Origin: Dehalococcoidia bacterium
GTDB taxonomy: Bacteria > Chloroflexota > Dehalococcoidia > Lucifugimonadales > UBA3495
NCBI GenBank assembly: GCA_027249445.1
Contig: JAPNTN010000049.1
Location: forward strand, 1 to 38,412
DNA length: 38,412 bases
Direction of reading: 5' to 3'
In this document: piece after piece, positions 1 to 38,412 of the stretch
Layout: each line of letters opens with the position of its first letter
Position numbering within the stretch: position 1 is the stretch's first letter
Made by a program: the position numbers and the translations under genes
Notes under the pieces: generated by a model
Told to the model about the DNA's origin: nothing
Databases searched by the model: none
The model's input: only the letters and a program-made list of their open reading frames with translations

Positions 1-282
1 AGTAATTCCTGGGGCAGAAATTGCTCTAGAGAGGCTGGGTATTCGACAGCGCAATTAAACTCCCTTACACCGTCATTATCACTGATTTCAGCGTTAAACC
101 TAATTTCGACTTCCTGCATATCTACACACCATCCCAACAACATCACGTATACACACTATTCCCAAATCATGGAGATTTTTCTTAATCAGTTAGATTAGTA
201 ATATGATCTTACTAAAAACTGGTACTACGCATCATCAATTATTAGAGCGAGTTTTAGTAAAAATTAATATCAGCGAATATAA

Positions 283-489
283 CTAGTGTAAATCCGAAGT
301 ATCGTCGCTGTGAGACCCTCTCAGCACACAATGACCACACTTGCGACATACGGGATGAAGATTGTTGTATTCAGGATGACGCTGGGTACAGAAACCCGCG
401 TCTGCGTCCTTGCAACGAGGGCATCCTTCGCAGTAACGCCCACCGGTACCCGTGACTCTCTCGGTCTCGCGGTCCGTTAATGTTGCCAT
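283..489 (-). CDS. hypothetical small cysteine-rich protein (68 aa; CxxCxxC-x7-C-x13-CxxCxxC)
   Basis: Intact ATG..TAG ORF. GC is visibly higher than in the AT-rich flanks. It lies co-oriented just downstream of the two tRNA genes. Seven Cys plus several His suggest metal binding. There is no convincing Shine-Dalgarno and I recognise no family, so coding status is tentative. Confidence 0.35.
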   Translation of the reverse strand: MATLTDRETERVTGTGGRYCEGCPRCKDADAGFCTQRHPEYNNLHPVCRKCGHCVLRGSHSDDTSDLH

Positions 490-529
490 AGAGCGTTACT
501 TAAATGCATATTGTATGATGTCGTTCTCA

Positions 530-604
530 TGGTCGGGGCGGCCAGGATCGAACTGGCGACCTCCTGGTCCCAAACCAGGCGCCCTACCGCTGGGCCACGC
601 CCCG
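530..604 (-). tRNA. tRNA-Pro (anticodon TGG), CCA encoded
   Basis: Hand-folded cloverleaf on the minus strand, 75 nt. Acceptor CGGGGCG/CGCCCCG; D arm GCCC-AGCGGTA-GGGC; anticodon arm CCTGG-TTTGGGA-CCAGG (TGG); variable AGGTC; T arm GCCAG-TTCGATC-CTGGC; discriminator A plus CCA. Confidence 0.93.
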
Positions 605-623
605 ATTGATTACCCCTTCACTA

Positions 624-698
624 TGGTACCCCCGGAGAGGGTCGAACTCTCGTCTCTGGCTCCGGAGGCCAGCACTCTATCCACTGAGCTACAGGGGC
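624..698 (-). tRNA. tRNA-Arg (anticodon CCG), CCA encoded
   Basis: Hand-folded cloverleaf on the minus strand, 75 nt. Acceptor GCCCCTG/CGGGGGT (two G-U pairs, including 1-72); D arm GCTC-AGTGGATA-GAGT; anticodon arm CTGGC-CTCCGGA-GCCAG (CCG, G37); 4-nt variable loop AGAC; T arm GAGAG-TTCGACC-CTCTC; A plus CCA. Confidence 0.88.
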
Positions 699-810
699 AC
701 TCCGAATAGCTAGCATAACACGTGACTACACGCCCTCACAAGATTGATGAATCCTAGACAAACATCCCGACTCCTAATAGACTACACCCAATTGACTAGG
801 AGGATCACAT

Positions 811-1866
811 ATGCCTGTATTTAGCCCTGAATTTTTACATAAAGCAGCGGTCCACATATACCGCGCCAAAGGCACCCCCGAAGAAGAAGCAGAGGTAGTA
901 GCAGCACATCAAGTCAAAGCAAATCTCGTGGGACACGACTCTCATGGAGTCATACACATTCCAGAATACTGTGAAAGAATCGACAAAGGGCACATTGTGC
1001 CTGGAGCTCCATTTGTAGTAGAACAAGAGACACCGACGACTGCGGTCATTAATGGTAACTGGGGATTTGGATTTGTTGTTACCGAAAAAGCTACTAAAAT
1101 GGTAATTGAAAAAGCCAAAACTAGTGGCGTGGCAGCCATCACAATACATCTTCAGAGCCATATAGGCAGGCTCGGAGACTACACTACAATGATATCCCAA
1201 GAAGGTATGATCGGTATGATTACCGCCGACTCAGGAGCAGGCCCAAAAGCAGTCGCACCATTTGGTGGACGTGCTCGAAGACTAGGTACTAACCCAATAT
1301 GCATGGCAATACCGAGCGATCTTGAAGGGCAAGTGTTGCTCGATATGGCAACCAGTGCCGTCGCAGCCGGTAAAATAAACCTAGCCAGAAATCGTCAAGA
1401 AGATGTTCCACCCGGATGGATAATAGACAAAGAAGGTAATCCGACCACAGATCCTAATGACTATTCCAAAGGCGGGGCTATATTACCTGTCGGAGCAGAT
1501 CAAGGGCATAAAGGATATGGCTTATCGTTCATGGTTGAAATTTTCTCTGGTTTACTTACTGGGCTAGGATTTGGTATTGACCCACAAGCAAGACACAACG
1601 ACGGAGTATTCCTAGTTGCTTATGACGTAGAAAAATTTAGACCACTGGCAGATTTCAAAAAGGATGTCAAAGATTTTGCTGAATTCGTCAAAACATCCCC
1701 TCCATCTGCTGGTTTCAGCGAAGTACTATATCCAGGGGAAATAGAATTTAAAACGGAGCAAAAAAGACGAGCTGAAGGAATATTCATAGAAGACGAGACC
1801 TGGAAGCAAATAACAGAGTTAATGGCTGAATTAAATGTCCAAAATGAAGTAGGTGACCCTTTTTAA
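811..1866 (+). CDS. Ldh_2 family NAD(P)H-dependent dehydrogenase (malate/L-lactate/ureidoglycolate/sulfolactate dehydrogenase type 2)
   Basis: 351-aa ORF with AGGAGG 6 nt upstream of the ATG. Family-typical segments: GHDSHGV, FGGRARRLGTNPI, DMATSAVAAGK, GHKGYGLS. Confidence 0.85.
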   Translation: MPVFSPEFLHKAAVHIYRAKGTPEEEAEVVAAHQVKANLVGHDSHGVIHIPEYCERIDKGHIVPGAPFVVEQETPTTAVINGNWGFGFVVTEKATKMVIEKAKTSGVAAITIHLQSHIGRLGDYTTMISQEGMIGMITADSGAGPKAVAPFGGRARRLGTNPICMAIPSDLEGQVLLDMATSAVAAGKINLARNRQEDVPPGWIIDKEGNPTTDPNDYSKGGAILPVGADQGHKGYGLSFMVEIFSGLLTGLGFGIDPQARHNDGVFLVAYDVEKFRPLADFKKDVKDFAEFVKTSPPSAGFSEVLYPGEIEFKTEQKRRAEGIFIEDETWKQITELMAELNVQNEVGDPF

Positions 1867-1897
1867 ATCGCCGTCAATATTAGCGAAGGCTCTCGGA

Positions 1898-2650
1898 CTA
1901 ATATTCATGAGGGCTTTCGCTGTTGGATGATTCGTACAAATATTTCAACAGCGGTATCTCTTGAAGTTTAGACTCATCCAAGTCTTCCCAATAAATACCG
2001 TCCGGCCTGCTCTTAAGCCTGTCGCAAAATATTATTTCTTCCTCAGAAACTATATAATCTACCGAAACATCATGACGACTCCACGGGAATGGCTCATCCA
2101 AAATCTGTATCTGGTCTACTGTTGTCAGAACGACTGTTTTATTGGTAACGGACCCAGCCTCTACAGCTAAAGCAAATTCAATATCAGCAAATCCACCACC
2201 TTTACCAATCCTCATTCCTTCTCGATTTACTGCAACTGAACCTGATATGACAAGATCTATCAAACCTAAATCGCTCGGAGAGACCGACTTTCCATACTTC
2301 AAAGCACCTTCCATTGTAGATAAGATTTCGGACGATGCCCCCAAAGCAGAACTAATTTCTACAAAGCATTTAGGCTGCCTCAGTCTGGGAACTGCCATGT
2401 AAACGGTTTTTCCGGATTCCAACGCCAATTTACGTAAAGGCCTCTGTGCCTTATCAGGATTGCTTTTTATGACTGAAGCCTCTTTCCATACATCGAGATT
2501 AATAACATTTGTAGCGGCAGCATAAGAGCGCTTAAAGTCTGGAATTTTATCGTATAGAGTCCCTCCATTAGCTAATCCAGCTATTTCCATCGCATCCCAA
2601 ACAAATTTTCTGATCTGTTCTTTGTTACGCACAGCTCTCCTAAACGTCAA
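1898..2650 (-). CDS. 5-formyltetrahydrofolate cyclo-ligase family protein
   Basis: 250-aa ORF with a GKGGGFAD motif (the G-x-G-G-G-[YF]-x-D signature of the 5-FTHF cyclo-ligase fold) and upstream LVISGSVAVN. The TTG start at 2650 is uncertain. A GTG at 2632 preceded by AGGAGA is an alternative. Confidence 0.7.
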   Translation of the reverse strand: MTFRRAVRNKEQIRKFVWDAMEIAGLANGGTLYDKIPDFKRSYAAATNVINLDVWKEASVIKSNPDKAQRPLRKLALESGKTVYMAVPRLRQPKCFVEISSALGASSEILSTMEGALKYGKSVSPSDLGLIDLVISGSVAVNREGMRIGKGGGFADIEFALAVEAGSVTNKTVVLTTVDQIQILDEPFPWSRHDVSVDYIVSEEEIIFCDRLKSRPDGIYWEDLDESKLQEIPLLKYLYESSNSESPHEY

Positions 2651-2662
2651 AAGCCAACCTTA

Positions 2663-3187
2663 TTAAGCAGGGACACCGACCATAGCCTGTAAAATTACCA
2701 TAGGAACAGCAACTACCAAGAACCCAACAACAACAACCCCGACCGCCCTCCATATAGACCTATAATCCAATACCTGTTTAACCGCCAAAGTCATAGCACA
2801 CAGTTGCCATATGCTTACAATCACCACCAAAGTCTGCCCTACAACGGGTAAAGGAGCAAAAACAAACAGGACTCCAGGAGACTGCGAGAAAGCTGTTCCG
2901 CGCGCCATTTGACCCCAATTAGCCTCCGTAGCTTCTGTATTAAATAACTTAGTGCCAATGATATATGTTATAAATGCCCAAACAACCCACTTCCCGAGTC
3001 CAAAGATTATTCCGGCAGCAACAGCTATTATAAAGTTTCCACCGAAAGTAAAGTAACTTCCCAAAGCAGTACTGATCGAGACAATGATAACAACGAGCGC
3101 TGCCTGCAAAGTAGCTGTGTGATCATGCTCAACTTCCTCAAATACATTCGCCTGCAATAATGCTGAACCAATCATTCTTCTTATCAT
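2663..3187 (-). CDS. Yip1-domain integral membrane protein
   Basis: N-terminus MIRRMIGSALLQANVFEEVEHD followed by about five hydrophobic helices, typical of bacterial Yip1/DUF1282 proteins. The ORF track extends to 3253. I prefer the ATG at 3187 (GGAG 6 nt upstream). 3193 is also possible. Confidence 0.65.
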   Translation of the reverse strand: MIRRMIGSALLQANVFEEVEHDHTATLQAALVVIIVSISTALGSYFTFGGNFIIAVAAGIIFGLGKWVVWAFITYIIGTKLFNTEATEANWGQMARGTAFSQSPGVLFVFAPLPVVGQTLVVIVSIWQLCAMTLAVKQVLDYRSIWRAVGVVVVGFLVVAVPMVILQAMVGVPA

Positions 3188-3429
3188 CGACATCTCCAAC
3201 TCATTCCCAAAATAAACAGGTCTAATCATATACGAGCTGAAAAGGCTAAGCACTAATTATTGCGCGTCTATTTGACCCAGTTTCATAATTACTACGGAGA
3301 TTCTAACGAGACTTTAGGATATAACTAACTAGTTTGGAAGTGATCCGTATTCCACGCCTCTTTTCCATAGGACAATGCCCAGTTACAATAGTGACAGCAA
3401 ACTACACAGAAAGGCCAAGCACCTTAGAA

Positions 3430-4944
3430 ATGCCCGACAGAGAAGATGAGCTAACGCTCAGTAGAAAAGCAAAACTGAAGAGACTCACTGACAATGGCAT
3501 TGACCCATATCCTCCACGATATACTAGAACCTCAGAGATAGCAGACGCTATATCACAATTTGAATCAATAGATTCTCAGGGCTCTGAACCACCTAATGAA
3601 CAGAGTGTATCTTTAGGCGGGAGAATTATGTCTATCCGATCCATGGGAAAGGCATCCTTTCTAGACATAAGAGATTCGTCGGGAACAATCCAAACATTGA
3701 TGAGACAAAACGTGCTCGAGCAATCCTATGAAACTCTAAAAGATATCGATATTGGAGATTTCATAGGAGTTACTGGGACGGTCATGAGAACTCGTACAGG
3801 TCAAATTACAGTGGATACTAAAGAATTTGTCGTACTATCAAAAGGATTGCGACCCCTACCTGAAAAATGGCATGGGCTTAGAGATGTTGAAATCAGATAC
3901 AGACAAAGATACCTAGACCTTATCGCTAATCCCCAGGTGAAAGATACATTTGTACAAAGGGGAAAAGTTATCAAAGGCATCCGAGACTTTTTAGACGATA
4001 AGGGTTTCCTGGAAGTAGATACACCCATAATGGTACCTGTTGCAGCGGGAGCGCATGCTAGACCATTCATTACCCATCACAATGCCCTAGACCAACAGTT
4101 ATATTTAAGAATAGCCACTGAACTGTATCTTAAGAGATTAATTGTTGGCGGATTTGATAAAGTATACGAGTTAGGCCGTGTATTCCGGAACGAAGGCATA
4201 GACCAGGACCATAACCCAGAGTTTACTCTCCTTGAAAGCTACGAAGCTTATGCCGACTATTTTAGCGTAATGGCCATGGTAGAGGAAATGGTTTCAAAAA
4301 TAGCCACTGACGTATGTGGAAGCACCAAAATACCTTTCGGTGAACACATAATTGATTTTACACCCCCTTGGGCTAAATTGGACCTCCGAGACGAATTGCG
4401 AGCTAGAAGTGGGATAGATATAGATGAATATCCAGACGACCAATCACTAACAGTTGTTGCCCGTGAAAAAGGTATCGATGTGGGACCCCTGGAGAGTAGG
4501 GGAAGACTCATAGACAAACTCTTATCTACATACGTAGAACCTCACCTAATTCAGCCTACCTTCCTGCTAGATTATCCCGAGGACATGTCTCCATTAGCAA
4601 AAGCAAAGCAGGATCAACCGGGATACGTAGAACGTTTTGAGGCATTCGCAGCAGGAATGGAAATCGCAAACTCCTATACTGAATTAAACGATCCAGTAGT
4701 TCAAAGAGAACGCTTTGAATCACAGGAAAAAATCAGGGACATTTACGAAGATGAAGAAGTGGATAGGAAAGATGAAGATTTCCTTACCTCTATAGAGTAT
4801 GGCATGCCACCAACCGGCGGGTTAGGCATGGGAATAGACAGGCTCGTTATGCTACTTACCGGACAATCAAGCATTAGGGACATATTGTTGTTTCCGCAAA
4901 TGCGGTCTATCAACGAACAACCTAATTCAGAAGAAATAGAATAA
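3430..4944 (+). CDS. lysS: lysine--tRNA ligase (class II)
   Basis: Class II LysRS motifs: FRNEGIDQDHNPEFTLLESYEAYADY, ERFEAFAAGMEIANSYTELNDP, GMPPTGGLGMGIDRLVMLLTG. The ORF track starts at a TTG at 3334. The ATG at 3430 (MPDREDELTLSRKAKL) matches the usual LysS N-terminus. Confidence 0.95.
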   Translation: MPDREDELTLSRKAKLKRLTDNGIDPYPPRYTRTSEIADAISQFESIDSQGSEPPNEQSVSLGGRIMSIRSMGKASFLDIRDSSGTIQTLMRQNVLEQSYETLKDIDIGDFIGVTGTVMRTRTGQITVDTKEFVVLSKGLRPLPEKWHGLRDVEIRYRQRYLDLIANPQVKDTFVQRGKVIKGIRDFLDDKGFLEVDTPIMVPVAAGAHARPFITHHNALDQQLYLRIATELYLKRLIVGGFDKVYELGRVFRNEGIDQDHNPEFTLLESYEAYADYFSVMAMVEEMVSKIATDVCGSTKIPFGEHIIDFTPPWAKLDLRDELRARSGIDIDEYPDDQSLTVVAREKGIDVGPLESRGRLIDKLLSTYVEPHLIQPTFLLDYPEDMSPLAKAKQDQPGYVERFEAFAAGMEIANSYTELNDPVVQRERFESQEKIRDIYEDEEVDRKDEDFLTSIEYGMPPTGGLGMGIDRLVMLLTGQSSIRDILLFPQMRSINEQPNSEEIE

Positions 4945-4971
4945 ACCAGTCGTTTTAGGAAAAATACAAAC

Positions 4972-6249
4972 ATGCTATCTCTAGAATTAATTCGGAAAGA
5001 CCCTGACCTTGTTAAAGCAGCTATGCTATCCAAAGGAGAAGAAGACTGTATCGATCTGATCCTAGAATTAGATTCTAAAAGACGGCAAGCTGTTACAGAA
5101 GGAGACGAACTCCGAGCCAAAAGAAATGAAGTTAGCAGACATATAGGCCAGGCCAGATCTTCAGGAGAATCTCCATCGGAACAAGTTTTAGAAGAGATGC
5201 GTCAGGTTGGCGATAATATAAACCTTCTCGAAGAGACCGTACGACAGCTAGACACTGAGATAAATGGGTTCTTGATGGGATTACCCAATATACCCCGATC
5301 CTCAGCTCTAAAAGGGGAAGGTGAGGACGATAACATAGTAACCCGTTCTTGGGGTGTTCCCCGAGAATTTGCGTTTACTCCTTCAGCTCATTGGGATATC
5401 GGAGAAAATCTTGGGATTATTGATTTTCAACGAGGAGTGAAGTTATCTGGTAGCCGTTTCTACACCATGTCGGGATACGGAGCCAAATTGGAGAGAGCTA
5501 TAATCTCTTGGATGCTTGAACTACATGGACAAGCTGGATACACCGAATTAATGCTGCCAATCATAGTACGCAGGGAAATCATGGAAGGCTCTGGAAATCT
5601 CCCAAAATTCGCAGACAATCTCTATCATGACGATGAAGATGACTTATGGCTTGTACCCACAGCAGAGGTTCCAATTACAAACTTGCACCGTGATGAGATA
5701 CTAGATTACAGTTCATTGCCGCTGTATTACGTGGCTCAGACCCCGTGTTTTCGCCGAGAACAAGCTGCAGCAGGCCGTGATACCAGAGGAATTAAAAGAG
5801 TACATCAATTCAACAAAGTGGAGATGTACAAGTTTGTCGCTCCTGAGGAATCAGACTCCGAACTTGAAATGTTATTGTCAGATGCTGAATCTGTTTGCAA
5901 AAACCTTGAACTCCCCTACCGAATAATTGAAATATGCACCGGTGATATGTCATTCCCTTCTGCCAAATCGTATGACGTTGAAGTATGGGCTTCAGGGTGT
6001 GAAGAGTGGCTGGAAGTCAGTTCATGCTCAAATTGTACTGACTTCCAAGCGCGACGGGCCAACGTAAGATACAGACCTCAAGAGAACGGCAGACCTGATT
6101 TCGTCCACACTTTGAATGGGTCAGGCTTAGCACTCCCACGAGTTATCATTGCTATCCTTGAAAATAATCAGCAGGAAGATGGGTCCATAACTATTCCGGA
6201 AGTCCTACGCCCATACACGCGGTTTGATACTATCCCTGCGCTGAAGTAA
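4972..6249 (+). CDS. serS: serine--tRNA ligase
   Basis: 425 aa. N-terminal coiled-coil arm (MLSLELIRKDPDLVKAAM...), then class II core motifs: FRREQAAAGRDTRGIKRVHQFNKVEMY, TLNGSGLALPRVIIAILENNQQEDGSI. Confidence 0.95.
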   Translation: MLSLELIRKDPDLVKAAMLSKGEEDCIDLILELDSKRRQAVTEGDELRAKRNEVSRHIGQARSSGESPSEQVLEEMRQVGDNINLLEETVRQLDTEINGFLMGLPNIPRSSALKGEGEDDNIVTRSWGVPREFAFTPSAHWDIGENLGIIDFQRGVKLSGSRFYTMSGYGAKLERAIISWMLELHGQAGYTELMLPIIVRREIMEGSGNLPKFADNLYHDDEDDLWLVPTAEVPITNLHRDEILDYSSLPLYYVAQTPCFRREQAAAGRDTRGIKRVHQFNKVEMYKFVAPEESDSELEMLLSDAESVCKNLELPYRIIEICTGDMSFPSAKSYDVEVWASGCEEWLEVSSCSNCTDFQARRANVRYRPQENGRPDFVHTLNGSGLALPRVIIAILENNQQEDGSITIPEVLRPYTRFDTIPALK

Positions 6250-6260
6250 CACCAGATTTA

Positions 6261-7103
6261 TTATTTCTCAATAGGCGCGCCCACTATGCTGCCCCACTCC
6301 GTCCAGGACCCATCATAATTACTAACATTTGAATATCCAAGCAGCTGAGTGAGCACAAACCACGTGTGGGATGACCGTTCACCTATACGGCAATATGTGA
6401 CTGTATTTCCTTCACCCGTTATGCCATTATCTTTATACAATTGCAGTAATTCAGCATACGTTTTAAACGTACCGTCACTATCTGTAGCCTGAGCCCAAGG
6501 AATGTTCTTTGCACCCGGAATATGCCCTGCTCTCTGAGATCCTTCCTGCGGTACATTCTCAGGGGCAAATAGCAAACCGCTATATTCATCAGGAGATCTA
6601 ACATCAACTAAAGAAATCCCAGATTCTGATAAAGCCTTCAAGATTTGATCACGATATGCCCGCAACGATTCATCGGGCTCTTTAGCCAAATACGGAACAG
6701 AATCGACTTCGGTTTTAGTTTCCACAAAAGGTTTCCCTTCTAGCTCCCATTTGATACGACCGCCATTCATTATCCTTACATCTTGATGCCCATAATATTT
6801 CAACTGCCAAAAAGCCCAGCAGGCAAACCAATTATTATTGTCCCCATACAAAATTACAGTTGTAGAATTGCTAATACCGGAGTCTGACAATAATTTCTGC
6901 ATGCCTTCTTTATCGATCAGGTCACGAACCATACCTTGTTGTAATTGGCTTTGCCAATTCCAGCCTACCGCACCCGATATATGCCCGTGATCAAACACAT
7001 TCGTGTCTACATCTACCTCTACCAGTCTTACACTTGGATCATCCAAATGTTCATATACCCATTCGGTTTCTACTATAGATTCAGGGCGCGCATAAGCGGT
7101 CAT
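6261..7103 (-). CDS. thiosulfate sulfurtransferase (two-domain rhodanese)
   Basis: 280 aa with tandem rhodanese domains. Active-site loop YCRIGERSSHTWF in the C-terminal domain (CRxGxR type). AGGAG lies 7 nt upstream of the ATG. Confidence 0.88.
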   Translation of the reverse strand: MTAYARPESIVETEWVYEHLDDPSVRLVEVDVDTNVFDHGHISGAVGWNWQSQLQQGMVRDLIDKEGMQKLLSDSGISNSTTVILYGDNNNWFACWAFWQLKYYGHQDVRIMNGGRIKWELEGKPFVETKTEVDSVPYLAKEPDESLRAYRDQILKALSESGISLVDVRSPDEYSGLLFAPENVPQEGSQRAGHIPGAKNIPWAQATDSDGTFKTYAELLQLYKDNGITGEGNTVTYCRIGERSSHTWFVLTQLLGYSNVSNYDGSWTEWGSIVGAPIEK

Positions 7104-7150
7104 ATATAGTCTCCTACTCTCAGTTGATTATTCCCATTGTACAACTCAAA

Positions 7151-8959
7151 TTACTTATAACAATTATGTCTCCACAAAAGCCGATTCTGTTGATCGGGAG
7201 ATTGGCCAGGAGGATTAGTCCGTTCTTCAATAAAATAGATCTGAAACGTCATTAAGTCAAAGTCTGTTTCTACAACTGGATCATTCCAACTTCTACAAAT
7301 ATATTTCCCATAATAAAGTCGTTCGTCTTTAAACTTGGGTTTATATAAGGTTAGCAAATATTTTCTCCACCTATTGTTGACATACGTATCCGATACATCA
7401 TTCGGTTTAGACCAATCTATTGGATTACGAGAATATACATCTACGGTACCACCGTTCCTCAATGTACCTGGTATAACAAACCAACCATCTCCCAAAGCTG
7501 GATACGGTGCAAACATATGCCATTCTTGGTATATTCGAAACATAGGTCCAGGCCAATACAATAAAGATGGAACTTTCCAATTGATTTGCTCTGTAACAGC
7601 AATATTCCACATTATGACGTAAGCGAGTATGACCACCGTAGATATCTTCGCCCATTTCGGCAATGTGGAGTGATTGTCACGATATTTAAGGTGTGTAGTA
7701 ACTTTAGAGAAAATACCCCGATTCGTAGCTACATATTGATACATGTTAGTACCTACCCGTACAACCGGAGACACATTCAGAAGAATAGCTACATATCCAA
7801 CGATTGGAGCTTGTCTTAAAGCGTAGATAAAAGCTTCAAATCGAATTAAAGTACGACCGGTAGAAGTTACTACAACCCAACTATTATTCTCTCGAAATAT
7901 TGGCTCTATACTAGGGTCATCCTGGGCCGGCTGGACAGTAACATTTCTCCAGACCAATAAAACTTTCAAAATATCTACAGTTTTCTTACAAAAATCACAA
8001 TCATCATCATAATAAATACGAAAATACGTTCCCGGCCTATCAAATAATACCGACCACAATTTATCCCAAAATACAGTTGGAATTGCTATGGTCCAGACAA
8101 TAATAGACACGAACGGGAAATATCCGATGTTTAGAGTAAGTGCTATACCGATATGGAGTCCCAAGAATGCTAATATCACTAGTAGTCGAGATACATCGTT
8201 TCGGATCGGCGAAAATAGTAATATCGGTCCAAGTAGTTCAAGCCATAAAGTAAGCCATGTTCCAGCCTTCATCAAAAGAGGGAAGGATAATAGAGCAGTA
8301 CCAAATTTGGTAGCGTACATATCCAAATTCATCGCATAATAAACAGCAGTATAATCTTGCATCCAAGTAGGGTGTATCTTGGCAATCCAGTTAAATGTAT
8401 ACACCAACGCTAGTTGAATTAAAATCGCTAGACTAGCCACCGAGAAGTATTGGTTAGCGCCTCGATTATCACTTCTTCTACTGTCTAAAGCATGATCCAA
8501 TGAAAATCTGGCGCCTAGCGGCAGAAACATGCTCCAAAAAAGCATTACGCATAACAGGATATCTCCGCCTGAAAGAATAATCGGATTTCTTGAGTGCAGT
8601 GAAACTATCAGAATCCAGCAAATGATCGTCATCCACTTCGTTTTAAACCCAATGAGAAGCAATAAGGCTATGACGCCGTGAAGAAGAAATATAACCGCCT
8701 CTACCTCTAGCATTCCTGAAATGTTGTGCAACGATAAGTGCCAACGATTCCCTACACCCTGAGTCAACGCCCATCGTGGTAAAACACCTAGGTCTGTGTA
8801 ATGTGCTTTCAGATCAAAAGATCTCTGCACTAGATCGATGATTATAAGTAGTGAAATGCCTATTCTGAATAGCGCCAAAGAACGTAAATCTACAGAACAT
8901 ACTTCTTTGAACAAAGTAATCCAGGGATTAGTAGATGTGGGGATTTGCGGCGTGGACAT
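7151..8959 (-). CDS. HTTM-domain (vitamin K-dependent gamma-carboxylase-like) polytopic membrane protein with internal DCC-family thiol-disulfide oxidoreductase (DUF393) domain
   Basis: 602 aa. The N-terminal ~300 aa start with the HTTM-type LRSLALFRIGISLLIIIDL helix followed by multiple TM helices. Residues ~313-420 read RIYYDDDCDFCKK (CxxC at nt 7988-7999), as in DCC/DUF393 proteins. The C-terminal part has W-x-MFAPYP...DGWF, common in bacterial HTTM proteins. The start lies 9 nt after the stop of the nitrile hydratase alpha gene. Confidence 0.75.
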   Translation of the reverse strand: MSTPQIPTSTNPWITLFKEVCSVDLRSLALFRIGISLLIIIDLVQRSFDLKAHYTDLGVLPRWALTQGVGNRWHLSLHNISGMLEVEAVIFLLHGVIALLLLIGFKTKWMTIICWILIVSLHSRNPIILSGGDILLCVMLFWSMFLPLGARFSLDHALDSRRSDNRGANQYFSVASLAILIQLALVYTFNWIAKIHPTWMQDYTAVYYAMNLDMYATKFGTALLSFPLLMKAGTWLTLWLELLGPILLFSPIRNDVSRLLVILAFLGLHIGIALTLNIGYFPFVSIIVWTIAIPTVFWDKLWSVLFDRPGTYFRIYYDDDCDFCKKTVDILKVLLVWRNVTVQPAQDDPSIEPIFRENNSWVVVTSTGRTLIRFEAFIYALRQAPIVGYVAILLNVSPVVRVGTNMYQYVATNRGIFSKVTTHLKYRDNHSTLPKWAKISTVVILAYVIMWNIAVTEQINWKVPSLLYWPGPMFRIYQEWHMFAPYPALGDGWFVIPGTLRNGGTVDVYSRNPIDWSKPNDVSDTYVNNRWRKYLLTLYKPKFKDERLYYGKYICRSWNDPVVETDFDLMTFQIYFIEERTNPPGQSPDQQNRLLWRHNCYK

Positions 8960-8968
8960 AATTAAGCC

Positions 8969-9607
8969 TTATAAACGATCGGCTGACAGTGGATCTGAAA
9001 CTCCTATCATACTATCTCTAGTTACTAGTGCAGCCAGAGACTCCTGATCCAAGGCTTCCGTTCCCGACGGCCTTCTAGGAATGACCATGTATCGCATATC
9101 TGCAGTACTATCAAGGACCCTTACCTCAACATCATCTGATAGTCGCAGCCCAAATTCTTCCATAACTTCCCTGGGGGAGACTACCACTCTAGATCTGTAC
9201 GCCAGACTCTTATACCAATCAGGAGGTCTCCCAAGTAGCATTCTTGGGTAACACGAACACAGAGTACAGACGACAACATGGTGAATAGAATCCGAATTTT
9301 CAACCACTTTTAAATAAGGCGTTTTGTCTGGAAGCTCGTATCCAATTTCCTTCAAAGCGTCAGATGCATTAGCCAACAGTCTGGTCTTAAACGACTCATC
9401 CGACCAGGCTAAAGCCACTATCTTTGCCCCATCAGCAGGTGACTTGCTGTCCATAGCATTCACCTCACGATCAATTTCCGCAGTCGTCATGACACCTTTT
9501 TCGACTAGTAACGTTTCAATCGCTTTGGCTCTCGAAGCGTAGTAACTTAATTGTACTTCCGTTTCAGGATCATGATTGCCATGATTTGTATGTTGATTAC
9601 TTGCCAT
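8969..9607 (-). CDS. nthA: nitrile hydratase family alpha subunit, cobalt type (equivalent to thiocyanate hydrolase gamma)
   Basis: 212 aa. Metal-binding claw VVVCTLCSCYP at nt 9251-9268 (CTLCSC is the Co type). Also PPDWYKSLAYRSRVV, DSTADMRYMVIPRRPSGTE and LVTRDSMIGV. Confidence 0.9.
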   Translation of the reverse strand: MASNQHTNHGNHDPETEVQLSYYASRAKAIETLLVEKGVMTTAEIDREVNAMDSKSPADGAKIVALAWSDESFKTRLLANASDALKEIGYELPDKTPYLKVVENSDSIHHVVVCTLCSCYPRMLLGRPPDWYKSLAYRSRVVVSPREVMEEFGLRLSDDVEVRVLDSTADMRYMVIPRRPSGTEALDQESLAALVTRDSMIGVSDPLSADRL

Positions 9608-9611
9608 TAAT

Positions 9612-9902
9612 TCAACCTTCGTTAATAGGGTTTAGCCAATGCTCATATATATCAATCAAGAGTTTGTCAGCAATGTTACCTGTATAGTCAGGCCATAAGT
9701 CTATCTGCATGAATTTTACAGTATAAAGAGTCTCAAGTGGATATCCGTCATACCCATAGGCCAACTTTTCAGGGTTCTTAAAACTACCACATACTGACTC
9801 AATGATCCCTGTACTACCTTGTATATATACTGGGGTCCTGTAATGTCCCAATGGAGAATCTATTCGGACCTTCACAATATCCCCAATTTTGAACTTCCCC
9901 AT
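9612..9902 (-). CDS. nitrile hydratase beta subunit, C-terminal half, as a separate polypeptide
   Basis: 96 aa. FKIGDIVKVR...GHYRTPVYIQGSTGIIE...LYTVKF...DIYEHWL matches the SH3-like C-terminal domain of NHase beta. It has its own AAGGA SD and ATG, 20 nt after the stop of the upstream ORF. Confidence 0.82.
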   Translation of the reverse strand: MGKFKIGDIVKVRIDSPLGHYRTPVYIQGSTGIIESVCGSFKNPEKLAYGYDGYPLETLYTVKFMQIDLWPDYTGNIADKLLIDIYEHWLNPINEG

Positions 9903-9922
9903 CTTATTTCCTTTGCAGTTAC

Positions 9923-10216
9923 TTAGCTTGGGGTATCAGACATTTTCTCATCTATCTCTGGGACAGACAAAAGTTCATTTTCTGTTACTAGGACTTCCAA
10001 GGCATGAGTCCATCGCTCGTAATACGTCATATGCTCATATTGATCCTTAGGTATACTTTCAATCACCCTTCGCATCTGATCCGTACTTCTTAATCCTTTA
10101 TTACCTAATACAGCGTGCATTGCGTCAACCCGGAGTTCCCAATCCATCATTTCATGTTCGTCCATATTGATTGGAGTATCATCCGGGAGTCCACCTCTGT
10201 CGTGTACACCTCTCAT
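9923..10216 (-). CDS. nitrile hydratase beta subunit, N-terminal half, as a separate polypeptide
   Basis: 97 aa starting MRGVHDRGG (beta N-terminal M-x-G-x-HD-x-GG). Also contains RRVIESIPKDQYEHMTYYERWTHALEVL, the helical beta core. AGGAG lies upstream. Confidence 0.78.
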   Translation of the reverse strand: MRGVHDRGGLPDDTPINMDEHEMMDWELRVDAMHAVLGNKGLRSTDQMRRVIESIPKDQYEHMTYYERWTHALEVLVTENELLSVPEIDEKMSDTPS

Positions 10217-10288
10217 ACTGGCTCCTATTGGGCATATTGGACCTTAAAATGCCACTAAAATAGCTATTGTTAGTAAACATTATACTGA

Positions 10289-11563
10289 TCATTCTGAATT
10301 TGGTAAGGGTCGCCTCATAATGCCAAATGTCACTGCACCAAGGGCAAATATGATCGTAAATATCCACAGTGGCAACGTGTAATTACCATGTATATCAAAC
10401 CACCATCCGACAAAGAATGGGGCCAATAATACTCCTGGAAAGTTAGCTAATTGTACGAATCCTCTTAATCTGGTAAATGTTTTCCTACCAAAATACTCGC
10501 CTAGGGTAGCCCAATTTGTAGGCGCGCTCCCATCCGCCACTGAAAACAGAAATACAAACACCAGCACCACCCATATACCCTGAAACCCCATAGCCAACAA
10601 CGCGAACGACCCGGTTCCAAAAATAGACGCCATCATTAAAACCCAGTTCTTCGGAAATCTATCACCGAGCCAACCAATAACTATATACATCAGCATAGTC
10701 ATGAATAGTAGTAGCGAGAAAGCCAACACCGCAATTTGCTGGCTGACTCCAACACTCACGAATATCGGGATTATATGGAGCATTATCGCCGCCTTAGCTA
10801 TTAAACGAAACGCCGTCGCCAAAACTAAAATCCAATATGTGGGCGTCAACATAGCAGTTTTCAGCTCATATTCCACAGGTGGAATCCATACACTACCGTC
10901 ATGGGAATCTGAAGTATCCGGTATACCATCAGAAGTTTCTGGATCGCCATCCATAGTAAGCCCCATACTCTCCGGAGTATCCTTAATGAAAAACGCGAGC
11001 GGAAGCACGACACACAATATCACCAATCCGATGATAGTAAATGTTGAACTCAAGCCTAGGACTGCGATGGACACAGCTACCAATGGCACCAACACAACCG
11101 GTACTATTGAATCAAGCGCGTGAAAGACAGACATAGCCATAGATTTCTGTCTATAAAACCAGTTATTAAGAAGAGTAGCCATTGGATAGGAGAAACCAAT
11201 GTTACTACCCACGGTGATTATCCCTAAATAGACAATAGCAAATGCCCAAATATTGGGAGAATATCCTAATATGAGAAATCCACCACCGCTCATAGCGGCC
11301 CCAACAAACACCAATGCCCTGGGGCCATACTTGTCAACTAACCATCCAGCCAATGGGCCCGTAGGACCGTTCTCGGCTCTTGCCAGAGAAAATATCAAGG
11401 ATACCTCTGCTCTCGTAGCTCCGAAGAACTGCTCGACAGGCAAAATGAACACAGGAAAACCCTTGTTGACAGCTGTCTTGTTTATGGAGGTTACAAACGC
11501 GCCTAAACCTACCATCCACCAGCCAAAAAACATATTTGACAGCTTAAATTTACTAATTAACAA
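10289..11563 (-). CDS. MFS transporter (oxalate/formate antiporter-like subfamily)
   Basis: 424 aa, about 12 hydrophobic helices. Loop motif GWLVDKYGPRALV between TM2 and TM3, and an acidic central loop. Paralogous to the adjacent MFS gene. Confidence 0.85.
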   Translation of the reverse strand: MLISKFKLSNMFFGWWMVGLGAFVTSINKTAVNKGFPVFILPVEQFFGATRAEVSLIFSLARAENGPTGPLAGWLVDKYGPRALVFVGAAMSGGGFLILGYSPNIWAFAIVYLGIITVGSNIGFSYPMATLLNNWFYRQKSMAMSVFHALDSIVPVVLVPLVAVSIAVLGLSSTFTIIGLVILCVVLPLAFFIKDTPESMGLTMDGDPETSDGIPDTSDSHDGSVWIPPVEYELKTAMLTPTYWILVLATAFRLIAKAAIMLHIIPIFVSVGVSQQIAVLAFSLLLFMTMLMYIVIGWLGDRFPKNWVLMMASIFGTGSFALLAMGFQGIWVVLVFVFLFSVADGSAPTNWATLGEYFGRKTFTRLRGFVQLANFPGVLLAPFFVGWWFDIHGNYTLPLWIFTIIFALGAVTFGIMRRPLPNSE

Positions 11564-11647
11564 TACACTGGTCCTGTAGATAGTTGGTAGTCATATTTAC
11601 AACACATGATATTAGACTATTCTAGCCGTATATCTTCTTCAGAAAGA

Positions 11648-12868
11648 TCATAATACAGGAGAGTTTCCTAGTACTGGGTGCTTGGGTGGAGTTACAGTCA
11701 CCACCACTAATGCCCCTATCGCATAAAGGCTTATCAACAACCACCAAGCAGATGTGTAAGTACCCATACCATCATGCATATAGCCTACTATAGGAGCTCC
11801 TAGTCCAGCACTAATCAGATTAACAGGCATGACTATCCCACGTATAGCGCCCAGGAATTCCCTTCCAAAATACGAAGCAAATATGTACGAATGCACTACC
11901 ATTCCCGCACCAACAGATAAACCAAACGTTATTGTAGATGCAAACAAAAATACTTCATCAAATCCACATATCATAAGGAATATAGCCACAGTAAATCCCA
12001 CAAAAGAAATTCCTGCAATATATCTGATCGGGAATCTATCTGCTAACCATCCAGAGATTAGAGCCATTGTAGCAGCACCAGCTGCATCAGCTGAAAAAGC
12101 ATAGGACACTATATGCGCATCGAAGCCTCGCTCTATCCAATATGGAATTCTATGAACACTTGCCCCGCCTTGAGCCATACCTGTGACAGCAAAGACAAAC
12201 ATTAACTTCCATAGTGCTCCCGTATGAAGGGCCTCTTTAACAGTCCACTGAATCTCAACAAGGGGATTTTCCTTCCCCGTATCAGAATGATCAGGCGATA
12301 CTTTGTCGCCGTCCACGACCAGGCCCATATCTTCTGGTTGGCGCCTTAGGAAAATAAGTGATATCGGCGCAGCAATGAAAAAGAATATTAGAGCTAATGC
12401 AGACCAGGCACCTCGCCATCCAAGATTACTTATAAGAAACTGAGTAAATGGCAAAAATACAATTCCCCCAATTCCTAACCCCGTTGTAGCGATAGCTAGA
12501 GCCTTACCTCGCTTCCTGAGGAACCATTTTGCTACAGGTACCGATGTAACAATGCCATTGGGAGTCGCTAGACCTGATACACCCACCACACCAAATAAAA
12601 CTATGATGTGCCATGGAGATGTAGCTCTCGATACAAGAAAAAGACATAATCCGATAGCCAAGGCCGAAACTGGTATGAAAATGCGCGGCCCATACCGATC
12701 TATCAATCTTCCAACTACAAAGCTCGATAGACTAGCAGACACACGTCTAGTTGTTTGTGTCCATCCAAACTGGCTTCTAGACATGTTCAATGCATTAGAC
12801 ATTGGCAGAACAAAGAGACCAAAATTAAGGTTTCCAGTAGCCATAGTTGAGAAATTTACAGCCCACAT
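11648..12868 (-). CDS. MFS transporter, paralog of the neighbouring gene; true N-terminus probably extends to about 12919-12922
   Basis: 406 aa from the first ATG, with motif GRLIDRYGPRIF. The in-frame upstream codons encode IIKSKFDGIFYGWVIVAT, which aligns with the paralog N-terminus MLISKFKLSNMFFGWWMV. No ATG/GTG/TTG is in frame there (see findings). Confidence 0.8.
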   Translation of the reverse strand: MWAVNFSTMATGNLNFGLFVLPMSNALNMSRSQFGWTQTTRRVSASLSSFVVGRLIDRYGPRIFIPVSALAIGLCLFLVSRATSPWHIIVLFGVVGVSGLATPNGIVTSVPVAKWFLRKRGKALAIATTGLGIGGIVFLPFTQFLISNLGWRGAWSALALIFFFIAAPISLIFLRRQPEDMGLVVDGDKVSPDHSDTGKENPLVEIQWTVKEALHTGALWKLMFVFAVTGMAQGGASVHRIPYWIERGFDAHIVSYAFSADAAGAATMALISGWLADRFPIRYIAGISFVGFTVAIFLMICGFDEVFLFASTITFGLSVGAGMVVHSYIFASYFGREFLGAIRGIVMPVNLISAGLGAPIVGYMHDGMGTYTSAWWLLISLYAIGALVVVTVTPPKHPVLGNSPVL

Positions 12869-12935
12869 CGTGGCAACAATTACCCAACCGTAAAATATTC
12901 CATCAAATTTAGATTTTATGATCCATCTCCTACGA

Positions 12936-12974
12936 CCATATATAAGGCGGGTCTACGACCCGCCTTATATATGG
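12936..12974 (-). terminator. perfect 18-bp stem / 3-nt loop hairpin between the LLM oxidoreductase and MFS genes
   Basis: CCATATATAAGGCGGGTC-TAC-GACCCGCCTTATATATGG, 17 nt downstream of the stop at 12991. No clear U-tract follows, so it could be a terminator or an RNA-stability element. Confidence 0.5.
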
Positions 12975-12990
12975 TTAGACCTTCACGAAT

Positions 12991-14043
12991 CTAATCTTGA
13001 AACTGAGGCATAACCTCTTTTGCAAAGAGTTCTAATGACTTTTTAACCTTAGTGCTCTCTATACCGCCGTAGTTGACGAACAATATAATCTTTCTTACCC
13101 CTAAATCACTCAATAACTGAATCTTTTCGATCAGTTCGTCAGGTGTTCCAAATAGAACGACTTTCTCACACATCTCTTCGTAATCTACCGAAGAAGTTGC
13201 CGAGAATCTCCTACGATACTCACTGAAATTTTCAGGTAAGAGCTCGCCTCTACGTTCCGGAGGAGCTCCCACTTCTGCACTAGTCTCTTTAAACCACATG
13301 AAAGGAACTTCAGAATCTTCTCGCACTTGCTTTTCGTCCTTGTGCGTATACATTGCCCTAGCGACTGTCACCTGATAAGGATCAAATTTCGACCCTGCTT
13401 CTCCTACAGCCGAACCAAAATAATTGATTTGTTCACCTACTTTTGCAAAAGACTCTCCTTGTCCGATCAGAAGATTCCAACCGTTCTGTGCTATACGGTC
13501 CATACTCGCCTGACTGCTAGCTGCCACCCATAATGGAGGATGGGGGTTCTGAATAGGTTTAGGATGTACCGTCATGTCATTAAAAGTCCAAAATTCACCG
13601 GCATGGTCGAAGGCAATTTTGCTTGTCCAGCCTTTTATCAGCACATCCAAAGCTTCCTTAAACCGCCTATCAGCCTCATCCATAGGAATATTCAATCTGT
13701 TGAATTCTCCCCATTGGTATCCTCTACCTACTCCTAAATCAAGTCTGCCGTTACTAAGTAGATCCACCGTAGCAGTTTGCTCAGCTACATCAATAGGGCT
13801 ATGAAATGGTAAAACTGTTACAGCAGTACCCAATCTGATATCACTAGTCTTAGCAGCTAGATAAGACAAAACTGAGAATGTAGCCGACACAATACCATGC
13901 CTAGAAAAGTGATGTTCCGTGAACCATACTGATTCGTATCCTAGTTGCTCTGCCCACAAAACTTGATCCAATGCCTCGTCATAATACTCTTGCTGCCTAG
14001 TTGGATCTGGCAATTGAACCGAATGGAATAACCCAAACTTCAT
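12991..14043 (-). CDS. LLM-class (luciferase-like) flavin-dependent oxidoreductase
   Basis: 350 aa. MKFGLF...LGYESVWFTEHHF N-terminus, GRLDLGVGRGY and PPLWVAA motifs of bacterial luciferase-like monooxygenases. GGAAGGG SD. Confidence 0.88.
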   Translation of the reverse strand: MKFGLFHSVQLPDPTRQQEYYDEALDQVLWAEQLGYESVWFTEHHFSRHGIVSATFSVLSYLAAKTSDIRLGTAVTVLPFHSPIDVAEQTATVDLLSNGRLDLGVGRGYQWGEFNRLNIPMDEADRRFKEALDVLIKGWTSKIAFDHAGEFWTFNDMTVHPKPIQNPHPPLWVAASSQASMDRIAQNGWNLLIGQGESFAKVGEQINYFGSAVGEAGSKFDPYQVTVARAMYTHKDEKQVREDSEVPFMWFKETSAEVGAPPERRGELLPENFSEYRRRFSATSSVDYEEMCEKVVLFGTPDELIEKIQLLSDLGVRKIILFVNYGGIESTKVKKSLELFAKEVMPQFQD

Positions 14044-14115
14044 GAAATAACCCTTCCTATTAATCTGTGAAAAATATTATACCCGCAAATTAGAGCTTGA
14101 TATCACCAAAATCAA

Positions 14116-14955
14116 TCAGAATCCCTGCCAATACCTCTTGCCATTTAGCCTTATTATTTTGCCAAACCCTGGAGACGGTAAATGCCCTGCCAAAACTTTA
14201 TAATCATTCGCCTCGATAAGATTAACTATAGAGTGCCGAGTTTCTCTCGCCAAGTCAGGATCTATGTCAGCTCGCGACGACCAGTCCATCTCCTGAAGCT
14301 GTGCTGCATTATGCAAAACGTCGCCTAATATTATCCCTGTTTCTCCACCCGATGATATTTGTATGCTGAAATGACCCGGGGTATGCCCAGGAGTCGCGAT
14401 AGCTTTCAGTTCGCTAGTTATAGAGGTATCATCATCCAAAAAGTCTATCAACCCCAATTCTTGCAGCGGCCAAACACACCGCTCAGCATTTGGGAATCTA
14501 TCTTTTATCAGATCGGGATTATGACACGCCTCCCAGTCTTTATAACTCAGGCAATATCTGGCATTAGGAAATGTCGGAACAGAATTACCGTTTTCCTGAG
14601 TAAGGTTCCATCCTATGTGATCTCTATGGGCATGTGTCATGATTACCAGGTCTACATCGGTTGGATTAATATCGTACCTCTTCATATCGTCCATCAGTTC
14701 ACCCCAAGGTGCATCTGGATGACGAGGAGAACGCGGCCCCATCCCTGTATCCACAAGAATATTCTTACCATCTGACCGAAAAAAATAAGACGCTAGGTTG
14801 AAGCTCACTTTATTATCTTCAGTTAAATGGTCTCGATACTGATCCCAAGACTCATCAGGAATAGAAGGAAAGAATTCACAAATATCAAATTCAAGCTTTC
14901 CATCGGAAATAGAGAGGACTTCTATGTTCCCGATAGTGATTATATTTTCATGCAT
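14116..14955 (-). CDS. MBL-fold metallo-hydrolase
   Basis: HAHRDHIGW (HxHxDH), with downstream GHTPGH and a late His and Asp. The ORF track starts at a TTG at 15000. The ATG at 14955 (MHENIITIGNIEV) is preferred. Confidence 0.82.
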   Translation of the reverse strand: MHENIITIGNIEVLSISDGKLEFDICEFFPSIPDESWDQYRDHLTEDNKVSFNLASYFFRSDGKNILVDTGMGPRSPRHPDAPWGELMDDMKRYDINPTDVDLVIMTHAHRDHIGWNLTQENGNSVPTFPNARYCLSYKDWEACHNPDLIKDRFPNAERCVWPLQELGLIDFLDDDTSITSELKAIATPGHTPGHFSIQISSGGETGIILGDVLHNAAQLQEMDWSSRADIDPDLARETRHSIVNLIEANDYKVLAGHLPSPGFGKIIRLNGKRYWQGF

Positions 14956-15050
14956 AATGATTTCCCAAACTGTAAATTTCTCATGAACCCAATGTGACAA
15001 TCACTTGATGATAATACTGTACGGAACACACAAAAGATAGCAAACAAACA

Positions 15051-15078
15051 ACAGGGAGACTCATAAGAGTCTCCCTGT
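15051..15078 (-). terminator. rho-independent terminator of the SBP gene
   Basis: Perfect 12-bp stem ACAGGGAGACTC-ATAA-GAGTCTCCCTGT, 35 nt downstream of the stop at 15113. On the minus strand it is followed by TGTTTGTTTGCTATCTTTTG. Confidence 0.7.
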
Positions 15079-15112
15079 CTTGAGTACCTTTGTACCTCTA
15101 TTAAGAGGGTTT

Positions 15113-16945
15113 TTAGTCAGCGAATCTGATTGTGTGTAGGGCGCTCATATCAGCCTTTAGCGGATATGGTTCCCAGGCAACGATGTCGCTGGCCACTCCA
15201 TATGGAGCATCAAGGTAACCAGGTGCCCAGTCCCAGAGCTGTGAATGTACCTGCTGGTGAGCTGCATAGTATGCGGCTTCCTTCTCTTCAGGTGTGACAG
15301 CAGCTAAGAGGATGTCAACCTTTTCCTCGATTGATGGGTCATAAGTTATATAGCTACTTGAGGACGTGCCGAAGCGGCCCTTGTATTTGCTACCTACGTC
15401 ATAGTCGTGCTCATTGGATCGGACAAGCTGTTCACCTGGTATTGCACCAGAATACTGCTTATCTTTCACTGATACTTCTTCACCAACGTTTACTTCGCAC
15501 TCAATGTTCAGTTCCGTCTCCCACATGCTGCAGAAGAGTTCTGACATTTCAATGATACGAGGAGCTGAGGCTCCGGCAGGCCATGTCCAAACCTGGTAAG
15601 GCTCGTCATAGTTGAATCCTGCGCCATCTGGATAACCCTTCTCCGCGAAGATTTCACGGGCTTTATCTGGGTCATAAGCTGGCGGATCCAAACCAGGACC
15701 GAAACCTAGACCTGATGGTGAGACAGCTGCGGTACCCTTGATGTGGAATACATCAGGTCCACCGAAGAATGTCTGAATCGTCTCTTTGTTGATTGCATGG
15801 GCCATGGCATAACGGATGTCCTTGTCGTTACACATCAGCGTACGACCTTGGAGATCCAAACCATTACCAGCACCACCAGCCTGTGGCGGCTGATCATCAG
15901 AACAGCTGTTTGAGTTAATCCAAATTACTGTCGCTTCAGGACCAAAGAAGAGGTTTCCACCAGCATCTAAGATCTGATCTAACACTACTAGGTCAGCAGG
16001 AATTAGATCGGCGGTGCCAGTTCGCAGTGCAGCGATCTGGGTGGACTGCTCAGCAACTAACCGTACTGACAGTTCGTTGAATGCATATTCACGATCTGGG
16101 CGGGTTGTGTAACCATCCCATTTCCTGTAGAGAATCTCTTCTGCTGGCAGGTGAGCTACTAGCTCGAAAGGACCAGCGGATGAAGGGTTCGGGTCAGCTT
16201 CGTAAGCTGCGTCACCATAATTCTCGAACCAAGCTTGCTGGTGAACAATTCCTGCACTACCACCACTGGCGGTTTGGTCAGAAATATAACCAGGGAATGC
16301 TGTGTTGACCTGGGTAAACTCGATGGTTACCTCGTTGTCTCCACTTGCATATGCGTGGGTATCGATGATTTTGGCAATACGTTGCCTGACACGTGATACT
16401 GCTTCTTCATCAAATGCCCATTGCAGGCTGAAAGCAACATCGTCAGGTGTTATGGGATCACCGTTATGGAAGGTTAGACCATCCTTGAGGGTGAGGATAT
16501 AACCAGTGTTATCTGGAGTTAATTCAAAACTGCTGATTGGACCATTTCCACCGAGCTCAATACCGCCTTCTGCGTGGATTAAGCGCTCCTGGAGTAGATC
16601 CCACCATCCAAATTTGTCACTGGAGATGTATCGAGAGTTGAATACTTCGTTACCAAACGAGGCGGTAAGCATAGTGATACGGTCCCTAGTATTGATCGCA
16701 TTTGGATCAACTGGAACTGGGGTCGGGGTGGCTACCACCATCTTTTCGACCTCTTTTTCCACTATCTTTTCAACTTCGACTTCTTTTTCGACTACCTTTT
16801 CGACTTCGACTTCCTTGATAACTTCCTTTTCCACTATCGTGGGCTCAGCTGGTGCAGCTCCGCAGGCTACTGCGAACACTAATACCATCATTAACGCTGG
16901 CGTCAATGCTAGTAGAAGTTTACTGCGCATACTAGGGATTCTCAT
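15113..16945 (-). CDS. ABC transporter substrate-binding protein, family 5 (peptide/opine/nickel type), probable lipoprotein
   Basis: ATG at 16945 with AGGAGG 6 nt upstream. Signal peptide ending VFAVAC (Cys28), then an (EKEV)n linker and a large family-5 SBP body. No permease or ATPase genes are adjacent. Confidence 0.85.
   Translation of the reverse strand: MRIPSMRSKLLLALTPALMMVLVFAVACGAAPAEPTIVEKEVIKEVEVEKVVEKEVEVEKIVEKEVEKMVVATPTPVPVDPNAINTRDRITMLTASFGNEVFNSRYISSDKFGWWDLLQERLIHAEGGIELGGNGPISSFELTPDNTGYILTLKDGLTFHNGDPITPDDVAFSLQWAFDEEAVSRVRQRIAKIIDTHAYASGDNEVTIEFTQVNTAFPGYISDQTASGGSAGIVHQQAWFENYGDAAYEADPNPSSAGPFELVAHLPAEEILYRKWDGYTTRPDREYAFNELSVRLVAEQSTQIAALRTGTADLIPADLVVLDQILDAGGNLFFGPEATVIWINSNSCSDDQPPQAGGAGNGLDLQGRTLMCNDKDIRYAMAHAINKETIQTFFGGPDVFHIKGTAAVSPSGLGFGPGLDPPAYDPDKAREIFAEKGYPDGAGFNYDEPYQVWTWPAGASAPRIIEMSELFCSMWETELNIECEVNVGEEVSVKDKQYSGAIPGEQLVRSNEHDYDVGSKYKGRFGTSSSSYITYDPSIEEKVDILLAAVTPEEKEAAYYAAHQQVHSQLWDWAPGYLDAPYGVASDIVAWEPYPLKADMSALHTIRFAD
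16733..16837 (-). repeat. imperfect tandem 12-24 nt repeats encoding the linker IVEKEVIKEVEVEKVVEKEVEVEKIVEKEVEKMVV
   Basis: Plus strand reads ...CTTTTCGACCTCTTTTTCCACTATCTTTTCAACTTCGACTTCTTTTTCGACTACCTTTTCGACTTCGACTTCCTT... Periodic GAAAAG/GAAGTCGAA units lie inside the SBP gene just after the lipobox. Confidence 0.85.
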
Positions 16946-17326
16946 GGGTCCTCCTAAAAGTAACGTATACAACTCCCTCTCGCCCTTCTGAGCGAGAATG
17001 CCGTGATCCTATCATGCACGATTTATCTTGTCAACAAAAACCATCCCATAACAAGAGCCCAATTTCAAGCGGTATTAAACGTGAAATTGGGAATGTGAAA
17101 TAACTTTGGCGATGCAGTATTCCAACAACAAATACTGCTGCAAATATCTCAACACAAATCTTGATGTTTTTGTCATTTTAAGCATAACGTAAACGTATAC
17201 GTCCCCTTAAGCACTACAGTAGCCGTACCAATTTATCAACCCCTAGGTAAAAAGCATTACCTAGAATTATCGTGTATTATTAGCGCAAATTTTTGAAGAC
17301 AACTCCGCATAAACAGGCAGGAAAAT

Positions 17327-18493
17327 ATGATTACTAAAATTGGCAGTTTATTCGCAGGAAATGTAGATTTGCCCGAAATTGGATTCGCAGGAACTCCTGC
17401 CAACGAACGTTGGCTACCCGATAAGGACCTCGCCTCAGTATTTGATAAATGCGAAGCTATGGCCACCTGTATGGACAAGTACGGGTACAGCACCTTCTGG
17501 GCAGCAGAACATCATTTCCAACGCGAAGGATATGAATGTATACCAAATCTGATGATGCTATTTACACATCTGGCCCACCTGACAAAGAAAATAAGATTCG
17601 GATGCGGATTTAACATATCCCCAATGTGGCACCCGTTGAGACTGGCAGAAGACTACGCAACCGCAGACATATTAACGAATGGACGCGTAAGATTTGGAGT
17701 CGGCAGAGGATACCATACTAGAGAGGTAGAAACGGTTGGATCCCCTATATTAGACCAAGATGCTAATCGAGAAATATTCGAAGAGCAAATAGAAATAATA
17801 TTCAAAGCTTTTAACGAAAGGTCCTTCTCTCATAAAGGAAAATATTATGATATACCTCCGAAAGTCCCATATCGTGGCTACGAACTAGAAAACATATCCC
17901 TGGTTCCAAAACCCGCTAATCTACCTGTTGAATGCTGGCAACCAATAGTTAGCGGAAGCACCAGGTCTCTAGATTTTATGGCTAAACATGGAATAAAAGG
18001 CATGATAGGAGGCGGGGCTGCTACTGGTGGAGCCAGTGATGAGGTAGTTAAACGATGGCAAGAAGCACTAGCCAGACATGGAAAAGAAACAGAACTTGGT
18101 GGCGATTTAATTATAGGCTTTTCGGTACAATTGGCTGATACAGAGGCTGAGGCAATCAATCAAGCCAGAGCATGGGTAGAGGAACGAATCAAAATGTTCG
18201 GGCCATTAGGATTTATTCCAGGTTTAACAGATCAGCAATTACAAGACCTAACAGATCCTGCCAAGGCACCTTTAGCTGAATTCCCCACTATAGAAGATGC
18301 GGTTAAAAGTGGCTCTTGGTTTTGCGGGCCACCGGATCGAGTCATAGAACAAATACAAGAGGTTCAAGATAGATATCCTGGCTTAGACGAAATCAACATC
18401 GGCGTAACAAATATGGGGATGCCGTTAAAAGCGACTCTTGAGCAATTAGAATGGTTCGGGCAAGACGTTCTCCCGAAATTCACACCCCAATAA
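17327..18493 (+). CDS. LLM-class (luciferase-like) flavin-dependent oxidoreductase
   Basis: 388 aa. FWAAEHHFQREGYE, GRVRFGVGRGY and other LLM-fold motifs. Confidence 0.88.
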   Translation: MITKIGSLFAGNVDLPEIGFAGTPANERWLPDKDLASVFDKCEAMATCMDKYGYSTFWAAEHHFQREGYECIPNLMMLFTHLAHLTKKIRFGCGFNISPMWHPLRLAEDYATADILTNGRVRFGVGRGYHTREVETVGSPILDQDANREIFEEQIEIIFKAFNERSFSHKGKYYDIPPKVPYRGYELENISLVPKPANLPVECWQPIVSGSTRSLDFMAKHGIKGMIGGGAATGGASDEVVKRWQEALARHGKETELGGDLIIGFSVQLADTEAEAINQARAWVEERIKMFGPLGFIPGLTDQQLQDLTDPAKAPLAEFPTIEDAVKSGSWFCGPPDRVIEQIQEVQDRYPGLDEINIGVTNMGMPLKATLEQLEWFGQDVLPKFTPQ

Positions 18494-18559
18494 TCAGCAG
18501 AGTAGTCAGACAACTGTATATTTAAACTCCGAACAATGTAGAAAGGAGCGTATTGTTTA

Positions 18560-19645
18560 ATGAAAGCAGCAGTTTTACGGGAAATTAACAAGCATTTAGA
18601 AGTGGAAGAGGTTTCTATTGATAATCCAGGTCCAAATGAAGTGCTGGTTAGGACGCGAGCAACAGGAGTTTGCCACAGTGATTTACACTTCGTGGAGGGA
18701 AAATATCGTATCAGAATGCCAGCAGTTCTAGGGCACGAAGCAGCAGGGACAGTTGAGTCAGTCGGCAATCTAGTAACTTATGTCCAGCCCGGTGATTCTG
18801 TCATTTTATGCCTCTCAGTATTCTGCGGACACTGTGAATACTGCTTACGAGGTCAACCTCATCTATGTACTAGAACAGACGTTGTCCGCGGACCAGATGA
18901 ACCACCTCGATTAAGTCAACACGGTGAAGCCATTACACAATTTGCGCAGTTAGGGACATATGCGGAGTCGATGCTGGTCCACGAGCATTCGCTAGTCAAA
19001 GTGGACAATGATGTACCCTTTGATAGGTTGGCCCTTATCGGATGCGGCGCAACGACAGGCTTGGGCGCTGCAATGAATACTGCAAAAGTAGAGCCTGGAA
19101 GTACTGTGGCAGTCGTTGGCTGTGGTGGAGTCGGCCTTAACTGCATACAAGGAGCAGTATTAGCAGGGGCGCTACGCATAATTGCTATCGATACGGTTGA
19201 AAGCAAATTAAGCCTAGCAACTCAATTCGGCGCAACAGAAGTCGTAGACGCTTCCACTGGCGATGTTGTACAAAAGGTCATAGATATGACGGATGGAGGG
19301 GTAGATTATTCATTTGAAGCAATTGGATTGAAAGAGACAGCAGAACAATGTTATGAGATGTTGAGACCGGCCGGGACCGCTACGATCATCGGGATGATAC
19401 CTGAGGGGACAAAAATAGAGATCGATGCAGGTAGTTTCCTAAGGCGTGAACGCAAGATACAAGGTAGCTCAATGGGATCAAATAGATTTCGTACCGACAT
19501 GCCGAAATATATTGAGTTTTATAAGCAAGGCAGATTGAAATTGGACGAATTAGTATCCCAGCACCTGAAGTTAGATCAATTAAACCAGGCATTTGCAGAT
19601 ATGAAATCGGGAAATGTCGCTAGAAGTGTAATAACCTTTGACTAA
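18560..19645 (+). CDS. zinc-dependent alcohol dehydrogenase (MDR superfamily, class III-like)
   Basis: GVCHSDLH and GHEAAGTVESVG (catalytic Zn), CGHCEYCLRGQPHLC (structural Zn), GCGGVGLN Rossmann motif. Confidence 0.9.
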   Translation: MKAAVLREINKHLEVEEVSIDNPGPNEVLVRTRATGVCHSDLHFVEGKYRIRMPAVLGHEAAGTVESVGNLVTYVQPGDSVILCLSVFCGHCEYCLRGQPHLCTRTDVVRGPDEPPRLSQHGEAITQFAQLGTYAESMLVHEHSLVKVDNDVPFDRLALIGCGATTGLGAAMNTAKVEPGSTVAVVGCGGVGLNCIQGAVLAGALRIIAIDTVESKLSLATQFGATEVVDASTGDVVQKVIDMTDGGVDYSFEAIGLKETAEQCYEMLRPAGTATIIGMIPEGTKIEIDAGSFLRRERKIQGSSMGSNRFRTDMPKYIEFYKQGRLKLDELVSQHLKLDQLNQAFADMKSGNVARSVITFD

Positions 19646-19688
19646 ACTAGCCCACACAAATAGTTTTCGGAGTAAGATCACTGATCCT

Positions 19689-20795
19689 TTAAGTCGTTGA
19701 TAAGCTTCGTACAGATTTACTTATTGAACCGAGACGAGGCACATTGGTCTTCTCCGATCTAAAGCCATTAGTTATAAAAGCACATGACAATCCGGACACT
19801 GGGTCCGCCCAAGCCACTGATGTACCTGCCCCAGCATGTCCAAAACTACTCTCATCAGGTTGTCCCGTGCAACCCATTCTCGAATCGCCAATCACTAATC
19901 CTAACCCTCGCCTCCGATATCCACCGAGAGACTTATCAGTACCCTCCGCGTGAATGCGTGTCACTTCGGATATGGTCTCAGGCGACAATAAATTTACACC
20001 CTCAAAAGAACCATTCGCATTCAACACAGAATAAAATCTGGCTATATCTCGTGCTGTAGATATACCTCCACCAGAAGGCTGGACGGAACGATGAACTTCC
20101 GGTTGATTGTAAATAGGAATCGCACCAGCCCTATCACAATCCTCCATAGCGTGTACACGGGAAACTCTATCCCCCAGGCCTCTTGGTAACCCGAGATAGC
20201 TATCCGTCATTCCCAATGGAAGAAAGATTTCTTCAGACATGAACTGATCTATAGGTCTACCATCAACTCGCCGTATGACCTCTCCAAGAACCCAGCCATA
20301 ATTACGTGGATGATATGCCATCACTTCACCAGGTTTATATTGCGGCGTCACCCCAGATATAACTCTGGTAACGAAATCCCAGTCTTCCCATTTATTCCAG
20401 GTAAGAGATGAAGGTGTTTGCGGAAATCCTCCCTGATGGGTAAGAACATGTCGTATAGTTATTTCTTCCTTACCATTCTTAGAAAATTCAGGCCAATAAG
20501 TAGCAACGGGCTCATCCCACTGTAATAGGCCACGTTCCCACAGGATATATACGCATGCAGCGGTCAGTGGCTTAGTGCAGGAATACAAAATAAACATAGT
20601 ATCAGAAGACACCTGCTTGCCAGACTCCCGATCAGCAAGGCCACCATATAAATCTACAACTAGACTTCCTTGGTAATAAACAGATAGGGCAGCTCCAGGG
20701 TGAAACCCTTTCTCAATTTGGCCATAAAATAAATCTGCTAAGTTTTCTACCCTATCAGATGAAATATTATTTCGTATAAGCGATTTATCAACCAA
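19689..20795 (-). CDS. serine hydrolase of the beta-lactamase (class C / esterase EstB-like) family
   Basis: 368 aa. S-x-x-K motif in FILYSCTKPLTA. Overall transpeptidase-fold pattern with an HAGAGTS segment late in the protein. TTG start. Confidence 0.8.
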   Translation of the reverse strand: MVDKSLIRNNISSDRVENLADLFYGQIEKGFHPGAALSVYYQGSLVVDLYGGLADRESGKQVSSDTMFILYSCTKPLTAACVYILWERGLLQWDEPVATYWPEFSKNGKEEITIRHVLTHQGGFPQTPSSLTWNKWEDWDFVTRVISGVTPQYKPGEVMAYHPRNYGWVLGEVIRRVDGRPIDQFMSEEIFLPLGMTDSYLGLPRGLGDRVSRVHAMEDCDRAGAIPIYNQPEVHRSVQPSGGGISTARDIARFYSVLNANGSFEGVNLLSPETISEVTRIHAEGTDKSLGGYRRRGLGLVIGDSRMGCTGQPDESSFGHAGAGTSVAWADPVSGLSCAFITNGFRSEKTNVPRLGSISKSVRSLSTT

Positions 20796-20854
20796 TTAAA
20801 AACTCGCTGTTGCCATTTTAGTGAGCACTAACTCACATTCGGCTGCACAGAGCC

Positions 20855-21781
20855 TCATTTATGAAACAATGGCAGAATCTCTTGTCCCATCCTCTCCAAC
20901 TGCTCCATAGATTCAGTACCAGAACAAAGCGGACGTACAGCGAACTTAAATCCACCGGCGTCGATATATTTTTGAATCATCTCAGCAATTTGTTCCACAG
21001 TACCCAAGGCTGTAAATTCCGTGAAAGGCACATCTGGCCGATGACGCGTGACAAATTGATGAGATGTATTAACCGCATTTTCATAATCATCAGAAATATA
21101 AAATCCCAGCAACACTCCTATATGGTCCTCTTCAATTTCTCTATTGGCTTTATCTGCAGTATCAAAGACGACATTTCGTCCAAGACTAACCTCTTGTGGT
21201 GTCGCACTAGATACAAGCCAACCATCCCCTACACGACCTACCCGTCTAGCAGCTGCCATGCTTCTGCCACCGATCCAGACAGGGGGAGATGGTTTGAGGT
21301 AGGTTTTAGGAGTAATACTCACATCATGGCACGTAAAAAATTCACCTTCATACGTAACATTGTCTTCCTCCCACAACATACGCATCAAGCGAATGGCTTC
21401 ATCTGTACGACGTCCACGATCCCCTTTCGGAACACCACATGCTTCATACTCCCCAGGATCTTCTTGACCCAGACCAACTGCCGGAAAGAATCTCCCTTTC
21501 GACAAATAATCTAGAGTAGCTATCTGTTTGGCCAATATCACAGGGTTACGCAATGGCAGCGCCAAGACACTCGTTCCAAACTTCATCCGTTCCGAGTACG
21601 CCGCTATCATTGATAAAGCTACTATGGGTTCGAGATTAAAACTGTCGCTGACAATACGATCACTTAACCATATCGAATCATATTCATACCTATCGCCAAG
21701 ATCTACTAAGTCCTTCAAAAAATCAGGGTTATCACCGCCTTGACCAAAGGCTCCAGGAACGTATCCTATCGCTACACTCAT
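20855..21781 (-). CDS. LLM-class F420/flavin-dependent oxidoreductase
   Basis: 308 aa. YDSIWLSDR, LDYLSKGRFFPAVGLG, PPVWIGG, GDGWLVS motifs. GGGAGGG SD. Confidence 0.85.
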   Translation of the reverse strand: MSVAIGYVPGAFGQGGDNPDFLKDLVDLGDRYEYDSIWLSDRIVSDSFNLEPIVALSMIAAYSERMKFGTSVLALPLRNPVILAKQIATLDYLSKGRFFPAVGLGQEDPGEYEACGVPKGDRGRRTDEAIRLMRMLWEEDNVTYEGEFFTCHDVSITPKTYLKPSPPVWIGGRSMAAARRVGRVGDGWLVSSATPQEVSLGRNVVFDTADKANREIEEDHIGVLLGFYISDDYENAVNTSHQFVTRHRPDVPFTEFTALGTVEQIAEMIQKYIDAGGFKFAVRPLCSGTESMEQLERMGQEILPLFHK

Positions 21782-21842
21782 ATGACCCTCCCTAAGAATC
21801 TTTTAGGGCATACATCTGACTATACTACTAAACGTATCAGAA

Positions 21843-22784
21843 TCAATCTTGGATAGGTTTCATGCCCGCTTCTATGCGGGCATCATTGATATGCTCTAAT
21901 ACCCTTGCCCGCAAAGGAGGCATTTCATATCCAATGTCCGCTAACATGCGGCTGTGATCGACCTTATATACGTGTGGCACAGGACGGTTGCCCATAGTTA
22001 TCTGGGCATCCGGTATTATGCTTTTCACCAAGTCTGCCATTTCCCGTATCGTAGCTAGATGCCCACCGCTGATATAAACAGGATGATTTAACTTATCGGC
22101 CAAAGCAACTTGAACAAATATCTCAGCGGCATCCTCTGCATGTATCATTGGGGAAGGTTCCTCTGGATCAAAATCCATTTCGACAGACTTTCCAATAGCT
22201 GGTAATGACATTAATAATCCACCTATCATTCCGGTCATGCCTGTTATTCTACCGTGACCAAAAACCGTGCATATTCTTACACCACGGATATCCATGTCAA
22301 AATTGCTTCTGTATTTAGCCGCCGCGAAATCATTGGCAGCCTTGGTCATTCCATACATATTTATAGGCGCTGATAAGTCATCTTCATTTATCAACCTATC
22401 ACCAAAAGTTTCTTGAACACCATAAACAGCAATGGAACTTGCGTAGACTATCCTTTTCATATTAGTCCAACGACCAACTTCAAAAACGTTATTAGTGCCC
22501 TGTATGTTAACTTGCATCCCGAAATGAGGGCGATCTTCAGTATCTGGGGGAAGAAGAGCTGCCATATGTATAATTCGATCTACATCATGAAAATTTATGG
22601 CCTCTAAAAGGTGGGGTATCTGAGTCACATCACCTCGGTATATCTTGATACGATCCAGAAAGGGTTGAAGGTTTTCCCTTGGAGGGGCGAGATCAAAACA
22701 AACAACTTCTTCGCCTTTTTCCAAGAGCTTCCTAATAATCCGATTTCCAATAAATCCTGTACCGCCAGTCACCATTACAGACAT
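21843..22784 (-). CDS. NAD-dependent epimerase/dehydratase (extended SDR)
   Basis: MVTGGTGFIGNRII glycine-rich loop and YGMTKAAND (YxxxK). AGGAG lies 8 nt upstream. Confidence 0.85.
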   Translation of the reverse strand: MSVMVTGGTGFIGNRIIRKLLEKGEEVVCFDLAPPRENLQPFLDRIKIYRGDVTQIPHLLEAINFHDVDRIIHMAALLPPDTEDRPHFGMQVNIQGTNNVFEVGRWTNMKRIVYASSIAVYGVQETFGDRLINEDDLSAPINMYGMTKAANDFAAAKYRSNFDMDIRGVRICTVFGHGRITGMTGMIGGLLMSLPAIGKSVEMDFDPEEPSPMIHAEDAAEIFVQVALADKLNHPVYISGGHLATIREMADLVKSIIPDAQITMGNRPVPHVYKVDHSRMLADIGYEMPPLRARVLEHINDARIEAGMKPIQD

Positions 22785-22911
22785 AAATCAGGCTCCTACA
22801 AATATCCAATATAAATTCTGGGGATGTAGCTTGAGCAATCATACTGTCGTAATACTCAGCTATCAATATATGCATTATGACTTGAGTGTACTTTAACTAT
22901 ATAGGCGACAA

Positions 22912-23643
22912 CTATATAGGCGACTTCTTTGCCAAACCGGCCTTCCTAGGATAACGAACTGGGCTTAAGCTAGTTTTTTCTACTATTACCAAAATTCTAT
23001 TATCTTGGAGACTCGTCAGATTAACATCACAAACAGTATGTTCAGAACCGCCCAATAAGCGAGAGGCATTAACGGATTCTGAGAGTTCTTCCTCTATACC
23101 CCCATGTTTCCATGCGACTACTTTTCCTCCAACCGCACAAAATGGCAAAGTATATTCCAAAAGGACCGGCATTCTAGCCACAGCACGTGCTAAAACAAAA
23201 TCGAATCGTTCTCTCATATTAGGATCATGTGCCAACTGCTCCGCACGATCTGTAAACACTTTAACACCGGAAAGATTTAAACGGGAAAGCAAATGATTTA
23301 AAAATCCCGTTTTTTTGCCTATCGAATCAATCAAAGAAATGTCTAGAGATGGAAACATAATCTTTAAAGGTAATCCCGGAAATCCTGCACCAGTTCCCAC
23401 ATCGATGACCTTGGCATCTTCTATTTCTTTAGCATCAAAAGCTAGTAATAACGTTAGTGAATCCAGAAAATGCTTCACTTGAACTTCAAAGTAATCAATG
23501 ATAGAAGTGAGGTTTATACGCTCATTCCAAGAACAAAGTTCATTATAATAAGTTTGAAATGCTTCTTCCTGAGAGCTAGTCATGGGAACGCCTAATTCCT
23601 GCATTCCTTCATTCAGTAAATTAAGTGAGGTCATAAGATACAC
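22912..23643 (-). CDS. rsmG: 16S rRNA (guanine527-N7)-methyltransferase RsmG
   Basis: WNERINLTSI, VIDVGTGAGFPGLPLKI and ARAVA motifs of GidB/RsmG. GTG start at 23643, or ATG at 23634. Confidence 0.88.
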   Translation of the reverse strand: MYLMTSLNLLNEGMQELGVPMTSSQEEAFQTYYNELCSWNERINLTSIIDYFEVQVKHFLDSLTLLLAFDAKEIEDAKVIDVGTGAGFPGLPLKIMFPSLDISLIDSIGKKTGFLNHLLSRLNLSGVKVFTDRAEQLAHDPNMRERFDFVLARAVARMPVLLEYTLPFCAVGGKVVAWKHGGIEEELSESVNASRLLGGSEHTVCDVNLTSLQDNRILVIVEKTSLSPVRYPRKAGLAKKSPI

Positions 23644-23801
23644 ATCAATAATCTATTTCAATATCATTATACCCAAAACATCGCATTCTTAATCCCAAAT
23701 TGACAGTGATATGGGTCAAAAGTAAAATTGGTTAATCTCAACGATCACCTATAAAACAATAAACATATCGGATTATTAGCAGCGCACACTAGGGAGTAAA
23801 A

Positions 23802-24038
23802 ATGGCTATCAAAGCATACATTTTAGTTGAAACATCTGTAGGGCAAACACTAACTGTGGTCGATACTATTAGAGGGTTTGATGGCATAGATATCGTAGAC
23901 GTAGTAACTGGACCTTATGACATCATAGCAGTTTTTAATGCCAAAGACATGACAGAGATAGGCACTCTAGTTACAGAGAAAATCCATAATGTAGAAGGGG
24001 TTCTTAGAGCTGTCACATGCATAGCCACTGGTAATTAG
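23802..24038 (+). CDS. stand-alone Lrp/AsnC ligand-binding (RAM) domain protein
   Basis: 78 aa. AYILVETSVGQ...GPYDIIAVFNAKDMTEIGTLVTEKIHNVEGV is the beta-alpha-beta-beta-alpha-beta RAM pattern without an HTH. GGGAG SD. Confidence 0.75.
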   Translation: MAIKAYILVETSVGQTLTVVDTIRGFDGIDIVDVVTGPYDIIAVFNAKDMTEIGTLVTEKIHNVEGVLRAVTCIATGN

Positions 24039-24107
24039 AAGCCCTACACGTAAATACACTAGAGAATACTATTAATTATTTTTCAATTATAAAAGAGGTA
24101 AACATCT

Positions 24108-25283
24108 GTGGACTTTCAGTTTAGTCCAGAAGACGATCTATTCCGTCAAGAACTTCGAAGCTTTGTAAAGTCCCAACTACCGGACAACTGGGAAGGTGGG
24201 GGACGATGGCCAGAAGAATGGGACTGGGATTTCACCATGTCCCTTAGGGGAAAACTAGCTGAGAAAGGCTGGTTAACCATGCATTGGCCAAAAGAATACG
24301 GCGGTCAGGACGCATCTCCAATCAAATCTGCTATTTATAATGAAGAACTAGCTTACATGCGAGCTCCAGGCAGAGATATATTCGGGGTACGCATGCTAGG
24401 GCCAACATTGATGATCCATGGCACAGAAGAACAGAAGAAGGTTCATTTACCGCCTATATCGCGAGGTGAAATTCAGTGGTGTCAAGGATACAGTGAGCCC
24501 GAATCTGGCTCAGATTTAGCATCATTAGCTACAAGGGCTGTACTTGATGACGACGAATATGTATTAAATGGAACTAAGATATGGACTACGTTAGGACATA
24601 GGGCTGATTGGATATTTTGCCTGGCAAGAACCGACCCAGACGCACCTAAACACAGAGGCATAAGTTTCTTGTTGATTGACATGAAGAGTCCTGGTATAGA
24701 AGTCCGTCCAATAGTAAATATGGCAGGGGGACACGAGTTCAATCAAGTTATATTCGACAACGTTAGAGTTCCAAGAAGTAATATAGTTGGAGAAGAGAAT
24801 AAAGGTTGGTACGTCGCAGTCACTTTGTTAGATTTCGAGAGATCCGGAATAGATTATTCCGCTATGGCACATAGATTACTAGATGAAATACGAGATTATA
24901 CCAGTGAAACAAAGATAAATGGCGAAGTAATGTTAGACATACCATGGGTTCAGGACTTGCTAGCTGATAGGTATGTGGAATGCGAAGCTGCTAGATTAAT
25001 GGCCTACAACGTGGCATACCTGCAGGGAGAAGACCTAGTACCAAACAAGGAAGCCTCAATAAGTAAAGTCTTTGGCAGTGAAACTCTACAAAGAGTAACT
25101 GAATCCGCTTTAAAAATACTTGGCCCATATGGATCAATCGGTCGAAATGATAAATGGGCACCATTACGTGGAAGGATACAAGAACACTGGATGATAAGCT
25201 TTTCTCACAAACTTGCCGGTGGAACATCCGAGGTCCAACGTAACATAATTGCGGGACGTGGACTTGATCTACCTAGAGGTTAG
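24108..25283 (+). CDS. acyl-CoA dehydrogenase
   Basis: 391 aa, GTG start with AAGAGG upstream. WPKEYGGQ, QGYSEPESGSDLASL, LNGTKIWTT and GGTSEVQRNIIA motifs. Confidence 0.9.
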   Translation: MDFQFSPEDDLFRQELRSFVKSQLPDNWEGGGRWPEEWDWDFTMSLRGKLAEKGWLTMHWPKEYGGQDASPIKSAIYNEELAYMRAPGRDIFGVRMLGPTLMIHGTEEQKKVHLPPISRGEIQWCQGYSEPESGSDLASLATRAVLDDDEYVLNGTKIWTTLGHRADWIFCLARTDPDAPKHRGISFLLIDMKSPGIEVRPIVNMAGGHEFNQVIFDNVRVPRSNIVGEENKGWYVAVTLLDFERSGIDYSAMAHRLLDEIRDYTSETKINGEVMLDIPWVQDLLADRYVECEAARLMAYNVAYLQGEDLVPNKEASISKVFGSETLQRVTESALKILGPYGSIGRNDKWAPLRGRIQEHWMISFSHKLAGGTSEVQRNIIAGRGLDLPRG

Positions 25284-25609
25284 GCAGCAAACAACTGTAT
25301 TTCATCTTGAGAAATATTTACTTCAACATCCTCACGACACCTACGCATAATACGAAATATAGTCCTTACAGTCACTGAGAATTTATCTGCTGTTTGCTCA
25401 ACAGTAAGATTTTCATTTTTCATTGCGGATAATATTTTTAGATCCTTCGCTATTCTGCGGTTCTTCTGATACCAGGTAGGATCATCATATTTACACTGTG
25501 GAAGCGGGCATTTTAAACACGATGACGAAACCTCGCAACCCGTATCTTCATAATGATAAAACTCTGGGATTGAATCCAATTCAGGCTTAGATATAATCAT
25601 ACTAACCAT
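25280..25609 (-). CDS. small Cys4 + helix-turn-helix protein (putative transcriptional regulator)
   Basis: 109 aa. N-terminal C-x5-C-x2-C-x4-C (CEVSSSCLKCPLPQC). C-terminal HTH-like LTVEQTADKFSVTVRTIFRIMRR. AGGTG SD. Its stop overlaps the convergent ACAD stop by 4 nt. Confidence 0.6.
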   Translation of the reverse strand: MVSMIISKPELDSIPEFYHYEDTGCEVSSSCLKCPLPQCKYDDPTWYQKNRRIAKDLKILSAMKNENLTVEQTADKFSVTVRTIFRIMRRCREDVEVNISQDEIQLFAA

Positions 25610-25610
25610 T

Positions 25611-25715
25611 TAGAACACCTCGAATATTTGTTCTATAGAACGTATGATCTTATTTTAGAACGCGCGTTCTATTACTGTCAATAGTTTTTGAGGCCAAATT
25701 AGCACTAGTGTTCTA
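25611..25715. promoter_or_regulatory. operator cluster: six TAGAAC/GTTCTA hexamers including two perfect palindromes
   Basis: TAGAAC at 25611, 25636 and 25656. GTTCTA at 25630, 25666 and 25710. They form GTTCTATAGAAC (25630-25641) and TAGAACGCGCGTTCTA (25656-25671) in the divergent intergenic region. Confidence 0.6.
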
Positions 25716-25740
25716 ATAAATTATGCCTAAGGAGATAATC

Positions 25741-26520
25741 GTGACTGAATACGAAACACTTACATATGATAGAAAAGGGAAAATTGGATACATAATGATA
25801 AACCGACCTGATGCATTGAATTCTGTGACAGACCAGTTTGAAGATGATATGGAAGAAGCGTTGTTAGAATTTGATATAGATGAGGACGCTTGGGTTTGTA
25901 TCCTCTACGGGACCGGAAGATGCTTTTGCGCCGGCGCTGATATAAAACAACGATTCGTCAATATGACTCCTCAATCCCGAGCCAGACGGGCTCGGGGAAA
26001 CAGTCCAGACCATCGTCTTGGACGTTCTATAAACTGGAAACCTGTGATTGCAGCTGTTCACGGGTATGCATTGGGAGCTGGCATGTCTATGGCAGCAGAA
26101 TGTGACTTAATAGTAGCTTCTGAAGAGACTCTATTTGGAATCACAGAGACTAAAAGAGGAGTACCTGGAGGTGGAGTCTGGGCAAAAGTTTCAGCATTCA
26201 TGCCATCAAAAATCGCCACAGAGATGCTTATAACTGGTGAACCTATCAGTGCTGGTGAACTGTATAGATTAGGACTCATTAACCGCCTAGTCCCAACAGG
26301 AAAACACTTAGAAGCAGCTGAAGAATTAGCCGAAAAACTCCTAAAAACTCCTCCATTAGCTTCTAGAGCCGGCGTGCGAATAACTAGAAGATCATGGCTA
26401 CATTCTGTCGCAGATGCGCAAATGTACAATCAACCACTAAAACTGCATCTATCAGAAGATTTTCAGGAAGCTAGCAAATCATTTGTAGAAAAAAGGCCAC
26501 CTGAATACCACGCCCGATAA
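25741..26520 (+). CDS. enoyl-CoA hydratase/isomerase (crotonase) family protein
   Basis: GTG at 25741 with AAGGAG (25729-25734) 6 nt upstream. The ORF-track ATG at 25723 contains that SD. INRPDALNS, CAGADI and GYALGAGMSMA motifs. Confidence 0.88.
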   Translation: MTEYETLTYDRKGKIGYIMINRPDALNSVTDQFEDDMEEALLEFDIDEDAWVCILYGTGRCFCAGADIKQRFVNMTPQSRARRARGNSPDHRLGRSINWKPVIAAVHGYALGAGMSMAAECDLIVASEETLFGITETKRGVPGGGVWAKVSAFMPSKIATEMLITGEPISAGELYRLGLINRLVPTGKHLEAAEELAEKLLKTPPLASRAGVRITRRSWLHSVADAQMYNQPLKLHLSEDFQEASKSFVEKRPPEYHAR

Positions 26521-26604
26521 AACTAGTCACATGGGCACTGATTTAATACACAGATTAGAAAAACTTGAATCAAGGTCCATGTGACACGCCATTACAAACG
26601 CATA

Positions 26605-27597
26605 TTAATATTTGGTAGCAAATTCTGGAAGGACTTCTTTACCAAACATGTTTACAGCATTTAGTGATTCTTCGTTAGACATTCCAGGCCATTGGCAACG
26701 TAATATTAACTCTTGGATGCCAAGGTCCTGATATCTATATATTTCTCTAATGCAGTCATCAGGACTTCCAATGATAAACCTATCTTTCAAAACTTGGTCA
26801 AATTCAACATCTATGCGATCTGCTGAAGGCAATTCATTGCTATGCCCAGAGGCCGCTCTATCTTTGTACAGCCATTCCACATGAGGTCTAGCTATATCTA
26901 TCGCTTTTTCCCTAGTCTCAGCGATAAACATTTCTCTCCATGCAGAAATGTAAGGCTTTTTAGAATACTCTTCTGCGGCTCCATTATATAATTGGACTTG
27001 AGAGGAAATGGTAGTAATGGTAGATCTTGAACTAACTAACCACCCATCTCCCTGCCTGGCAGCTCTAACTACTCCACGATCCTGGTTCGCCGCTATGTAT
27101 ATGAGTGGATATGGTTCCTGTAAAGGCTTTCCAGCACCCGGTACATCATTAATATTGAAGTGATCTCCCTGGAACGTAACTCGTTCCTCAGTCCACAAAA
27201 GTTTCATGACCTTAAGAACTTCCCTAAATCGTGACAAGCGTTGATTCTTGGGTATGCCAAAACCGTCAAATTGATAGTCACGCCAACCAAGAGCAGGTGC
27301 CAAAATAAATCTTCCGCCACATATTACGTCTAACGTTGCTATCTGCTCAGCTACCTCGACAGGATGATATAGAGGAAGAAGTCCCACCATGCCTAGTTCC
27401 AACCCCGGAGCTTCAGCCGCTACTCTTGACAGTAACAACATTGGGTGAAAATCATTGTTCAGATACCCTGCTCCAGACCAGATCGAACTATACCCATACC
27501 TTTTAGCCAATCGAGATTTCTCTAATCGACCATTAAGTGATTCTTCTCTAGATTCATGAGGTAAGTTTCCACCGCCAAGATTTAATCCAAATTTCAT
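26605..27597 (-). CDS. LLM-class F420/flavin-dependent oxidoreductase
   Basis: ATG at 27597 (MKFGLNLGG) with GGAGAG 7 nt upstream. YSSIWSG, LDVICGGRFILAPALGW and GDGWLVSS motifs. Confidence 0.85.
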   Translation of the reverse strand: MKFGLNLGGGNLPHESREESLNGRLEKSRLAKRYGYSSIWSGAGYLNNDFHPMLLLSRVAAEAPGLELGMVGLLPLYHPVEVAEQIATLDVICGGRFILAPALGWRDYQFDGFGIPKNQRLSRFREVLKVMKLLWTEERVTFQGDHFNINDVPGAGKPLQEPYPLIYIAANQDRGVVRAARQGDGWLVSSRSTITTISSQVQLYNGAAEEYSKKPYISAWREMFIAETREKAIDIARPHVEWLYKDRAASGHSNELPSADRIDVEFDQVLKDRFIIGSPDDCIREIYRYQDLGIQELILRCQWPGMSNEESLNAVNMFGKEVLPEFATKY

Positions 27598-27662
27598 ACC
27601 ACAGCTCTCCACGGCAGATAACATCACAGGGCTAGATTATTCACCCCAAACATTATCTATTC

Positions 27663-28235
27663 TTAAACTAGTTGCGAAAAGTAGTCTCTAGATTCCATCA
27701 TGCGCGGATGAACCTGATTTCCGCGTTGTATGAGACTATCAACTTCCCTTCTAAGAAACTCAAACATAGCCAAGTCCAAATTTGAACCTGCTAATTCATA
27801 TAAATACTTCTGATATGGGTACTTTTTATTCTTTTGAGGATCAAGTTTATCAGCTAGGAAAACTATCTTGCCGATCTCATCTAGAGTATCGCTTCCTGTG
27901 GTATGCCAATATACCGCGTTCAGTATAGATTCATCCTCTACGCCATCTTCTATCCTAACGATTTCAGACCCAACAGGACCATGGAGCAACATTGGTATAT
28001 CTCTTTCGATTGTGCAGATGTCCATGTTCATATCAGATGCCCTAATCAGCAATTCACTGTCTGGCATGGCTCGAGCCACATCATGGCATAGAGCGCCTAA
28101 CCGTCCTAGGTCAGGGTCTACTCCATTACTATCACTCAGTCTGGCTGCTATTTCTTCAACTCTGTTTATGTGTGACTGAAGCCCAAGGGGCAATCTAGAT
28201 ACCCGATTCCTAATGACGCCGATAATTCCCAGCAC
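27663..28235 (-). CDS. yqeK: HD-domain hydrolase YqeK (bis(5'-nucleosyl)-tetraphosphatase, symmetrical)
   Basis: 190 aa. HINRVEEIA...CHDVAR (H...HD), LLHGPVG, YWHTTG and VFLADKLDP, as in YqeK. GTG start 2 nt after the HIT gene stop. Confidence 0.78.
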   Translation of the reverse strand: MLGIIGVIRNRVSRLPLGLQSHINRVEEIAARLSDSNGVDPDLGRLGALCHDVARAMPDSELLIRASDMNMDICTIERDIPMLLHGPVGSEIVRIEDGVEDESILNAVYWHTTGSDTLDEIGKIVFLADKLDPQKNKKYPYQKYLYELAGSNLDLAMFEFLRREVDSLIQRGNQVHPRMMESRDYFSQLV

Positions 28236-28237
28236 TA

Positions 28238-28585
28238 TTAGCCCATGTCGCCCAGGGTTCTACCACCTAACAAATGCATATGCATATGATCAATTTCTTG
28301 GCCAGAATCACTTCCCTGGTTAAGGACCAACCTAAATCCTGTCCCAGTAACACCTTCACGTCGAGCCATCTCTTCAGCGACCACAAACATGTGACCAATA
28401 AGAGATTCTTGGTTTGGGCCAATTTGCGCAAGCGACGTCAGAGGCATGATTGGAACAATCAACAAGTGAACAGGTGCCTTCGGGTTTATATCGCGAATAA
28501 CTATAACTTGTTCATCTCTATAAATAGGAGCAGGGTGCAAAGGATCCCGTGCGATATCCGAAAATACTGATTGATTTGTAGCCAT
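28238..28585 (-). CDS. HIT (histidine triad) family nucleotide hydrolase/transferase
   Basis: 115 aa. IRDINPKAPVHLLIVP and the triad HMHMHLLGG. Confidence 0.88.
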   Translation of the reverse strand: MATNQSVFSDIARDPLHPAPIYRDEQVIVIRDINPKAPVHLLIVPIMPLTSLAQIGPNQESLIGHMFVVAEEMARREGVTGTGFRLVLNQGSDSGQEIDHMHMHLLGGRTLGDMG

Positions 28586-28620
28586 AGCTACCTCCGCATA
28601 AACATATAAGATTTGTCGTA

Positions 28621-29754
28621 CTAGTCGTCAATATGCTCTAACACAGTTGTTTTGTGATCATGAACATCACCATACATCAGCTGCTGTACTTTGGCTCGTC
28701 TTGTATAAAGCTGTAGATTATGCTCCTTTGTGAAACCTATCGCGCCGTGACACTGATGAGCCGTAGAACAAACCCTGGCATATGCACCGGTTATCCAAAC
28801 CTTTGCCATCGATACTTCCCTAGCACATTCCAAGTTCTCTGATATACGCCAAGCAGCATGGTATGCCATATGACGGCTACCTTCCACATCTGATGCCATA
28901 TTAGCGCAGTGATGTTGTATAGCTTGAAAACTTCCTATTGGCCTCCCGAATTGGGTTCTCTGCTTTGCGTATTCGACAGTCATATCTAATACTGCTTCGG
29001 CACCACCAAGCATTTCTATGCAATTAGCGGAGACGGCACGCTGCAACATTTTTTCCACTATCGGCCAACCTAGGTCCACCTCTCCAATAACATTACTATT
29101 GGGAACTGTGACATTATTGAAATGCATTTCACAATGTCGCTCCCCACCAATACTATTCAATAAACTGACAGTTATGCCTTCATTATCCATAGGCACAACA
29201 AATATGGTAATTCCAGAGTTCGCATCACCAGATTCTGTTGTTCGTGTAACTACTAGAACAGACTGAGCCGCATCTGCATCTGGAACAAACAGCTTGGTTC
29301 CGTTTAAGACATAGCTATCACCTTGACTCGAGGCCGTCATATGAATACCCCAAGGCTGGTAAGAACCTTCTTCCTCCAGCATAGCTACCGTTAGAATATG
29401 ACTCCCATCACATACACCGGGAATAACTTCTTGCTTCTGCAGATCGGAACCAGCATCAAGAACTGTAAGGCCTCCCAACACAACGCTAGAAAAAAACGGA
29501 GTCGGCAGCAAGCTTCTACCCATCTCTTCCAGAAGAACCGCAAGATCTGCAAAGTTAGCTCCTGTGCCGCCAAATTCTTCAGGAAACACCAGACCAGTCC
29601 ATCCAAGACTTACAACTTGCTTCCATAAAGTCTCAGAATAACCTTTATTACTCTCTTCTAATTCCCGGACTAATGTGAGCGGGCACTCCTGGCTCAGGAA
29701 TTCTCTGGCACTATTCTTCAGCATTTGCTGTATTTCGGTTAAACCTAGATCCAT
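28621..29754 (-). CDS. acyl-CoA dehydrogenase family protein
   Basis: 377 aa. FPEEFGG, LNGTKLFV, FGRPIGSFQAIQH and GAIGFT motifs. GGAGG SD. Confidence 0.88.
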   Translation of the reverse strand: MDLGLTEIQQMLKNSAREFLSQECPLTLVRELEESNKGYSETLWKQVVSLGWTGLVFPEEFGGTGANFADLAVLLEEMGRSLLPTPFFSSVVLGGLTVLDAGSDLQKQEVIPGVCDGSHILTVAMLEEEGSYQPWGIHMTASSQGDSYVLNGTKLFVPDADAAQSVLVVTRTTESGDANSGITIFVVPMDNEGITVSLLNSIGGERHCEMHFNNVTVPNSNVIGEVDLGWPIVEKMLQRAVSANCIEMLGGAEAVLDMTVEYAKQRTQFGRPIGSFQAIQHHCANMASDVEGSRHMAYHAAWRISENLECAREVSMAKVWITGAYARVCSTAHQCHGAIGFTKEHNLQLYTRRAKVQQLMYGDVHDHKTTVLEHIDD

Positions 29755-29918
29755 CCATCCTCCATTTTCTGCATTAAACGAGAGCGAACGTAGTATATCT
29801 TATCGGATCATCGCTCTCAACAGATCCTTCATCACTACTCCCATTATTCTAGATCATTCAAAAAATCAAACGCCCCAACTACTATTAAGATGTTAAATAT
29901 TTGCACGCCTGTTTTATG

Positions 29919-29932
29919 TAGAATATATTCTA
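29919..29932. promoter_or_regulatory. perfect 14-bp palindrome TAGAATATATTCTA upstream of the B12-XRE regulator gene
   Basis: Lies in the 339-bp divergent AT-rich intergenic region. Same half-site family and N2 spacing as TAGAACAAGTTCTA at 31456-31469. It also reads as a -10-like TAGAAT on both strands. Confidence 0.45.
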
Positions 29933-30093
29933 TATATTGCCCAGTCATCAATCACGCCATTCGTGACTATTTCAAGCACAAAACAAACCGCACACTTCTT
30001 GCGTTTATAAAATATTTGTGTACAATATGGATAACATTGACGATGAACAAACACATCAAATACAGCTATCTATAGCACTGGAGGGACTCGTAT

Positions 30094-30972
30094 ATGAGTA
30101 CAGACGATTTAGTAACAACTAAACTGAGTGATCGTTACCTAGACGCTCTAATCCGGAGAGATCCCGACACCACGATATCTGTTATAGAAGATGCTATACG
30201 CCAAGGGCTGAGCCCAGTCAGTATACTGGTTTCAATCGTTGGCAAATCCCAGATTCGAGTCGGTGAAATGTGGCACACCGGTGAGATAAACATAGCGCAG
30301 GAGCATCTTGCAACCCAGATGACACTAGACGTTATGGACCAAATGAGACAGCGCTACCACGCTACCACGAAATGGGGAATCAAGGCAGTTGTAACATGCG
30401 TAGAAGGTAATTTCCATTACGTGGGATCCCGAATGATCGCAGACCTTTTACTAGTAGACGGATGGGACGTTGAATTCCTAGGAGCAGACACACCAACTCA
30501 CGATTTAGTTGAGTTCGTACGCCAGGGCCACCCCGAACTTGTCGCCTTATCCGTTTCTATGAAAGAAGACCTTAGTACAGCAGAGCAAATAATCACGCAA
30601 TTGAGAAGACTGCCCGATTCACCCAGAATATTACTAGGAGGATACGGCGTTACCGATACCGATCAAGTTGAGGGACTTGGACCGGACGGATTTGCCATCG
30701 ACGCATACAGTGCAATCCAGGAGGCTCGCCGCCTTGGAGGACTCTCAAAGGATCCTTTAAGTCTAAATGAATACTTAATAGTGATGGGCTCCAGAGTACA
30801 GGATTTGAGAAAAGGAAGAAGTTGGAATCAAGAACAATTAGCCCAAGCCTCTTCATTGGACAGAACCTACATAAGTGCCGTCGAGAACGGGAAACAGAAC
30901 CTGACGATCGGGGTAGTCTTAAAACTTGCCGAGGCCTTAGAAGTACCCATCGGACAGCTCCTTTCAGACTAA
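30094..30972 (+). CDS. CarH-like cobalamin-binding photoreceptor module fused to a C-terminal XRE-family HTH (putative light-responsive transcriptional regulator)
   Basis: 292 aa with GGAGGG SD. W60-x9-E70-H71 (WHTGEINIAQEH, nt 30271-30306). B12 Rossmann domain with EGNFHYVG (His108, nt 30415-30417), VALSVSM and ILLGG. C-terminal Cro/C1 HTH QEQLAQASSLDRTYISAVENGKQNLT (about nt 30763-30966). Confidence 0.8.
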   Translation: MSTDDLVTTKLSDRYLDALIRRDPDTTISVIEDAIRQGLSPVSILVSIVGKSQIRVGEMWHTGEINIAQEHLATQMTLDVMDQMRQRYHATTKWGIKAVVTCVEGNFHYVGSRMIADLLLVDGWDVEFLGADTPTHDLVEFVRQGHPELVALSVSMKEDLSTAEQIITQLRRLPDSPRILLGGYGVTDTDQVEGLGPDGFAIDAYSAIQEARRLGGLSKDPLSLNEYLIVMGSRVQDLRKGRSWNQEQLAQASSLDRTYISAVENGKQNLTIGVVLKLAEALEVPIGQLLSD

Positions 30973-30992
30973 CTCCATTCCTTTTGCAACTT

Positions 30993-31030
30993 CACAGAGA
31001 GGATAATTCTTATGGAATGTCCTCTCTGTG
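30993..31030. terminator. 11-bp inverted repeat between convergent genes (possible bidirectional terminator)
   Basis: CACAGAGAGGA-N16-TCCTCTCTGTG, with an inner ATTC/GAAT pairing. It lies between the stops at 30972 (+) and 31038 (-). No strong U-tract. Confidence 0.45.
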
Positions 31031-31037
31031 AATCACC

Positions 31038-31232
31038 TTACGCAGCTTTCCTACGAGGCCTACGGCGACGAACCTGCTCAGGTATAAATACGTTCTCATC
31101 GATTTCCTGAGGCTCAGATACTGTCCCAGCGAAATAACGACCGCATTGAACACACGTTACAAACGGACCAAAACTATCCCTGCTCTCATATAGATCTCCC
31201 TTACATTTCTGACACGACTTAAACCAGAACAC
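31038..31232 (-). CDS. small zinc-ribbon protein with Arg-rich C-terminal tail
   Basis: 64 aa, GTG start with GAGGTGA SD. CQKC-x16-CVQC zinc ribbon. Tail RRRRPRRKAA. Confidence 0.6.
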   Translation of the reverse strand: MFWFKSCQKCKGDLYESRDSFGPFVTCVQCGRYFAGTVSEPQEIDENVFIPEQVRRRRPRRKAA

Positions 31233-31380
31233 TTCTCACCTCTCTTCAGCAGGTCTGTATATTTTGGATTCACCCGCTAAATCTATTTCGGACTTGCCTT
31301 ATCTCTACACCTACACAGATCATCTGTTTTTAATTTAATGTCTAACAAATCCTACGTTTCAACCAATTTGTACGATATAG

Positions 31381-31410
31381 TTGACAAACAAGTCCTTAGA
31401 TGTCTAGAAT
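31381..31410 (+). promoter_or_regulatory. near-consensus sigma-70-type promoter (TTGACA-18 nt-TAGAAT) facing the DUF378...photolyase genes
   Basis: TTGACA at 31381-31386 and TAGAAT at 31405-31410. The next downstream gene starts at 31586. Confidence 0.5.
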
Positions 31411-31423
31411 AATACACATAACG

Positions 31424-31469
31424 TAGAACACTGTCAACATTTAAGTTAATTAATGTAGAACAAGTTCTA
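31424..31469. promoter_or_regulatory. operator-like sites: TAGAAC (31424-31429) and palindrome TAGAACAAGTTCTA (31456-31469)
   Basis: Located just downstream of the putative -10. Same half-site as the 25.6-kb cluster. TAGAAC is followed by ACTGTCAA (31430-31437), an octamer also present at 25674-25681 next to GTTCTA. Confidence 0.5.
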
Positions 31470-31585
31470 TAAAAACTAATAAAGAACTGTAATCAGTGAA
31501 AGGAGATATTTATAAACACCAGGTGTTCCACAATTAACGACACAAGGTTGTATAACTTAATCTACATAAATGAAAGGACATAATT

Positions 31586-31783
31586 ATGACAATGGTGCAA
31601 AACATAGCAATTATTCTCGCAGCCGTAGGGGCGCTCAATTGGGGTTTGGTGGGCTTGTTTAAATTTGACTTGGTGGCCCTCATTGCGGGAGGCAAATCAT
31701 TTGGAGAAGTAAATATTCTATCTAGGATCATCTATCTGCTAGTAGCAGTATCGGGCGTTGTAGCAGTAACAACCTTAGCTTGA
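31586..31783 (+). CDS. DUF378-family small membrane protein
   Basis: 65 aa. AAVGALNWGLVGLFKFDLVA is the characteristic DUF378 motif. Two TM helices. AAAGGA SD. Confidence 0.75.
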   Translation: MTMVQNIAIILAAVGALNWGLVGLFKFDLVALIAGGKSFGEVNILSRIIYLLVAVSGVVAVTTLA

Positions 31784-31786
31784 TCC

Positions 31787-31807
31787 AAGTCATACCCAGT
31801 ATGACTT
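31787..31807 (+). terminator. 9-bp stem / 3-nt loop hairpin after the DUF378 gene (weak terminator or attenuator)
   Basis: AAGTCATAC-CCA-GTATGACTT followed by TATAG. It starts 4 nt after the stop codon. Confidence 0.3.
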
Positions 31808-31839
31808 TATAGCAACTAAATCAAAGGAGCGGTAATTAC

Positions 31840-32079
31840 ATGGACATAAGAGAGATAAATACATTAATCATAAAAACTCGCACTTCAATGAGTGACCTTA
31901 TAAATAAATGGGAAAGGTTTATGGTCTCTCGAAAAGCACCTCCTCGCAGAGTTCTAGACCCGTTAAACGTATTGAGTCCAAGTTTGCCTGCTGTAATTGC
32001 ACGCTCCACCAGAAGAATAAACGACCCTAGCTTAACGTTGGCGGAAGCTGAAATTCTGGGAAGGATAAACCTATCATGA
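31840..32079 (+). CDS. hypothetical protein (79 aa), no recognisable family
   Basis: AAAGGAG SD 8 nt upstream of the ATG. Basic, Pro/Arg-rich centre (SRKAPPRRVLDP). Co-oriented within the putative operon. Confidence 0.55.
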   Translation: MDIREINTLIIKTRTSMSDLINKWERFMVSRKAPPRRVLDPLNVLSPSLPAVIARSTRRINDPSLTLAEAEILGRINLS

Positions 32080-32132
32080 ATCTACTAGACCAAGAACAAA
32101 ACCAAGAATTAAACAACAATAAGGAGAAAAAA

Positions 32133-32333
32133 ATGACAGACAACAACATGGAAATTGGCACATGGACACAATTAGCTGAATCGCTTTACGAATTCCTTAA
32201 TCGCAGAGGAACCACTATCGAATACACCTTTGCTGATATGGAAGTTATGGTACCTAAATCTACCGGCGCAGATGCTCCTCAGGCACGTTGGAATTTGAAT
32301 GGGAGTGTAAGACTCCGCACCTGGGAGTCGTAA
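32133..32333 (+). CDS. hypothetical small protein (66 aa), possibly amphi-Trp-domain-like
   Basis: ATG at 32133 has AAGGAG 7 nt upstream. The ORF track starts at 32076, overlapping the previous stop as ATGA. Trp near both ends (GTWTQLAESLYEFL ... VRLRTWES) and a beta-rich centre. The family call is from memory and tentative. Confidence 0.5.
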   Translation: MTDNNMEIGTWTQLAESLYEFLNRRGTTIEYTFADMEVMVPKSTGADAPQARWNLNGSVRLRTWES

Positions 32334-32338
32334 ACATA

Positions 32339-32710
32339 GTGATAGATGTTAAAAATGAACGTTTTAATGTGACTGGAACCGTGCGAGTAGAAATAGATGA
32401 AATGACCAGCAACATTACCGGAACAGGAAACGTCATAGACATAGAACTGTCACTAGTAGACAAAATTTTGACCCATTGGGGTAGGAAACTACCCCAAAAG
32501 TCAAAAAATCTTTCTGATGCCAGTGAAGTGCTTAAACGCACTGGATTGACTGTCAGGGTTCTCAACAATAACAAGCCAATAGTGATCGTAGGAGAACAAG
32601 CTAAACCTGGATTGTTAAATAAAATATTTAAATCAAGAAACATTCAATGGAAACCAAATTTGGCTTTGATCAAATTTGCCCTGAAACATAAGAAGCAAAA
32701 GCAGTTTTAA
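32339..32710 (+). CDS. hypothetical protein (123 aa), beta-rich N-terminal half, Lys-rich C-terminus
   Basis: In-frame GTG at 32339, 5 nt after the previous stop, with GGGAG about 11 nt upstream. The TTG at 32288 in the ORF track would overlap the previous gene by 46 nt. No family recognised. Confidence 0.5.
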   Translation: MIDVKNERFNVTGTVRVEIDEMTSNITGTGNVIDIELSLVDKILTHWGRKLPQKSKNLSDASEVLKRTGLTVRVLNNNKPIVIVGEQAKPGLLNKIFKSRNIQWKPNLALIKFALKHKKQKQF

Positions 32711-32733
32711 TCACAATTATCGGGAGTATAAAA

Positions 32734-33918
32734 ATGAAATGGACTATTCTAGACGCCGACAAAACAGTATTGGATCCTTCTGGAGTCGATGCCTTTATTG
32801 ATCGGATGGATAAAGAACTACGAGCAGGAGGTCCACCGCTTGAGGGCTTCAAGTCTCTCTATTCCAGTCAAGAGATGCTTCAAATCACACGTGAAATAGA
32901 AAATGAAATAACGAAAGTGCCTGATTCCCAATCAACTCTATATGTCGGTTTTCAAACAGTGGATAAATTCCTAAACGAGACTGAGAGATATACGTACATG
33001 AGCACGTTGGGAATTCCGGTAGTTGGTTTTGGTCAAGGTAACGTGCCTGACCAGAACAACGTTCCCGCAGAACAATGGGTATCATTACCAACTGATTTAT
33101 TAGCTTTTGAAAACCAGTGGTACTTAATATCGGCATCACCAAACCCCATAATATTTATAGGTTGGGAAACATCTAGTCCTGAGCTTTTCGGGCTAGGCGG
33201 GATCTCTACAGAAGGAAAAGAATTCCGTGGATTTGTCTCAAATGACGAGAGAATAATTGATGCCGCGATAAATTATCTCGAGCGAGTTAGGAAACAGAAT
33301 GGTCCTACAGCTTCCCTGCCCCTAATGCAGCTATCCGAGGAAATACCTTTTCCGATTAGTCGCATCATGATGGTGACTGACGATAATCAAAATGAACAAA
33401 TTGACTCAATGCGTAAAGAGATAAGTTCGTTCGCAGCAGAAAATGAAGCTTACGTTATGTTATATGACATTTCAGCAGCATCATATTTAGTGAATCCATA
33501 TCCGTCAGGAGAAGTAGAAAAAACTTCCACTAAAGTCTTACATACTCAAGATCTAGGTTTAATGGGGAGACAGTATCTTGTTGAGCAGCTGGACCATCTT
33601 AATAATAATGAACTATGTGCCGGAGTAATATTAGCGACTGAGCACGGGTTCAAACATCTAGCGGAATGGGCTGAAAGCGAAAACGCGGACCTGATTATGA
33701 TTCCGCAGAGCTTGGTCAACCCCGGACTAATTGACCGGATAAAGGGCTATACTCTTCGAAAGTTGCTTGAAGCCACAACTATTCCCATCATTGTGTATAA
33801 GGATTCGACATCGTCATGGATGCGAACACGCAAAGTGTTTAAATCTAATGCTGATATGGATCATCAACTAAATGTATCTGATTACCCAACACCAAAAGCG
33901 GTTAGCCCACTAGCATGA
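32734..33918 (+). CDS. DICT sensory domain protein with C-terminal universal-stress-protein (USP)-like domain
   Basis: 394 aa with GGGAG SD. The DICT pattern has three segments: LQITREIENEI...LYVGFQTVDKFLNETERYTYMSTLGIPVVGFG; QWYLISASPNPIIFIGWE; FRGFVSNDERIIDAAINYLE. The C-terminal half runs RIMMVTDD...ADLIMIPQS...LLEATTIPIIVY, like a USP fold lacking the ATP-binding Gly motif. Confidence 0.7.
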   Translation: MKWTILDADKTVLDPSGVDAFIDRMDKELRAGGPPLEGFKSLYSSQEMLQITREIENEITKVPDSQSTLYVGFQTVDKFLNETERYTYMSTLGIPVVGFGQGNVPDQNNVPAEQWVSLPTDLLAFENQWYLISASPNPIIFIGWETSSPELFGLGGISTEGKEFRGFVSNDERIIDAAINYLERVRKQNGPTASLPLMQLSEEIPFPISRIMMVTDDNQNEQIDSMRKEISSFAAENEAYVMLYDISAASYLVNPYPSGEVEKTSTKVLHTQDLGLMGRQYLVEQLDHLNNNELCAGVILATEHGFKHLAEWAESENADLIMIPQSLVNPGLIDRIKGYTLRKLLEATTIPIIVYKDSTSSWMRTRKVFKSNADMDHQLNVSDYPTPKAVSPLA

Positions 33919-33950
33919 AATATTGTAATTCAGTGTGGGAGATAGATTAA

Positions 33951-35426
33951 ATGCAACCGCAACCAGTAATAGTATGGTTTAGGAACGATCTGCGCTTGGA
34001 AGGCAATCTAGCTCTAAGCGCAGCTCTAGCCTCTCAAAAACCTGTTATCCCAGTATTTATATGGAACGACAAGTCAAGTGATTGTACTTTTAACGGCCCT
34101 CATTCTGAACGATGGCTTGGAGTTTCCTTGCGACATTTGTCAGATTCATTAAATCACCTGGGTTCTCGTCTAATTATCAGGACAGGATATGCCCCTAAAG
34201 AGCTTCGCGACCTGGCCTCGGAAACACACGCTGATCATGTCTATTTTAACGAAAGATACGAACCCTCTGAAATACAAACACAGAGTTTGGTCGAAGAAGC
34301 TCTAAGGCCACAGAATATCGTATTGAAAGCATTCAACTCTAATTATTTATTTGATCCAAGGACTATATATAAAGCTAACAATCATCCTTATAAAAAGTTC
34401 GGCGCATTTTGGAAACATTGTTTAACGCTACAAGAACCAAACCCACTGCCTCTGCCACTGAGGTCCGAACAATTTTCGAGTCCTATGCTGTGGCCTAATA
34501 CAGTCCAACTCACAGAAATGAACGAAGGTTCAAGTTTTAGGGAAGTATCATGTATAAAACCAATGTGGACCCCCGGGGAGGCATCCTCCAATAGAAAACT
34601 TAAAGAATTTCTCCTAACTTCATACGAATATTACTCCGAAAATAGAGAGCGTTCAGATATTACTGGAACGTCGATGCTATCGCCCCACTTAAGCTTCGGA
34701 GAAATAGGACCGACTCAGATACTCCAAGAACTAGACCAACAAAAGCTGAAGGCAACAGCTTCAGTAACTTTACATGAAGACAAATTCATTACAGAACTAG
34801 GCTGGAGAGAGTTCGCTAACTACATCATTACGCATTTTCCCGCATCTAATAGCGAACCAAGCAATACAGTTCTCGATCATTTCATCTGGGACGATAATAA
34901 ATACCACTTAACTGCTTGGCAATCAGGGGAGACGGGTTACCCCATAATCGACGCAGCAATGAGACAGCTTAAAAGCACTGGCTGGATGAATAATAGGCTT
35001 CGCATGGTCGTGGCATCTTTCTTAATCAAGAATTTACTTATACCATGGCAGAAGGGGGCAGAGTGGTTCTCTTACTTATTGGTAGATGCCAACGAGGCAA
35101 GTAATAATTTAGGATGGAAATGGATAGCAGGGTGCGGGACCGACTCATCACCCTATTTTAGGATCTTTAATCCACTGACACAATCTCAAAAAACCGACCA
35201 TGATGGATCATTTATCCATCAATGGATACCTGAATTATCTCAATTAGCTGAGCCCTGGATTCACCATCCATGGTTAGCACCCATAGATGTATTACAAAGA
35301 GCGCAGATCAGTTTAGATGTAGATTATCCAAGGCCTATTGTTGATTACAAAACATCCCGCATTCGTAGTTTAGCTGCATATAAGCAAGCTAAACTACTTT
35401 ACGATCTGGAGAGAAAACACAATTGA
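33951..35426 (+). CDS. phrB: deoxyribodipyrimidine photo-lyase (class I CPD photolyase / cryptochrome-photolyase family)
   Basis: 491 aa. VWFRNDLRL N-terminus, LSPHLSFGEI, GWREFANYI, TGYPIIDAAMRQLKSTGWMNNRLRMVVASFL, GWKWIAGCGTDSSPYFRIFNP. Confidence 0.93.
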   Translation: MQPQPVIVWFRNDLRLEGNLALSAALASQKPVIPVFIWNDKSSDCTFNGPHSERWLGVSLRHLSDSLNHLGSRLIIRTGYAPKELRDLASETHADHVYFNERYEPSEIQTQSLVEEALRPQNIVLKAFNSNYLFDPRTIYKANNHPYKKFGAFWKHCLTLQEPNPLPLPLRSEQFSSPMLWPNTVQLTEMNEGSSFREVSCIKPMWTPGEASSNRKLKEFLLTSYEYYSENRERSDITGTSMLSPHLSFGEIGPTQILQELDQQKLKATASVTLHEDKFITELGWREFANYIITHFPASNSEPSNTVLDHFIWDDNKYHLTAWQSGETGYPIIDAAMRQLKSTGWMNNRLRMVVASFLIKNLLIPWQKGAEWFSYLLVDANEASNNLGWKWIAGCGTDSSPYFRIFNPLTQSQKTDHDGSFIHQWIPELSQLAEPWIHHPWLAPIDVLQRAQISLDVDYPRPIVDYKTSRIRSLAAYKQAKLLYDLERKHN

Positions 35427-35622
35427 TATCTCACCACTTATTCAAATTCTTAGCTCTTGCCATAATCGATGCACTGAACATCCTAATCAGAAAAAATAAA
35501 CGTATACACTATAGTCCAGATTAACTGGCTTAACGAATTCATTTATTTGCATTTCTTCCAATAATGAAAAAGGAACAAGTACTGCATTTTTACTCAAGTA
35601 AGGAGTTGTCTTAAATCTCATA

Positions 35623-37092
35623 ATGTCTAATACCAGCATAACCAGAAATCACCGGATATTAGTAACAGGAGCAACGGGCTACATTGGCGGCAGATTAGTC
35701 CCAATGTTGGAAAAAATGGGGTATAGCGTTCGGTGTTTTGCGAGAAATTCAGATTCCCTTGCATCAAAAGTATCGCAAAACACCGAAATCATATCGGGGG
35801 ATATGCTAAGTTCCCAATCGATTGAACATGCTATGAATGGAATTGATACAGCATTTTATCTAGTCCACTCGATGGGGTCAGCTAAATCCTTTATGGATCT
35901 AGAAACAGAATGTGCTAGGAATTTTGCCTATGCTGCTAAATCTGCTGGGATCAGACGAATAATCTATCTTGGTGGCCTTGGCGAATCAACTAAGAAGTTA
36001 TCGCCGCACCTACTGAGCAGGCAGGAAGTAGGGTCGATATTAAGAGAATCAGAGGTCCCCGTTATTGAATTCAGAGCATCCGTCATTGTTGGATCAGGCA
36101 GCTTATCTTTCGAGTTAGTCCGCAGCCTAGTAGAACGTTTGCCAGTAATGATAACTCCCAGATGGGTCTCAACCCCATCGCAACCAATATCAATAGACGA
36201 CGTACTCAAATATCTAATAGAAAGCATCGAATTGCCGAAATACGAAGATATAATCGTAGAAATTGGAGGTGCAGAAATAATGTCCTACGGGCAAATCATG
36301 AAAGAGTACGCCCGACAGAGAGGACTAAAACGCCTCATGTTAGCAGTACCTGTCCTGACTCCTAGACTGTCCAGTCTGTGGCTGGGACTCGTCACTCCCG
36401 TTTATGCTCGAATAGGGCGCAAACTAATCGATAGCATGAGATATCCCAGTGTAGTTAATAGCACCACAGCACAACATTATTTCAACCTTATACCAAGTGG
36501 TGTTACTGATGCCATTAGTAAAGCACTAGAAGATGAAGATCGAGACTTTGCCGAAACGCGATGGTCTGACGCCCAATCTTCTTCAGGTCCGATCAAACAT
36601 TGGGGAGGAGTAAGGTTTGGACCAAGACTACTCGATATGCGAAGGATAAGTGTCTCTGTGGGACAGCAAGAGGCATTTATACCAATACAACGTATTGGCG
36701 GTCGACAAGGATGGTACTACGGAAATTGGTTGTGGCAGATACGTGGATTCCTAGACCTATTATTTGGAGGCGTTGGTATTCGTAGAGGTCGTAAACACCC
36801 TGAAACCATTACTGTGGGTGACACTATAGATTGGTGGCGGGTAGAGGCGTACGAACCATTCCAACGACTTCTACTGATTGCCGAGATGAAAGTCCCGGGA
36901 CGTGCATGGTTAGAATTCCAAGTAAGTCAGAAGGAAAATGAGACCATACTAACCCAAACCGCAATCTTTGATCCCGTAGGAGTAGGAGGATTGTTGTATT
37001 GGTACGCACTGTACCCGCTTCATAACTTAGTTTTCTCTGGCATGATAAACAATATCGGCCGGTACATCCAACTGCATAAAGAGGACTTATGA
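35623..37092 (+). CDS. NAD(P)H-binding SDR-like domain fused to a DUF2867 domain
   Basis: 489 aa. ILVTGATGYIGGRLV Rossmann start. The C-terminal ~150 aa (WRVEAYEPFQRLLLIAEMKVPGRAWLEFQV) are typical of DUF2867. Confidence 0.78.
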   Translation: MSNTSITRNHRILVTGATGYIGGRLVPMLEKMGYSVRCFARNSDSLASKVSQNTEIISGDMLSSQSIEHAMNGIDTAFYLVHSMGSAKSFMDLETECARNFAYAAKSAGIRRIIYLGGLGESTKKLSPHLLSRQEVGSILRESEVPVIEFRASVIVGSGSLSFELVRSLVERLPVMITPRWVSTPSQPISIDDVLKYLIESIELPKYEDIIVEIGGAEIMSYGQIMKEYARQRGLKRLMLAVPVLTPRLSSLWLGLVTPVYARIGRKLIDSMRYPSVVNSTTAQHYFNLIPSGVTDAISKALEDEDRDFAETRWSDAQSSSGPIKHWGGVRFGPRLLDMRRISVSVGQQEAFIPIQRIGGRQGWYYGNWLWQIRGFLDLLFGGVGIRRGRKHPETITVGDTIDWWRVEAYEPFQRLLLIAEMKVPGRAWLEFQVSQKENETILTQTAIFDPVGVGGLLYWYALYPLHNLVFSGMINNIGRYIQLHKEDL

Positions 37093-37835
37093 AAAACACG
37101 AGCGGCACGTTAATTTTGGGTGCTAGCGGAGGTATCGGATCTACTCTGGCTAGGACTTTAAGAGATCAAGAGGAACACCTTGTGTTAGCTGGACGAGATT
37201 CTACAACCCTAAGAGAACTTGGAGCCGAACTTGACTCTAAAATTATCATAATCGGATCCATGGATATTGAATCTATTAGTAAAGCGTATACAGAGGCCGA
37301 AGAGGTATTAGGTTCTCTGTATGGGACTGTAAACTGTATAGGATCATCTCTCCTAAAACCATCCCACACAATATCATCTGAGCAGTGGCAGGACATCGTG
37401 GATACTAACCTTACCAGTGCTATGGGTACTGTAAAAGGCGCATCCAGAGTTATGATGAAAAGAGGCGGTTCGATTGTATTAATAGCAGCCGCTTGCGGTA
37501 GAATAGGAATGGCCTACCACGACGCGATCAGCGCGACTAAAGCAGGCGTCATAGGGCTGACATTATCTGCTGCTGCAACATACTCAACCAAGGGAATACG
37601 GGTCAACTGTGTAGCTCCTGGACTCATAGATACGCCCATGACTTCTCCAATCACAGGAAATGAAATCGCATTGCGCTCATCTGAGTCTATACACCCTATT
37701 TCCAGAATAGGACAACCATATGAGGTAGTATCAGCAATCACCTGGCTATTAGACAGGCAGAATACATGGGTCACAGGGCAAGTAATCGGAGTAGATGGAG
37801 GGCTTGGGTCCGTACTGAAAAGGACCACTACATGA
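37089..37835 (+). CDS. SDR-family oxidoreductase, atypical active-site region
   Basis: 248 aa. The ATG overlaps the upstream stop (ATGA). LILGASGGIGSTLA, NCIGS and IRVNCVAPGLIDTPM motifs. The canonical Ser...YxxxK positions read IAAACG...AISATK. Confidence 0.8.
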   Translation: MKNTSGTLILGASGGIGSTLARTLRDQEEHLVLAGRDSTTLRELGAELDSKIIIIGSMDIESISKAYTEAEEVLGSLYGTVNCIGSSLLKPSHTISSEQWQDIVDTNLTSAMGTVKGASRVMMKRGGSIVLIAAACGRIGMAYHDAISATKAGVIGLTLSAAATYSTKGIRVNCVAPGLIDTPMTSPITGNEIALRSSESIHPISRIGQPYEVVSAITWLLDRQNTWVTGQVIGVDGGLGSVLKRTTT

Positions 37836-38412
37836 AGACTATAACCTACGTTAAGCGATCACAATTAAACCACTCAGCAACCACGGTTTTTAATTGGCAT
37901 TGCAGGGAAGGAGCCTTTGAAAGACTAAACCCGCCTTGGCAACCGGCCGAAACTATAGAGAAGTTAGGAAGCATTGAAGATAATGGAACTATCACAATCA
38001 AGACTAAACTTGGGCCATTATCCTCTAAGTGGTTTTTGAAACATATCGATTTCATTCAGGATCGCCAATTCGCAGACATTCTCATCAAAGGCCCCTTCGC
38101 CTATTGGAAACATATCCATAAAATGGAACCACAAGATGAAGAAACATGCATATTAGAAGATGAAATAGAGTTTTCTATGCGTGGTGGGATAGTAGGAAAT
38201 ATATTAGGTGGGCCTATCGTGAAGAACTTGCTACAAAAGATGTTCACCTACAGACACAACGTTCTCCGTTCAGACTTACTATCCCATAGCAGATATCAAT
38301 CAGATGGAATAACTAAGATACTAATATCCGGATCTACAGGTTTAATCGGCCAAGCTTTAAGCTCGTATCTATCTACTGGCGGCCATCAGGTAGTCAGGTT
38401 GGTCCGCACCTC
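37832..38412 (+). CDS. SRPBCC (polyketide cyclase-like) domain fused to a TIGR01777/YfcH-type (DUF1731) epimerase-like domain; 3' end outside the window
   Basis: The ATG overlaps the upstream TGA (ATGA at 37832-37835). Open frame to the window end (193 codons). N-terminal ~150 aa are SRPBCC-like (FERLNPPW...). From about 38315, KILISGSTGLIGQAL is a Rossmann start. Confidence 0.7.
   Translation, partial: MKTITYVKRSQLNHSATTVFNWHCREGAFERLNPPWQPAETIEKLGSIEDNGTITIKTKLGPLSSKWFLKHIDFIQDRQFADILIKGPFAYWKHIHKMEPQDEETCILEDEIEFSMRGGIVGNILGGPIVKNLLQKMFTYRHNVLRSDLLSHSRYQSDGITKILISGSTGLIGQALSSYLSTGGHQVVRLVRT

Follow-up and report, generated by a model that had tools for sequence, protein, structure and literature searches.

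The LexA repressor of Dehalococcoides ethenogenes is said to bind GAAC-N4-GTTC, in work attributed to Fernandez de Henestrosa et al. in J Bacteriol in 2002. In Bacillus subtilis and in clostridia the LexA box is documented as GAAC-N4-GTTC or GAAC-N4-GTTT (PMC4234289, PMC3323433), in agreement with the original prediction made for the DNA studied here, which had named GAAC-N4-GTTC as the LexA-box core of Bacillus-type bacteria. Two mobile-element systems are also close to what we describe. The late promoter P3 of the Bacillus thuringiensis phage GIL01 carries tandem LexA boxes, and GIL01 requires the phage co-repressor gp7 together with the LexA-like activator gp6 (PMC6182141). The sigma factor SigN (ZpdN) of the B. 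subtilis plasmid pBS32 is repressed by LexA (PMC6751061).

The locus considered here lies in the window (the whole 38,412-nt stretch of DNA analysed, contig C49 of a 1.82-Mb MAG with 212 contigs, 43.6% G+C, and a completeness of 74%). We consider it likely, on the basis of sequence comparison, that a cluster of TAGAAC and GTTCTA hexamers in this window is the control region of the gene for a small Cys4-HTH protein, and that it consists of a near-consensus sigma-70 promoter under Cheo-type LexA operators (GAAC-N4-GTTY), with LexA as the protein that we infer to bind the boxes. The original prediction had placed three readings side by side: an SOS box on the Cys4-HTH gene, an operator through which the HTH protein regulates itself, and a target of a B12-XRE regulator. 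It is the SOS-box reading that our analysis favours, and the other two are not upheld.

The proposed operators share with the Gram-positive Cheo-type LexA (DinR) operators the core, a right half that may also read GTTT, the placement over the core promoter or start site, and the autoregulation of lexA. They differ in the flank, which is (T/C)AGAAC here and CGAAC in the Gram-positive operators, in the GC-rich spacer of box 1 and its fusion to the -10 hexamer as GTTC joined to TATAAT, and in a regulon that appears to include neither uvrA (as judged in 30 relatives) nor recA (as judged in the source genome). As at P3 of GIL01, several predicted LexA boxes are stacked on one promoter, and tight repression is therefore implied. 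Unlike in GIL01, the promoter is near consensus and should fire without an activator, and the phage capsid, portal, and terminase families that were sought in the source genome were not found there. The likeness to SigN/ZpdN lies in a DNA-binding or transcription protein proposed to be directly under LexA, which would give a two-step damage response, and the HTH of the Cys4-HTH protein is weakly like sigma-70 region 4; however, SigN is a full plasmid sigma factor, whereas the protein here is a 109-aa chromosomal Cys4 protein whose gene keeps its place between metabolic genes. Operators of this kind are known, and the interest lies in the gene predicted to be under control and in how small the regulon seems to be.

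The hexamer cluster and the predicted promoter beneath it

Read in plus-strand letters, TAGAAC starts at 25611, 25636, and 25656, and GTTCTA starts at 25630, 25666, and 25710. Re-reading of the sequence returned exactly the six hexamers of the original prediction and both of its palindromes, of 12 bp (GTTCTATAGAAC, 25630-25641) and 16 bp (TAGAACGCGCGTTCTA, 25656-25671), and the same distance of 28 bp from centre to centre. The location assigned to the cluster was likewise correct, with the minus-strand gene for the 109-aa protein (ATG 25609) on one side and the plus-strand enoyl-CoA hydratase gene on the other. Such a cluster is far above chance expectation. The two hexamers together occur 1139 times in the genome (0.63 per kb), for which the Poisson chance of at least six per 105 bp is about 1e-10, and 25611-25715 is the sole place genome-wide with more than three per 105 bp; a single other stretch, at 31424 and likewise inside the window, reaches three. 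Genome-wide counts of the three spacing classes, proposed as a check in the original prediction, gave a single copy each: GTTCTA-N0-TAGAAC and the N4 pair are found in this cluster and TAGAAC-N2-GTTCTA at 31456. The shorter form AGAAC-N4-GTTCT also has one copy in the genome, which is the one in the cluster.

A promoter scan of the minus strand identifies TTGACA-18-TAAAAT, with 11 of 12 consensus matches and an 18-nt spacer, and transcription is predicted to start at about 25645 on that strand (Table 1). In minus-strand order, an A-tract is followed by TTGACA (25681-25676), gtaa, and TAGAACGCGCGTTC joined directly to TAAAAT, such that box 1 (25671-25656) is fused to the -10 hexamer (25657-25652). 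It is followed by aAGATCATACGTTCTA as box 1b (25651-25636), TAGAACAAATATTCGA as box 2 (25635-25620), GAGGTG (25621-25616), ttctaa, and the ATG (25609). Box 1 occupies the spacer between -35 and -10 and extends two bases into the -10. From this assignment of the sequence, it follows that five of the six hexamers are halves of N4-spaced boxes.

Table 1. Features of the Cys4-HTH promoter region and of the divergent hydratase gene (window coordinates)
Feature	Position	Strand	Description
Cys4-HTH gene	25280-25609	minus	109-aa protein; C25-x5-C31-x2-C34-x4-C39; C-terminal three-helix HTH
Sixth hexamer	25611-25616	minus	GTTCTA on the minus strand; between ribosome-binding site and ATG 25609
Ribosome-binding site of Cys4-HTH gene	25616-25621	minus	GAGGTG
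Box 2	25620-25635	minus	TAGAACAAATATTCGA; GAAC-N4-ATTC, one core mismatch; in the 5' leader, abuts ribosome-binding site
Box 1b	25636-25651	minus	AAGATCATACGTTCTA; GATC-N4-GTTC, one core mismatch; covers predicted start site
-10 hexamer	25652-25657	minus	TAAAAT; promoter scan and orthologous promoters
Box 1	25656-25671		TAGAACGCGCGTTCTA; core GAAC-GCGC-GTTC, perfect 16-bp palindrome; proposed main LexA operator
-35 hexamer	25676-25681	minus	TTGACA; A-rich tract just before; promoter scan; TTGAC invariant in orthologous promoters
Box 3	25700-25715	minus	TAGAACACTAGTGCTA; GAAC-N4-GTGC, one core mismatch; 44 bp upstream of box 1
Weak predicted hydratase promoter	25688-25693, 25712-25717	plus	TTGAGG, 18 nt, TCTAAT; by eye only
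Ribosome-binding site of hydratase gene	25729-25734	plus	AAGGAG
Enoyl-CoA hydratase gene	25741-26520	plus	Pfam ECH_1, 3.6e-43; GTG start

Taken as inverted repeats of the form GAAC-N4-GTTC, with GTTY tolerated, box 1 is perfect and boxes 1b, 2, and 3 each depart from the core at one position. A scoring matrix built from lexA boxes alone, taken from other genera, gives 8.6 for box 1, 13.1 for box 1b, 10.7 for box 3, and 10.1 for box 2, with the score of box 1 reaching only 8.6 because its spacer is GC-rich; 328 genome positions score at least as high as box 1 and 32 at least as high as box 1b. Box 1b is specific to the genus (L006-L008 only) and can be regarded as a weak candidate operator. Box 2 is the degenerate local version of a conserved second operator, TTAGAAC-A-N3-GTTT: its position and left half match box 2 of 20 relatives, and its ATTC right half is also present in L009 and L012. 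In the original prediction, the position of the 25630 half-site was right, and what was missed is that this half-site belongs to the degenerate N4 box GAACAAATATTC, which corresponds to the conserved second operator. The 12-bp N0 palindrome proposed there as a unit is instead the junction of the abutting boxes 1b and 2. We rejected GTTCTATAGAAC as an operator because it is unconserved even inside the genus, being broken (TAGAGC) already at locus L007 of a same-genus genome. At the place of box 3, TTAGAACAYT is also found in L009, L012, and L025, and GAAC-N4-GTGC, the box 3 type, is the type of lexA box in genomes G026, G033, and G038. Conservation of the sixth hexamer is limited to L006-L008 and L012.

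Conservation of the boxes and predicted binding by LexA

When aligned on box 1, the promoters of 23 relatives read aaaa-TTGAC-N7-GAAC-N4-GTTC joined to TATAAT (TATAaT), and a TTAGAAC-A-N3-GTTT-(t/c)GGAG box, near the ribosome-binding site, comes 12-24 nt after that motif; of 30 promoters examined in relatives, 23 have boxes 1 and 2. Across the orthologous promoters TTGAC, GAAC, GTTC, and the -10 are invariant, while the intervening N4 and N7 vary freely, which is the pattern of a protein-binding footprint. We extended the comparison to a scan of 185,579 species genomes, 263 of which have a relative of the Cys4-HTH protein, yielding 79 loci with upstream DNA. Strict box 1 is present at 60 of these 79 loci and box 1 with box 2, 30-36 nt apart, at 56, and at least one box lies within 200 nt at 76, compared with about 0.015 expected from our own base-frequency estimate. 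A lack of conservation in related genomes, which the original prediction had named as grounds for giving up the site, is not what these loci present. Genome G006 (L023) is the sole member of the family without boxes before the Cys4-HTH gene; its upstream region contains another inverted repeat, ATACCTAT-N14-ATAGGTAT, and it is also among the few carriers of a B12-XRE homologue.

The source genome encodes one complete LexA of 216 aa (C180:11645-12292; PF01726, 4e-15; PF00717, 7e-27; AAG, GTSM, and LKK motifs), in which the DNA-binding domain and the S24 peptidase are combined in a single protein, and one RecA (1e-123). Its own lexA has TAGAACATATGTTTGG 22 nt before the start, just ahead of the ribosome-binding site. 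The upstream DNA could be read at 28 lexA loci of relatives, and 20 of these have (C/T)AGAAC-A-N3-GTTY a few bases after a TTGACA / TG-n-TAGCCT promoter. Genomes of the order that are without the Cys4-HTH gene keep GAAC-N4-GTNC (GCAC in G040) before lexA in nine of ten cases (G025-G027, G029, G031, G033, G035, G038, and G040), the exception being G036, and G006 has kept the box before lexA and lost it before the Cys4-HTH gene. The search for lexA and recA that the original prediction had suggested thus located both genes, with the GAAC-N4-GTTY motif on lexA and no box upstream of recA. Its reading of the cluster as an SOS box on the Cys4-HTH gene is strengthened by the motif before lexA, by the repressor positions of the boxes on a strong promoter, and by their conservation throughout the family.

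It can be proposed that a LexA dimer on box 1, between -35 and -10, would keep RNA polymerase away from the promoter, with box 2, in the leader beside the ribosome-binding site, acting as a second, weaker LexA site and boxes 1b and 3 as possible degenerate extra sites that are genus-specific or confined to a few genera. Once DNA is damaged, RecA would stimulate LexA to cleave itself, which would open the promoter to transcription and allow the small Cys4 DNA-binding protein to be made. Since most related marine SAR202 bacteria have the boxes in this layout, it is probable that DNA damage induces the Cys4-HTH protein.

Other candidate regulators and the divergent hydratase gene

The same half-sites could in principle serve other proteins of this window. 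The TAGAAC half-site is common to the cluster and TAGAACAAGTTCTA at 31456, and nearly so for TAGAATATATTCTA at 29919, and the extra TAGAAC flanks and hexamers are limited to the genus that owns the gene for the B12-XRE light-sensing repressor (30094-30972), for which the cluster might be a further target. Full-length B12-XRE homologues, however, occur in only 5 of the 41 genomes searched (G000-G002, G006, and G027) while the boxes are near-universal, with boxes 1 and 2 in 23 of 30 relatives' promoters, and G006 has a homologue yet no boxes. The sites at 29.9 and 31.4 kb are moreover 14-bp palindromes with N2 and not N4 spacing, score about -24 (29919) and -25 (31456) with the lexA-box matrix, and have no N2 counterpart within 25611-25715. 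Because most genomes with the boxes lack the repressor and the spacing differs, this reading fails, and we hold it to be very improbable. The two N2 palindromes themselves, TAGAACAAGTTCTA (31456-31469) and TAGAATATATTCTA (29919-29932), contain nearly the LexA half-site at a spacing of 2 nt; two regulators may therefore be told apart by spacing alone, N4 for LexA and N2 for B12-XRE, or there may be cross-talk between light and UV. Autoregulation by the Cys4-HTH protein, which would then bind the lexA promoter too, draws on the confident C-terminal HTH of this protein, on the frequency of autoregulation among small regulators, and on the joint presence of boxes and gene at 76 of 79 loci. It is nevertheless improbable, and disfavoured as the main reading since it is not needed: the lexA motif persists in 9 of 10 genomes without the protein, G006 has the protein and its lexA box but not the boxes of the Cys4-HTH gene, LexA-DBD-only paralogues bear the same palindrome on their own promoters, and the motif is the known LexA box of Gram-positive bacteria. 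For the lexA boxes this explanation fails because they occur in genomes without the protein, and autoregulation might add a further layer of control at the Cys4-HTH gene.

Regulation by LexA could also extend in both directions, with box 3 controlling the divergent hydratase gene, which would be an addition to LexA control of the Cys4-HTH gene and not a replacement for it. The alignment of its orthologues, which runs from residue 1, places the hydratase start at GTG 25741, not at ATG 25723. Just 131 bp separate the two genes, and box 3 overlaps the weak predicted hydratase promoter (TTGAGG-18-TCTAAT) at a distance of 26 nt from the hydratase start. The gene order, with acyl-CoA dehydrogenase and enoyl-CoA hydratase genes reading forward and the Cys4-HTH gene reversed between them (24108-26520 in the window), is found in at least 17 genera, among which the flanking enzymes share 70-79% protein identity, and the small regulator may be linked to these neighbours. 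Control of the hydratase is still unlikely in our judgement, as its plus-strand promoter failed the criteria of the promoter scan, box 3 has a core mismatch and a right half that is unconserved where the hydratase is divergent (L014, L016, L019, and L025), and we know of no link between a beta-oxidation-type enzyme and DNA damage.

The Cys4-HTH protein and the extent of the regulon

All 24 genomes of the family encode the Cys4-HTH protein, as do members of some other families in the order. Thirty homologues have 34 invariant residues in common, including the four clustered cysteines and a fifth, C91, and are annotated in their sources as 'hypothetical' or 'transposase family protein'. Pfam matches are weak (Sigma70_r4, 0.0023; Mor, 0.0039), as is a PHROG match to 'late transcriptional activator' (0.0098), and a profile search of the PDB gave Mor (1rr7) only, at E = 0.045. 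The protein resembles the phage Mu Mor/C activators (PF08765, 1rr7) in being small with a C-terminal HTH; however, all matches are under curated cut-offs, the PF08765 score of 17.6 bits falling short of the gathering cut-off of 24.9 for membership, and Mor is without a Cys4 cluster. We considered and rejected a WhiB-like (Wbl) identity, the spacing being C-x5-C-x2-C-x4-C as opposed to C-Xn-C-X2-C-X5-C, with no Whib match at E <= 0.01. The AlphaFold model has a mean pLDDT of 61 and a three-helix HTH at about 80, the cysteine region being absent from the model, and a fold search with it returned generic HTH domains only (E >= 0.3). A profile search of a public library gave 2446 clusters at 50% identity (E <= 0.001), the best 150 of which range from 55 to 179 aa and are all small stand-alone proteins, and no relatives were found in the phage collections searched. 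A second, diverged copy of the Cys4-HTH gene without boxes occurs at L127 (G011 C1:2055560-2055814), in a region that has genes for a RuvC-like protein and a DnaQ-like exonuclease and is possibly a prophage.

No LexA-type box was found upstream of uvrA in 30 relatives (L066-L095), or upstream of recA in the source genome, which makes the regulon look unusual and small. In the source genome, strict and matrix scans identify good non-coding sites only before lexA and the Cys4-HTH gene. Other matches, inside genes or beside unrelated ones (aroQ-like, NAD-binding dehydrogenase), were treated as chance. On contig C129 (positions 1-120), TTGACA-N16-TAAGCT and, after it, TGAACGAATGTTTA lie upstream of an ORF for a 314-aa NAD-binding dehydrogenase-like protein, at a distance of 32 nt; judged by its sequence this is a possible third LexA-type site of the source genome. 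What is conserved ahead of uvrA in the 30 relatives is an extended -10, GTGCTAAAAT or a sequence close to it, at about 40-60 nt from the start.

Larger relatives (G007, G014, and G015) have AGAAC-N4-GTTCT before three further kinds of gene. One, in two genera, is a TIGR03916-like radical-SAM/HhH repair gene: at L099 (G007) and L103 (G015), around position 1501 of each, the motif lies 28 nt before the gene for a 454-aa radical-SAM and helix-hairpin-helix protein, which matches TIGR03916 at 1.5e-90, under the curated cut-off. Another, in three genera, comprises a small zinc-ribbon ORF and, after it, a RuvC-like gene (L098, G007; L104, G015; L096, G014; around position 1501 of each). The promoter of this operon in G007 and G015 is of the TTGACA type, and AGAAC-N4-GTTCT adjoins its -10 directly, the junction being GTTC joined to TATAAT in G007 and to TACACA in G015; the zinc-ribbon protein (YRLKACxKCGGDL...DWICLQCG) gave no family match. 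The third is an 81-103-aa LexA-DBD-only paralogue in two near-identical copies in G015 (L105, C1:2671026; L106, C2:52949), each with its own palindromic box on the promoter and an AAA-ATPase-like gene alongside. This duplicated locus is probably a mobile element, and the paralogue recalls gp6 of phage GIL01. The radical-SAM repair, zinc-ribbon, and RuvC-like genes were not found in the source genome, which is 74% complete.

It can be tentatively hypothesized, though we think it somewhat doubtful, that the LexA regulon of this streamlined marine SAR202 lineage has shrunk to lexA and the Cys4-HTH gene, with the Cys4-HTH protein as the real SOS output. If so, recA (in the source genome) and uvrA (in the relatives) would stand outside LexA control, and the Cys4-HTH protein would act either as a second-tier transcription factor that depends on metal or redox state, or as a brake on growth that binds DNA. 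Its targets would then be without a LexA box and could include its two syntenic neighbours, which encode acyl-CoA dehydrogenase and enoyl-CoA hydratase.

The case also illustrates that look-alike half-sites within one window can serve two regulators that differ only in spacing, as with N4 for LexA and N2 for B12-XRE. SAR202 are among the most abundant bacteria of the dark ocean. All are hard to cultivate, and what is known of their stress circuits therefore comes solely from sequence. The Cys4-HTH promoter and lexA are the two best predicted LexA targets of the source genome, and the target belongs to an unnamed protein family that extends to 263 species genomes and 2446 clusters at 50% identity (E <= 0.001). 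The promoter therefore gives a concrete, experimentally testable candidate for an SOS output in SAR202.

Follow-up and report, generated by a model that had tools for sequence, protein, structure and literature searches.

The gene at 30094..30972 of the window (the whole stretch of DNA analysed, 38.4 kb) encodes a 292-aa regulator, in which a CarH-type cobalamin module is followed by a C-terminal XRE helix-turn-helix (HTH) domain. The protein is probably, at roughly 60%, an AdoCbl-dependent photoreceptor repressor, whose dark-state oligomer would be released by light and which would work like CarH with a different build. The regulator is a member of a large and widespread family and not a one-off. 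At 50% identity, the proteins of this architecture formed at least 150 clusters, and they occurred in at least 158 species genomes, mostly of marine Dehalococcoidia and also of other bacteria. Furthermore, the architecture, the HTH and the operator were conserved across phyla.

Domain Architecture of the Regulator

The gene and its three domains were located as follows.

30094..30972, + strand: regulator gene, 292 aa, ATG start with a GGAGG ribosome-binding site 8 nt 5' of it; supported by three Pfam matches, the AF2 model and a full-length family
30130..30339, + strand: four-helix-bundle cap (residues 13-82, PF02607), containing G57xxW60, H61 and E70-H71
30382..30663, + strand: Rossmann-type cobalamin-binding domain (residues 97-190, PF02310), containing G105xxH108 and G130xxxP134
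30799..30957, + strand: XRE/Cro-C1 HTH DNA-binding domain (residues 236-288, PF01381), with the recognition region LDRTYISxVExGKQN

The Pfam matches from the N- to the C-terminus were B12-binding_2 (48.8 bits, cut-off 23), B12-binding (60.4 bits, cut-off 32.1) and HTH_3 (49.1 bits, cut-off 23). All three exceeded their cut-offs, in the order that the initial annotation of this DNA had predicted. HTH_19, HTH_31 and HTH_26 were further HTH matches. No MerR domain was present among the Pfam matches, and HTH_3 at residues 236-288 was the sole DNA-binding domain. The AF2 model, a monomer, was confident (mean pLDDT 89.3), with the HTH helices at residues 224-241, 246-253, 257-264 and 272-282 and a linker of roughly 10 residues (215-223) before them. 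The sequence elements read by eye in the initial annotation were also recovered: W60-x9-E70-H71 lay at nt 30271-30306 as it had been placed, and EGNFH108YVG, VALSVSM, ILLGG and the C-terminal QEQLAQASSLDRTYISAVENGKQNLT were all found in the 292-aa translation. Its proposal that a CarH-type cobalamin module is combined with a C-terminal XRE HTH replacing the N-terminal MerR domain was borne out by the HMMs, the alignment with CtMerR and TtCarH, the fold and the layout of the family.

The arrangement had also been taken to be uncharacterised. In agreement with this, the literature searched on CarH or cobalamin photoreceptors together with XRE domains contained no paper describing a cobalamin-XRE photoreceptor and no experimental characterisation of such a protein. 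The closest that this literature came was an in-silico remark in PMC11796333, according to which cobalamin domains bearing the signature occur joined to HTH domains at one or the other terminus.

Cobalamin Module and Comparison with Known Photoreceptors

The light-responsive signature of SignatureFinder (PMC11796333), whose validation as a predictor covers a handful of proteins, was complete in the regulator, with G57xxW60, E70H71, G105xxH108 and G130xxxP134 representing the motifs GxxW, EH, GxxH and GxxxP. In a residue-level alignment, these motifs were in register with the crystallographically defined G153, W156, E166, H167, G201, H204 and G226 of CtMerR, the solved structure that matched the regulator best in sequence (E 3e-21). 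The predicted lower axial ligand H108 (codon 30415-30417) aligned with H204 of CtMerR and with the His177 motif GerH of TtCarH. Moreover, W60-H61 and E70-H71 aligned with the WH...EH residues of TtCarH, where H61 follows W60 as H132 follows W131. Among 82 family members, W60 and E70 were invariant, and H71, P134, H108 and H61 were conserved in 99%, 99%, 98% and 83% (68/82), respectively.

The fold was in agreement with the alignment. The top Foldseek matches of the regulator model were exclusively light-sensing cobalamin proteins, namely the photocobilins, CtMerR and TtCarH. The cobalamin domain of CtMerR was the best structural counterpart of the cobalamin module, with a TM of 0.86 and an rmsd of 2.4 Å, and that of TtCarH matched with a TM of about 0.82. 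The photocobilins gave the top E-values and strong sequence matches. Their full-length alignments to the regulator, calculated with 8j2w, had an rmsd of about 14 Å, indicating that the match was confined to the cobalamin module. In addition, the NCBIfam CarH equivalog NF052513, which has a cut-off of 400, reached 68.9 bits and aligned only over model positions 82-260, the cobalamin part.

CarH/LitR proteins, such as those from T. thermophilus, M. xanthus and B. megaterium (CarH), are MerR-type AdoCbl photoreceptor repressors and have the cobalamin module in common with the regulator, including W-x9-EH, the lower-ligand His of GxxH, GxxxP and the His after Trp (the His132 equivalent). However, CarH/LitR proteins possess an N-terminal MerR winged helix, while the regulator has a C-terminal XRE/Cro-C1 HTH. 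CtMerR from Chloracidobacterium thermophilum (PDB 8JBS/8JBT; PMC11796333) contains all the signature residues of the regulator, but it carries an N-terminal MerR domain and has Arg at the position of H61. The photocobilins SasPcob and AbDPcob (PDB 8J2W/X/Y; PMC10979010) resemble the regulator in that an N-terminal light-responsive cobalamin domain is joined to a different C-terminal output module. In the photocobilins this module binds biliverdin and in some cases is accompanied by a diguanylate cyclase, whereas the C-terminal 65 residues of the regulator form the HTH, and Gln or Tyr occupies their His132 position. The H132A variant of TtCarH is reported to bind DNA without being released by light. 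The dissociation of the CarH tetramer requires His132 (PMC10442372). CtMerR, which is without a His132 equivalent, underwent a light-induced structural change but did not monomerise under the conditions tested (PMC11796333), and the light-state behaviour therefore varies across the superfamily. From the homology to these proteins, we infer that the regulator would bind AdoCbl and undergo its photolysis, and that its oligomeric state would be CarH-like. AerR and other short cobalamin-binding antirepressors of CrtJ/PpsR likewise combine a CarH-like cobalamin domain with light-dependent gene control and have no MerR domain. AerR is without a DNA-binding domain and acts via a partner repressor, while the regulator has its own HTH and a conserved operator.

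HTH Domain and Predicted Family Operator

The recognition region LDRTYISxVExGKQN was invariant throughout the family, from which a conserved operator was predicted, and one was found. The nearest solved relatives of the HTH were the restriction-modification (R-M) controller proteins C.AhdI, C.BclI and C.Esp1396I (E 5.5e-9 to 2e-5), and SinR was also among its PDB relatives. R-M C proteins bind cooperatively to two neighbouring dyad operators, forming a dimer of dimers. Compared with the regulator, the three controllers are small stand-alone HTH proteins without a sensor domain, and their cooperativity is intrinsic and not cofactor-dependent.

The family operator, derived from homologue loci spanning ±8 kb, consisted of a pair of 18-bp dyads, TGTWGW-N6-WCWACA, whose starts were 31-33 bp apart and which overlapped promoter hexamers. 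Paired dyads with starts 31 or 32 bp apart were present in 34 aligned intergenic regions. The operator PWM was trained on homologue loci only, with the window excluded. Among 44 untrained loci, the best dyad pair of the whole locus lay within 400 bp upstream of the regulator in 34, with about 1.1 expected, and in most of the exceptions the best pair headed the operon containing the regulator. The inner half-sites coincided with -35-like hexamers, and therefore the conservation of the operator could partly be conservation of the promoter. The outer TGT/ACA triplets, which were 90-100% conserved, are not promoter hexamers. The CarH operator reportedly consists of tandem 11-bp direct repeats overlapping the promoter, which differs from the paired 18-bp inverted repeats of the regulator. 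The overlap with the promoter is common to both systems, as are the predicted dark-state repression and the photolyase-type genes nearby.

Predicted Operators in the Window

The following sites were predicted in the two intergenic regions that flank the regulator gene; none is assigned to a strand.

29917..29934: operator dyad TGTAGA-ATATAT-TCTATA before the regulator, best PWM match in the window (16.0 bits)
30019..30036: second dyad TGTACA-ATATGG-ATAACA, third best PWM match (11.9 bits), conserved in L002
31339..31471: five dyads from the PWM scan, at 31339-31356, 31369-31386, 31401-31418, 31422-31439 and 31454-31471
31549..31566: dyad TGTATA-ACTTAA-TCTACA, second best PWM match in the window (12.5 bits)

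The top five PWM matches in the 38.4 kb all fell within these two regions, and the window sites had P ≤ 0.003 against composition-matched shuffles. The dyad at 29917..29934 overlapped the -10-like TATATT (29924-29929) of a promoter-like site at 29900-29929. In L002, a 93%-identical homologue locus, the dyad carried a symmetric double change, from TAGAAT..ATTCTA to TCGAAT..ATTCGA. Together with the upstream dyads conserved across phyla, this change gave comparative support to the prediction that the XRE HTH recognises dyad-symmetric operators. For the dyad at 30019..30036, the distance was 102 bp to the first dyad and 58 bp to the downstream ATG of the regulator. A partner at 31-33 bp was sought for these two upstream dyads and none was found, so that they stand as two isolated dyads.

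The second intergenic region contained six PWM matches against 0.38 expected in dinucleotide shuffles (P < 0.001), and 3.3 kb of control non-coding DNA contained none. The family spacing of 32 bp occurred twice in the 31339..31471 cluster (31369 with 31401, and 31422 with 31454), including the best 32-bp pair of the window. The cluster overlapped divergent promoter-like sites, with TTGACA at 31381 and TAGAAT at 31410 on the + strand, and TTGACA at 31437 and TATTAT at 31409 on the - strand. Compared with L002, the sites of the cluster were conserved islands. The dyad at 31549..31566, 20 bp upstream of the DUF378 start codon, was perfectly conserved in L002, while its flanks had diverged.

Three palindromes had originally been proposed as operators of the XRE domain. 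Two of them, at 29919-29932 and 31456-31469, proved to be the cores of 18-bp dyads and were the only perfect matches to TAGAAYNNRTTCTA in the 38.4 kb, with 0 in 100 shuffles. This 14-mer itself was rejected as the family operator, being present in the window and in L001 and absent from 78 other loci, including the 93%-identical L002. The third palindrome, at 25630-25671, was rejected as an operator of the system. Its TAGAAC-GCGC-GTTCTA symmetry is real, but its half-sites are spaced 2 bp further apart, and the PWM gave no match there. An inverted-repeat scan with a 40-nt limit found nothing at this position, and the symmetry was seen by eye.

Neighbouring Genes and Possible Regulon

The genes and the hairpin downstream of the regulator were as follows.

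30991..31032, no strand: perfect hairpin with 13-nt arms and 100% complementarity, between the convergent regulator and Zn-ribbon genes
31038..31232, - strand: Zn-ribbon-like ORF, 64 aa with two CxxC pairs, divergent from the operator cluster
31586..31783, + strand: DUF378 small membrane protein, 65 aa (Pfam PF04070, 69.1 bits), predicted target
32734..33918, + strand: 394-aa DICT-like protein (Pfam PF10069, 23.8 bits, exactly the cut-off), possible regulon member
33951..35426, + strand: DNA photolyase (Pfam DNA_photolyase and FAD_binding_7), possible regulon member
35623..37092, + strand: NmrA-like/DUF2867 protein (Pfam), possible regulon member
37089..37835, + strand: SDR (Pfam), possible regulon member

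Related Dehalococcoidia dominate the neighbour counts given here, which lack phylogenetic independence. Of 80 loci, 44 had a DUF378 homologue adjoining the regulator gene, and in about 40 of these the two genes were divergent and shared an operator region of 90-150 bp. The conserved target thus differs from that of CarH/LitR, for which it is carotenoid genes. A literature search on the function of DUF378 gave nothing relevant. An AcrB-type transporter was found downstream of the regulator in 25 loci. CobT (DBI_PRT) directly followed the regulator on the same strand in 9 loci, and CobS and CobU were found in 9 and 8, respectively. The two commonest neighbours, DUF378 and the AcrB-type transporter, are without a known link to light.

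The regulator had been described as lying next to a photolyase-containing gene block. The photolyase is present at 33951..35426 on the same strand, but the conserved partner is DUF378, and about 6 of 80 loci had a photolyase no more than 5 kb from the regulator. No strong PWM site was found directly 5' of the DICT-photolyase block (32734), which was separated from DUF378 by some 500 bp of DNA that looks non-coding. For these two reasons, control of the photolyase in the window is no more than possible. The DICT-like protein had no NCBIfam match and no PDB sequence match; its homologues were near the regulator in 8 loci. In two loci (L005 and L022), an NmrA/DUF2867 homologue and the regulator were together in an operator-headed operon. 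Moreover, the census was enriched in genes of light and photo-oxidative responses, namely photolyase, DUF523/DUF1722 (YbgA-like), NmrA/DUF2867, ERG4/ERG24-like, ChrR-like cupin and SRPBCC genes.

The Zn-ribbon ORF was conserved in L001 and L002, and partial homologues were beside DICT-like genes in four other loci. In L034, an operator pair was in front of a Zn-ribbon/DICT-like gene pair. Profile searches gave no family assignment for this ORF or for a 140-aa ORF. The hairpin at 30991..31032 is probably a bidirectional terminator. The terminator scan, in which no qualifying T-run was present, did not call it.

Proposed Mechanism and Alternative Explanations

In the preferred reading, AdoCbl would be held by the N-terminal four-helix bundle and the Rossmann domain, with H108 as the lower axial ligand and the adenosyl group capped by W60 and E70. 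The C-terminal XRE HTH would read the 18-bp dyads TGTWGW-N6-WCWACA. In the dark, cofactor-dependent oligomers would offer several HTH domains to the dyads over the -35/-10 hexamers. The most economical oligomer would be a tetramer, whose four HTH domains would serve two dyads spaced by three helical turns. The genes shut down by this binding would be those of the regulator itself, of DUF378 and of the divergent Zn-ribbon protein, and probably, in this and other genomes, photolyase, YbgA-like, NmrA/DUF2867, SDR and DICT-like genes. Light would cleave the Co-C bond, after which H61, the His132 equivalent, would become the upper ligand of cobalt. The oligomer would disassemble and no longer bind cooperatively, and expression of the genes would follow. 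The direction of regulation, like the cofactor chemistry, is a prediction here. A more specific claim is put forward tentatively: the regulator may be the prototype of a distinct class of B12 photoreceptor transcription factor, in which four XRE HTH domains assemble cooperatively on two palindromes, separated by three helical turns, under the control of a CarH-type AdoCbl module.

Alternatively, the regulator might be a true B12 photoreceptor with a logic other than that of CarH, acting for example as a constitutive XRE dimer in which a conformational change alters DNA affinity or looping without tetramer disassembly, or as a light-dependent activator or anti-activator. XRE domains normally dimerise by themselves, and one dimer suffices per dyad. 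The isolated dyads 102 bp apart and the cluster of five or six sites map poorly onto one tetramer. Furthermore, the light response of CtMerR without monomerisation, under the conditions tested, and the other output modes of the photocobilins are consistent with such a logic. However, the near-fixed pairing of dyads at 31-33 bp across phyla suits four DNA-binding domains in one oligomer, the overlap with the -35 and -10 of divergent promoters is the usual position of a repressor, and the conserved His132 equivalent indicates a CarH-like light state. A non-CarH logic is considered unlikely.

The regulator might also sense the availability of cobalamin, so that corrinoid occupancy and not photolysis controls cobalamin remodelling or transport and membrane genes, and light sensitivity is incidental. 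This explanation appears quite improbable. The strictest conservation was at W60, E70, H71 and G57, which cap the 5'-deoxyadenosyl group and mark light-responsive domains as opposed to enzyme-type ones. The His132 equivalent, needed solely for the light state, was kept in most members. Photolyase, YbgA-like and related genes recurred nearby and in operator-headed operons. In addition, no cobalamin gene or riboswitch was found in the window, where the Rfam scan gave only two tRNAs. What speaks for an availability sensor is the CobT, CobS and CobU genes and the AcrB-type transporter near the regulator in the loci counted above, and the inherent B12 dependence of CarH-type proteins. Many Dehalococcoidia inhabit waters below the photic zone, which also counts in its favour.

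That the protein belongs with enzymes, as a corrinoid carrier in a methyltransferase system or some other B12 protein of that kind, with an HTH by chance and no sensory role, would fit its sub-threshold NCBIfam matches to MtbC, MtgC and MtaC-type proteins, at 52-68 bits with cut-offs of 215-420, and the JGI automatic names of relatives ('methanogenic corrinoid protein MtbC1/DNA-binding XRE family transcriptional regulator'), but it is highly implausible, with scores of 45-68 bits against cut-offs of 215-450 (MtbC/MttC/MtaC/MtgC), methyltransferase partner genes absent from the window and the neighbour census, photoreceptors as the top structural matches, and a cross-phylum conservation of architecture, HTH and operator that argues for selection on DNA binding.

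Implications

Apart from the MerR-type CarH/LitR proteins, the B12 photoreceptors studied so far comprise a few relatives that do not bind DNA (AerR and photocobilins). If the photoreceptor reading is true, the regulator would be a second natural coupling of the AdoCbl light switch to DNA, different in fold, in terminus (the opposite one) and in operator (palindromes instead of direct repeats), and would show the modularity of the switch. It would also provide an orthogonal green-light repressor/operator pair for optogenetics. With the operator model and the target list, the hypothesis is testable using one purified protein and a 50-bp DNA fragment.

If the distinct class is real, its conserved output would be the uncharacterised membrane protein DUF378, a family that would gain its first functional context, with a membrane function induced by light. 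The cobalamin nucleotide-loop genes CobT/S/U would belong to the output as well in some lineages, a sign that photolysed cofactor may be replaced in response to light. The regulator is an indication of light sensing in marine Dehalococcoidia/SAR202, which are abundant and uncultured, and the class, if real, would be the main, hitherto unrecognised light-sensing system of these bacteria and of scattered other phyla.

Domain architecture of the regulator

The regulator gene was located exactly where the initial annotation had placed it, and three Pfam domains were found in its product.

30094..30972, + strand: regulator ORF, 292 aa, ATG start, GGAGG before the start
Regulator residues 13-82: B12-binding_2 domain (Pfam, 48.8 bits)
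Regulator residues 97-190: B12-binding domain (Pfam, 60.4 bits)
Regulator residues 236-288: HTH_3 domain (Pfam, 49.1 bits)

The domains occurred in the predicted order, each above its gathering score, and the Pfam scan found no MerR domain. The earlier proposal of a light-sensing module with a non-MerR helix-turn-helix (HTH) at the opposite end was right in its essentials. In the translation, residues 60-71 read W-HTGEINIAQ-E-H, the W-x9-EH claimed from the sequence, and the EGNFH108YVG, VALSVSM and ILLGG motifs and the C-terminal Cro/C1-type HTH were each found. The NCBIfam CarH equivalog scored 68.9 bits against a cut-off of 400, and its match was confined to the cobalamin part.

Light-sensing signature and predicted fold

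With the regulator sequence as the query, the top match among solved structures was the CtMerR cobalamin domain (8JBS/8JBT, E 3e-21). The photocobilins 8J2W/X/Y were also among the best matches, and T. thermophilus CarH/LitR (TtCarH) was matched at about 1e-11. Methyltransferase corrinoid proteins and methionine synthase had lower scores. The light-response signature GxxW, EH, GxxH and GxxxP, together with the AdoCbl contacts of each element, was defined in the CtMerR structure paper (PMC11796333). The corresponding residues of the regulator were G57xxW60, E70-H71, G105xxH108 and G130xxxP134, which sat on CtMerR G153/W156/E166/H167/G201/H204/G226 in an ungapped HMMER alignment and on TtCarH VGEaWH...EEH...GerH...GpDTP in a second alignment. 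The regulator thereby has the full set of sequence motifs that define a light-responsive cobalamin domain. Moreover, H61 directly followed the Trp, in the same place as TtCarH His132, which is the upper ligand once photolysed and is required for tetramer dissociation (PMC10442372). This position is Arg in CtMerR and Gln or Tyr in the photocobilins, whereas it is His in the regulator, which at this residue is nearer to CarH than CtMerR, its best sequence match, is.

The AlphaFold2 model (82-sequence alignment) was confident, with a mean pLDDT of 89.3 and a pTM of 0.72. It placed a four-helix bundle at 3-87 and a Rossmann domain at 97-214, followed after a short linker by the HTH at 224-282. In the Foldseek search against the PDB, light-sensing cobalamin domains ranked first, with a TM of 0.86 (2.4 Å) for CtMerR and about 0.82 for the TtCarH cobalamin domain.

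Family distribution and conservation

The regulator is one of a family whose spread and definition go beyond what the initial annotation could see. A word-indexed search found 209 relatives, nearly all about 290-310 aa long and sharing its three Pfam domains; their automatic names, where given, included 'cobalamin-dependent protein' and 'methanogenic corrinoid protein MtbC1/DNA-binding XRE family transcriptional regulator'. Furthermore, at least 150 clusters (50% identity) matched full-length at E<=1e-65 in a profile search of 1.84 billion representatives. In GTDB contigs (one genome per species), a relative was encoded in 158 species, mostly marine Dehalococcoidia/Chloroflexota, SAR202 included. 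Other carriers were Planctomycetota (with Ca. Uabimicrobium amorphum), Fimbriimonadales, Bipolaricaulia, Fraserbacteria, Latescibacterota, Myxococcota and more. The protein of one Dehalococcoidia MAG (L001) was 98% identical to the window regulator, which assigns the window to an organism of this kind.

Among 82 family members, G57, W60, E70 and the HTH recognition region LDRTYISxVExGKQN were invariant, H71, H108 and P134 were each at least 98% conserved, and H61 was kept in 83%. In the family alignment, one member (P0006) carried NPLDL in place of GxxH, with no lower-ligand His, and retained W-x9-EH and the HTH. This member may be a naturally B12-independent form comparable to Myxococcus CarA.

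Operator derived from homologue loci

Since the recognition helix was invariant, a conserved operator was predicted. The 14-mer TAGAAYNNRTTCTA, put forward in the initial annotation, did occur exactly twice in the window (29919-29932 and 31456-31469; 0 in 100 shuffles), but it was missing upstream of the homologues, even at the 93%-identical L002. The de novo search used 34 short intergenic regions, colinear with one another, that separate the regulator from a divergently transcribed DUF378 gene. Element A (TGTTGTATAtTAaTAACA) lay about 20 nt past the DUF378 RBS, element B (TGTCTAtnATAtTCtACA) came after it with a start-to-start distance of 31 or 32 bp, and the regulator start codon was about 25-40 nt beyond element B. 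Both elements were 18-bp dyads of the form TGTWGW-N6-WCWACA. The -35-like hexamers coincided with the inner half-sites, and the -10-like hexamers of two face-to-face divergent promoters with the dyad centres. The outer TGT/ACA triplets were 90-100% conserved though outside the promoter elements, which argues against promoter conservation alone and for a predicted protein-binding dyad.

For cross-validation, a PWM trained on the 34 loci was applied to 44 others. In 34 of these 44 loci (about 1.1 expected by chance), the best locus-wide pair at 31-33 bp was found no more than 400 bp ahead of the regulator, usually around -100. In most of the remaining loci, the pair headed an operon in which the regulator came later (L005, L022, L074, L076, L078); at L034 it stood immediately before Zn-ribbon and DICT-like genes, and at L004 it was some 6 kb upstream of the regulator, beside SDR and DUF2878 genes.

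In some genomes (L053, L007, L036, L063), GC-rich long repeats were inserted between the operator pair and the regulator start codon, and in every one of them the operator remained beside DUF378. In L053, a unit of roughly 48 bp was repeated in tandem about 15 times in the intergenic region upstream of the regulator (about 7200-8000), and L063 and L036 had palindromic CATTCCGGCGAAAGCCGGAATCC-like units.

Candidate operator sites in the window

The window was excluded from PWM training. Its five best matches in 38.4 kb all fell within the two intergenic regions flanking the regulator gene.

29917-29934: predicted dyad, 16.0 bits
31549-31566: predicted dyad, 12.5 bits
30019-30036: predicted dyad, 11.9 bits
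31369-31386: predicted dyad, 11.7 bits
31401-31418: predicted dyad, 11.2 bits

Weaker matches began at 31339, 31454 and 31422. Single matches this strong also arise in shuffled windows; therefore, the clustering is the evidence. The DUF378-side region held 6 matches at threshold compared with 0.38 in dinucleotide shuffles (P<0.001), the regulator-side region 2 compared with 0.09 (P=0.003), and 3.3 kb of other non-coding window DNA none. The family-type 32-bp spacing was found in two pairs, 31369+31401 and 31422+31454. Dyads overlapped two promoter-like sites, TTGACA (31381) ... TAGAAT (31410) on the + strand toward DUF378 and TTGACA (31437) ... TATTAT (31409) on the - strand toward the Zn-ribbon ORF, and dyad 29917-29934 covered the -10-like TATATT in the promoter-like site of the regulator itself. 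In the comparison with L002, the six DUF378-side sites were all conserved islands amid diverged spacers, and the regulator-side dyad showed a symmetric change from TAGAAT..ATTCTA to TCGAAT..ATTCGA. By PWM matches and L002 conservation, the palindromes first noticed at 29919-29932 and 31456-31469 are the cores of operator candidates.

The dyads upstream of the regulator (29917-29934 and 30019-30036) were isolated and 102 bp apart, unlike the family norm, and neither had a partner dyad at 31-33 bp. This could imply DNA looping, or weaker autoregulation needing just a dimer.

The third operator proposed earlier, 25630-25671, was rejected as a site of this regulator: the half-site spacing of TAGAAC-GCGC-GTTCTA differs, and the PWM gave no match. 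It belongs to a symmetry cluster at 25611-25670, with TAGAAC-N13-GTTCTA and a perfect TAGAAC-GCGC-GTTCTA at 25655-25670, flanked on one side by a 109-aa ORF without a family match (25280..25609, -) and on the other by the gene for an enoyl-CoA hydratase (25723, +). The cluster is probably the operator of another regulator, of acyl-CoA genes.

Neighbouring genes and predicted regulon

31038-31232, - strand: Zn-ribbon-like ORF, 64 aa, divergent from the same operator cluster as DUF378
31586..31783, + strand: DUF378, 65-aa membrane protein, downstream of the regulator
32288-32710, + strand: 140-aa ORF, coding-like substitutions compared with L002
32734-33918, + strand: DICT-like protein, 394 aa, Pfam match just at the cut-off
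Downstream of the DICT-like gene, + strand: DNA photolyase (neighbour annotation)
Downstream of the photolyase, + strand: NmrA/DUF2867 protein, then SDR (neighbour annotation)

DUF378 is the regulator's conserved partner: it adjoined the regulator in 44 of the 80 loci compared, divergently in about 40, and these included Bipolaricaulia, Latescibacterota and 'Thermotogae'-labelled MAGs. The window departs from this layout: DUF378 lies downstream of the regulator, having moved there together with the operator cluster. Homologues of the DICT-like, Zn-ribbon, NmrA/DUF2867 and DUF523/DUF1722 (YbgA-like) proteins occurred in operator-headed operons of other genomes, and the wider census added photolyase, ERG4/ERG24-like reductase, ChrR-like cupin, SRPBCC and epimerase/DUF1731. 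The LitR and sigmaE-ChrR regulons comprise light and singlet-oxygen responses, which this neighbour set may recall; we take this as a lead. In the window, the DICT-photolyase block had no strong PWM site before it, and DUF378 was followed by about 500 bp of non-coding-like DNA, so direct control of the photolyase is only putative here.

The Zn-ribbon-like ORF (about 60 aa) and the DICT-like protein (about 390 aa) co-occurred near the regulator in 8 loci (e.g., L034 9099-10411, L058, L079, L005). The DICT-like protein, for which no NCBIfam or PDB sequence match was found, may provide the regulon with a second sensor. The 140-aa ORF, with no Pfam or NCBIfam match, overlapped an opposite-strand ORF (32260-32643, -); substitutions compared with L002 at codon positions 1:2:3 were 34:16:52 in the + frame and 14:33:46 in the - frame, a coding pattern in the + frame alone. 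Region 31840-32079 had a non-coding look. The regulator and Zn-ribbon genes converge, and their stop codons were separated by a perfect inverted repeat (30991-31032; 13-nt arms, 16-nt loop), a likely bidirectional terminator despite having no T-run.

The cobalamin nucleotide-loop genes CobT and CobS (and CobU) came after the regulator in 8-9 loci. CobT lay about 84 bp downstream on the same strand, followed by CobS with CobU nearby (L059 8885-9898, L039 10576-11358, L037 12312-12896; six to eight similar loci), which suggests that cofactor salvage is co-expressed with the B12-dependent regulator. The second commonest neighbour (25 loci, e.g., L051 4110-7349) was an AcrB/AcrD/AcrF-family transporter about 1040 aa long. 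In most cases it came directly after the regulator in the same orientation, and it had no obvious link to light; its adjacency may be synteny among related Dehalococcoidia.

Elsewhere in the window, a nitrile hydratase cluster (8969-10216, -) had its beta subunit split into two ORFs beside the alpha subunit.

9923..10216, - strand: nitrile hydratase beta, N-terminal ORF
9612..9902, - strand: nitrile hydratase beta, C-terminal ORF
8969..9607, - strand: nitrile hydratase alpha subunit

Two acyl-CoA dehydrogenases, the enoyl-CoA hydratase and four luciferase-like monooxygenase paralogues (12991-14043, 17327-18493, 20855-21781, 26605-27627) were also present; expansion of the latter is typical of SAR202-type Dehalococcoidia, in line with the taxonomic placement given by L001.

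Relation to known systems and proposed mechanism

The feature is real, and its first reading was correct in essentials. That reading had held the arrangement to be uncharacterised; in agreement, our literature and family-model search, in which subscription-journal reviews were thinly covered and an earlier in-silico mention is possible, found no experimental work, curated family model, or description of the operator, regulon or DUF378 link. The closest was an in-silico remark in the 2024 SignatureFinder paper, which reported from a similarity network that signature domains are fused to HTH at either terminus (PMC11796333). Although likened to CarH in its inferred working, the regulator should not be filed under CarH/LitR, because it lacks both a MerR domain at the N-terminus and an operator of direct repeats, two features that define that family; its predicted operator consists of paired dyads, and it is an XRE-family HTH protein.

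The analysis showed the architecture, signature residues, fold, family, operator candidates, promoter overlap and gene associations. The reading with the best support is a switch of the CarH kind that reads DNA through a different head. Of three rivals, a photoreceptor with other oligomer logic, or an activator, carries the most weight. A B12-availability sensor comes second, and the CobT/S/U adjacency speaks for it. An enzyme-type corrinoid carrier is very unlikely.

For the CarH-like switch, we infer cofactor binding, photochemistry, stoichiometry and sign of regulation as follows. In the dark, an oligomer would be stabilised by AdoCbl held under the W60/E70 cap, with H108 as the lower ligand. 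A pair of dyads provides four half-sites, three helical turns apart, which would fit a tetramer with four HTH domains, and this tetramer would occlude both promoters. Once light had broken the Co-C bond, H61 would ligate the cobalt and the oligomer would disassemble, by which the genes would be derepressed.

Follow-up and report, generated by a model that had tools for sequence, protein, structure and literature searches.

Candidate operator sites on two back-to-back promoters beside a B12-XRE gene of a marine Dehalococcoidia genome suggest a variant of CarH-type photoregulation

Introduction

The closest described systems are the CarH/LitR photoreceptors of Thermus thermophilus, Bacillus megaterium and Myxococcus xanthus. 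CarH tetramers or dimers with bound adenosylcobalamin (AdoCbl) occupy operators that overlap promoters, and light disrupts them. In the CarH operator, 11-bp direct repeats (nnnnTnnACAn) follow one another in tandem and overlap a -35 or -10 element, and myxobacterial CarH operators that control two divergent promoters have also been described (PMC9304148). A proposed signature of light-responsive cobalamin domains consists of GxxW, EH, GxxH and GxxxP (W131, E141, H142 and H177 of TtCarH), and cobalamin domains fused to a helix-turn-helix (HTH) at either end have been listed from sequence mining as uncharacterised (PMC11796333). Our literature search found no description of the operators of cobalamin-HTH fusions of the non-MerR kind. 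To our knowledge, all known cases in which light controls transcription through B12 involve CarH/LitR proteins of the MerR type, which bind direct repeats.

The XRE helix-turn-helix is the classic reader of inverted repeats of 14-18 bp. The controller (C) proteins of restriction-modification systems and the repressors of the 434/lambda type bind inverted repeats as dimers, and two dimers bind cooperatively on adjacent promoter sites.

In this study, we analysed a window of 38,412 nucleotides, the whole contig C49 of a metagenome-assembled genome (MAG) of a marine SAR202-type Dehalococcoidia (1.82 Mb, 74% complete, 43.6% G+C), whose close relatives are labelled Dehalococcoidia or SAR202. The window carries a gene for a protein with cobalamin-binding and XRE domains (B12-XRE) and, next to it, a 353-bp spacer between a zinc-ribbon gene and a DUF378 gene (31233-31585). 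The original prediction had placed in this spacer one promoter overlapped by TAGAAC/GTTCTA operators, at which a dark-state repressor released by light would act as a roadblock.

Results

The B12-XRE protein and the genomes compared

The genes that concern us are as follows.

30094 to 30972, plus strand: B12-XRE gene (Pfam B12-binding_2, B12-binding and HTH_3), with a C-terminal XRE helix-turn-helix
31038 to 31232, minus strand: zinc-ribbon gene, an open reading frame of 64 amino acids and the predicted target of a minus-strand promoter
31586 to 31783, plus strand: DUF378 gene (Pfam DUF378, 3e-19), the first of a string of genes leading to a photolyase gene

The B12-XRE protein shows the complete light-sensing signature, with GEMW at residues 57-60 (GxxW), EH at 70-71, GNFH at 105-108 (GxxH) and GADTP at 130-134 (GxxxP), and the W, EH, H and G of this signature are invariant in five homologues down to 33% identity. 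In the PDB, the B12 module matches photocobilin and CarH, and the HTH matches controller proteins of restriction-modification systems. CarH is also the best NCBIfam match of the B12 module, with the protein scoring 68.9 bits against a cut-off of 400. Pfam found no MerR domain in the protein, and an HTH_3/XRE domain occupies residues 236-288 instead.

We compared the genome of the window (G000) with G001, a genome of the same genus in which the B12-XRE protein is 93% identical. Relatives of B12-XRE were scanned with one genome per species (170 relatives, 80 loci kept), and all DUF378 upstream regions were extracted for comparison. Weight matrices for the two types of site described below, site 1 and site 2, were built from other genera only and scanned over 3.64 million genome positions. 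Among 61 relatives, DUF378 was found only in the genera g1 and g5, which are the two genera of the family in which full-length B12-XRE was found.

Two promoters lie back to back in the spacer

31381 to 31410, plus strand: P(DUF378), TTGACA (31381-31386), 18 nt and TAGAAT (31405-31410), matching the consensus at 11/12 positions
31409 to 31437, minus strand: P(zinc ribbon), TTGACA (31437-31432), 17 nt and TATTAT (31414-31409), likewise 11/12

Both candidates have near-consensus hexamers 16-18 nt apart, as expected of sigma-70 promoters, and the -35 and -10 hexamers of both are invariant in the alignment with G001 and G002. P(DUF378), the promoter of the original prediction, stood up well: it aligns with TAGACA-17-TAGTAT in relatives of other genera, and the same promoter precedes DUF378 in about 25 related loci. 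P(zinc ribbon) was absent from that earlier reading and surfaced in a promoter scan, where it scored equal to P(DUF378). P(DUF378) has its predicted start near 31417, so that a leader of some 169 nt would precede the ATG (31586); for P(zinc ribbon) the predicted start is near 31402 and the leader before the GTG (31232) would measure some 170 nt. An Rfam search with both leaders gave no match at E <= 1. A paralogue locus in G001 has its promoters back to back as in the window, and the zinc-ribbon homologue of L079, like that of G006, is under a TTGACA-17-TACAAT promoter flanked by operators. The best explanation of the spacer is a pair of back-to-back sigma-70 promoters with overlapping -10 boxes, each with a putative start.

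The second promoter also bears on the octamer ACTGTCAA, which had been taken as a link between the spacer and a distant cluster of hexamers. At 31430-31437 it reads TTGACAGT on the minus strand and is the -35 of P(zinc ribbon); at 25674-25681 the same TTGACAGT is the minus-strand -35 of the promoter of a 109-aa gene. Because it is a -35 box on the minus strand at both places, the shared octamer has no regulatory meaning, and we regard the link as coincidental.

Six 18-bp sites cover the two promoters

The promoter, the TAGAAC, the palindrome TAGAACAAGTTCTA, the AGAAC and both copies of the octamer were all found at the positions originally given. The TAGAAC hexamers turned out to be the cores of 18-bp sites with the family consensus TGTAGAA-N4-TTCTACA. 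Six such sites (S0-S5) lie between the zinc-ribbon and DUF378 genes, and two more lie upstream of the B12-XRE gene.

31339 to 31356, minus strand: S0, an outlying 18-bp site, CGTAGGATTTGTTAGACA on the minus strand, 30 bp upstream of S1
31369 to 31386, plus strand: S1, TGTACGATATAGTTGACA, corresponding to family site 1, with the -35 of P(DUF378) at its 3' end
31401 to 31418, unstranded: S2, TGTCTAGAATAATACACA, corresponding to family site 2 and containing both -10 boxes
31422 to 31439, unstranded: S3, CGTAGAACACTGTCAACA, which includes the TAGAAC at 31424-31429 and overlaps the spacer and the -35 of P(zinc ribbon)
31454 to 31471, unstranded: S4, TGTAGAACAAGTTCTATA, which includes the palindrome at 31456-31469 and lies upstream of the -35 of P(zinc ribbon)
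31549 to 31566, unstranded: S5, TGTATAACTTAATCTACA, 20 nt ahead of the start codon of DUF378
29917 to 29934, unstranded: candidate operator upstream of the B12-XRE gene, TGTAGAATATATTCTATA, with one mismatch; it overlaps a weak promoter-like TTTGCA-18-TATATT
30019 to 30036, minus strand: element of the site-2 type, TGTTATCCATATTGTACA on the minus strand, over a possible proximal -10 of B12-XRE (TACAAT, 30021-30026)

S1 agrees in position and form with site 1 of about 25 relatives; it ranks 24th in the genome with the matrix from other genera, and 15/18 of its positions are identical in G001. The start of S2 is 32 bp from that of S1 (31-32 bp in the relatives), and S2 is identical to G001 at 18/18 positions, with a weak matrix score (rank about 600). 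S3 has two mismatches to TGTNGAANNNNTTCNACA, ranks 482nd and is 17/18 identical in G001. S4 lies 32 bp from S3 and is one of only four sites in the genome with one mismatch to the 18-bp consensus; it shares its outer bases with the site at 29917 (TGTAGAAYNNRTTCTATA), is 17/18 identical in G001 and falls below threshold with the matrices from other genera. S2, S3 and S4, with matrix ranks of about 480-650 or, for S4, a score below threshold, are assigned as candidate sites by their half-site pattern and their conservation within the genus. S0 ranks 47th of 3.64 million positions with the site-1 matrix from other genera and is 15/18 identical in G001. S5 has two mismatches to the consensus and ranks 158th with the matrix from other genera; it is 18/18 identical in G001, and the stretch around it is otherwise diverged.

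The sites have the form expected of XRE/Cro-C1-type operators, that is, inverted repeats of 14-18 bp with kept arms and a variable centre near the regulator gene. The arms are kept, and the centres vary (TATA, CAAG, CTCTAG and GCATAG). In this genome they are no more than 1.5 kb from the B12-XRE gene, and in about 25 relatives they immediately precede it.

The arrangement differs from the roadblock that had been proposed as the main geometry. S1 (31369-31386) and S2 (31401-31418) cover the -35 and -10 of P(DUF378), and the elements at 31424 and 31456-31469 mainly overlie P(zinc ribbon), on and upstream of its minus-strand -35. On the predicted DUF378 transcript, S3 spans about +5 to +22 and S4 about +37 to +54.

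Sites upstream of the B12-XRE gene

With matrices from other genera, the site at 29917 ranks 8th to 10th in the genome. Its counterpart in G001 is TTTCGAATATATTCGACA (TCGAATATATTCGA), in which an A has changed to C in the left arm and a T to G in the right arm, so that the palindrome is kept. The element at 30019 ranks 7th in the genome with the site-2 matrix and lies in a block that is partly conserved in G001. The assignment of the proximal B12-XRE promoter is weak, as its -35, TTGCGT, matches at 3/6 positions only. The sites at 29917 and 30019 suggest that B12-XRE regulates its own gene.

Frequency and conservation of the sites

The hexamer alone carries little signal. The window holds 25 single hexamers against 19.7 +/- 3.9 expected, and their density is 0.63 per kb in intergenic and 0.62 per kb in coding DNA, so that they are not enriched in either comparison. 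A Poisson estimate gives about 0.5 clusters of three hexamers in 46 bp per genome, and the cluster alone is accordingly weak evidence. Clusters of at least three hexamers occur only twice in the genome, and both are in the window (six at 25611-25715 and three at 31424-31469). The TAGAAY-N(0-4)-RTTCTA scan suggested in the original prediction gave five exact matches genome-wide. The two in coding DNA have N3 spacing, and the three intergenic ones are all in the window, at 25656 (N4), 29919 (N2) and 31456 (N2). Few matches to this model were found in relatives beyond the genus, and we set the hexamer model aside as too narrow.

The 18-bp pattern occurs four times in the genome with at most one mismatch (2-12 in shuffles) and 130 times with at most two (80-109 in shuffles). 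The signal of the 18-bp sites is their placement, not their count. Four of them (29917, 30019, S1 and S0) rank between 7th and 47th of the 3.64 million positions, and the expected number of top-160 matrix matches in the 692 bp concerned is about 0.06.

When G000 is aligned with G001, identity is 92.6% over the six sites and 65.7% over the remaining spacer (Fisher p = 1.8e-8), in a comparison that was not fully blind, since the site set was assembled after the G001 alignment had been seen. The conservation of site 1 and site 2 could come partly from the promoter boxes inside them. The promoter, TAGAAC, palindrome and AGAAC of the spacer are identical to the window in G002; in G001 the TAGAAC at 31424 is kept and 31456-31469 has a single change (TCGAAC). 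The AGAAC at 31483-31487, counted earlier as a further site, is lost in G001 and is therefore probably a chance occurrence. Altogether, these comparisons support the reading of the TAGAAC/GTTCTA elements as non-random, conserved, operator-like sites, with the amendment that their unit would be the 18-bp TGTAGAA-N4-TTCTACA and not the bare hexamer.

Sites and B12-XRE loci in other genera

In about 25 Dehalococcoidia loci of other genera, B12-XRE and DUF378 point away from each other, with about 120 bp between them. Two sites recur in these loci at a start-to-start distance of 31-32 bp: site 1, TGT[AT]GAAnATAnTnGACA, with the -35 box for DUF378 at its 3' end, and site 2, TGTTAnnAnTATACAnCA, which contains the -10 of the same promoter (TAGTAT or TATTAT). 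In L079, two perfect 18-bp palindromes, TGTAGACTCTAGTCTACA and TGTAGAGCATAGTCTACA, flank and overlap the TTGACA-17-TACAAT promoter; they are 42 bp apart and lie directly 3' of the B12-XRE gene, ahead of zinc-ribbon and DICT homologues. Zinc-ribbon homologues stand directly behind such operator-flanked promoters in both L079 and G006, and one is found inside the operon of the G001 paralogue. The protein of this paralogue is 47% identical, and at the corresponding position, over the back-to-back -10 boxes, its locus carries another palindrome, GTCTAATATATTAGAC; diverged repressor-operator pairs would look like this. In the 868 kb around B12-XRE genes, TGTAGA-N6-TCTACA occurs eight times with at most one mismatch, against about once in shuffles (about 8-fold).

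The Bdellovibrionota B12-XRE loci that we searched lack the 18-bp motif, and their operators probably differ. Likewise, the unlinked DUF378 genes of G006 and G048 (genus g5) have no clear sites, and a genome-wide search with the 18-bp pattern and the matrices returned no convincing further members of the regulon. A perfect match at position 29761 of contig C44 is inside a cbiD coding region, a site at 9578 of contig C144 adjoins an unrelated small HTH gene, and no site was seen upstream of crtB (contig C81). A count of exact palindromes with arms of 5-6 nt over the 80 B12-XRE loci was discarded, its top entries being REP-like repeats (GTCATTCCCGCG...GCGGGAATCCAGAG) and tRNA anticodon arms.

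The cluster at 25611-25715 is a LexA-type array

In B. subtilis and clostridia, the LexA box has the form GAAC-N4-GTT[CT] (PMC4234289). In the genome of the window, the box before lexA is TATTAGAACATATGTTTGGAG (TAGAACATATGTTTGG), and in five of five relatives (G001, G008, G009, G014 and G019) it is AGAACATnnGTTTT, an AGAAC-N4-GTTYT. Fernandez de Henestrosa and colleagues reportedly gave the same GAAC-N4-GTT[CT] in 2002 as the LexA box of Dehalococcoides also. In 16 of the 18 loci shown, the promoter of the 109-aa Cys4-HTH gene reads TTGACA-N7-AGAAC-N4-GTTCTAtaAT, and between it and the ATG comes TTAGAACAnnnGTTTyGGAG, which makes two N4 boxes. The gene was found in all 36 genomes of the family that were searched for it, and the majority of those that were searched for B12-XRE as well had no full-length copy. 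Based on the N4 spacing, the match to the lexA box and the family-wide distribution of the 109-aa gene, the cluster at 25611-25715 reads as a LexA (GAAC-N4-GTTC) SOS operator array in front of this gene.

Within the intergenic DNA of the window, N4 matches with at most two mismatches occur only at 25620-25715; the spacer 31233-31585 has no GAAC-N4-GTT[CT] match at that threshold. The upstream region of recA has no clear LexA box. The 109-aa protein, which had been put forward as a possible binder of the spacer sites, is a poor candidate and was rejected, as its gene is found throughout the family behind LexA-type boxes and is probably under SOS control itself.

Discussion

We consider, with a probability of about 0.6, that the spacer sites are B12-XRE operators on two back-to-back promoters, which would be repressed in the dark and released by light. 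A dark-state repressor released by light is the best reading because the adjacent B12-XRE carries the full CarH-type signature. What the analysis shows directly are the sites and their conservation, the reappearance of such sites beside B12-XRE genes of other genera, and the signature residues; the identity of the binder, its oligomeric state, its light dependence and both starts are what we infer from the sequence and from known systems.

By analogy with CarH, an oligomer of adenosylcobalamin-bound B12-XRE would in the dark keep XRE dimers on paired sites and thereby shut both promoters. The sites form two pairs, S1/S2 and S3/S4, each 32 bp apart, or about three helical turns. S1 and S2, sitting on the -35 and -10 of P(DUF378), would occlude this promoter, which is predicted to read right into the string from DUF378 to the photolyase gene. 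S2 and S3 would occlude P(zinc ribbon), which would read left, and S4, upstream of the -35 of P(zinc ribbon), may pair with S3. In the light, the Co-C bond would be broken and the oligomer would dissociate; with cooperative binding gone, transcription of the operon would follow. S3, S4 and S5 lie within the DUF378 leader, where a roadblock may add to the repression without being its primary geometry.

On the one hand, the locus resembles the CarH/LitR systems in having the same kind of cobalamin module (Wx9EH and HxxG), in sites that overlap both the -35 and the -10 elements of sigma-70 promoters in front of photoprotection genes, in multiple sites that suggest an oligomer, and in a site upstream of the regulator gene that suggests autoregulation. 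On the other hand, B12-XRE has a C-terminal XRE/Cro-C1 domain for DNA binding where CarH has a MerR domain at the N-terminus, the operators take the form of 18-bp inverted repeats in pairs about 32 bp apart and not of 11-bp direct repeats, and the targets would be DUF378, DICT-USP and photolyase genes and not carotenoid genes. B12-XRE would thus work like CarH by analogy and is not a member of that family, having neither the MerR domain nor the direct repeats and scoring 69 of 400 bits. For the HTH, the closest solved relatives are C proteins (C.AhdI, C.BclI and C.Esp1396I) and phage repressors of the 434/lambda type; unlike in C proteins, oligomerisation here would come from the light-sensitive B12 domain, and the paired sites are 31-32 bp apart (42 bp in L079) instead of adjacent.

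The presence of operators could be granted and their binder sought elsewhere, in the zinc-ribbon protein with its poly-Arg tail, in the DICT-USP protein or in an unlinked regulator, with B12-XRE acting at other sites or indirectly. Homologues of the zinc-ribbon and DICT proteins accompany these loci, so that the neighbourhood does not single out B12-XRE, and the zinc-ribbon gene, directly behind the operators, could regulate itself. However, inverted repeats are what an XRE domain classically reads and the closest solved relatives of this one are restriction-modification controllers; about 25 relatives have the sites in the spacer of about 120 bp directly upstream of B12-XRE. Zinc-ribbon homologues, in contrast, are scattered over 58 of 61 genomes with up to nine per genome, and the 109-aa protein is in all 36 family genomes searched, most of them without these loci. 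We consider another binder unlikely. It is also conceivable that the spacer has no dedicated operator and consists of -35, -10 and UP-like elements and a leader, the palindromes being a product of promoter symmetry. Sites 1 and 2 do each hold the -35 of one promoter and the -10 of the other, and the counts of the 18-bp pattern are near the shuffled expectation. Yet S4, the site at 29917 and the two L079 palindromes are perfect or nearly so while lying partly or wholly outside the hexamers, the change in both arms of 29917 in G001 keeps the symmetry and not a promoter box, and site 1 is best conserved in TGTAGAA, which does not belong to a promoter. We find it quite improbable that promoter symmetry accounts for the sites.

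The resemblance to LexA boxes requires separate attention. If the TAGAAC sites of the spacer were LexA (SOS) boxes, the photolyase string would be induced by damage, as would hold for 25611-25715. TAGAAC is indeed the left arm of the lexA box TAGAACATATGTTTGG of this genome and of the boxes at 25620-25715, so that the TAGAAC/GTTCTA arm is common to the spacer sites and the LexA (Cheo) box GAAC-N4-GTTC, and a photolyase is a plausible member of a damage regulon. Against this, the LexA boxes of the family have N4 spacing (lexA in 5/5 relatives and the 109-aa gene in 16/18 loci), as does the published consensus (PMC4234289), and the spacer contains no N4 match with up to two mismatches. The sites at 31381-31487 have N2 between the hexamers, extend to 18 bp (TGT...ACA) in a form not found at lexA, and recur beside B12-XRE genes. 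LexA control of the spacer is hence hardly credible. There is a slender chance that the arm common to the LexA (N4) and photoreceptor (N2) sites is non-coincidental, either because the B12-XRE operators arose from SOS boxes by a change of spacing or because LexA and B12-XRE compete for shared half-sites; if they compete, signals from DNA damage and from visible light would be integrated by this operon at a single pair of back-to-back promoters.

In summary, we regard B12-XRE control of the two promoters as a variant of CarH-type photoregulation that would be new in its XRE domain and its inverted-repeat operators. For an XRE-type B12 photoreceptor, the analysis provides a concrete, testable operator (paired TGTAGAA-N4-TTCTACA) together with a layout of promoters, and it tells a putative light regulon apart from an SOS regulon with look-alike half-sites on the same contig. 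This would allow direct biochemical tests and a second, orthogonal green-light switch for optogenetics. It would also allow light-response roles to be given to the DUF378, DICT-USP and zinc-ribbon proteins of abundant, uncultured marine Dehalococcoidia.

Leaders of the predicted transcripts

The leaders of the two predicted transcripts in the window, at 31417-31585 (DUF378) and 31232-31402 (zinc ribbon), are of near-equal length, about 169-170 nt, and are unusually long. In relatives the DUF378 leaders are about 25-45 nt. An Rfam search with both predicted leaders gave no family match. Within the DUF378 leader, the same-genus sister genome (G001) matches the window at every position of 31545-31585. 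The window also contains tRNA genes.

533-698, minus strand: two tRNA genes (Rfam RF00005, 67 and 64 bits)

The sister genome also carries a second, paralogous light locus, L041.

G001:C32 6034-10562: genes for DUF378, DICT, zinc ribbon, NmrA/DUF2867, B12-XRE, DUF523/DUF1722 and epimerase proteins

The B12-XRE paralogue of this locus is 47% identical. A palindrome particular to the locus, GTCTA-N6-TAGAC, is present both at the promoter and 5' of the regulator gene.

Higher-GC Dehalococcoidia genomes contain two families of abundant REP/MITE-like palindromic repeats, with many copies per 12-kb locus (seen at loci L048, L059, L066-L075, L088 and others). They have the forms GTCATTCC[CG]G[CG]...[CG]C[CG]GGAATCCAGAG and CCCCTCTCCC...GGGAGAGGGCTAGGGTGAG.

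Putative operator match and LexA-type boxes

The sole perfect match in the window's own genome (G000) to the 18-bp TGTNGAANNNNTTCNACA, namely TGTTGAATAGATTCAACA, lies outside the window (G000:C44:29761-29778), within a cbiD-like gene that belongs to a cluster for cobalamin biosynthesis. This could be due to chance, or it could link B12 synthesis to the B12 photoreceptor.

Window 25280-25722: gene for a 109-aa protein with Cys4 and HTH, showing weak sigma-70 region 4 and Mor-like matches

A candidate additional LexA box, TAGCACATATGTTCTA, is located outside the window (G000:C107:1775-1820), 5' of a small unannotated ORF, and another TAGAAC lies 35 bp upstream of the box.

The 109-aa protein was present in all 36 family genomes searched. 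At most of the loci shown, two LexA-type boxes lie in the promoter ahead of its gene, and in the window's own genome this array is enlarged to 4-6 half-site pairs. The 109-aa gene appears to be an SOS gene, so far uncharacterised, that is conserved in this Dehalococcoidia family.

Follow-up and report, generated by a model that had tools for sequence, protein, structure and literature searches.

The window analyzed here, a stretch of 38,412 nucleotides from a marine SAR202 (Dehalococcoidia) bacterium, contains a block of six co-oriented ORFs whose positions in a preliminary description of this DNA were confirmed when the coordinates were checked (Table 1). The ORFs are separated by gaps of 56, 53, 5, 23, and 32 nt, and a Shine–Dalgarno site (AAGGA, AGGAG, or GGGAG) lies 6–11 nt ahead of all six starts. 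The same description had placed a strong promoter and an operator in front of the block, with the gene of a B12-binding regulator and a divergent zinc-ribbon gene upstream; all of these were found, the operator as a palindromic candidate.

Table 1. Genes and candidate regulatory sites of the locus (positions in the window).
Feature	Position	Strand	Basis or remark
Candidate autoregulatory operator, palindrome TAGAATATATTCTA	29919..29932		
B12-XRE regulator, 292 aa	30094..30972	+	Pfam B12-binding_2, B12-binding, HTH_3
Cys4 Zn-ribbon protein, 64 aa	31038..31232	-	
Back-to-back promoter pair	31381..31437	both strands	each 11/12 sigma-70 match
Candidate operator, palindrome TAGAACAAGTTCTA	31456..31469		
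DUF378 small membrane protein, 65 aa	31586..31783	+	Pfam 69 bits
p79, 79-aa ORF	31840..32079	+	
p66, 66-aa protein	32133..32333	+	
p123, 123-aa protein, GTG start	32339..32710	+	
DICT + USP-like protein, 394 aa	32734..33918	+	Pfam
Class-I-type CPD photolyase/cryptochrome family protein (phr), 491 aa	33951..35426	+	Pfam
NmrA-like atypical SDR fused to DUF2867, 489 aa	35623..37092	+	Pfam
Classical SDR, FabG-like, 248 aa	37089..37835	+	start overlaps NmrA/DUF2867 stop (ATGA)

The promoter that drives the block (TTGACA-18-TAGAAT, 31381–31410) matches 11 of 12 sigma-70 positions, as does a minus-strand promoter (TTGACA-17-TATTAT, 31437–31409) that faces the zinc-ribbon gene, and within 8.7 kb these are the only sites of such quality. 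In locus L005 the flanks diverge, but both promoters keep their hexamers and the core sequence that separates them, and the same face-to-face layout is found at L133. No promoter or terminator above chance was detected inside the block. The Shine–Dalgarno sites, the single 11/12 promoter, and the shared orientation are probably the anatomy of one unit of six, probably eight, genes. The preliminary description had ended the block with the photolyase gene at 35426; it probably extends to 37835, since the NmrA/DUF2867 and SDR genes continue on the same strand, no terminator is predicted between the photolyase gene and these two, and NmrA/DUF2867 is the commonest partner of the regulator elsewhere. 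NmrA/DUF2867 is probably a downstream member of the unit, and a separate promoter could lie in the 196-nt gap between phr and NmrA, which shows little conservation except for its Shine–Dalgarno site. The SDR gene is conserved in L001, L005, and L051–L053 only.

The regulator contains a complete CarH-type adenosylcobalamin (AdoCbl) photoreceptor module, composed of a four-helix bundle and a Rossmann domain, followed by a C-terminal XRE/Cro-type helix-turn-helix (HTH_3). Its Wx9EH signature occupies residues 60–71, with H61 as the histidine following the tryptophan, and its B12 motif (NxHxxG-x41-SxS-x26-GG, residues 106–183) matches the spacing of the class I CarH motif (D/ExHxxG-x41-SxT/V-x22-27-GG); the equivalents of His132 and of the lower-axial His177 are both present. 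These signatures are invariant in seven regulator homologues (37–93% identity) and align with those of Thermus thermophilus CarH, to which the regulator is 31% identical over ~200 residues. An intact Wx9EH and B12 motif is the criterion that separates photoreceptor CarH from the B12-independent CarA (PMC9304148). The regulator thus has the same two light-sensing domains as the class I CarH/LitR proteins of T. thermophilus, Myxococcus xanthus, and Bacillus megaterium. The DNA-binding domain differs: it is MerR-type and N-terminal in CarH, XRE/Cro-type and C-terminal here, and in the literature consulted the five LitR classes are without exception MerR-type (PMC9758184). By sequence, the solved structures nearest to the B12 module are those of the photocobilins, B12 and biliverdin photoreceptors (8J2W, 8J2X, 8J2Y, 8JBS), whose B12 domains match at E 3e-21, compared with E 3e-11 for CarH. 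Photocobilins reuse CarH-like B12 domains with other output domains (PMC10979010); they also have a globin-like bilin-binding domain, which the present regulator lacks, its output being a DNA-binding helix-turn-helix.

Two perfect 14-bp palindromes with a common half-site occur in the window, and they are found only at the two promoter regions flanking the regulator gene. The first, TAGAACAAGTTCTA, lies around +40 to +53 relative to the inferred start of the block's transcript and is kept in L005 as TCGAACAAGTTCTA; a half-site, CGTAGAACA, is located within the promoter pair (31422–31430). The second, TAGAATATATTCTA, overlaps the -10 element of a weak promoter of the regulator gene (TTTGCA-18-TATATT, 29900–29929), and its L005 version, TCGAATATATTCGA, carries a symmetric change in both half-sites that retains the palindrome. 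The dyad GAAY-N2-RTTC, a pattern taken post hoc from this window and then applied to other loci, is overrepresented in the DNA flanking 36 regulator clusters, with 7 occurrences observed against 1.1 ± 1.1 in shuffled sequence and none of 500 shuffles reaching 7. There was no enrichment upstream of DICT/USP genes that have no regulator nearby. Class I CarH operators are tandem 11-bp direct repeats (nnnnTnnACAn), unlike these palindromes, and in both systems the operators, candidate ones here, lie across promoters, that of the regulator gene among them, and photolyase is among the neighbors. Against the operator reading, the main palindrome is situated downstream of the block promoter, not over it. 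We infer that the regulator would bind AdoCbl, that it would recognize the palindromes, and that light would induce the block.

Of the larger cargo proteins, the DICT/USP protein matches DICT (PF10069) in its N-terminal half at 23.8 bits, exactly the gathering score, and its Usp match (PF00582) falls below threshold (16.2 < 24). At the family level DICT is matched by 27 of 29 members and Usp by 17 of 29, so that the C-terminal half is assigned to the Usp fold only as a family property; the USP ATP motif (G-x2-G-x9-G(S/T)) was not found. Described DICT proteins are mostly fusions to GGDEF, EAL, HD-GYP, STAS, or histidine-kinase domains, and the partner here is instead USP-like and devoid of the ATP-binding motif. 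A prediction quoted in PMC8612252 has DICT acting in light responses, and no experimental function of the domain was found in the papers searched. Among 60 homologues of the protein, those named are Dehalococcoidia, SAR202, or Chloroflexota. The photolyase gives strong Pfam matches (DNA_photolyase E 1e-41, FAD_binding_7 E 1e-80) and scores 343 bits against NCBIfam PRK10674, under the equivalog cutoff of 506. Between the window and L005, dN/dS lies at 0.03–0.07 for the regulator (0.037), the zinc-ribbon protein (0.033), which has a basic tail ending in -KAA, DUF378 (0.037), p66 (0.05), DICT/USP (0.04), and NmrA; for the photolyase it is 0.16.

A census of 45 loci from genomes and 80 from metagenomes yielded 35 non-redundant regulator lineages. 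The partners that recur beside the regulator are NmrA/DUF2867 (9 lineages), DICT/USP and the zinc-ribbon protein (8 each), photolyase (7), DUF378 (6, next to B12-XRE or DICT/USP), RudS and p123 (5 each), p66 and epimerase-DUF1731-SRPBCC (4 each), and ribA/ribB (3). The zinc-ribbon gene recurs as a partner not only of the regulator but also of DICT/USP and NmrA/DUF2867. At L002, L004, L024, L040, L055, L057, L081, L085, L088, and others, the B12-XRE gene is an immediate neighbor. In marine SAR202 (L036–L044 and L046) the order runs from the zinc-ribbon gene through p66, p123, DICT/USP, and in some cases phr to NmrA/DUF2867. Conservation of gene order beyond this genome, a check named in the preliminary description, holds for p66/p123, DICT/USP, the zinc-ribbon gene, and NmrA/DUF2867, is seen less often for DUF378 and phr, and fails for p79, which is confined to the lineage of the window. 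Known light-regulon genes, photolyase and RudS, recur beside the regulator at rates like those of the other partners, and LOV-type genes do so as well: Cys-less LOV-like genes stand with the zinc-ribbon gene opposite the block at L133 and L055/L056, and L084 combines a MerR-type CarH, a LOV-SpoIIE protein, B12-XRE, NmrA/DUF2867, and a photolyase. Light-induced LitR operons are documented to include both RudS and photolyase (PMC11417400, PMC9758184). The cargo is of a type similar to that of the Pseudomonas LitR regulons (phrB, RudS/DUF1722, SDR, folE, and others, with short-LOV partners), since both have photolyase, RudS, short-chain dehydrogenases, and genes for cofactor biosynthesis, with short LOV-type proteins encoded close to the regulator. 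The regulator class differs, however, and the literature consulted names none of p66–p123, the zinc-ribbon protein, DICT/USP, NmrA/DUF2867, and DUF378 as a Pseudomonas member; unlike class I CarH/LitR systems, the cargo here has no carotenoid genes.

The reading that we favor, with moderate confidence and on the evidence of sequence, is that in this region a CarH-like regulator with a C-terminal XRE helix-turn-helix controls a photoprotection operon that is derepressed by light. The link to light is strengthened by the presence in the regulator of every CarH signature and by the recurrence of photolyase, RudS, and LOV-type genes beside the same family. Against it, phr is within reach in only 7 of the 35 regulator lineages, and about 10 of the 35, many on short contigs, have no recognizable partner. 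The block could instead be a general stress cluster (USP, Dps-like, redox) that is expressed in the ordinary sigma-70 manner and whose closeness to B12-XRE in some SAR202 lineages is inherited synteny of no regulatory meaning. The tie of DICT/USP to the module is indeed facultative, the gene standing among unrelated annotated neighbors, without any of these partners, in 31 of 45 genome loci. The block also occurs with no regulator or phr nearby in L036–L039, L043, and L044; the first of these, a SAR202 single-cell genome labeled 505 m, keeps zinc-ribbon, p66, p123, DICT/USP, and NmrA, so the module is not tied to the photic zone. The ferritin/Dps gene inserted in the L046 block would fit a role in general oxidative stress. 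Yet order, orientation, and partner sets vary among lineages whose regulators are 35–57% identical, soil contigs included, and inherited synteny alone would not produce an association that persists through such rearrangement; the palindromes common to the regulator and block promoters likewise argue for regulation. We regard the stress-cluster explanation as unlikely.

Quite improbable, in our judgment, is that the regulator senses the availability or form of cobalamin in the dark, the block being a B12-status or general metabolic regulon with the photolyase as a passenger. B12-binding domains do have non-photic roles, corrinoid proteins obtain similar NCBIfam scores, and at L049 and L085 the regulator–zinc-ribbon–DICT/USP trio lies 4–9 kb from cobalamin biosynthesis genes (TP_methylase, CobN, chelatase). 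Nonetheless, the Wx9EH motif and its following histidine, which are tied specifically to the AdoCbl photochemistry of CarH, are invariant here, and the recurrent neighbors are light-damage genes (photolyase, RudS) and LOV-type sensor genes, not pairs of B12-dependent or B12-independent isozymes or B12 transporters.

The three small ORFs have had different histories, and the purifying selection that was in question for them is strong for p66, moderate for p123 (dN/dS 0.26), and weak for p79 (0.39). p66 and p123 form a conserved adjacent pair: p66 is present in 20 loci, the soil contigs L098 and L102 among them, always with p123 directly after it, and falls into 17 clusters among 5.8 billion proteins. 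The p123 family is divergent, with just 2 clusters matched below E 1e-10 among 1.84 billion representatives and 23 loci by iterated search. The starts chosen for both in the preliminary description are to be preferred: the 19 codons that precede the p66 start are poorly conserved relative to L005, the remainder being ~100% identical, and p123 homologues, like the 123-aa version called in public data, measure 109–125 aa. Structural comparison brought no fold match for either AF2 model (p66, a helix and two strands, pLDDT 68.5; p123, pLDDT 55), and p66 has no sequence match in the PDB. p79 occurs nowhere but in the window, L001, L005, and L051–L053, and has no match in Pfam or NCBIfam; it is probably, to judge by its sequence, a young, lineage-specific, fast-evolving but real small gene. 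That the small ORFs, p79 above all, are spurious or decaying remnants is suggested by the low-confidence models and by the 54% amino acid identity of p79 with L005 (~90% for its neighbors), but is very improbable given the selection on p66 and its constant pairing with p123 in divergent lineages, the retention of p123 at 14–28% identity with a conserved pattern, and, in p79, a frame that survives two indels in multiples of three, conserved termini, an AGGAG 10 nt upstream, and an overlap with the next ORF at an ATGA junction. The earlier proposal that the small proteins and DICT/USP are parts of a light system is thus supported in part: four of the block's unassigned components are genuine, conserved members of the B12-XRE-linked module, and p79 belongs only to its own lineage.

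If the region is a light-derepressed operon, the AdoCbl-bound oligomeric regulator would, in the dark, occupy GAAY-N2-RTTC dyads such as TAGAACAAGTTCTA, with TGTAGAAC-like half-sites covering the -10 and spacer of both back-to-back promoters and TAGAATATATTCTA over the -10 of its own promoter, and the block, the divergent zinc-ribbon gene, and the regulator gene would not be transcribed. Light would photolyse the Co–C bond, the oligomer would dissociate, and transcription would deliver DUF378, p79, p66, p123, DICT/USP, and photolyase, with probable read-through to NmrA/DUF2867 and SDR. As a working guess, DICT/USP, the p66–p123 pair, and the zinc-ribbon protein may assemble in the cytoplasm into a complex for sensing or regulation, alongside enzymes of redox metabolism and repair (NmrA/DUF2867, SDR, photolyase). 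Several of the block's uncharacterized genes have the same sensor as a neighbor in many other uncultured bacteria, which makes them good candidates for new parts of the light response.

The region is, on balance, probably a light-derepressed operon, and the gene for its regulator, a 292-aa B12-XRE protein, lies upstream of the six co-oriented ORFs at 31586-35426. In the dark, an oligomer of this protein loaded with adenosylcobalamin (AdoCbl) would occupy dyads at a pair of back-to-back promoters and at its own promoter; in the light, photolysis of the AdoCbl would release the oligomer, and transcription would then supply photolyase, the NmrA/DUF2867 and SDR redox enzymes, DUF378, DICT/USP, and the p66-p123 and Zn-ribbon set. 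That DICT/USP, p66-p123 and the Zn-ribbon protein form a sensing or regulatory complex is our working guess.

To our knowledge, nearly all descriptions of B12-based photoreception concern CarH/LitR proteins of the MerR type, the others being a few fusions to enzymes. The regulator has B12-binding_2 and B12-binding domains and, at its C-terminus (residues 231-290), an HTH_3 domain of the XRE type (Pfam); Pfam detects no MerR domain in it, and the MerR part of Thermus thermophilus CarH (TtCarH) has no counterpart in the alignment. Its Wx9EH motif (WHTGEINIAQEH, residues 60-71) includes W60, E70 and H71, which are invariant in seven homologues and align to TtCarH, and the His after the Trp is the equivalent of His132 of TtCarH. 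The Rossmann motif, NFHYVG-x41-SVS-x26-GG at residues 106-183, has exactly the canonical spacings, and its lower-axial His is the His177 equivalent; compared with D/ExHx2G/P-x41-SxT/V-x22-27-GG, it has N for D/E and S for T/V, whereas the homologues carry D or E at the first of these positions and T at the second. The photoreceptor signature residues remain invariant, and aligned with TtCarH, down to homologues of 37% identity. By a published rule, the light-sensing CarH is told apart from the B12-independent CarA by an intact Wx9EH in combination with the B12 motif (PMC9304148); the regulator shows all the signatures by which CarH-type photoreceptors are recognised, Wx9EH and the Rossmann motif with its lower-axial His among them. 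The nearest solved structures are the B12 domains of photocobilin (E 3e-21), with CarH next (E 3e-11). However, the CarH/LitR classes described so far (I-V) are all of the MerR type with an N-terminal HTH (PMC9758184), whereas the HTH here is XRE and C-terminal; the predicted system would operate as a CarH/LitR light switch does but lacks a defining feature, the MerR DNA-binding domain. Full-text literature searches returned no description of a CarH or B12-binding plus XRE architecture. A metagenome scan revealed at least 423 stretches that encode relatives of the regulator, from marine, freshwater and soil environments, and the 80 loci retained are mostly near full-length matches, C-terminal HTH included.

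The preliminary description had placed in the block genes for DUF378, three small proteins (p79, p66 and p123, of 79, 66 and 123 aa), a DICT/USP protein and a photolyase (phr), with gaps of 56, 53, 5, 23 and 32 nt. An ORF check of the window reproduced the positions and all of these gaps, and the claimed Shine-Dalgarno sites are present as AAGGA, AGGAG or GGGAG 6-11 nt before each of the six starts. The shorter starts proposed for two of the small proteins are also the better ones: compared with L005, a relative, the 19 upstream codons of p66 are poorly conserved and the remainder is nearly invariant, and the homologues of p123 have 109-125 aa, with 123 aa in the public gene calls. The claimed end of the operon at 35426 was less durable; the NmrA/DUF2867 and SDR genes (see the table) follow on the same strand with no above-chance terminator between, and the transcription unit probably extends past this point. 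The DUF378 assignment is secure (Pfam PF04070, 69.1 bits vs a cutoff of 25, full length). That of DICT and USP survives in part: in the window protein DICT (PF10069) is marginal, at exactly the gathering score (23.8 bits, cutoff 23.8), and Usp (PF00582) is under its cutoff (16.2 bits vs 24), but the DICT model is matched by 27 of the 29 family members (E<0.01; best 1e-7) and the Usp model by 17 of them (E<0.01; best 2e-6), and thus the call holds at the level of the family. A regular-expression search found no G-x2-G-x9-G-(S/T) ATP motif in the USP-like half, where the corresponding stretch is QSLVNPGLIDRIKGYT; by this motif search the window protein does not have the nucleotide-binding motif of the UspFG/MJ0577 ATP-binding subclass. 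The photolyase, a putative class I CPD enzyme, belongs to its family by two strong Pfam domains, DNA_photolyase and FAD_binding_7 (E 1e-41 and 1e-80), with scores below the cutoffs of two NCBIfam equivalog-type models, PRK10674 (343 bits, cutoff 506) and plant-type cryptochrome (352, cutoff 604). The window corresponds to a Dehalococcoidia MAG of the SAR202 radiation: in the near-identical locus L001 (PBPE01000040.1, isolate RS371) the DICT/USP protein is 98% identical to that of the window. Elsewhere in the window the encoded metabolism is that typical of SAR202, with luciferase-like monooxygenases, MFS transporters and acyl-CoA dehydrogenases.

Coordinates of features in the window and at homologous loci (L numbers)
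Feature	Locus	Position	Strand	Remark
B12-XRE regulator gene	window	30094-30972	+	
Zn-ribbon gene	window	31038-31232	-	
Promoter TTGACA-18-TAGAAT	window	31381-31410	+	11/12 sigma-70
Promoter TTGACA-17-TATTAT	window	31437-31409	-	11/12 sigma-70
Candidate operator, perfect palindrome TAGAACAAGTTCTA	window	31456-31469		about 40 nt downstream of inferred start
Candidate operator, palindrome TAGAATATATTCTA	window	29919-29932		half-site as in TAGAACAAGTTCTA; overlaps -10 of weaker regulator-gene promoter
Inverted repeat, 27 nt	window	31446-31472 / 31548-31574		
Duplicated 22-nt block in 5' UTR	window	31492-31513, 31566-31587		with Shine-Dalgarno-like AAGGAG; 74 nt apart
Conserved stretch before DUF378 start	window	31546-31585		38/40 nt identical to L005
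NmrA-like SDR fused to DUF2867	window	35623-37092	+	NmrA 65.9 bits, DUF2867 107 bits, one chain (Pfam)
FabG-like SDR	window	37089-37835	+	downstream, same strand; overlaps NmrA/DUF2867 gene
tRNA-Pro(TGG) and tRNA-Arg(CCG), adjacent	window	530-698	-	ordinary
602-aa protein with DCC1-like thiol-disulfide oxidoreductase domain	window	7151-8959	-	adjoins nitrile-hydratase alpha-like gene
Nitrile-hydratase alpha-like protein	window	8969-9607	-	partial match to Frankia-type RiPP precursor model
Nitrile hydratase alpha and beta genes	L055	6701-8054		near the block
131-aa LOV-type PAS protein	L133; L055; L056	430-825; 2665-3060; 4925-5314	-	best PDB matches all LOV, E 2e-20
'Light island'	L084	2180-11947		five genes within 10 kb
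Ferritin/Dps-family gene	L046	879-1373		between p123 and DICT/USP; one lineage
TP_methylase, CobN, Mg-chelatase-like ATPase	L049	8194-13688		4-9 kb downstream of the regulator, Zn-ribbon and DICT/USP genes
Examples from the deep-marine L058-L078 lineage	L062; L058; L058	1333-2316; 3217-4626; 5170-6515		

The 353-nt intergenic region between the Zn-ribbon and DUF378 genes contains two 11/12 sigma-70 matches, unique within 8.7 kb and arranged back-to-back around a common AT-rich centre. The strong promoter previously claimed in front of the block is thus present, and the accompanying operator would be the candidate palindrome past the start, together with half-sites that cover the -10 and spacer; roughly five half-sites of the TGTAGA or TGTCTA type are present between the two genes, some of them lying on the -10 and spacer of both promoters. 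TAGAAY-N2-RTTCTA is matched perfectly in the window by the two candidate operators alone, and in the 45 genome loci plus the window (879 kb) the pattern recurs only in L001. L005 retains the hexamers of the promoters, the stretch that separates them and the palindrome beyond the block promoter, and the flanks diverge; the autoregulatory palindrome has changed from TAGAATATATTCTA in the window to TCGAATATATTCGA in L005, symmetrically on both halves, which is how a dyad should behave if a symmetric protein binds it. The dyad GAAY-N2-RTTC, a pattern chosen after seeing the window, occurs seven times in the regulator flanks (36 clusters at 80% identity) against 1.1+/-1.1 in shuffles, none of 500 shuffles reaching seven, and this post hoc enrichment near homologous regulators gives moderate support to the operator. 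Upstream of DICT/USP genes with no regulator nearby the same dyad is not enriched (1 observed vs 0.56 expected), and a relaxed N2-4 version (5 vs 1.7; 29 of 1000 shuffles) is too weak to use. Dyad matches inside the regulator genes were discarded as coding sequence of a conserved LVEFV peptide, and 7-mer enrichment in the upstream regions, dominated by AT-rich composition, was uninformative. An ACAAGT core common to several promoters was seen by eye only and is post hoc and weak. L005 does not conserve the GAACAAGT-like sequence that lies between phr and NmrA.

No RNA element emerged from the 170-nt 5' UTR: an Rfam scan of 29700-36000 (E<=1) returned no match, and its fold is no more stable than shuffles (z -0.44). 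Because of this fold value, and since a change in one arm of the 27-nt inverted repeat is uncompensated in L005, we read the arms as protein-binding half-sites rather than a hairpin. An upstream ORF was rejected, having no canonical start and a frame unconserved in L005. The UTR does contain a duplicated block, itself with no conserved upstream ORF, stable fold or Rfam match, and the stretch just before the DUF378 start is conserved in L005 despite saturated synonymous sites.

Conservation of the neighbourhood was examined from two anchors. The DICT/USP anchor gave 45 species-level genome loci, all from Dehalococcoidia, SAR202 or Chloroflexota (tblastn and iterated profile searches); the 80 metagenome loci of the regulator anchor were combined with the genome loci and reduced, at 80% identity, to 35 lineages. 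The expectation that the block recurs in relatives was borne out in part, for marine SAR202, where it is co-oriented (L036-L044: Zn-ribbon, p66, p123, DICT/USP, (phr), NmrA/DUF2867), but p79 is found only in the window's lineage and 31 of the 45 genome loci, mostly of large-genome Dehalococcoidia, have DICT/USP with none of these partners and with unrelated annotated neighbours (permease, cupin, ketopantoate reductase, MutS2). Other arrangements are p66-p123-Dps-DICT/USP-Zn-phr-NmrA/DUF2867 in L046; regulator, Zn-ribbon, DICT/USP in L004, L049, L085, L088, L089 and L101; DUF378, DICT/USP, Zn-ribbon, NmrA/DUF2867, regulator in L002; the regulator divergent from DUF378 and DICT/USP in L024, and divergent from p66, p123, DICT/USP, phr and NmrA/DUF2867 in L040 and L081. 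Since the linkage survives shuffled order and orientation, functional coupling is favoured over inherited synteny. The p66 and p123 genes are an adjacent pair in every case (gap -17 to +29 nt), including the soil contigs L098 and L102, which have the regulator and NmrA/DUF2867 without DICT/USP, and the Zn-ribbon ORF often overlaps the NmrA/DUF2867 start.

Among the 35 lineages the regulator has nearby NmrA/DUF2867 in 9, DICT/USP and the Zn-ribbon gene in 8 each, photolyase in 7, DUF378 in 6, RudS (a TudS+DUF1722 protein) and p123 in 5 each, p66 and an epimerase-DUF1731-SRPBCC gene in 4 each, and ribA/ribB in 3. Light-induced LitR operons are documented to include RudS and photolyase (PMC11417400, PMC9758184), and by these counts the uncharacterised families occur near the regulator about as often as known light-regulon genes. 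Weighing against light are the post hoc choice of the operator pattern, the 31 partner-less loci and a single-cell genome labelled 505 m, in which the block is kept with neither phr nor regulator nearby. A general stress cluster over which the regulator exerts no control would accommodate these loci, and has against it the repeated linkage to the regulator and the dyads in its flanks; we judge it improbable. Still less credible is a regulon of B12 status, operating in the dark instead of as a light switch: the B12-binding domains suit it, the Wx9EH motif and the photolyase and RudS neighbours less so. The light-derepressed operon remains the reading that we prefer.

Several loci have additional genes nearby. 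The ferritin/Dps-family gene of L046 fits an oxidative-stress flavour, and the cobalamin biosynthesis genes near the L049 trio may lie there by chance or may point to a connection with B12 supply. The deep-marine lineage (L058-L078) has the order Zn-ribbon, NmrA/DUF2867, B12-XRE, RudS, epimerase-DUF1731-SRPBCC, ribB/ribA, with a dyad GGGAATAAGTTCC between regulator and RudS. In freshwater metagenome contigs (L090-L110) B12-XRE lies beside Methyltransf_9 (DUF1698, CmoB-like), ApaG and a DnaJ-domain protein, and the SAR202 partners are all absent, so the cargo of the regulator family seems to differ with habitat. A DICT/USP tblastn search of plasmids for MerR-DICT fusions or class III LitR gave no match. 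Two kinds of locus add further links to light sensors. At L133 and L055/L056 a 131-aa LOV-type protein is encoded after the Zn-ribbon gene, opposite the DUF378/p66-p123-DICT/USP block; it has GKSPSLLQG or GKSPTMLQG vs GRNCRFLQG, and hence no photoactive Cys. The L084 island combines a MerR-type CarH, a LOV-SpoIIE/PP2C phosphatase (Cys present), the B12-XRE regulator, NmrA/DUF2867 and photolyase.

Neither Pfam nor NCBIfam matches p79, p66 or p123, and PDB profile searches with DICT/USP, p66 and p123 gave nothing significant. There are 17 clusters of p66 among 5.8 billion proteins and two of p123 (E<1e-10) among 1.84 billion representatives; the weak AlphaFold2 models (p66, pLDDT 68.5, one helix and two strands; p123, pLDDT 55) reflect shallow alignments, and Foldseek of both vs the PDB gave a best E no lower than 0.08. 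No paralogy of p66 and p123 was detectable (hhalign probability 1.6%). Selection was measured as dN/dS between the window and L005, in which synonymous change has nearly reached saturation (dS about 1): 0.033 for Zn-ribbon, 0.037 for the regulator and for DUF378, 0.04 for DICT/USP, 0.05 for p66, 0.07 for NmrA/DUF2867, 0.16 for photolyase, 0.26 for p123 and 0.39 for p79. In other lineages p66 is directly preceded by a DUF378 or Zn-ribbon gene. That the small ORFs are non-functional is the least likely reading of all, applying mainly to p79, which tblastn and profile searches of the loci find only in the window's own lineage and in which indels relative to L005 are multiples of three that keep the frame, the ends are conserved and the Shine-Dalgarno site is good; on this pattern we regard p79 as a young gene, real but dispensable. 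The Zn-ribbon family follows the pattern CPxCxGDL...D.YG...C.QCG (alignment over L002-L101) and very often terminates in -AA (RRKAA, KKAA, SKAA, KLALAA, LDIAA), an end similar to an ssrA-type ClpXP degradation tag, which hints that the protein may be a short-lived regulator.

A bolder proposal, which we advance only tentatively, is that B12-XRE is a new and widespread class of AdoCbl photoreceptor-repressor whose companions (p66-p123, Zn-ribbon, DICT/USP, NmrA/DUF2867) are a hitherto unknown light-signalling or photoprotection module, in which DICT/USP would join the small proteins in a second-tier sensor or antirepressor complex and SDR-DUF2867 would act on a photo-oxidised lipid or cofactor. 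A CarH light module joined to an XRE-type domain for DNA binding would extend the range of known designs and would offer optogenetics a repressor whose operator logic differs, being that of short palindromes. The cargo includes families with no earlier tie to light, and five uncharacterised ones (p66, p123, Zn-ribbon, DICT/USP, NmrA/DUF2867) as well as DUF378 gain a functional context that experiments can address. SAR202 is an abundant group in the ocean, and its first isolates were inhibited or killed by light, for reasons left unexplained (PMC10444878); if the proposal is true, the B12-XRE class may bear on this sensitivity, and the block offers a concrete genetic entry point to the light responses of SAR202.
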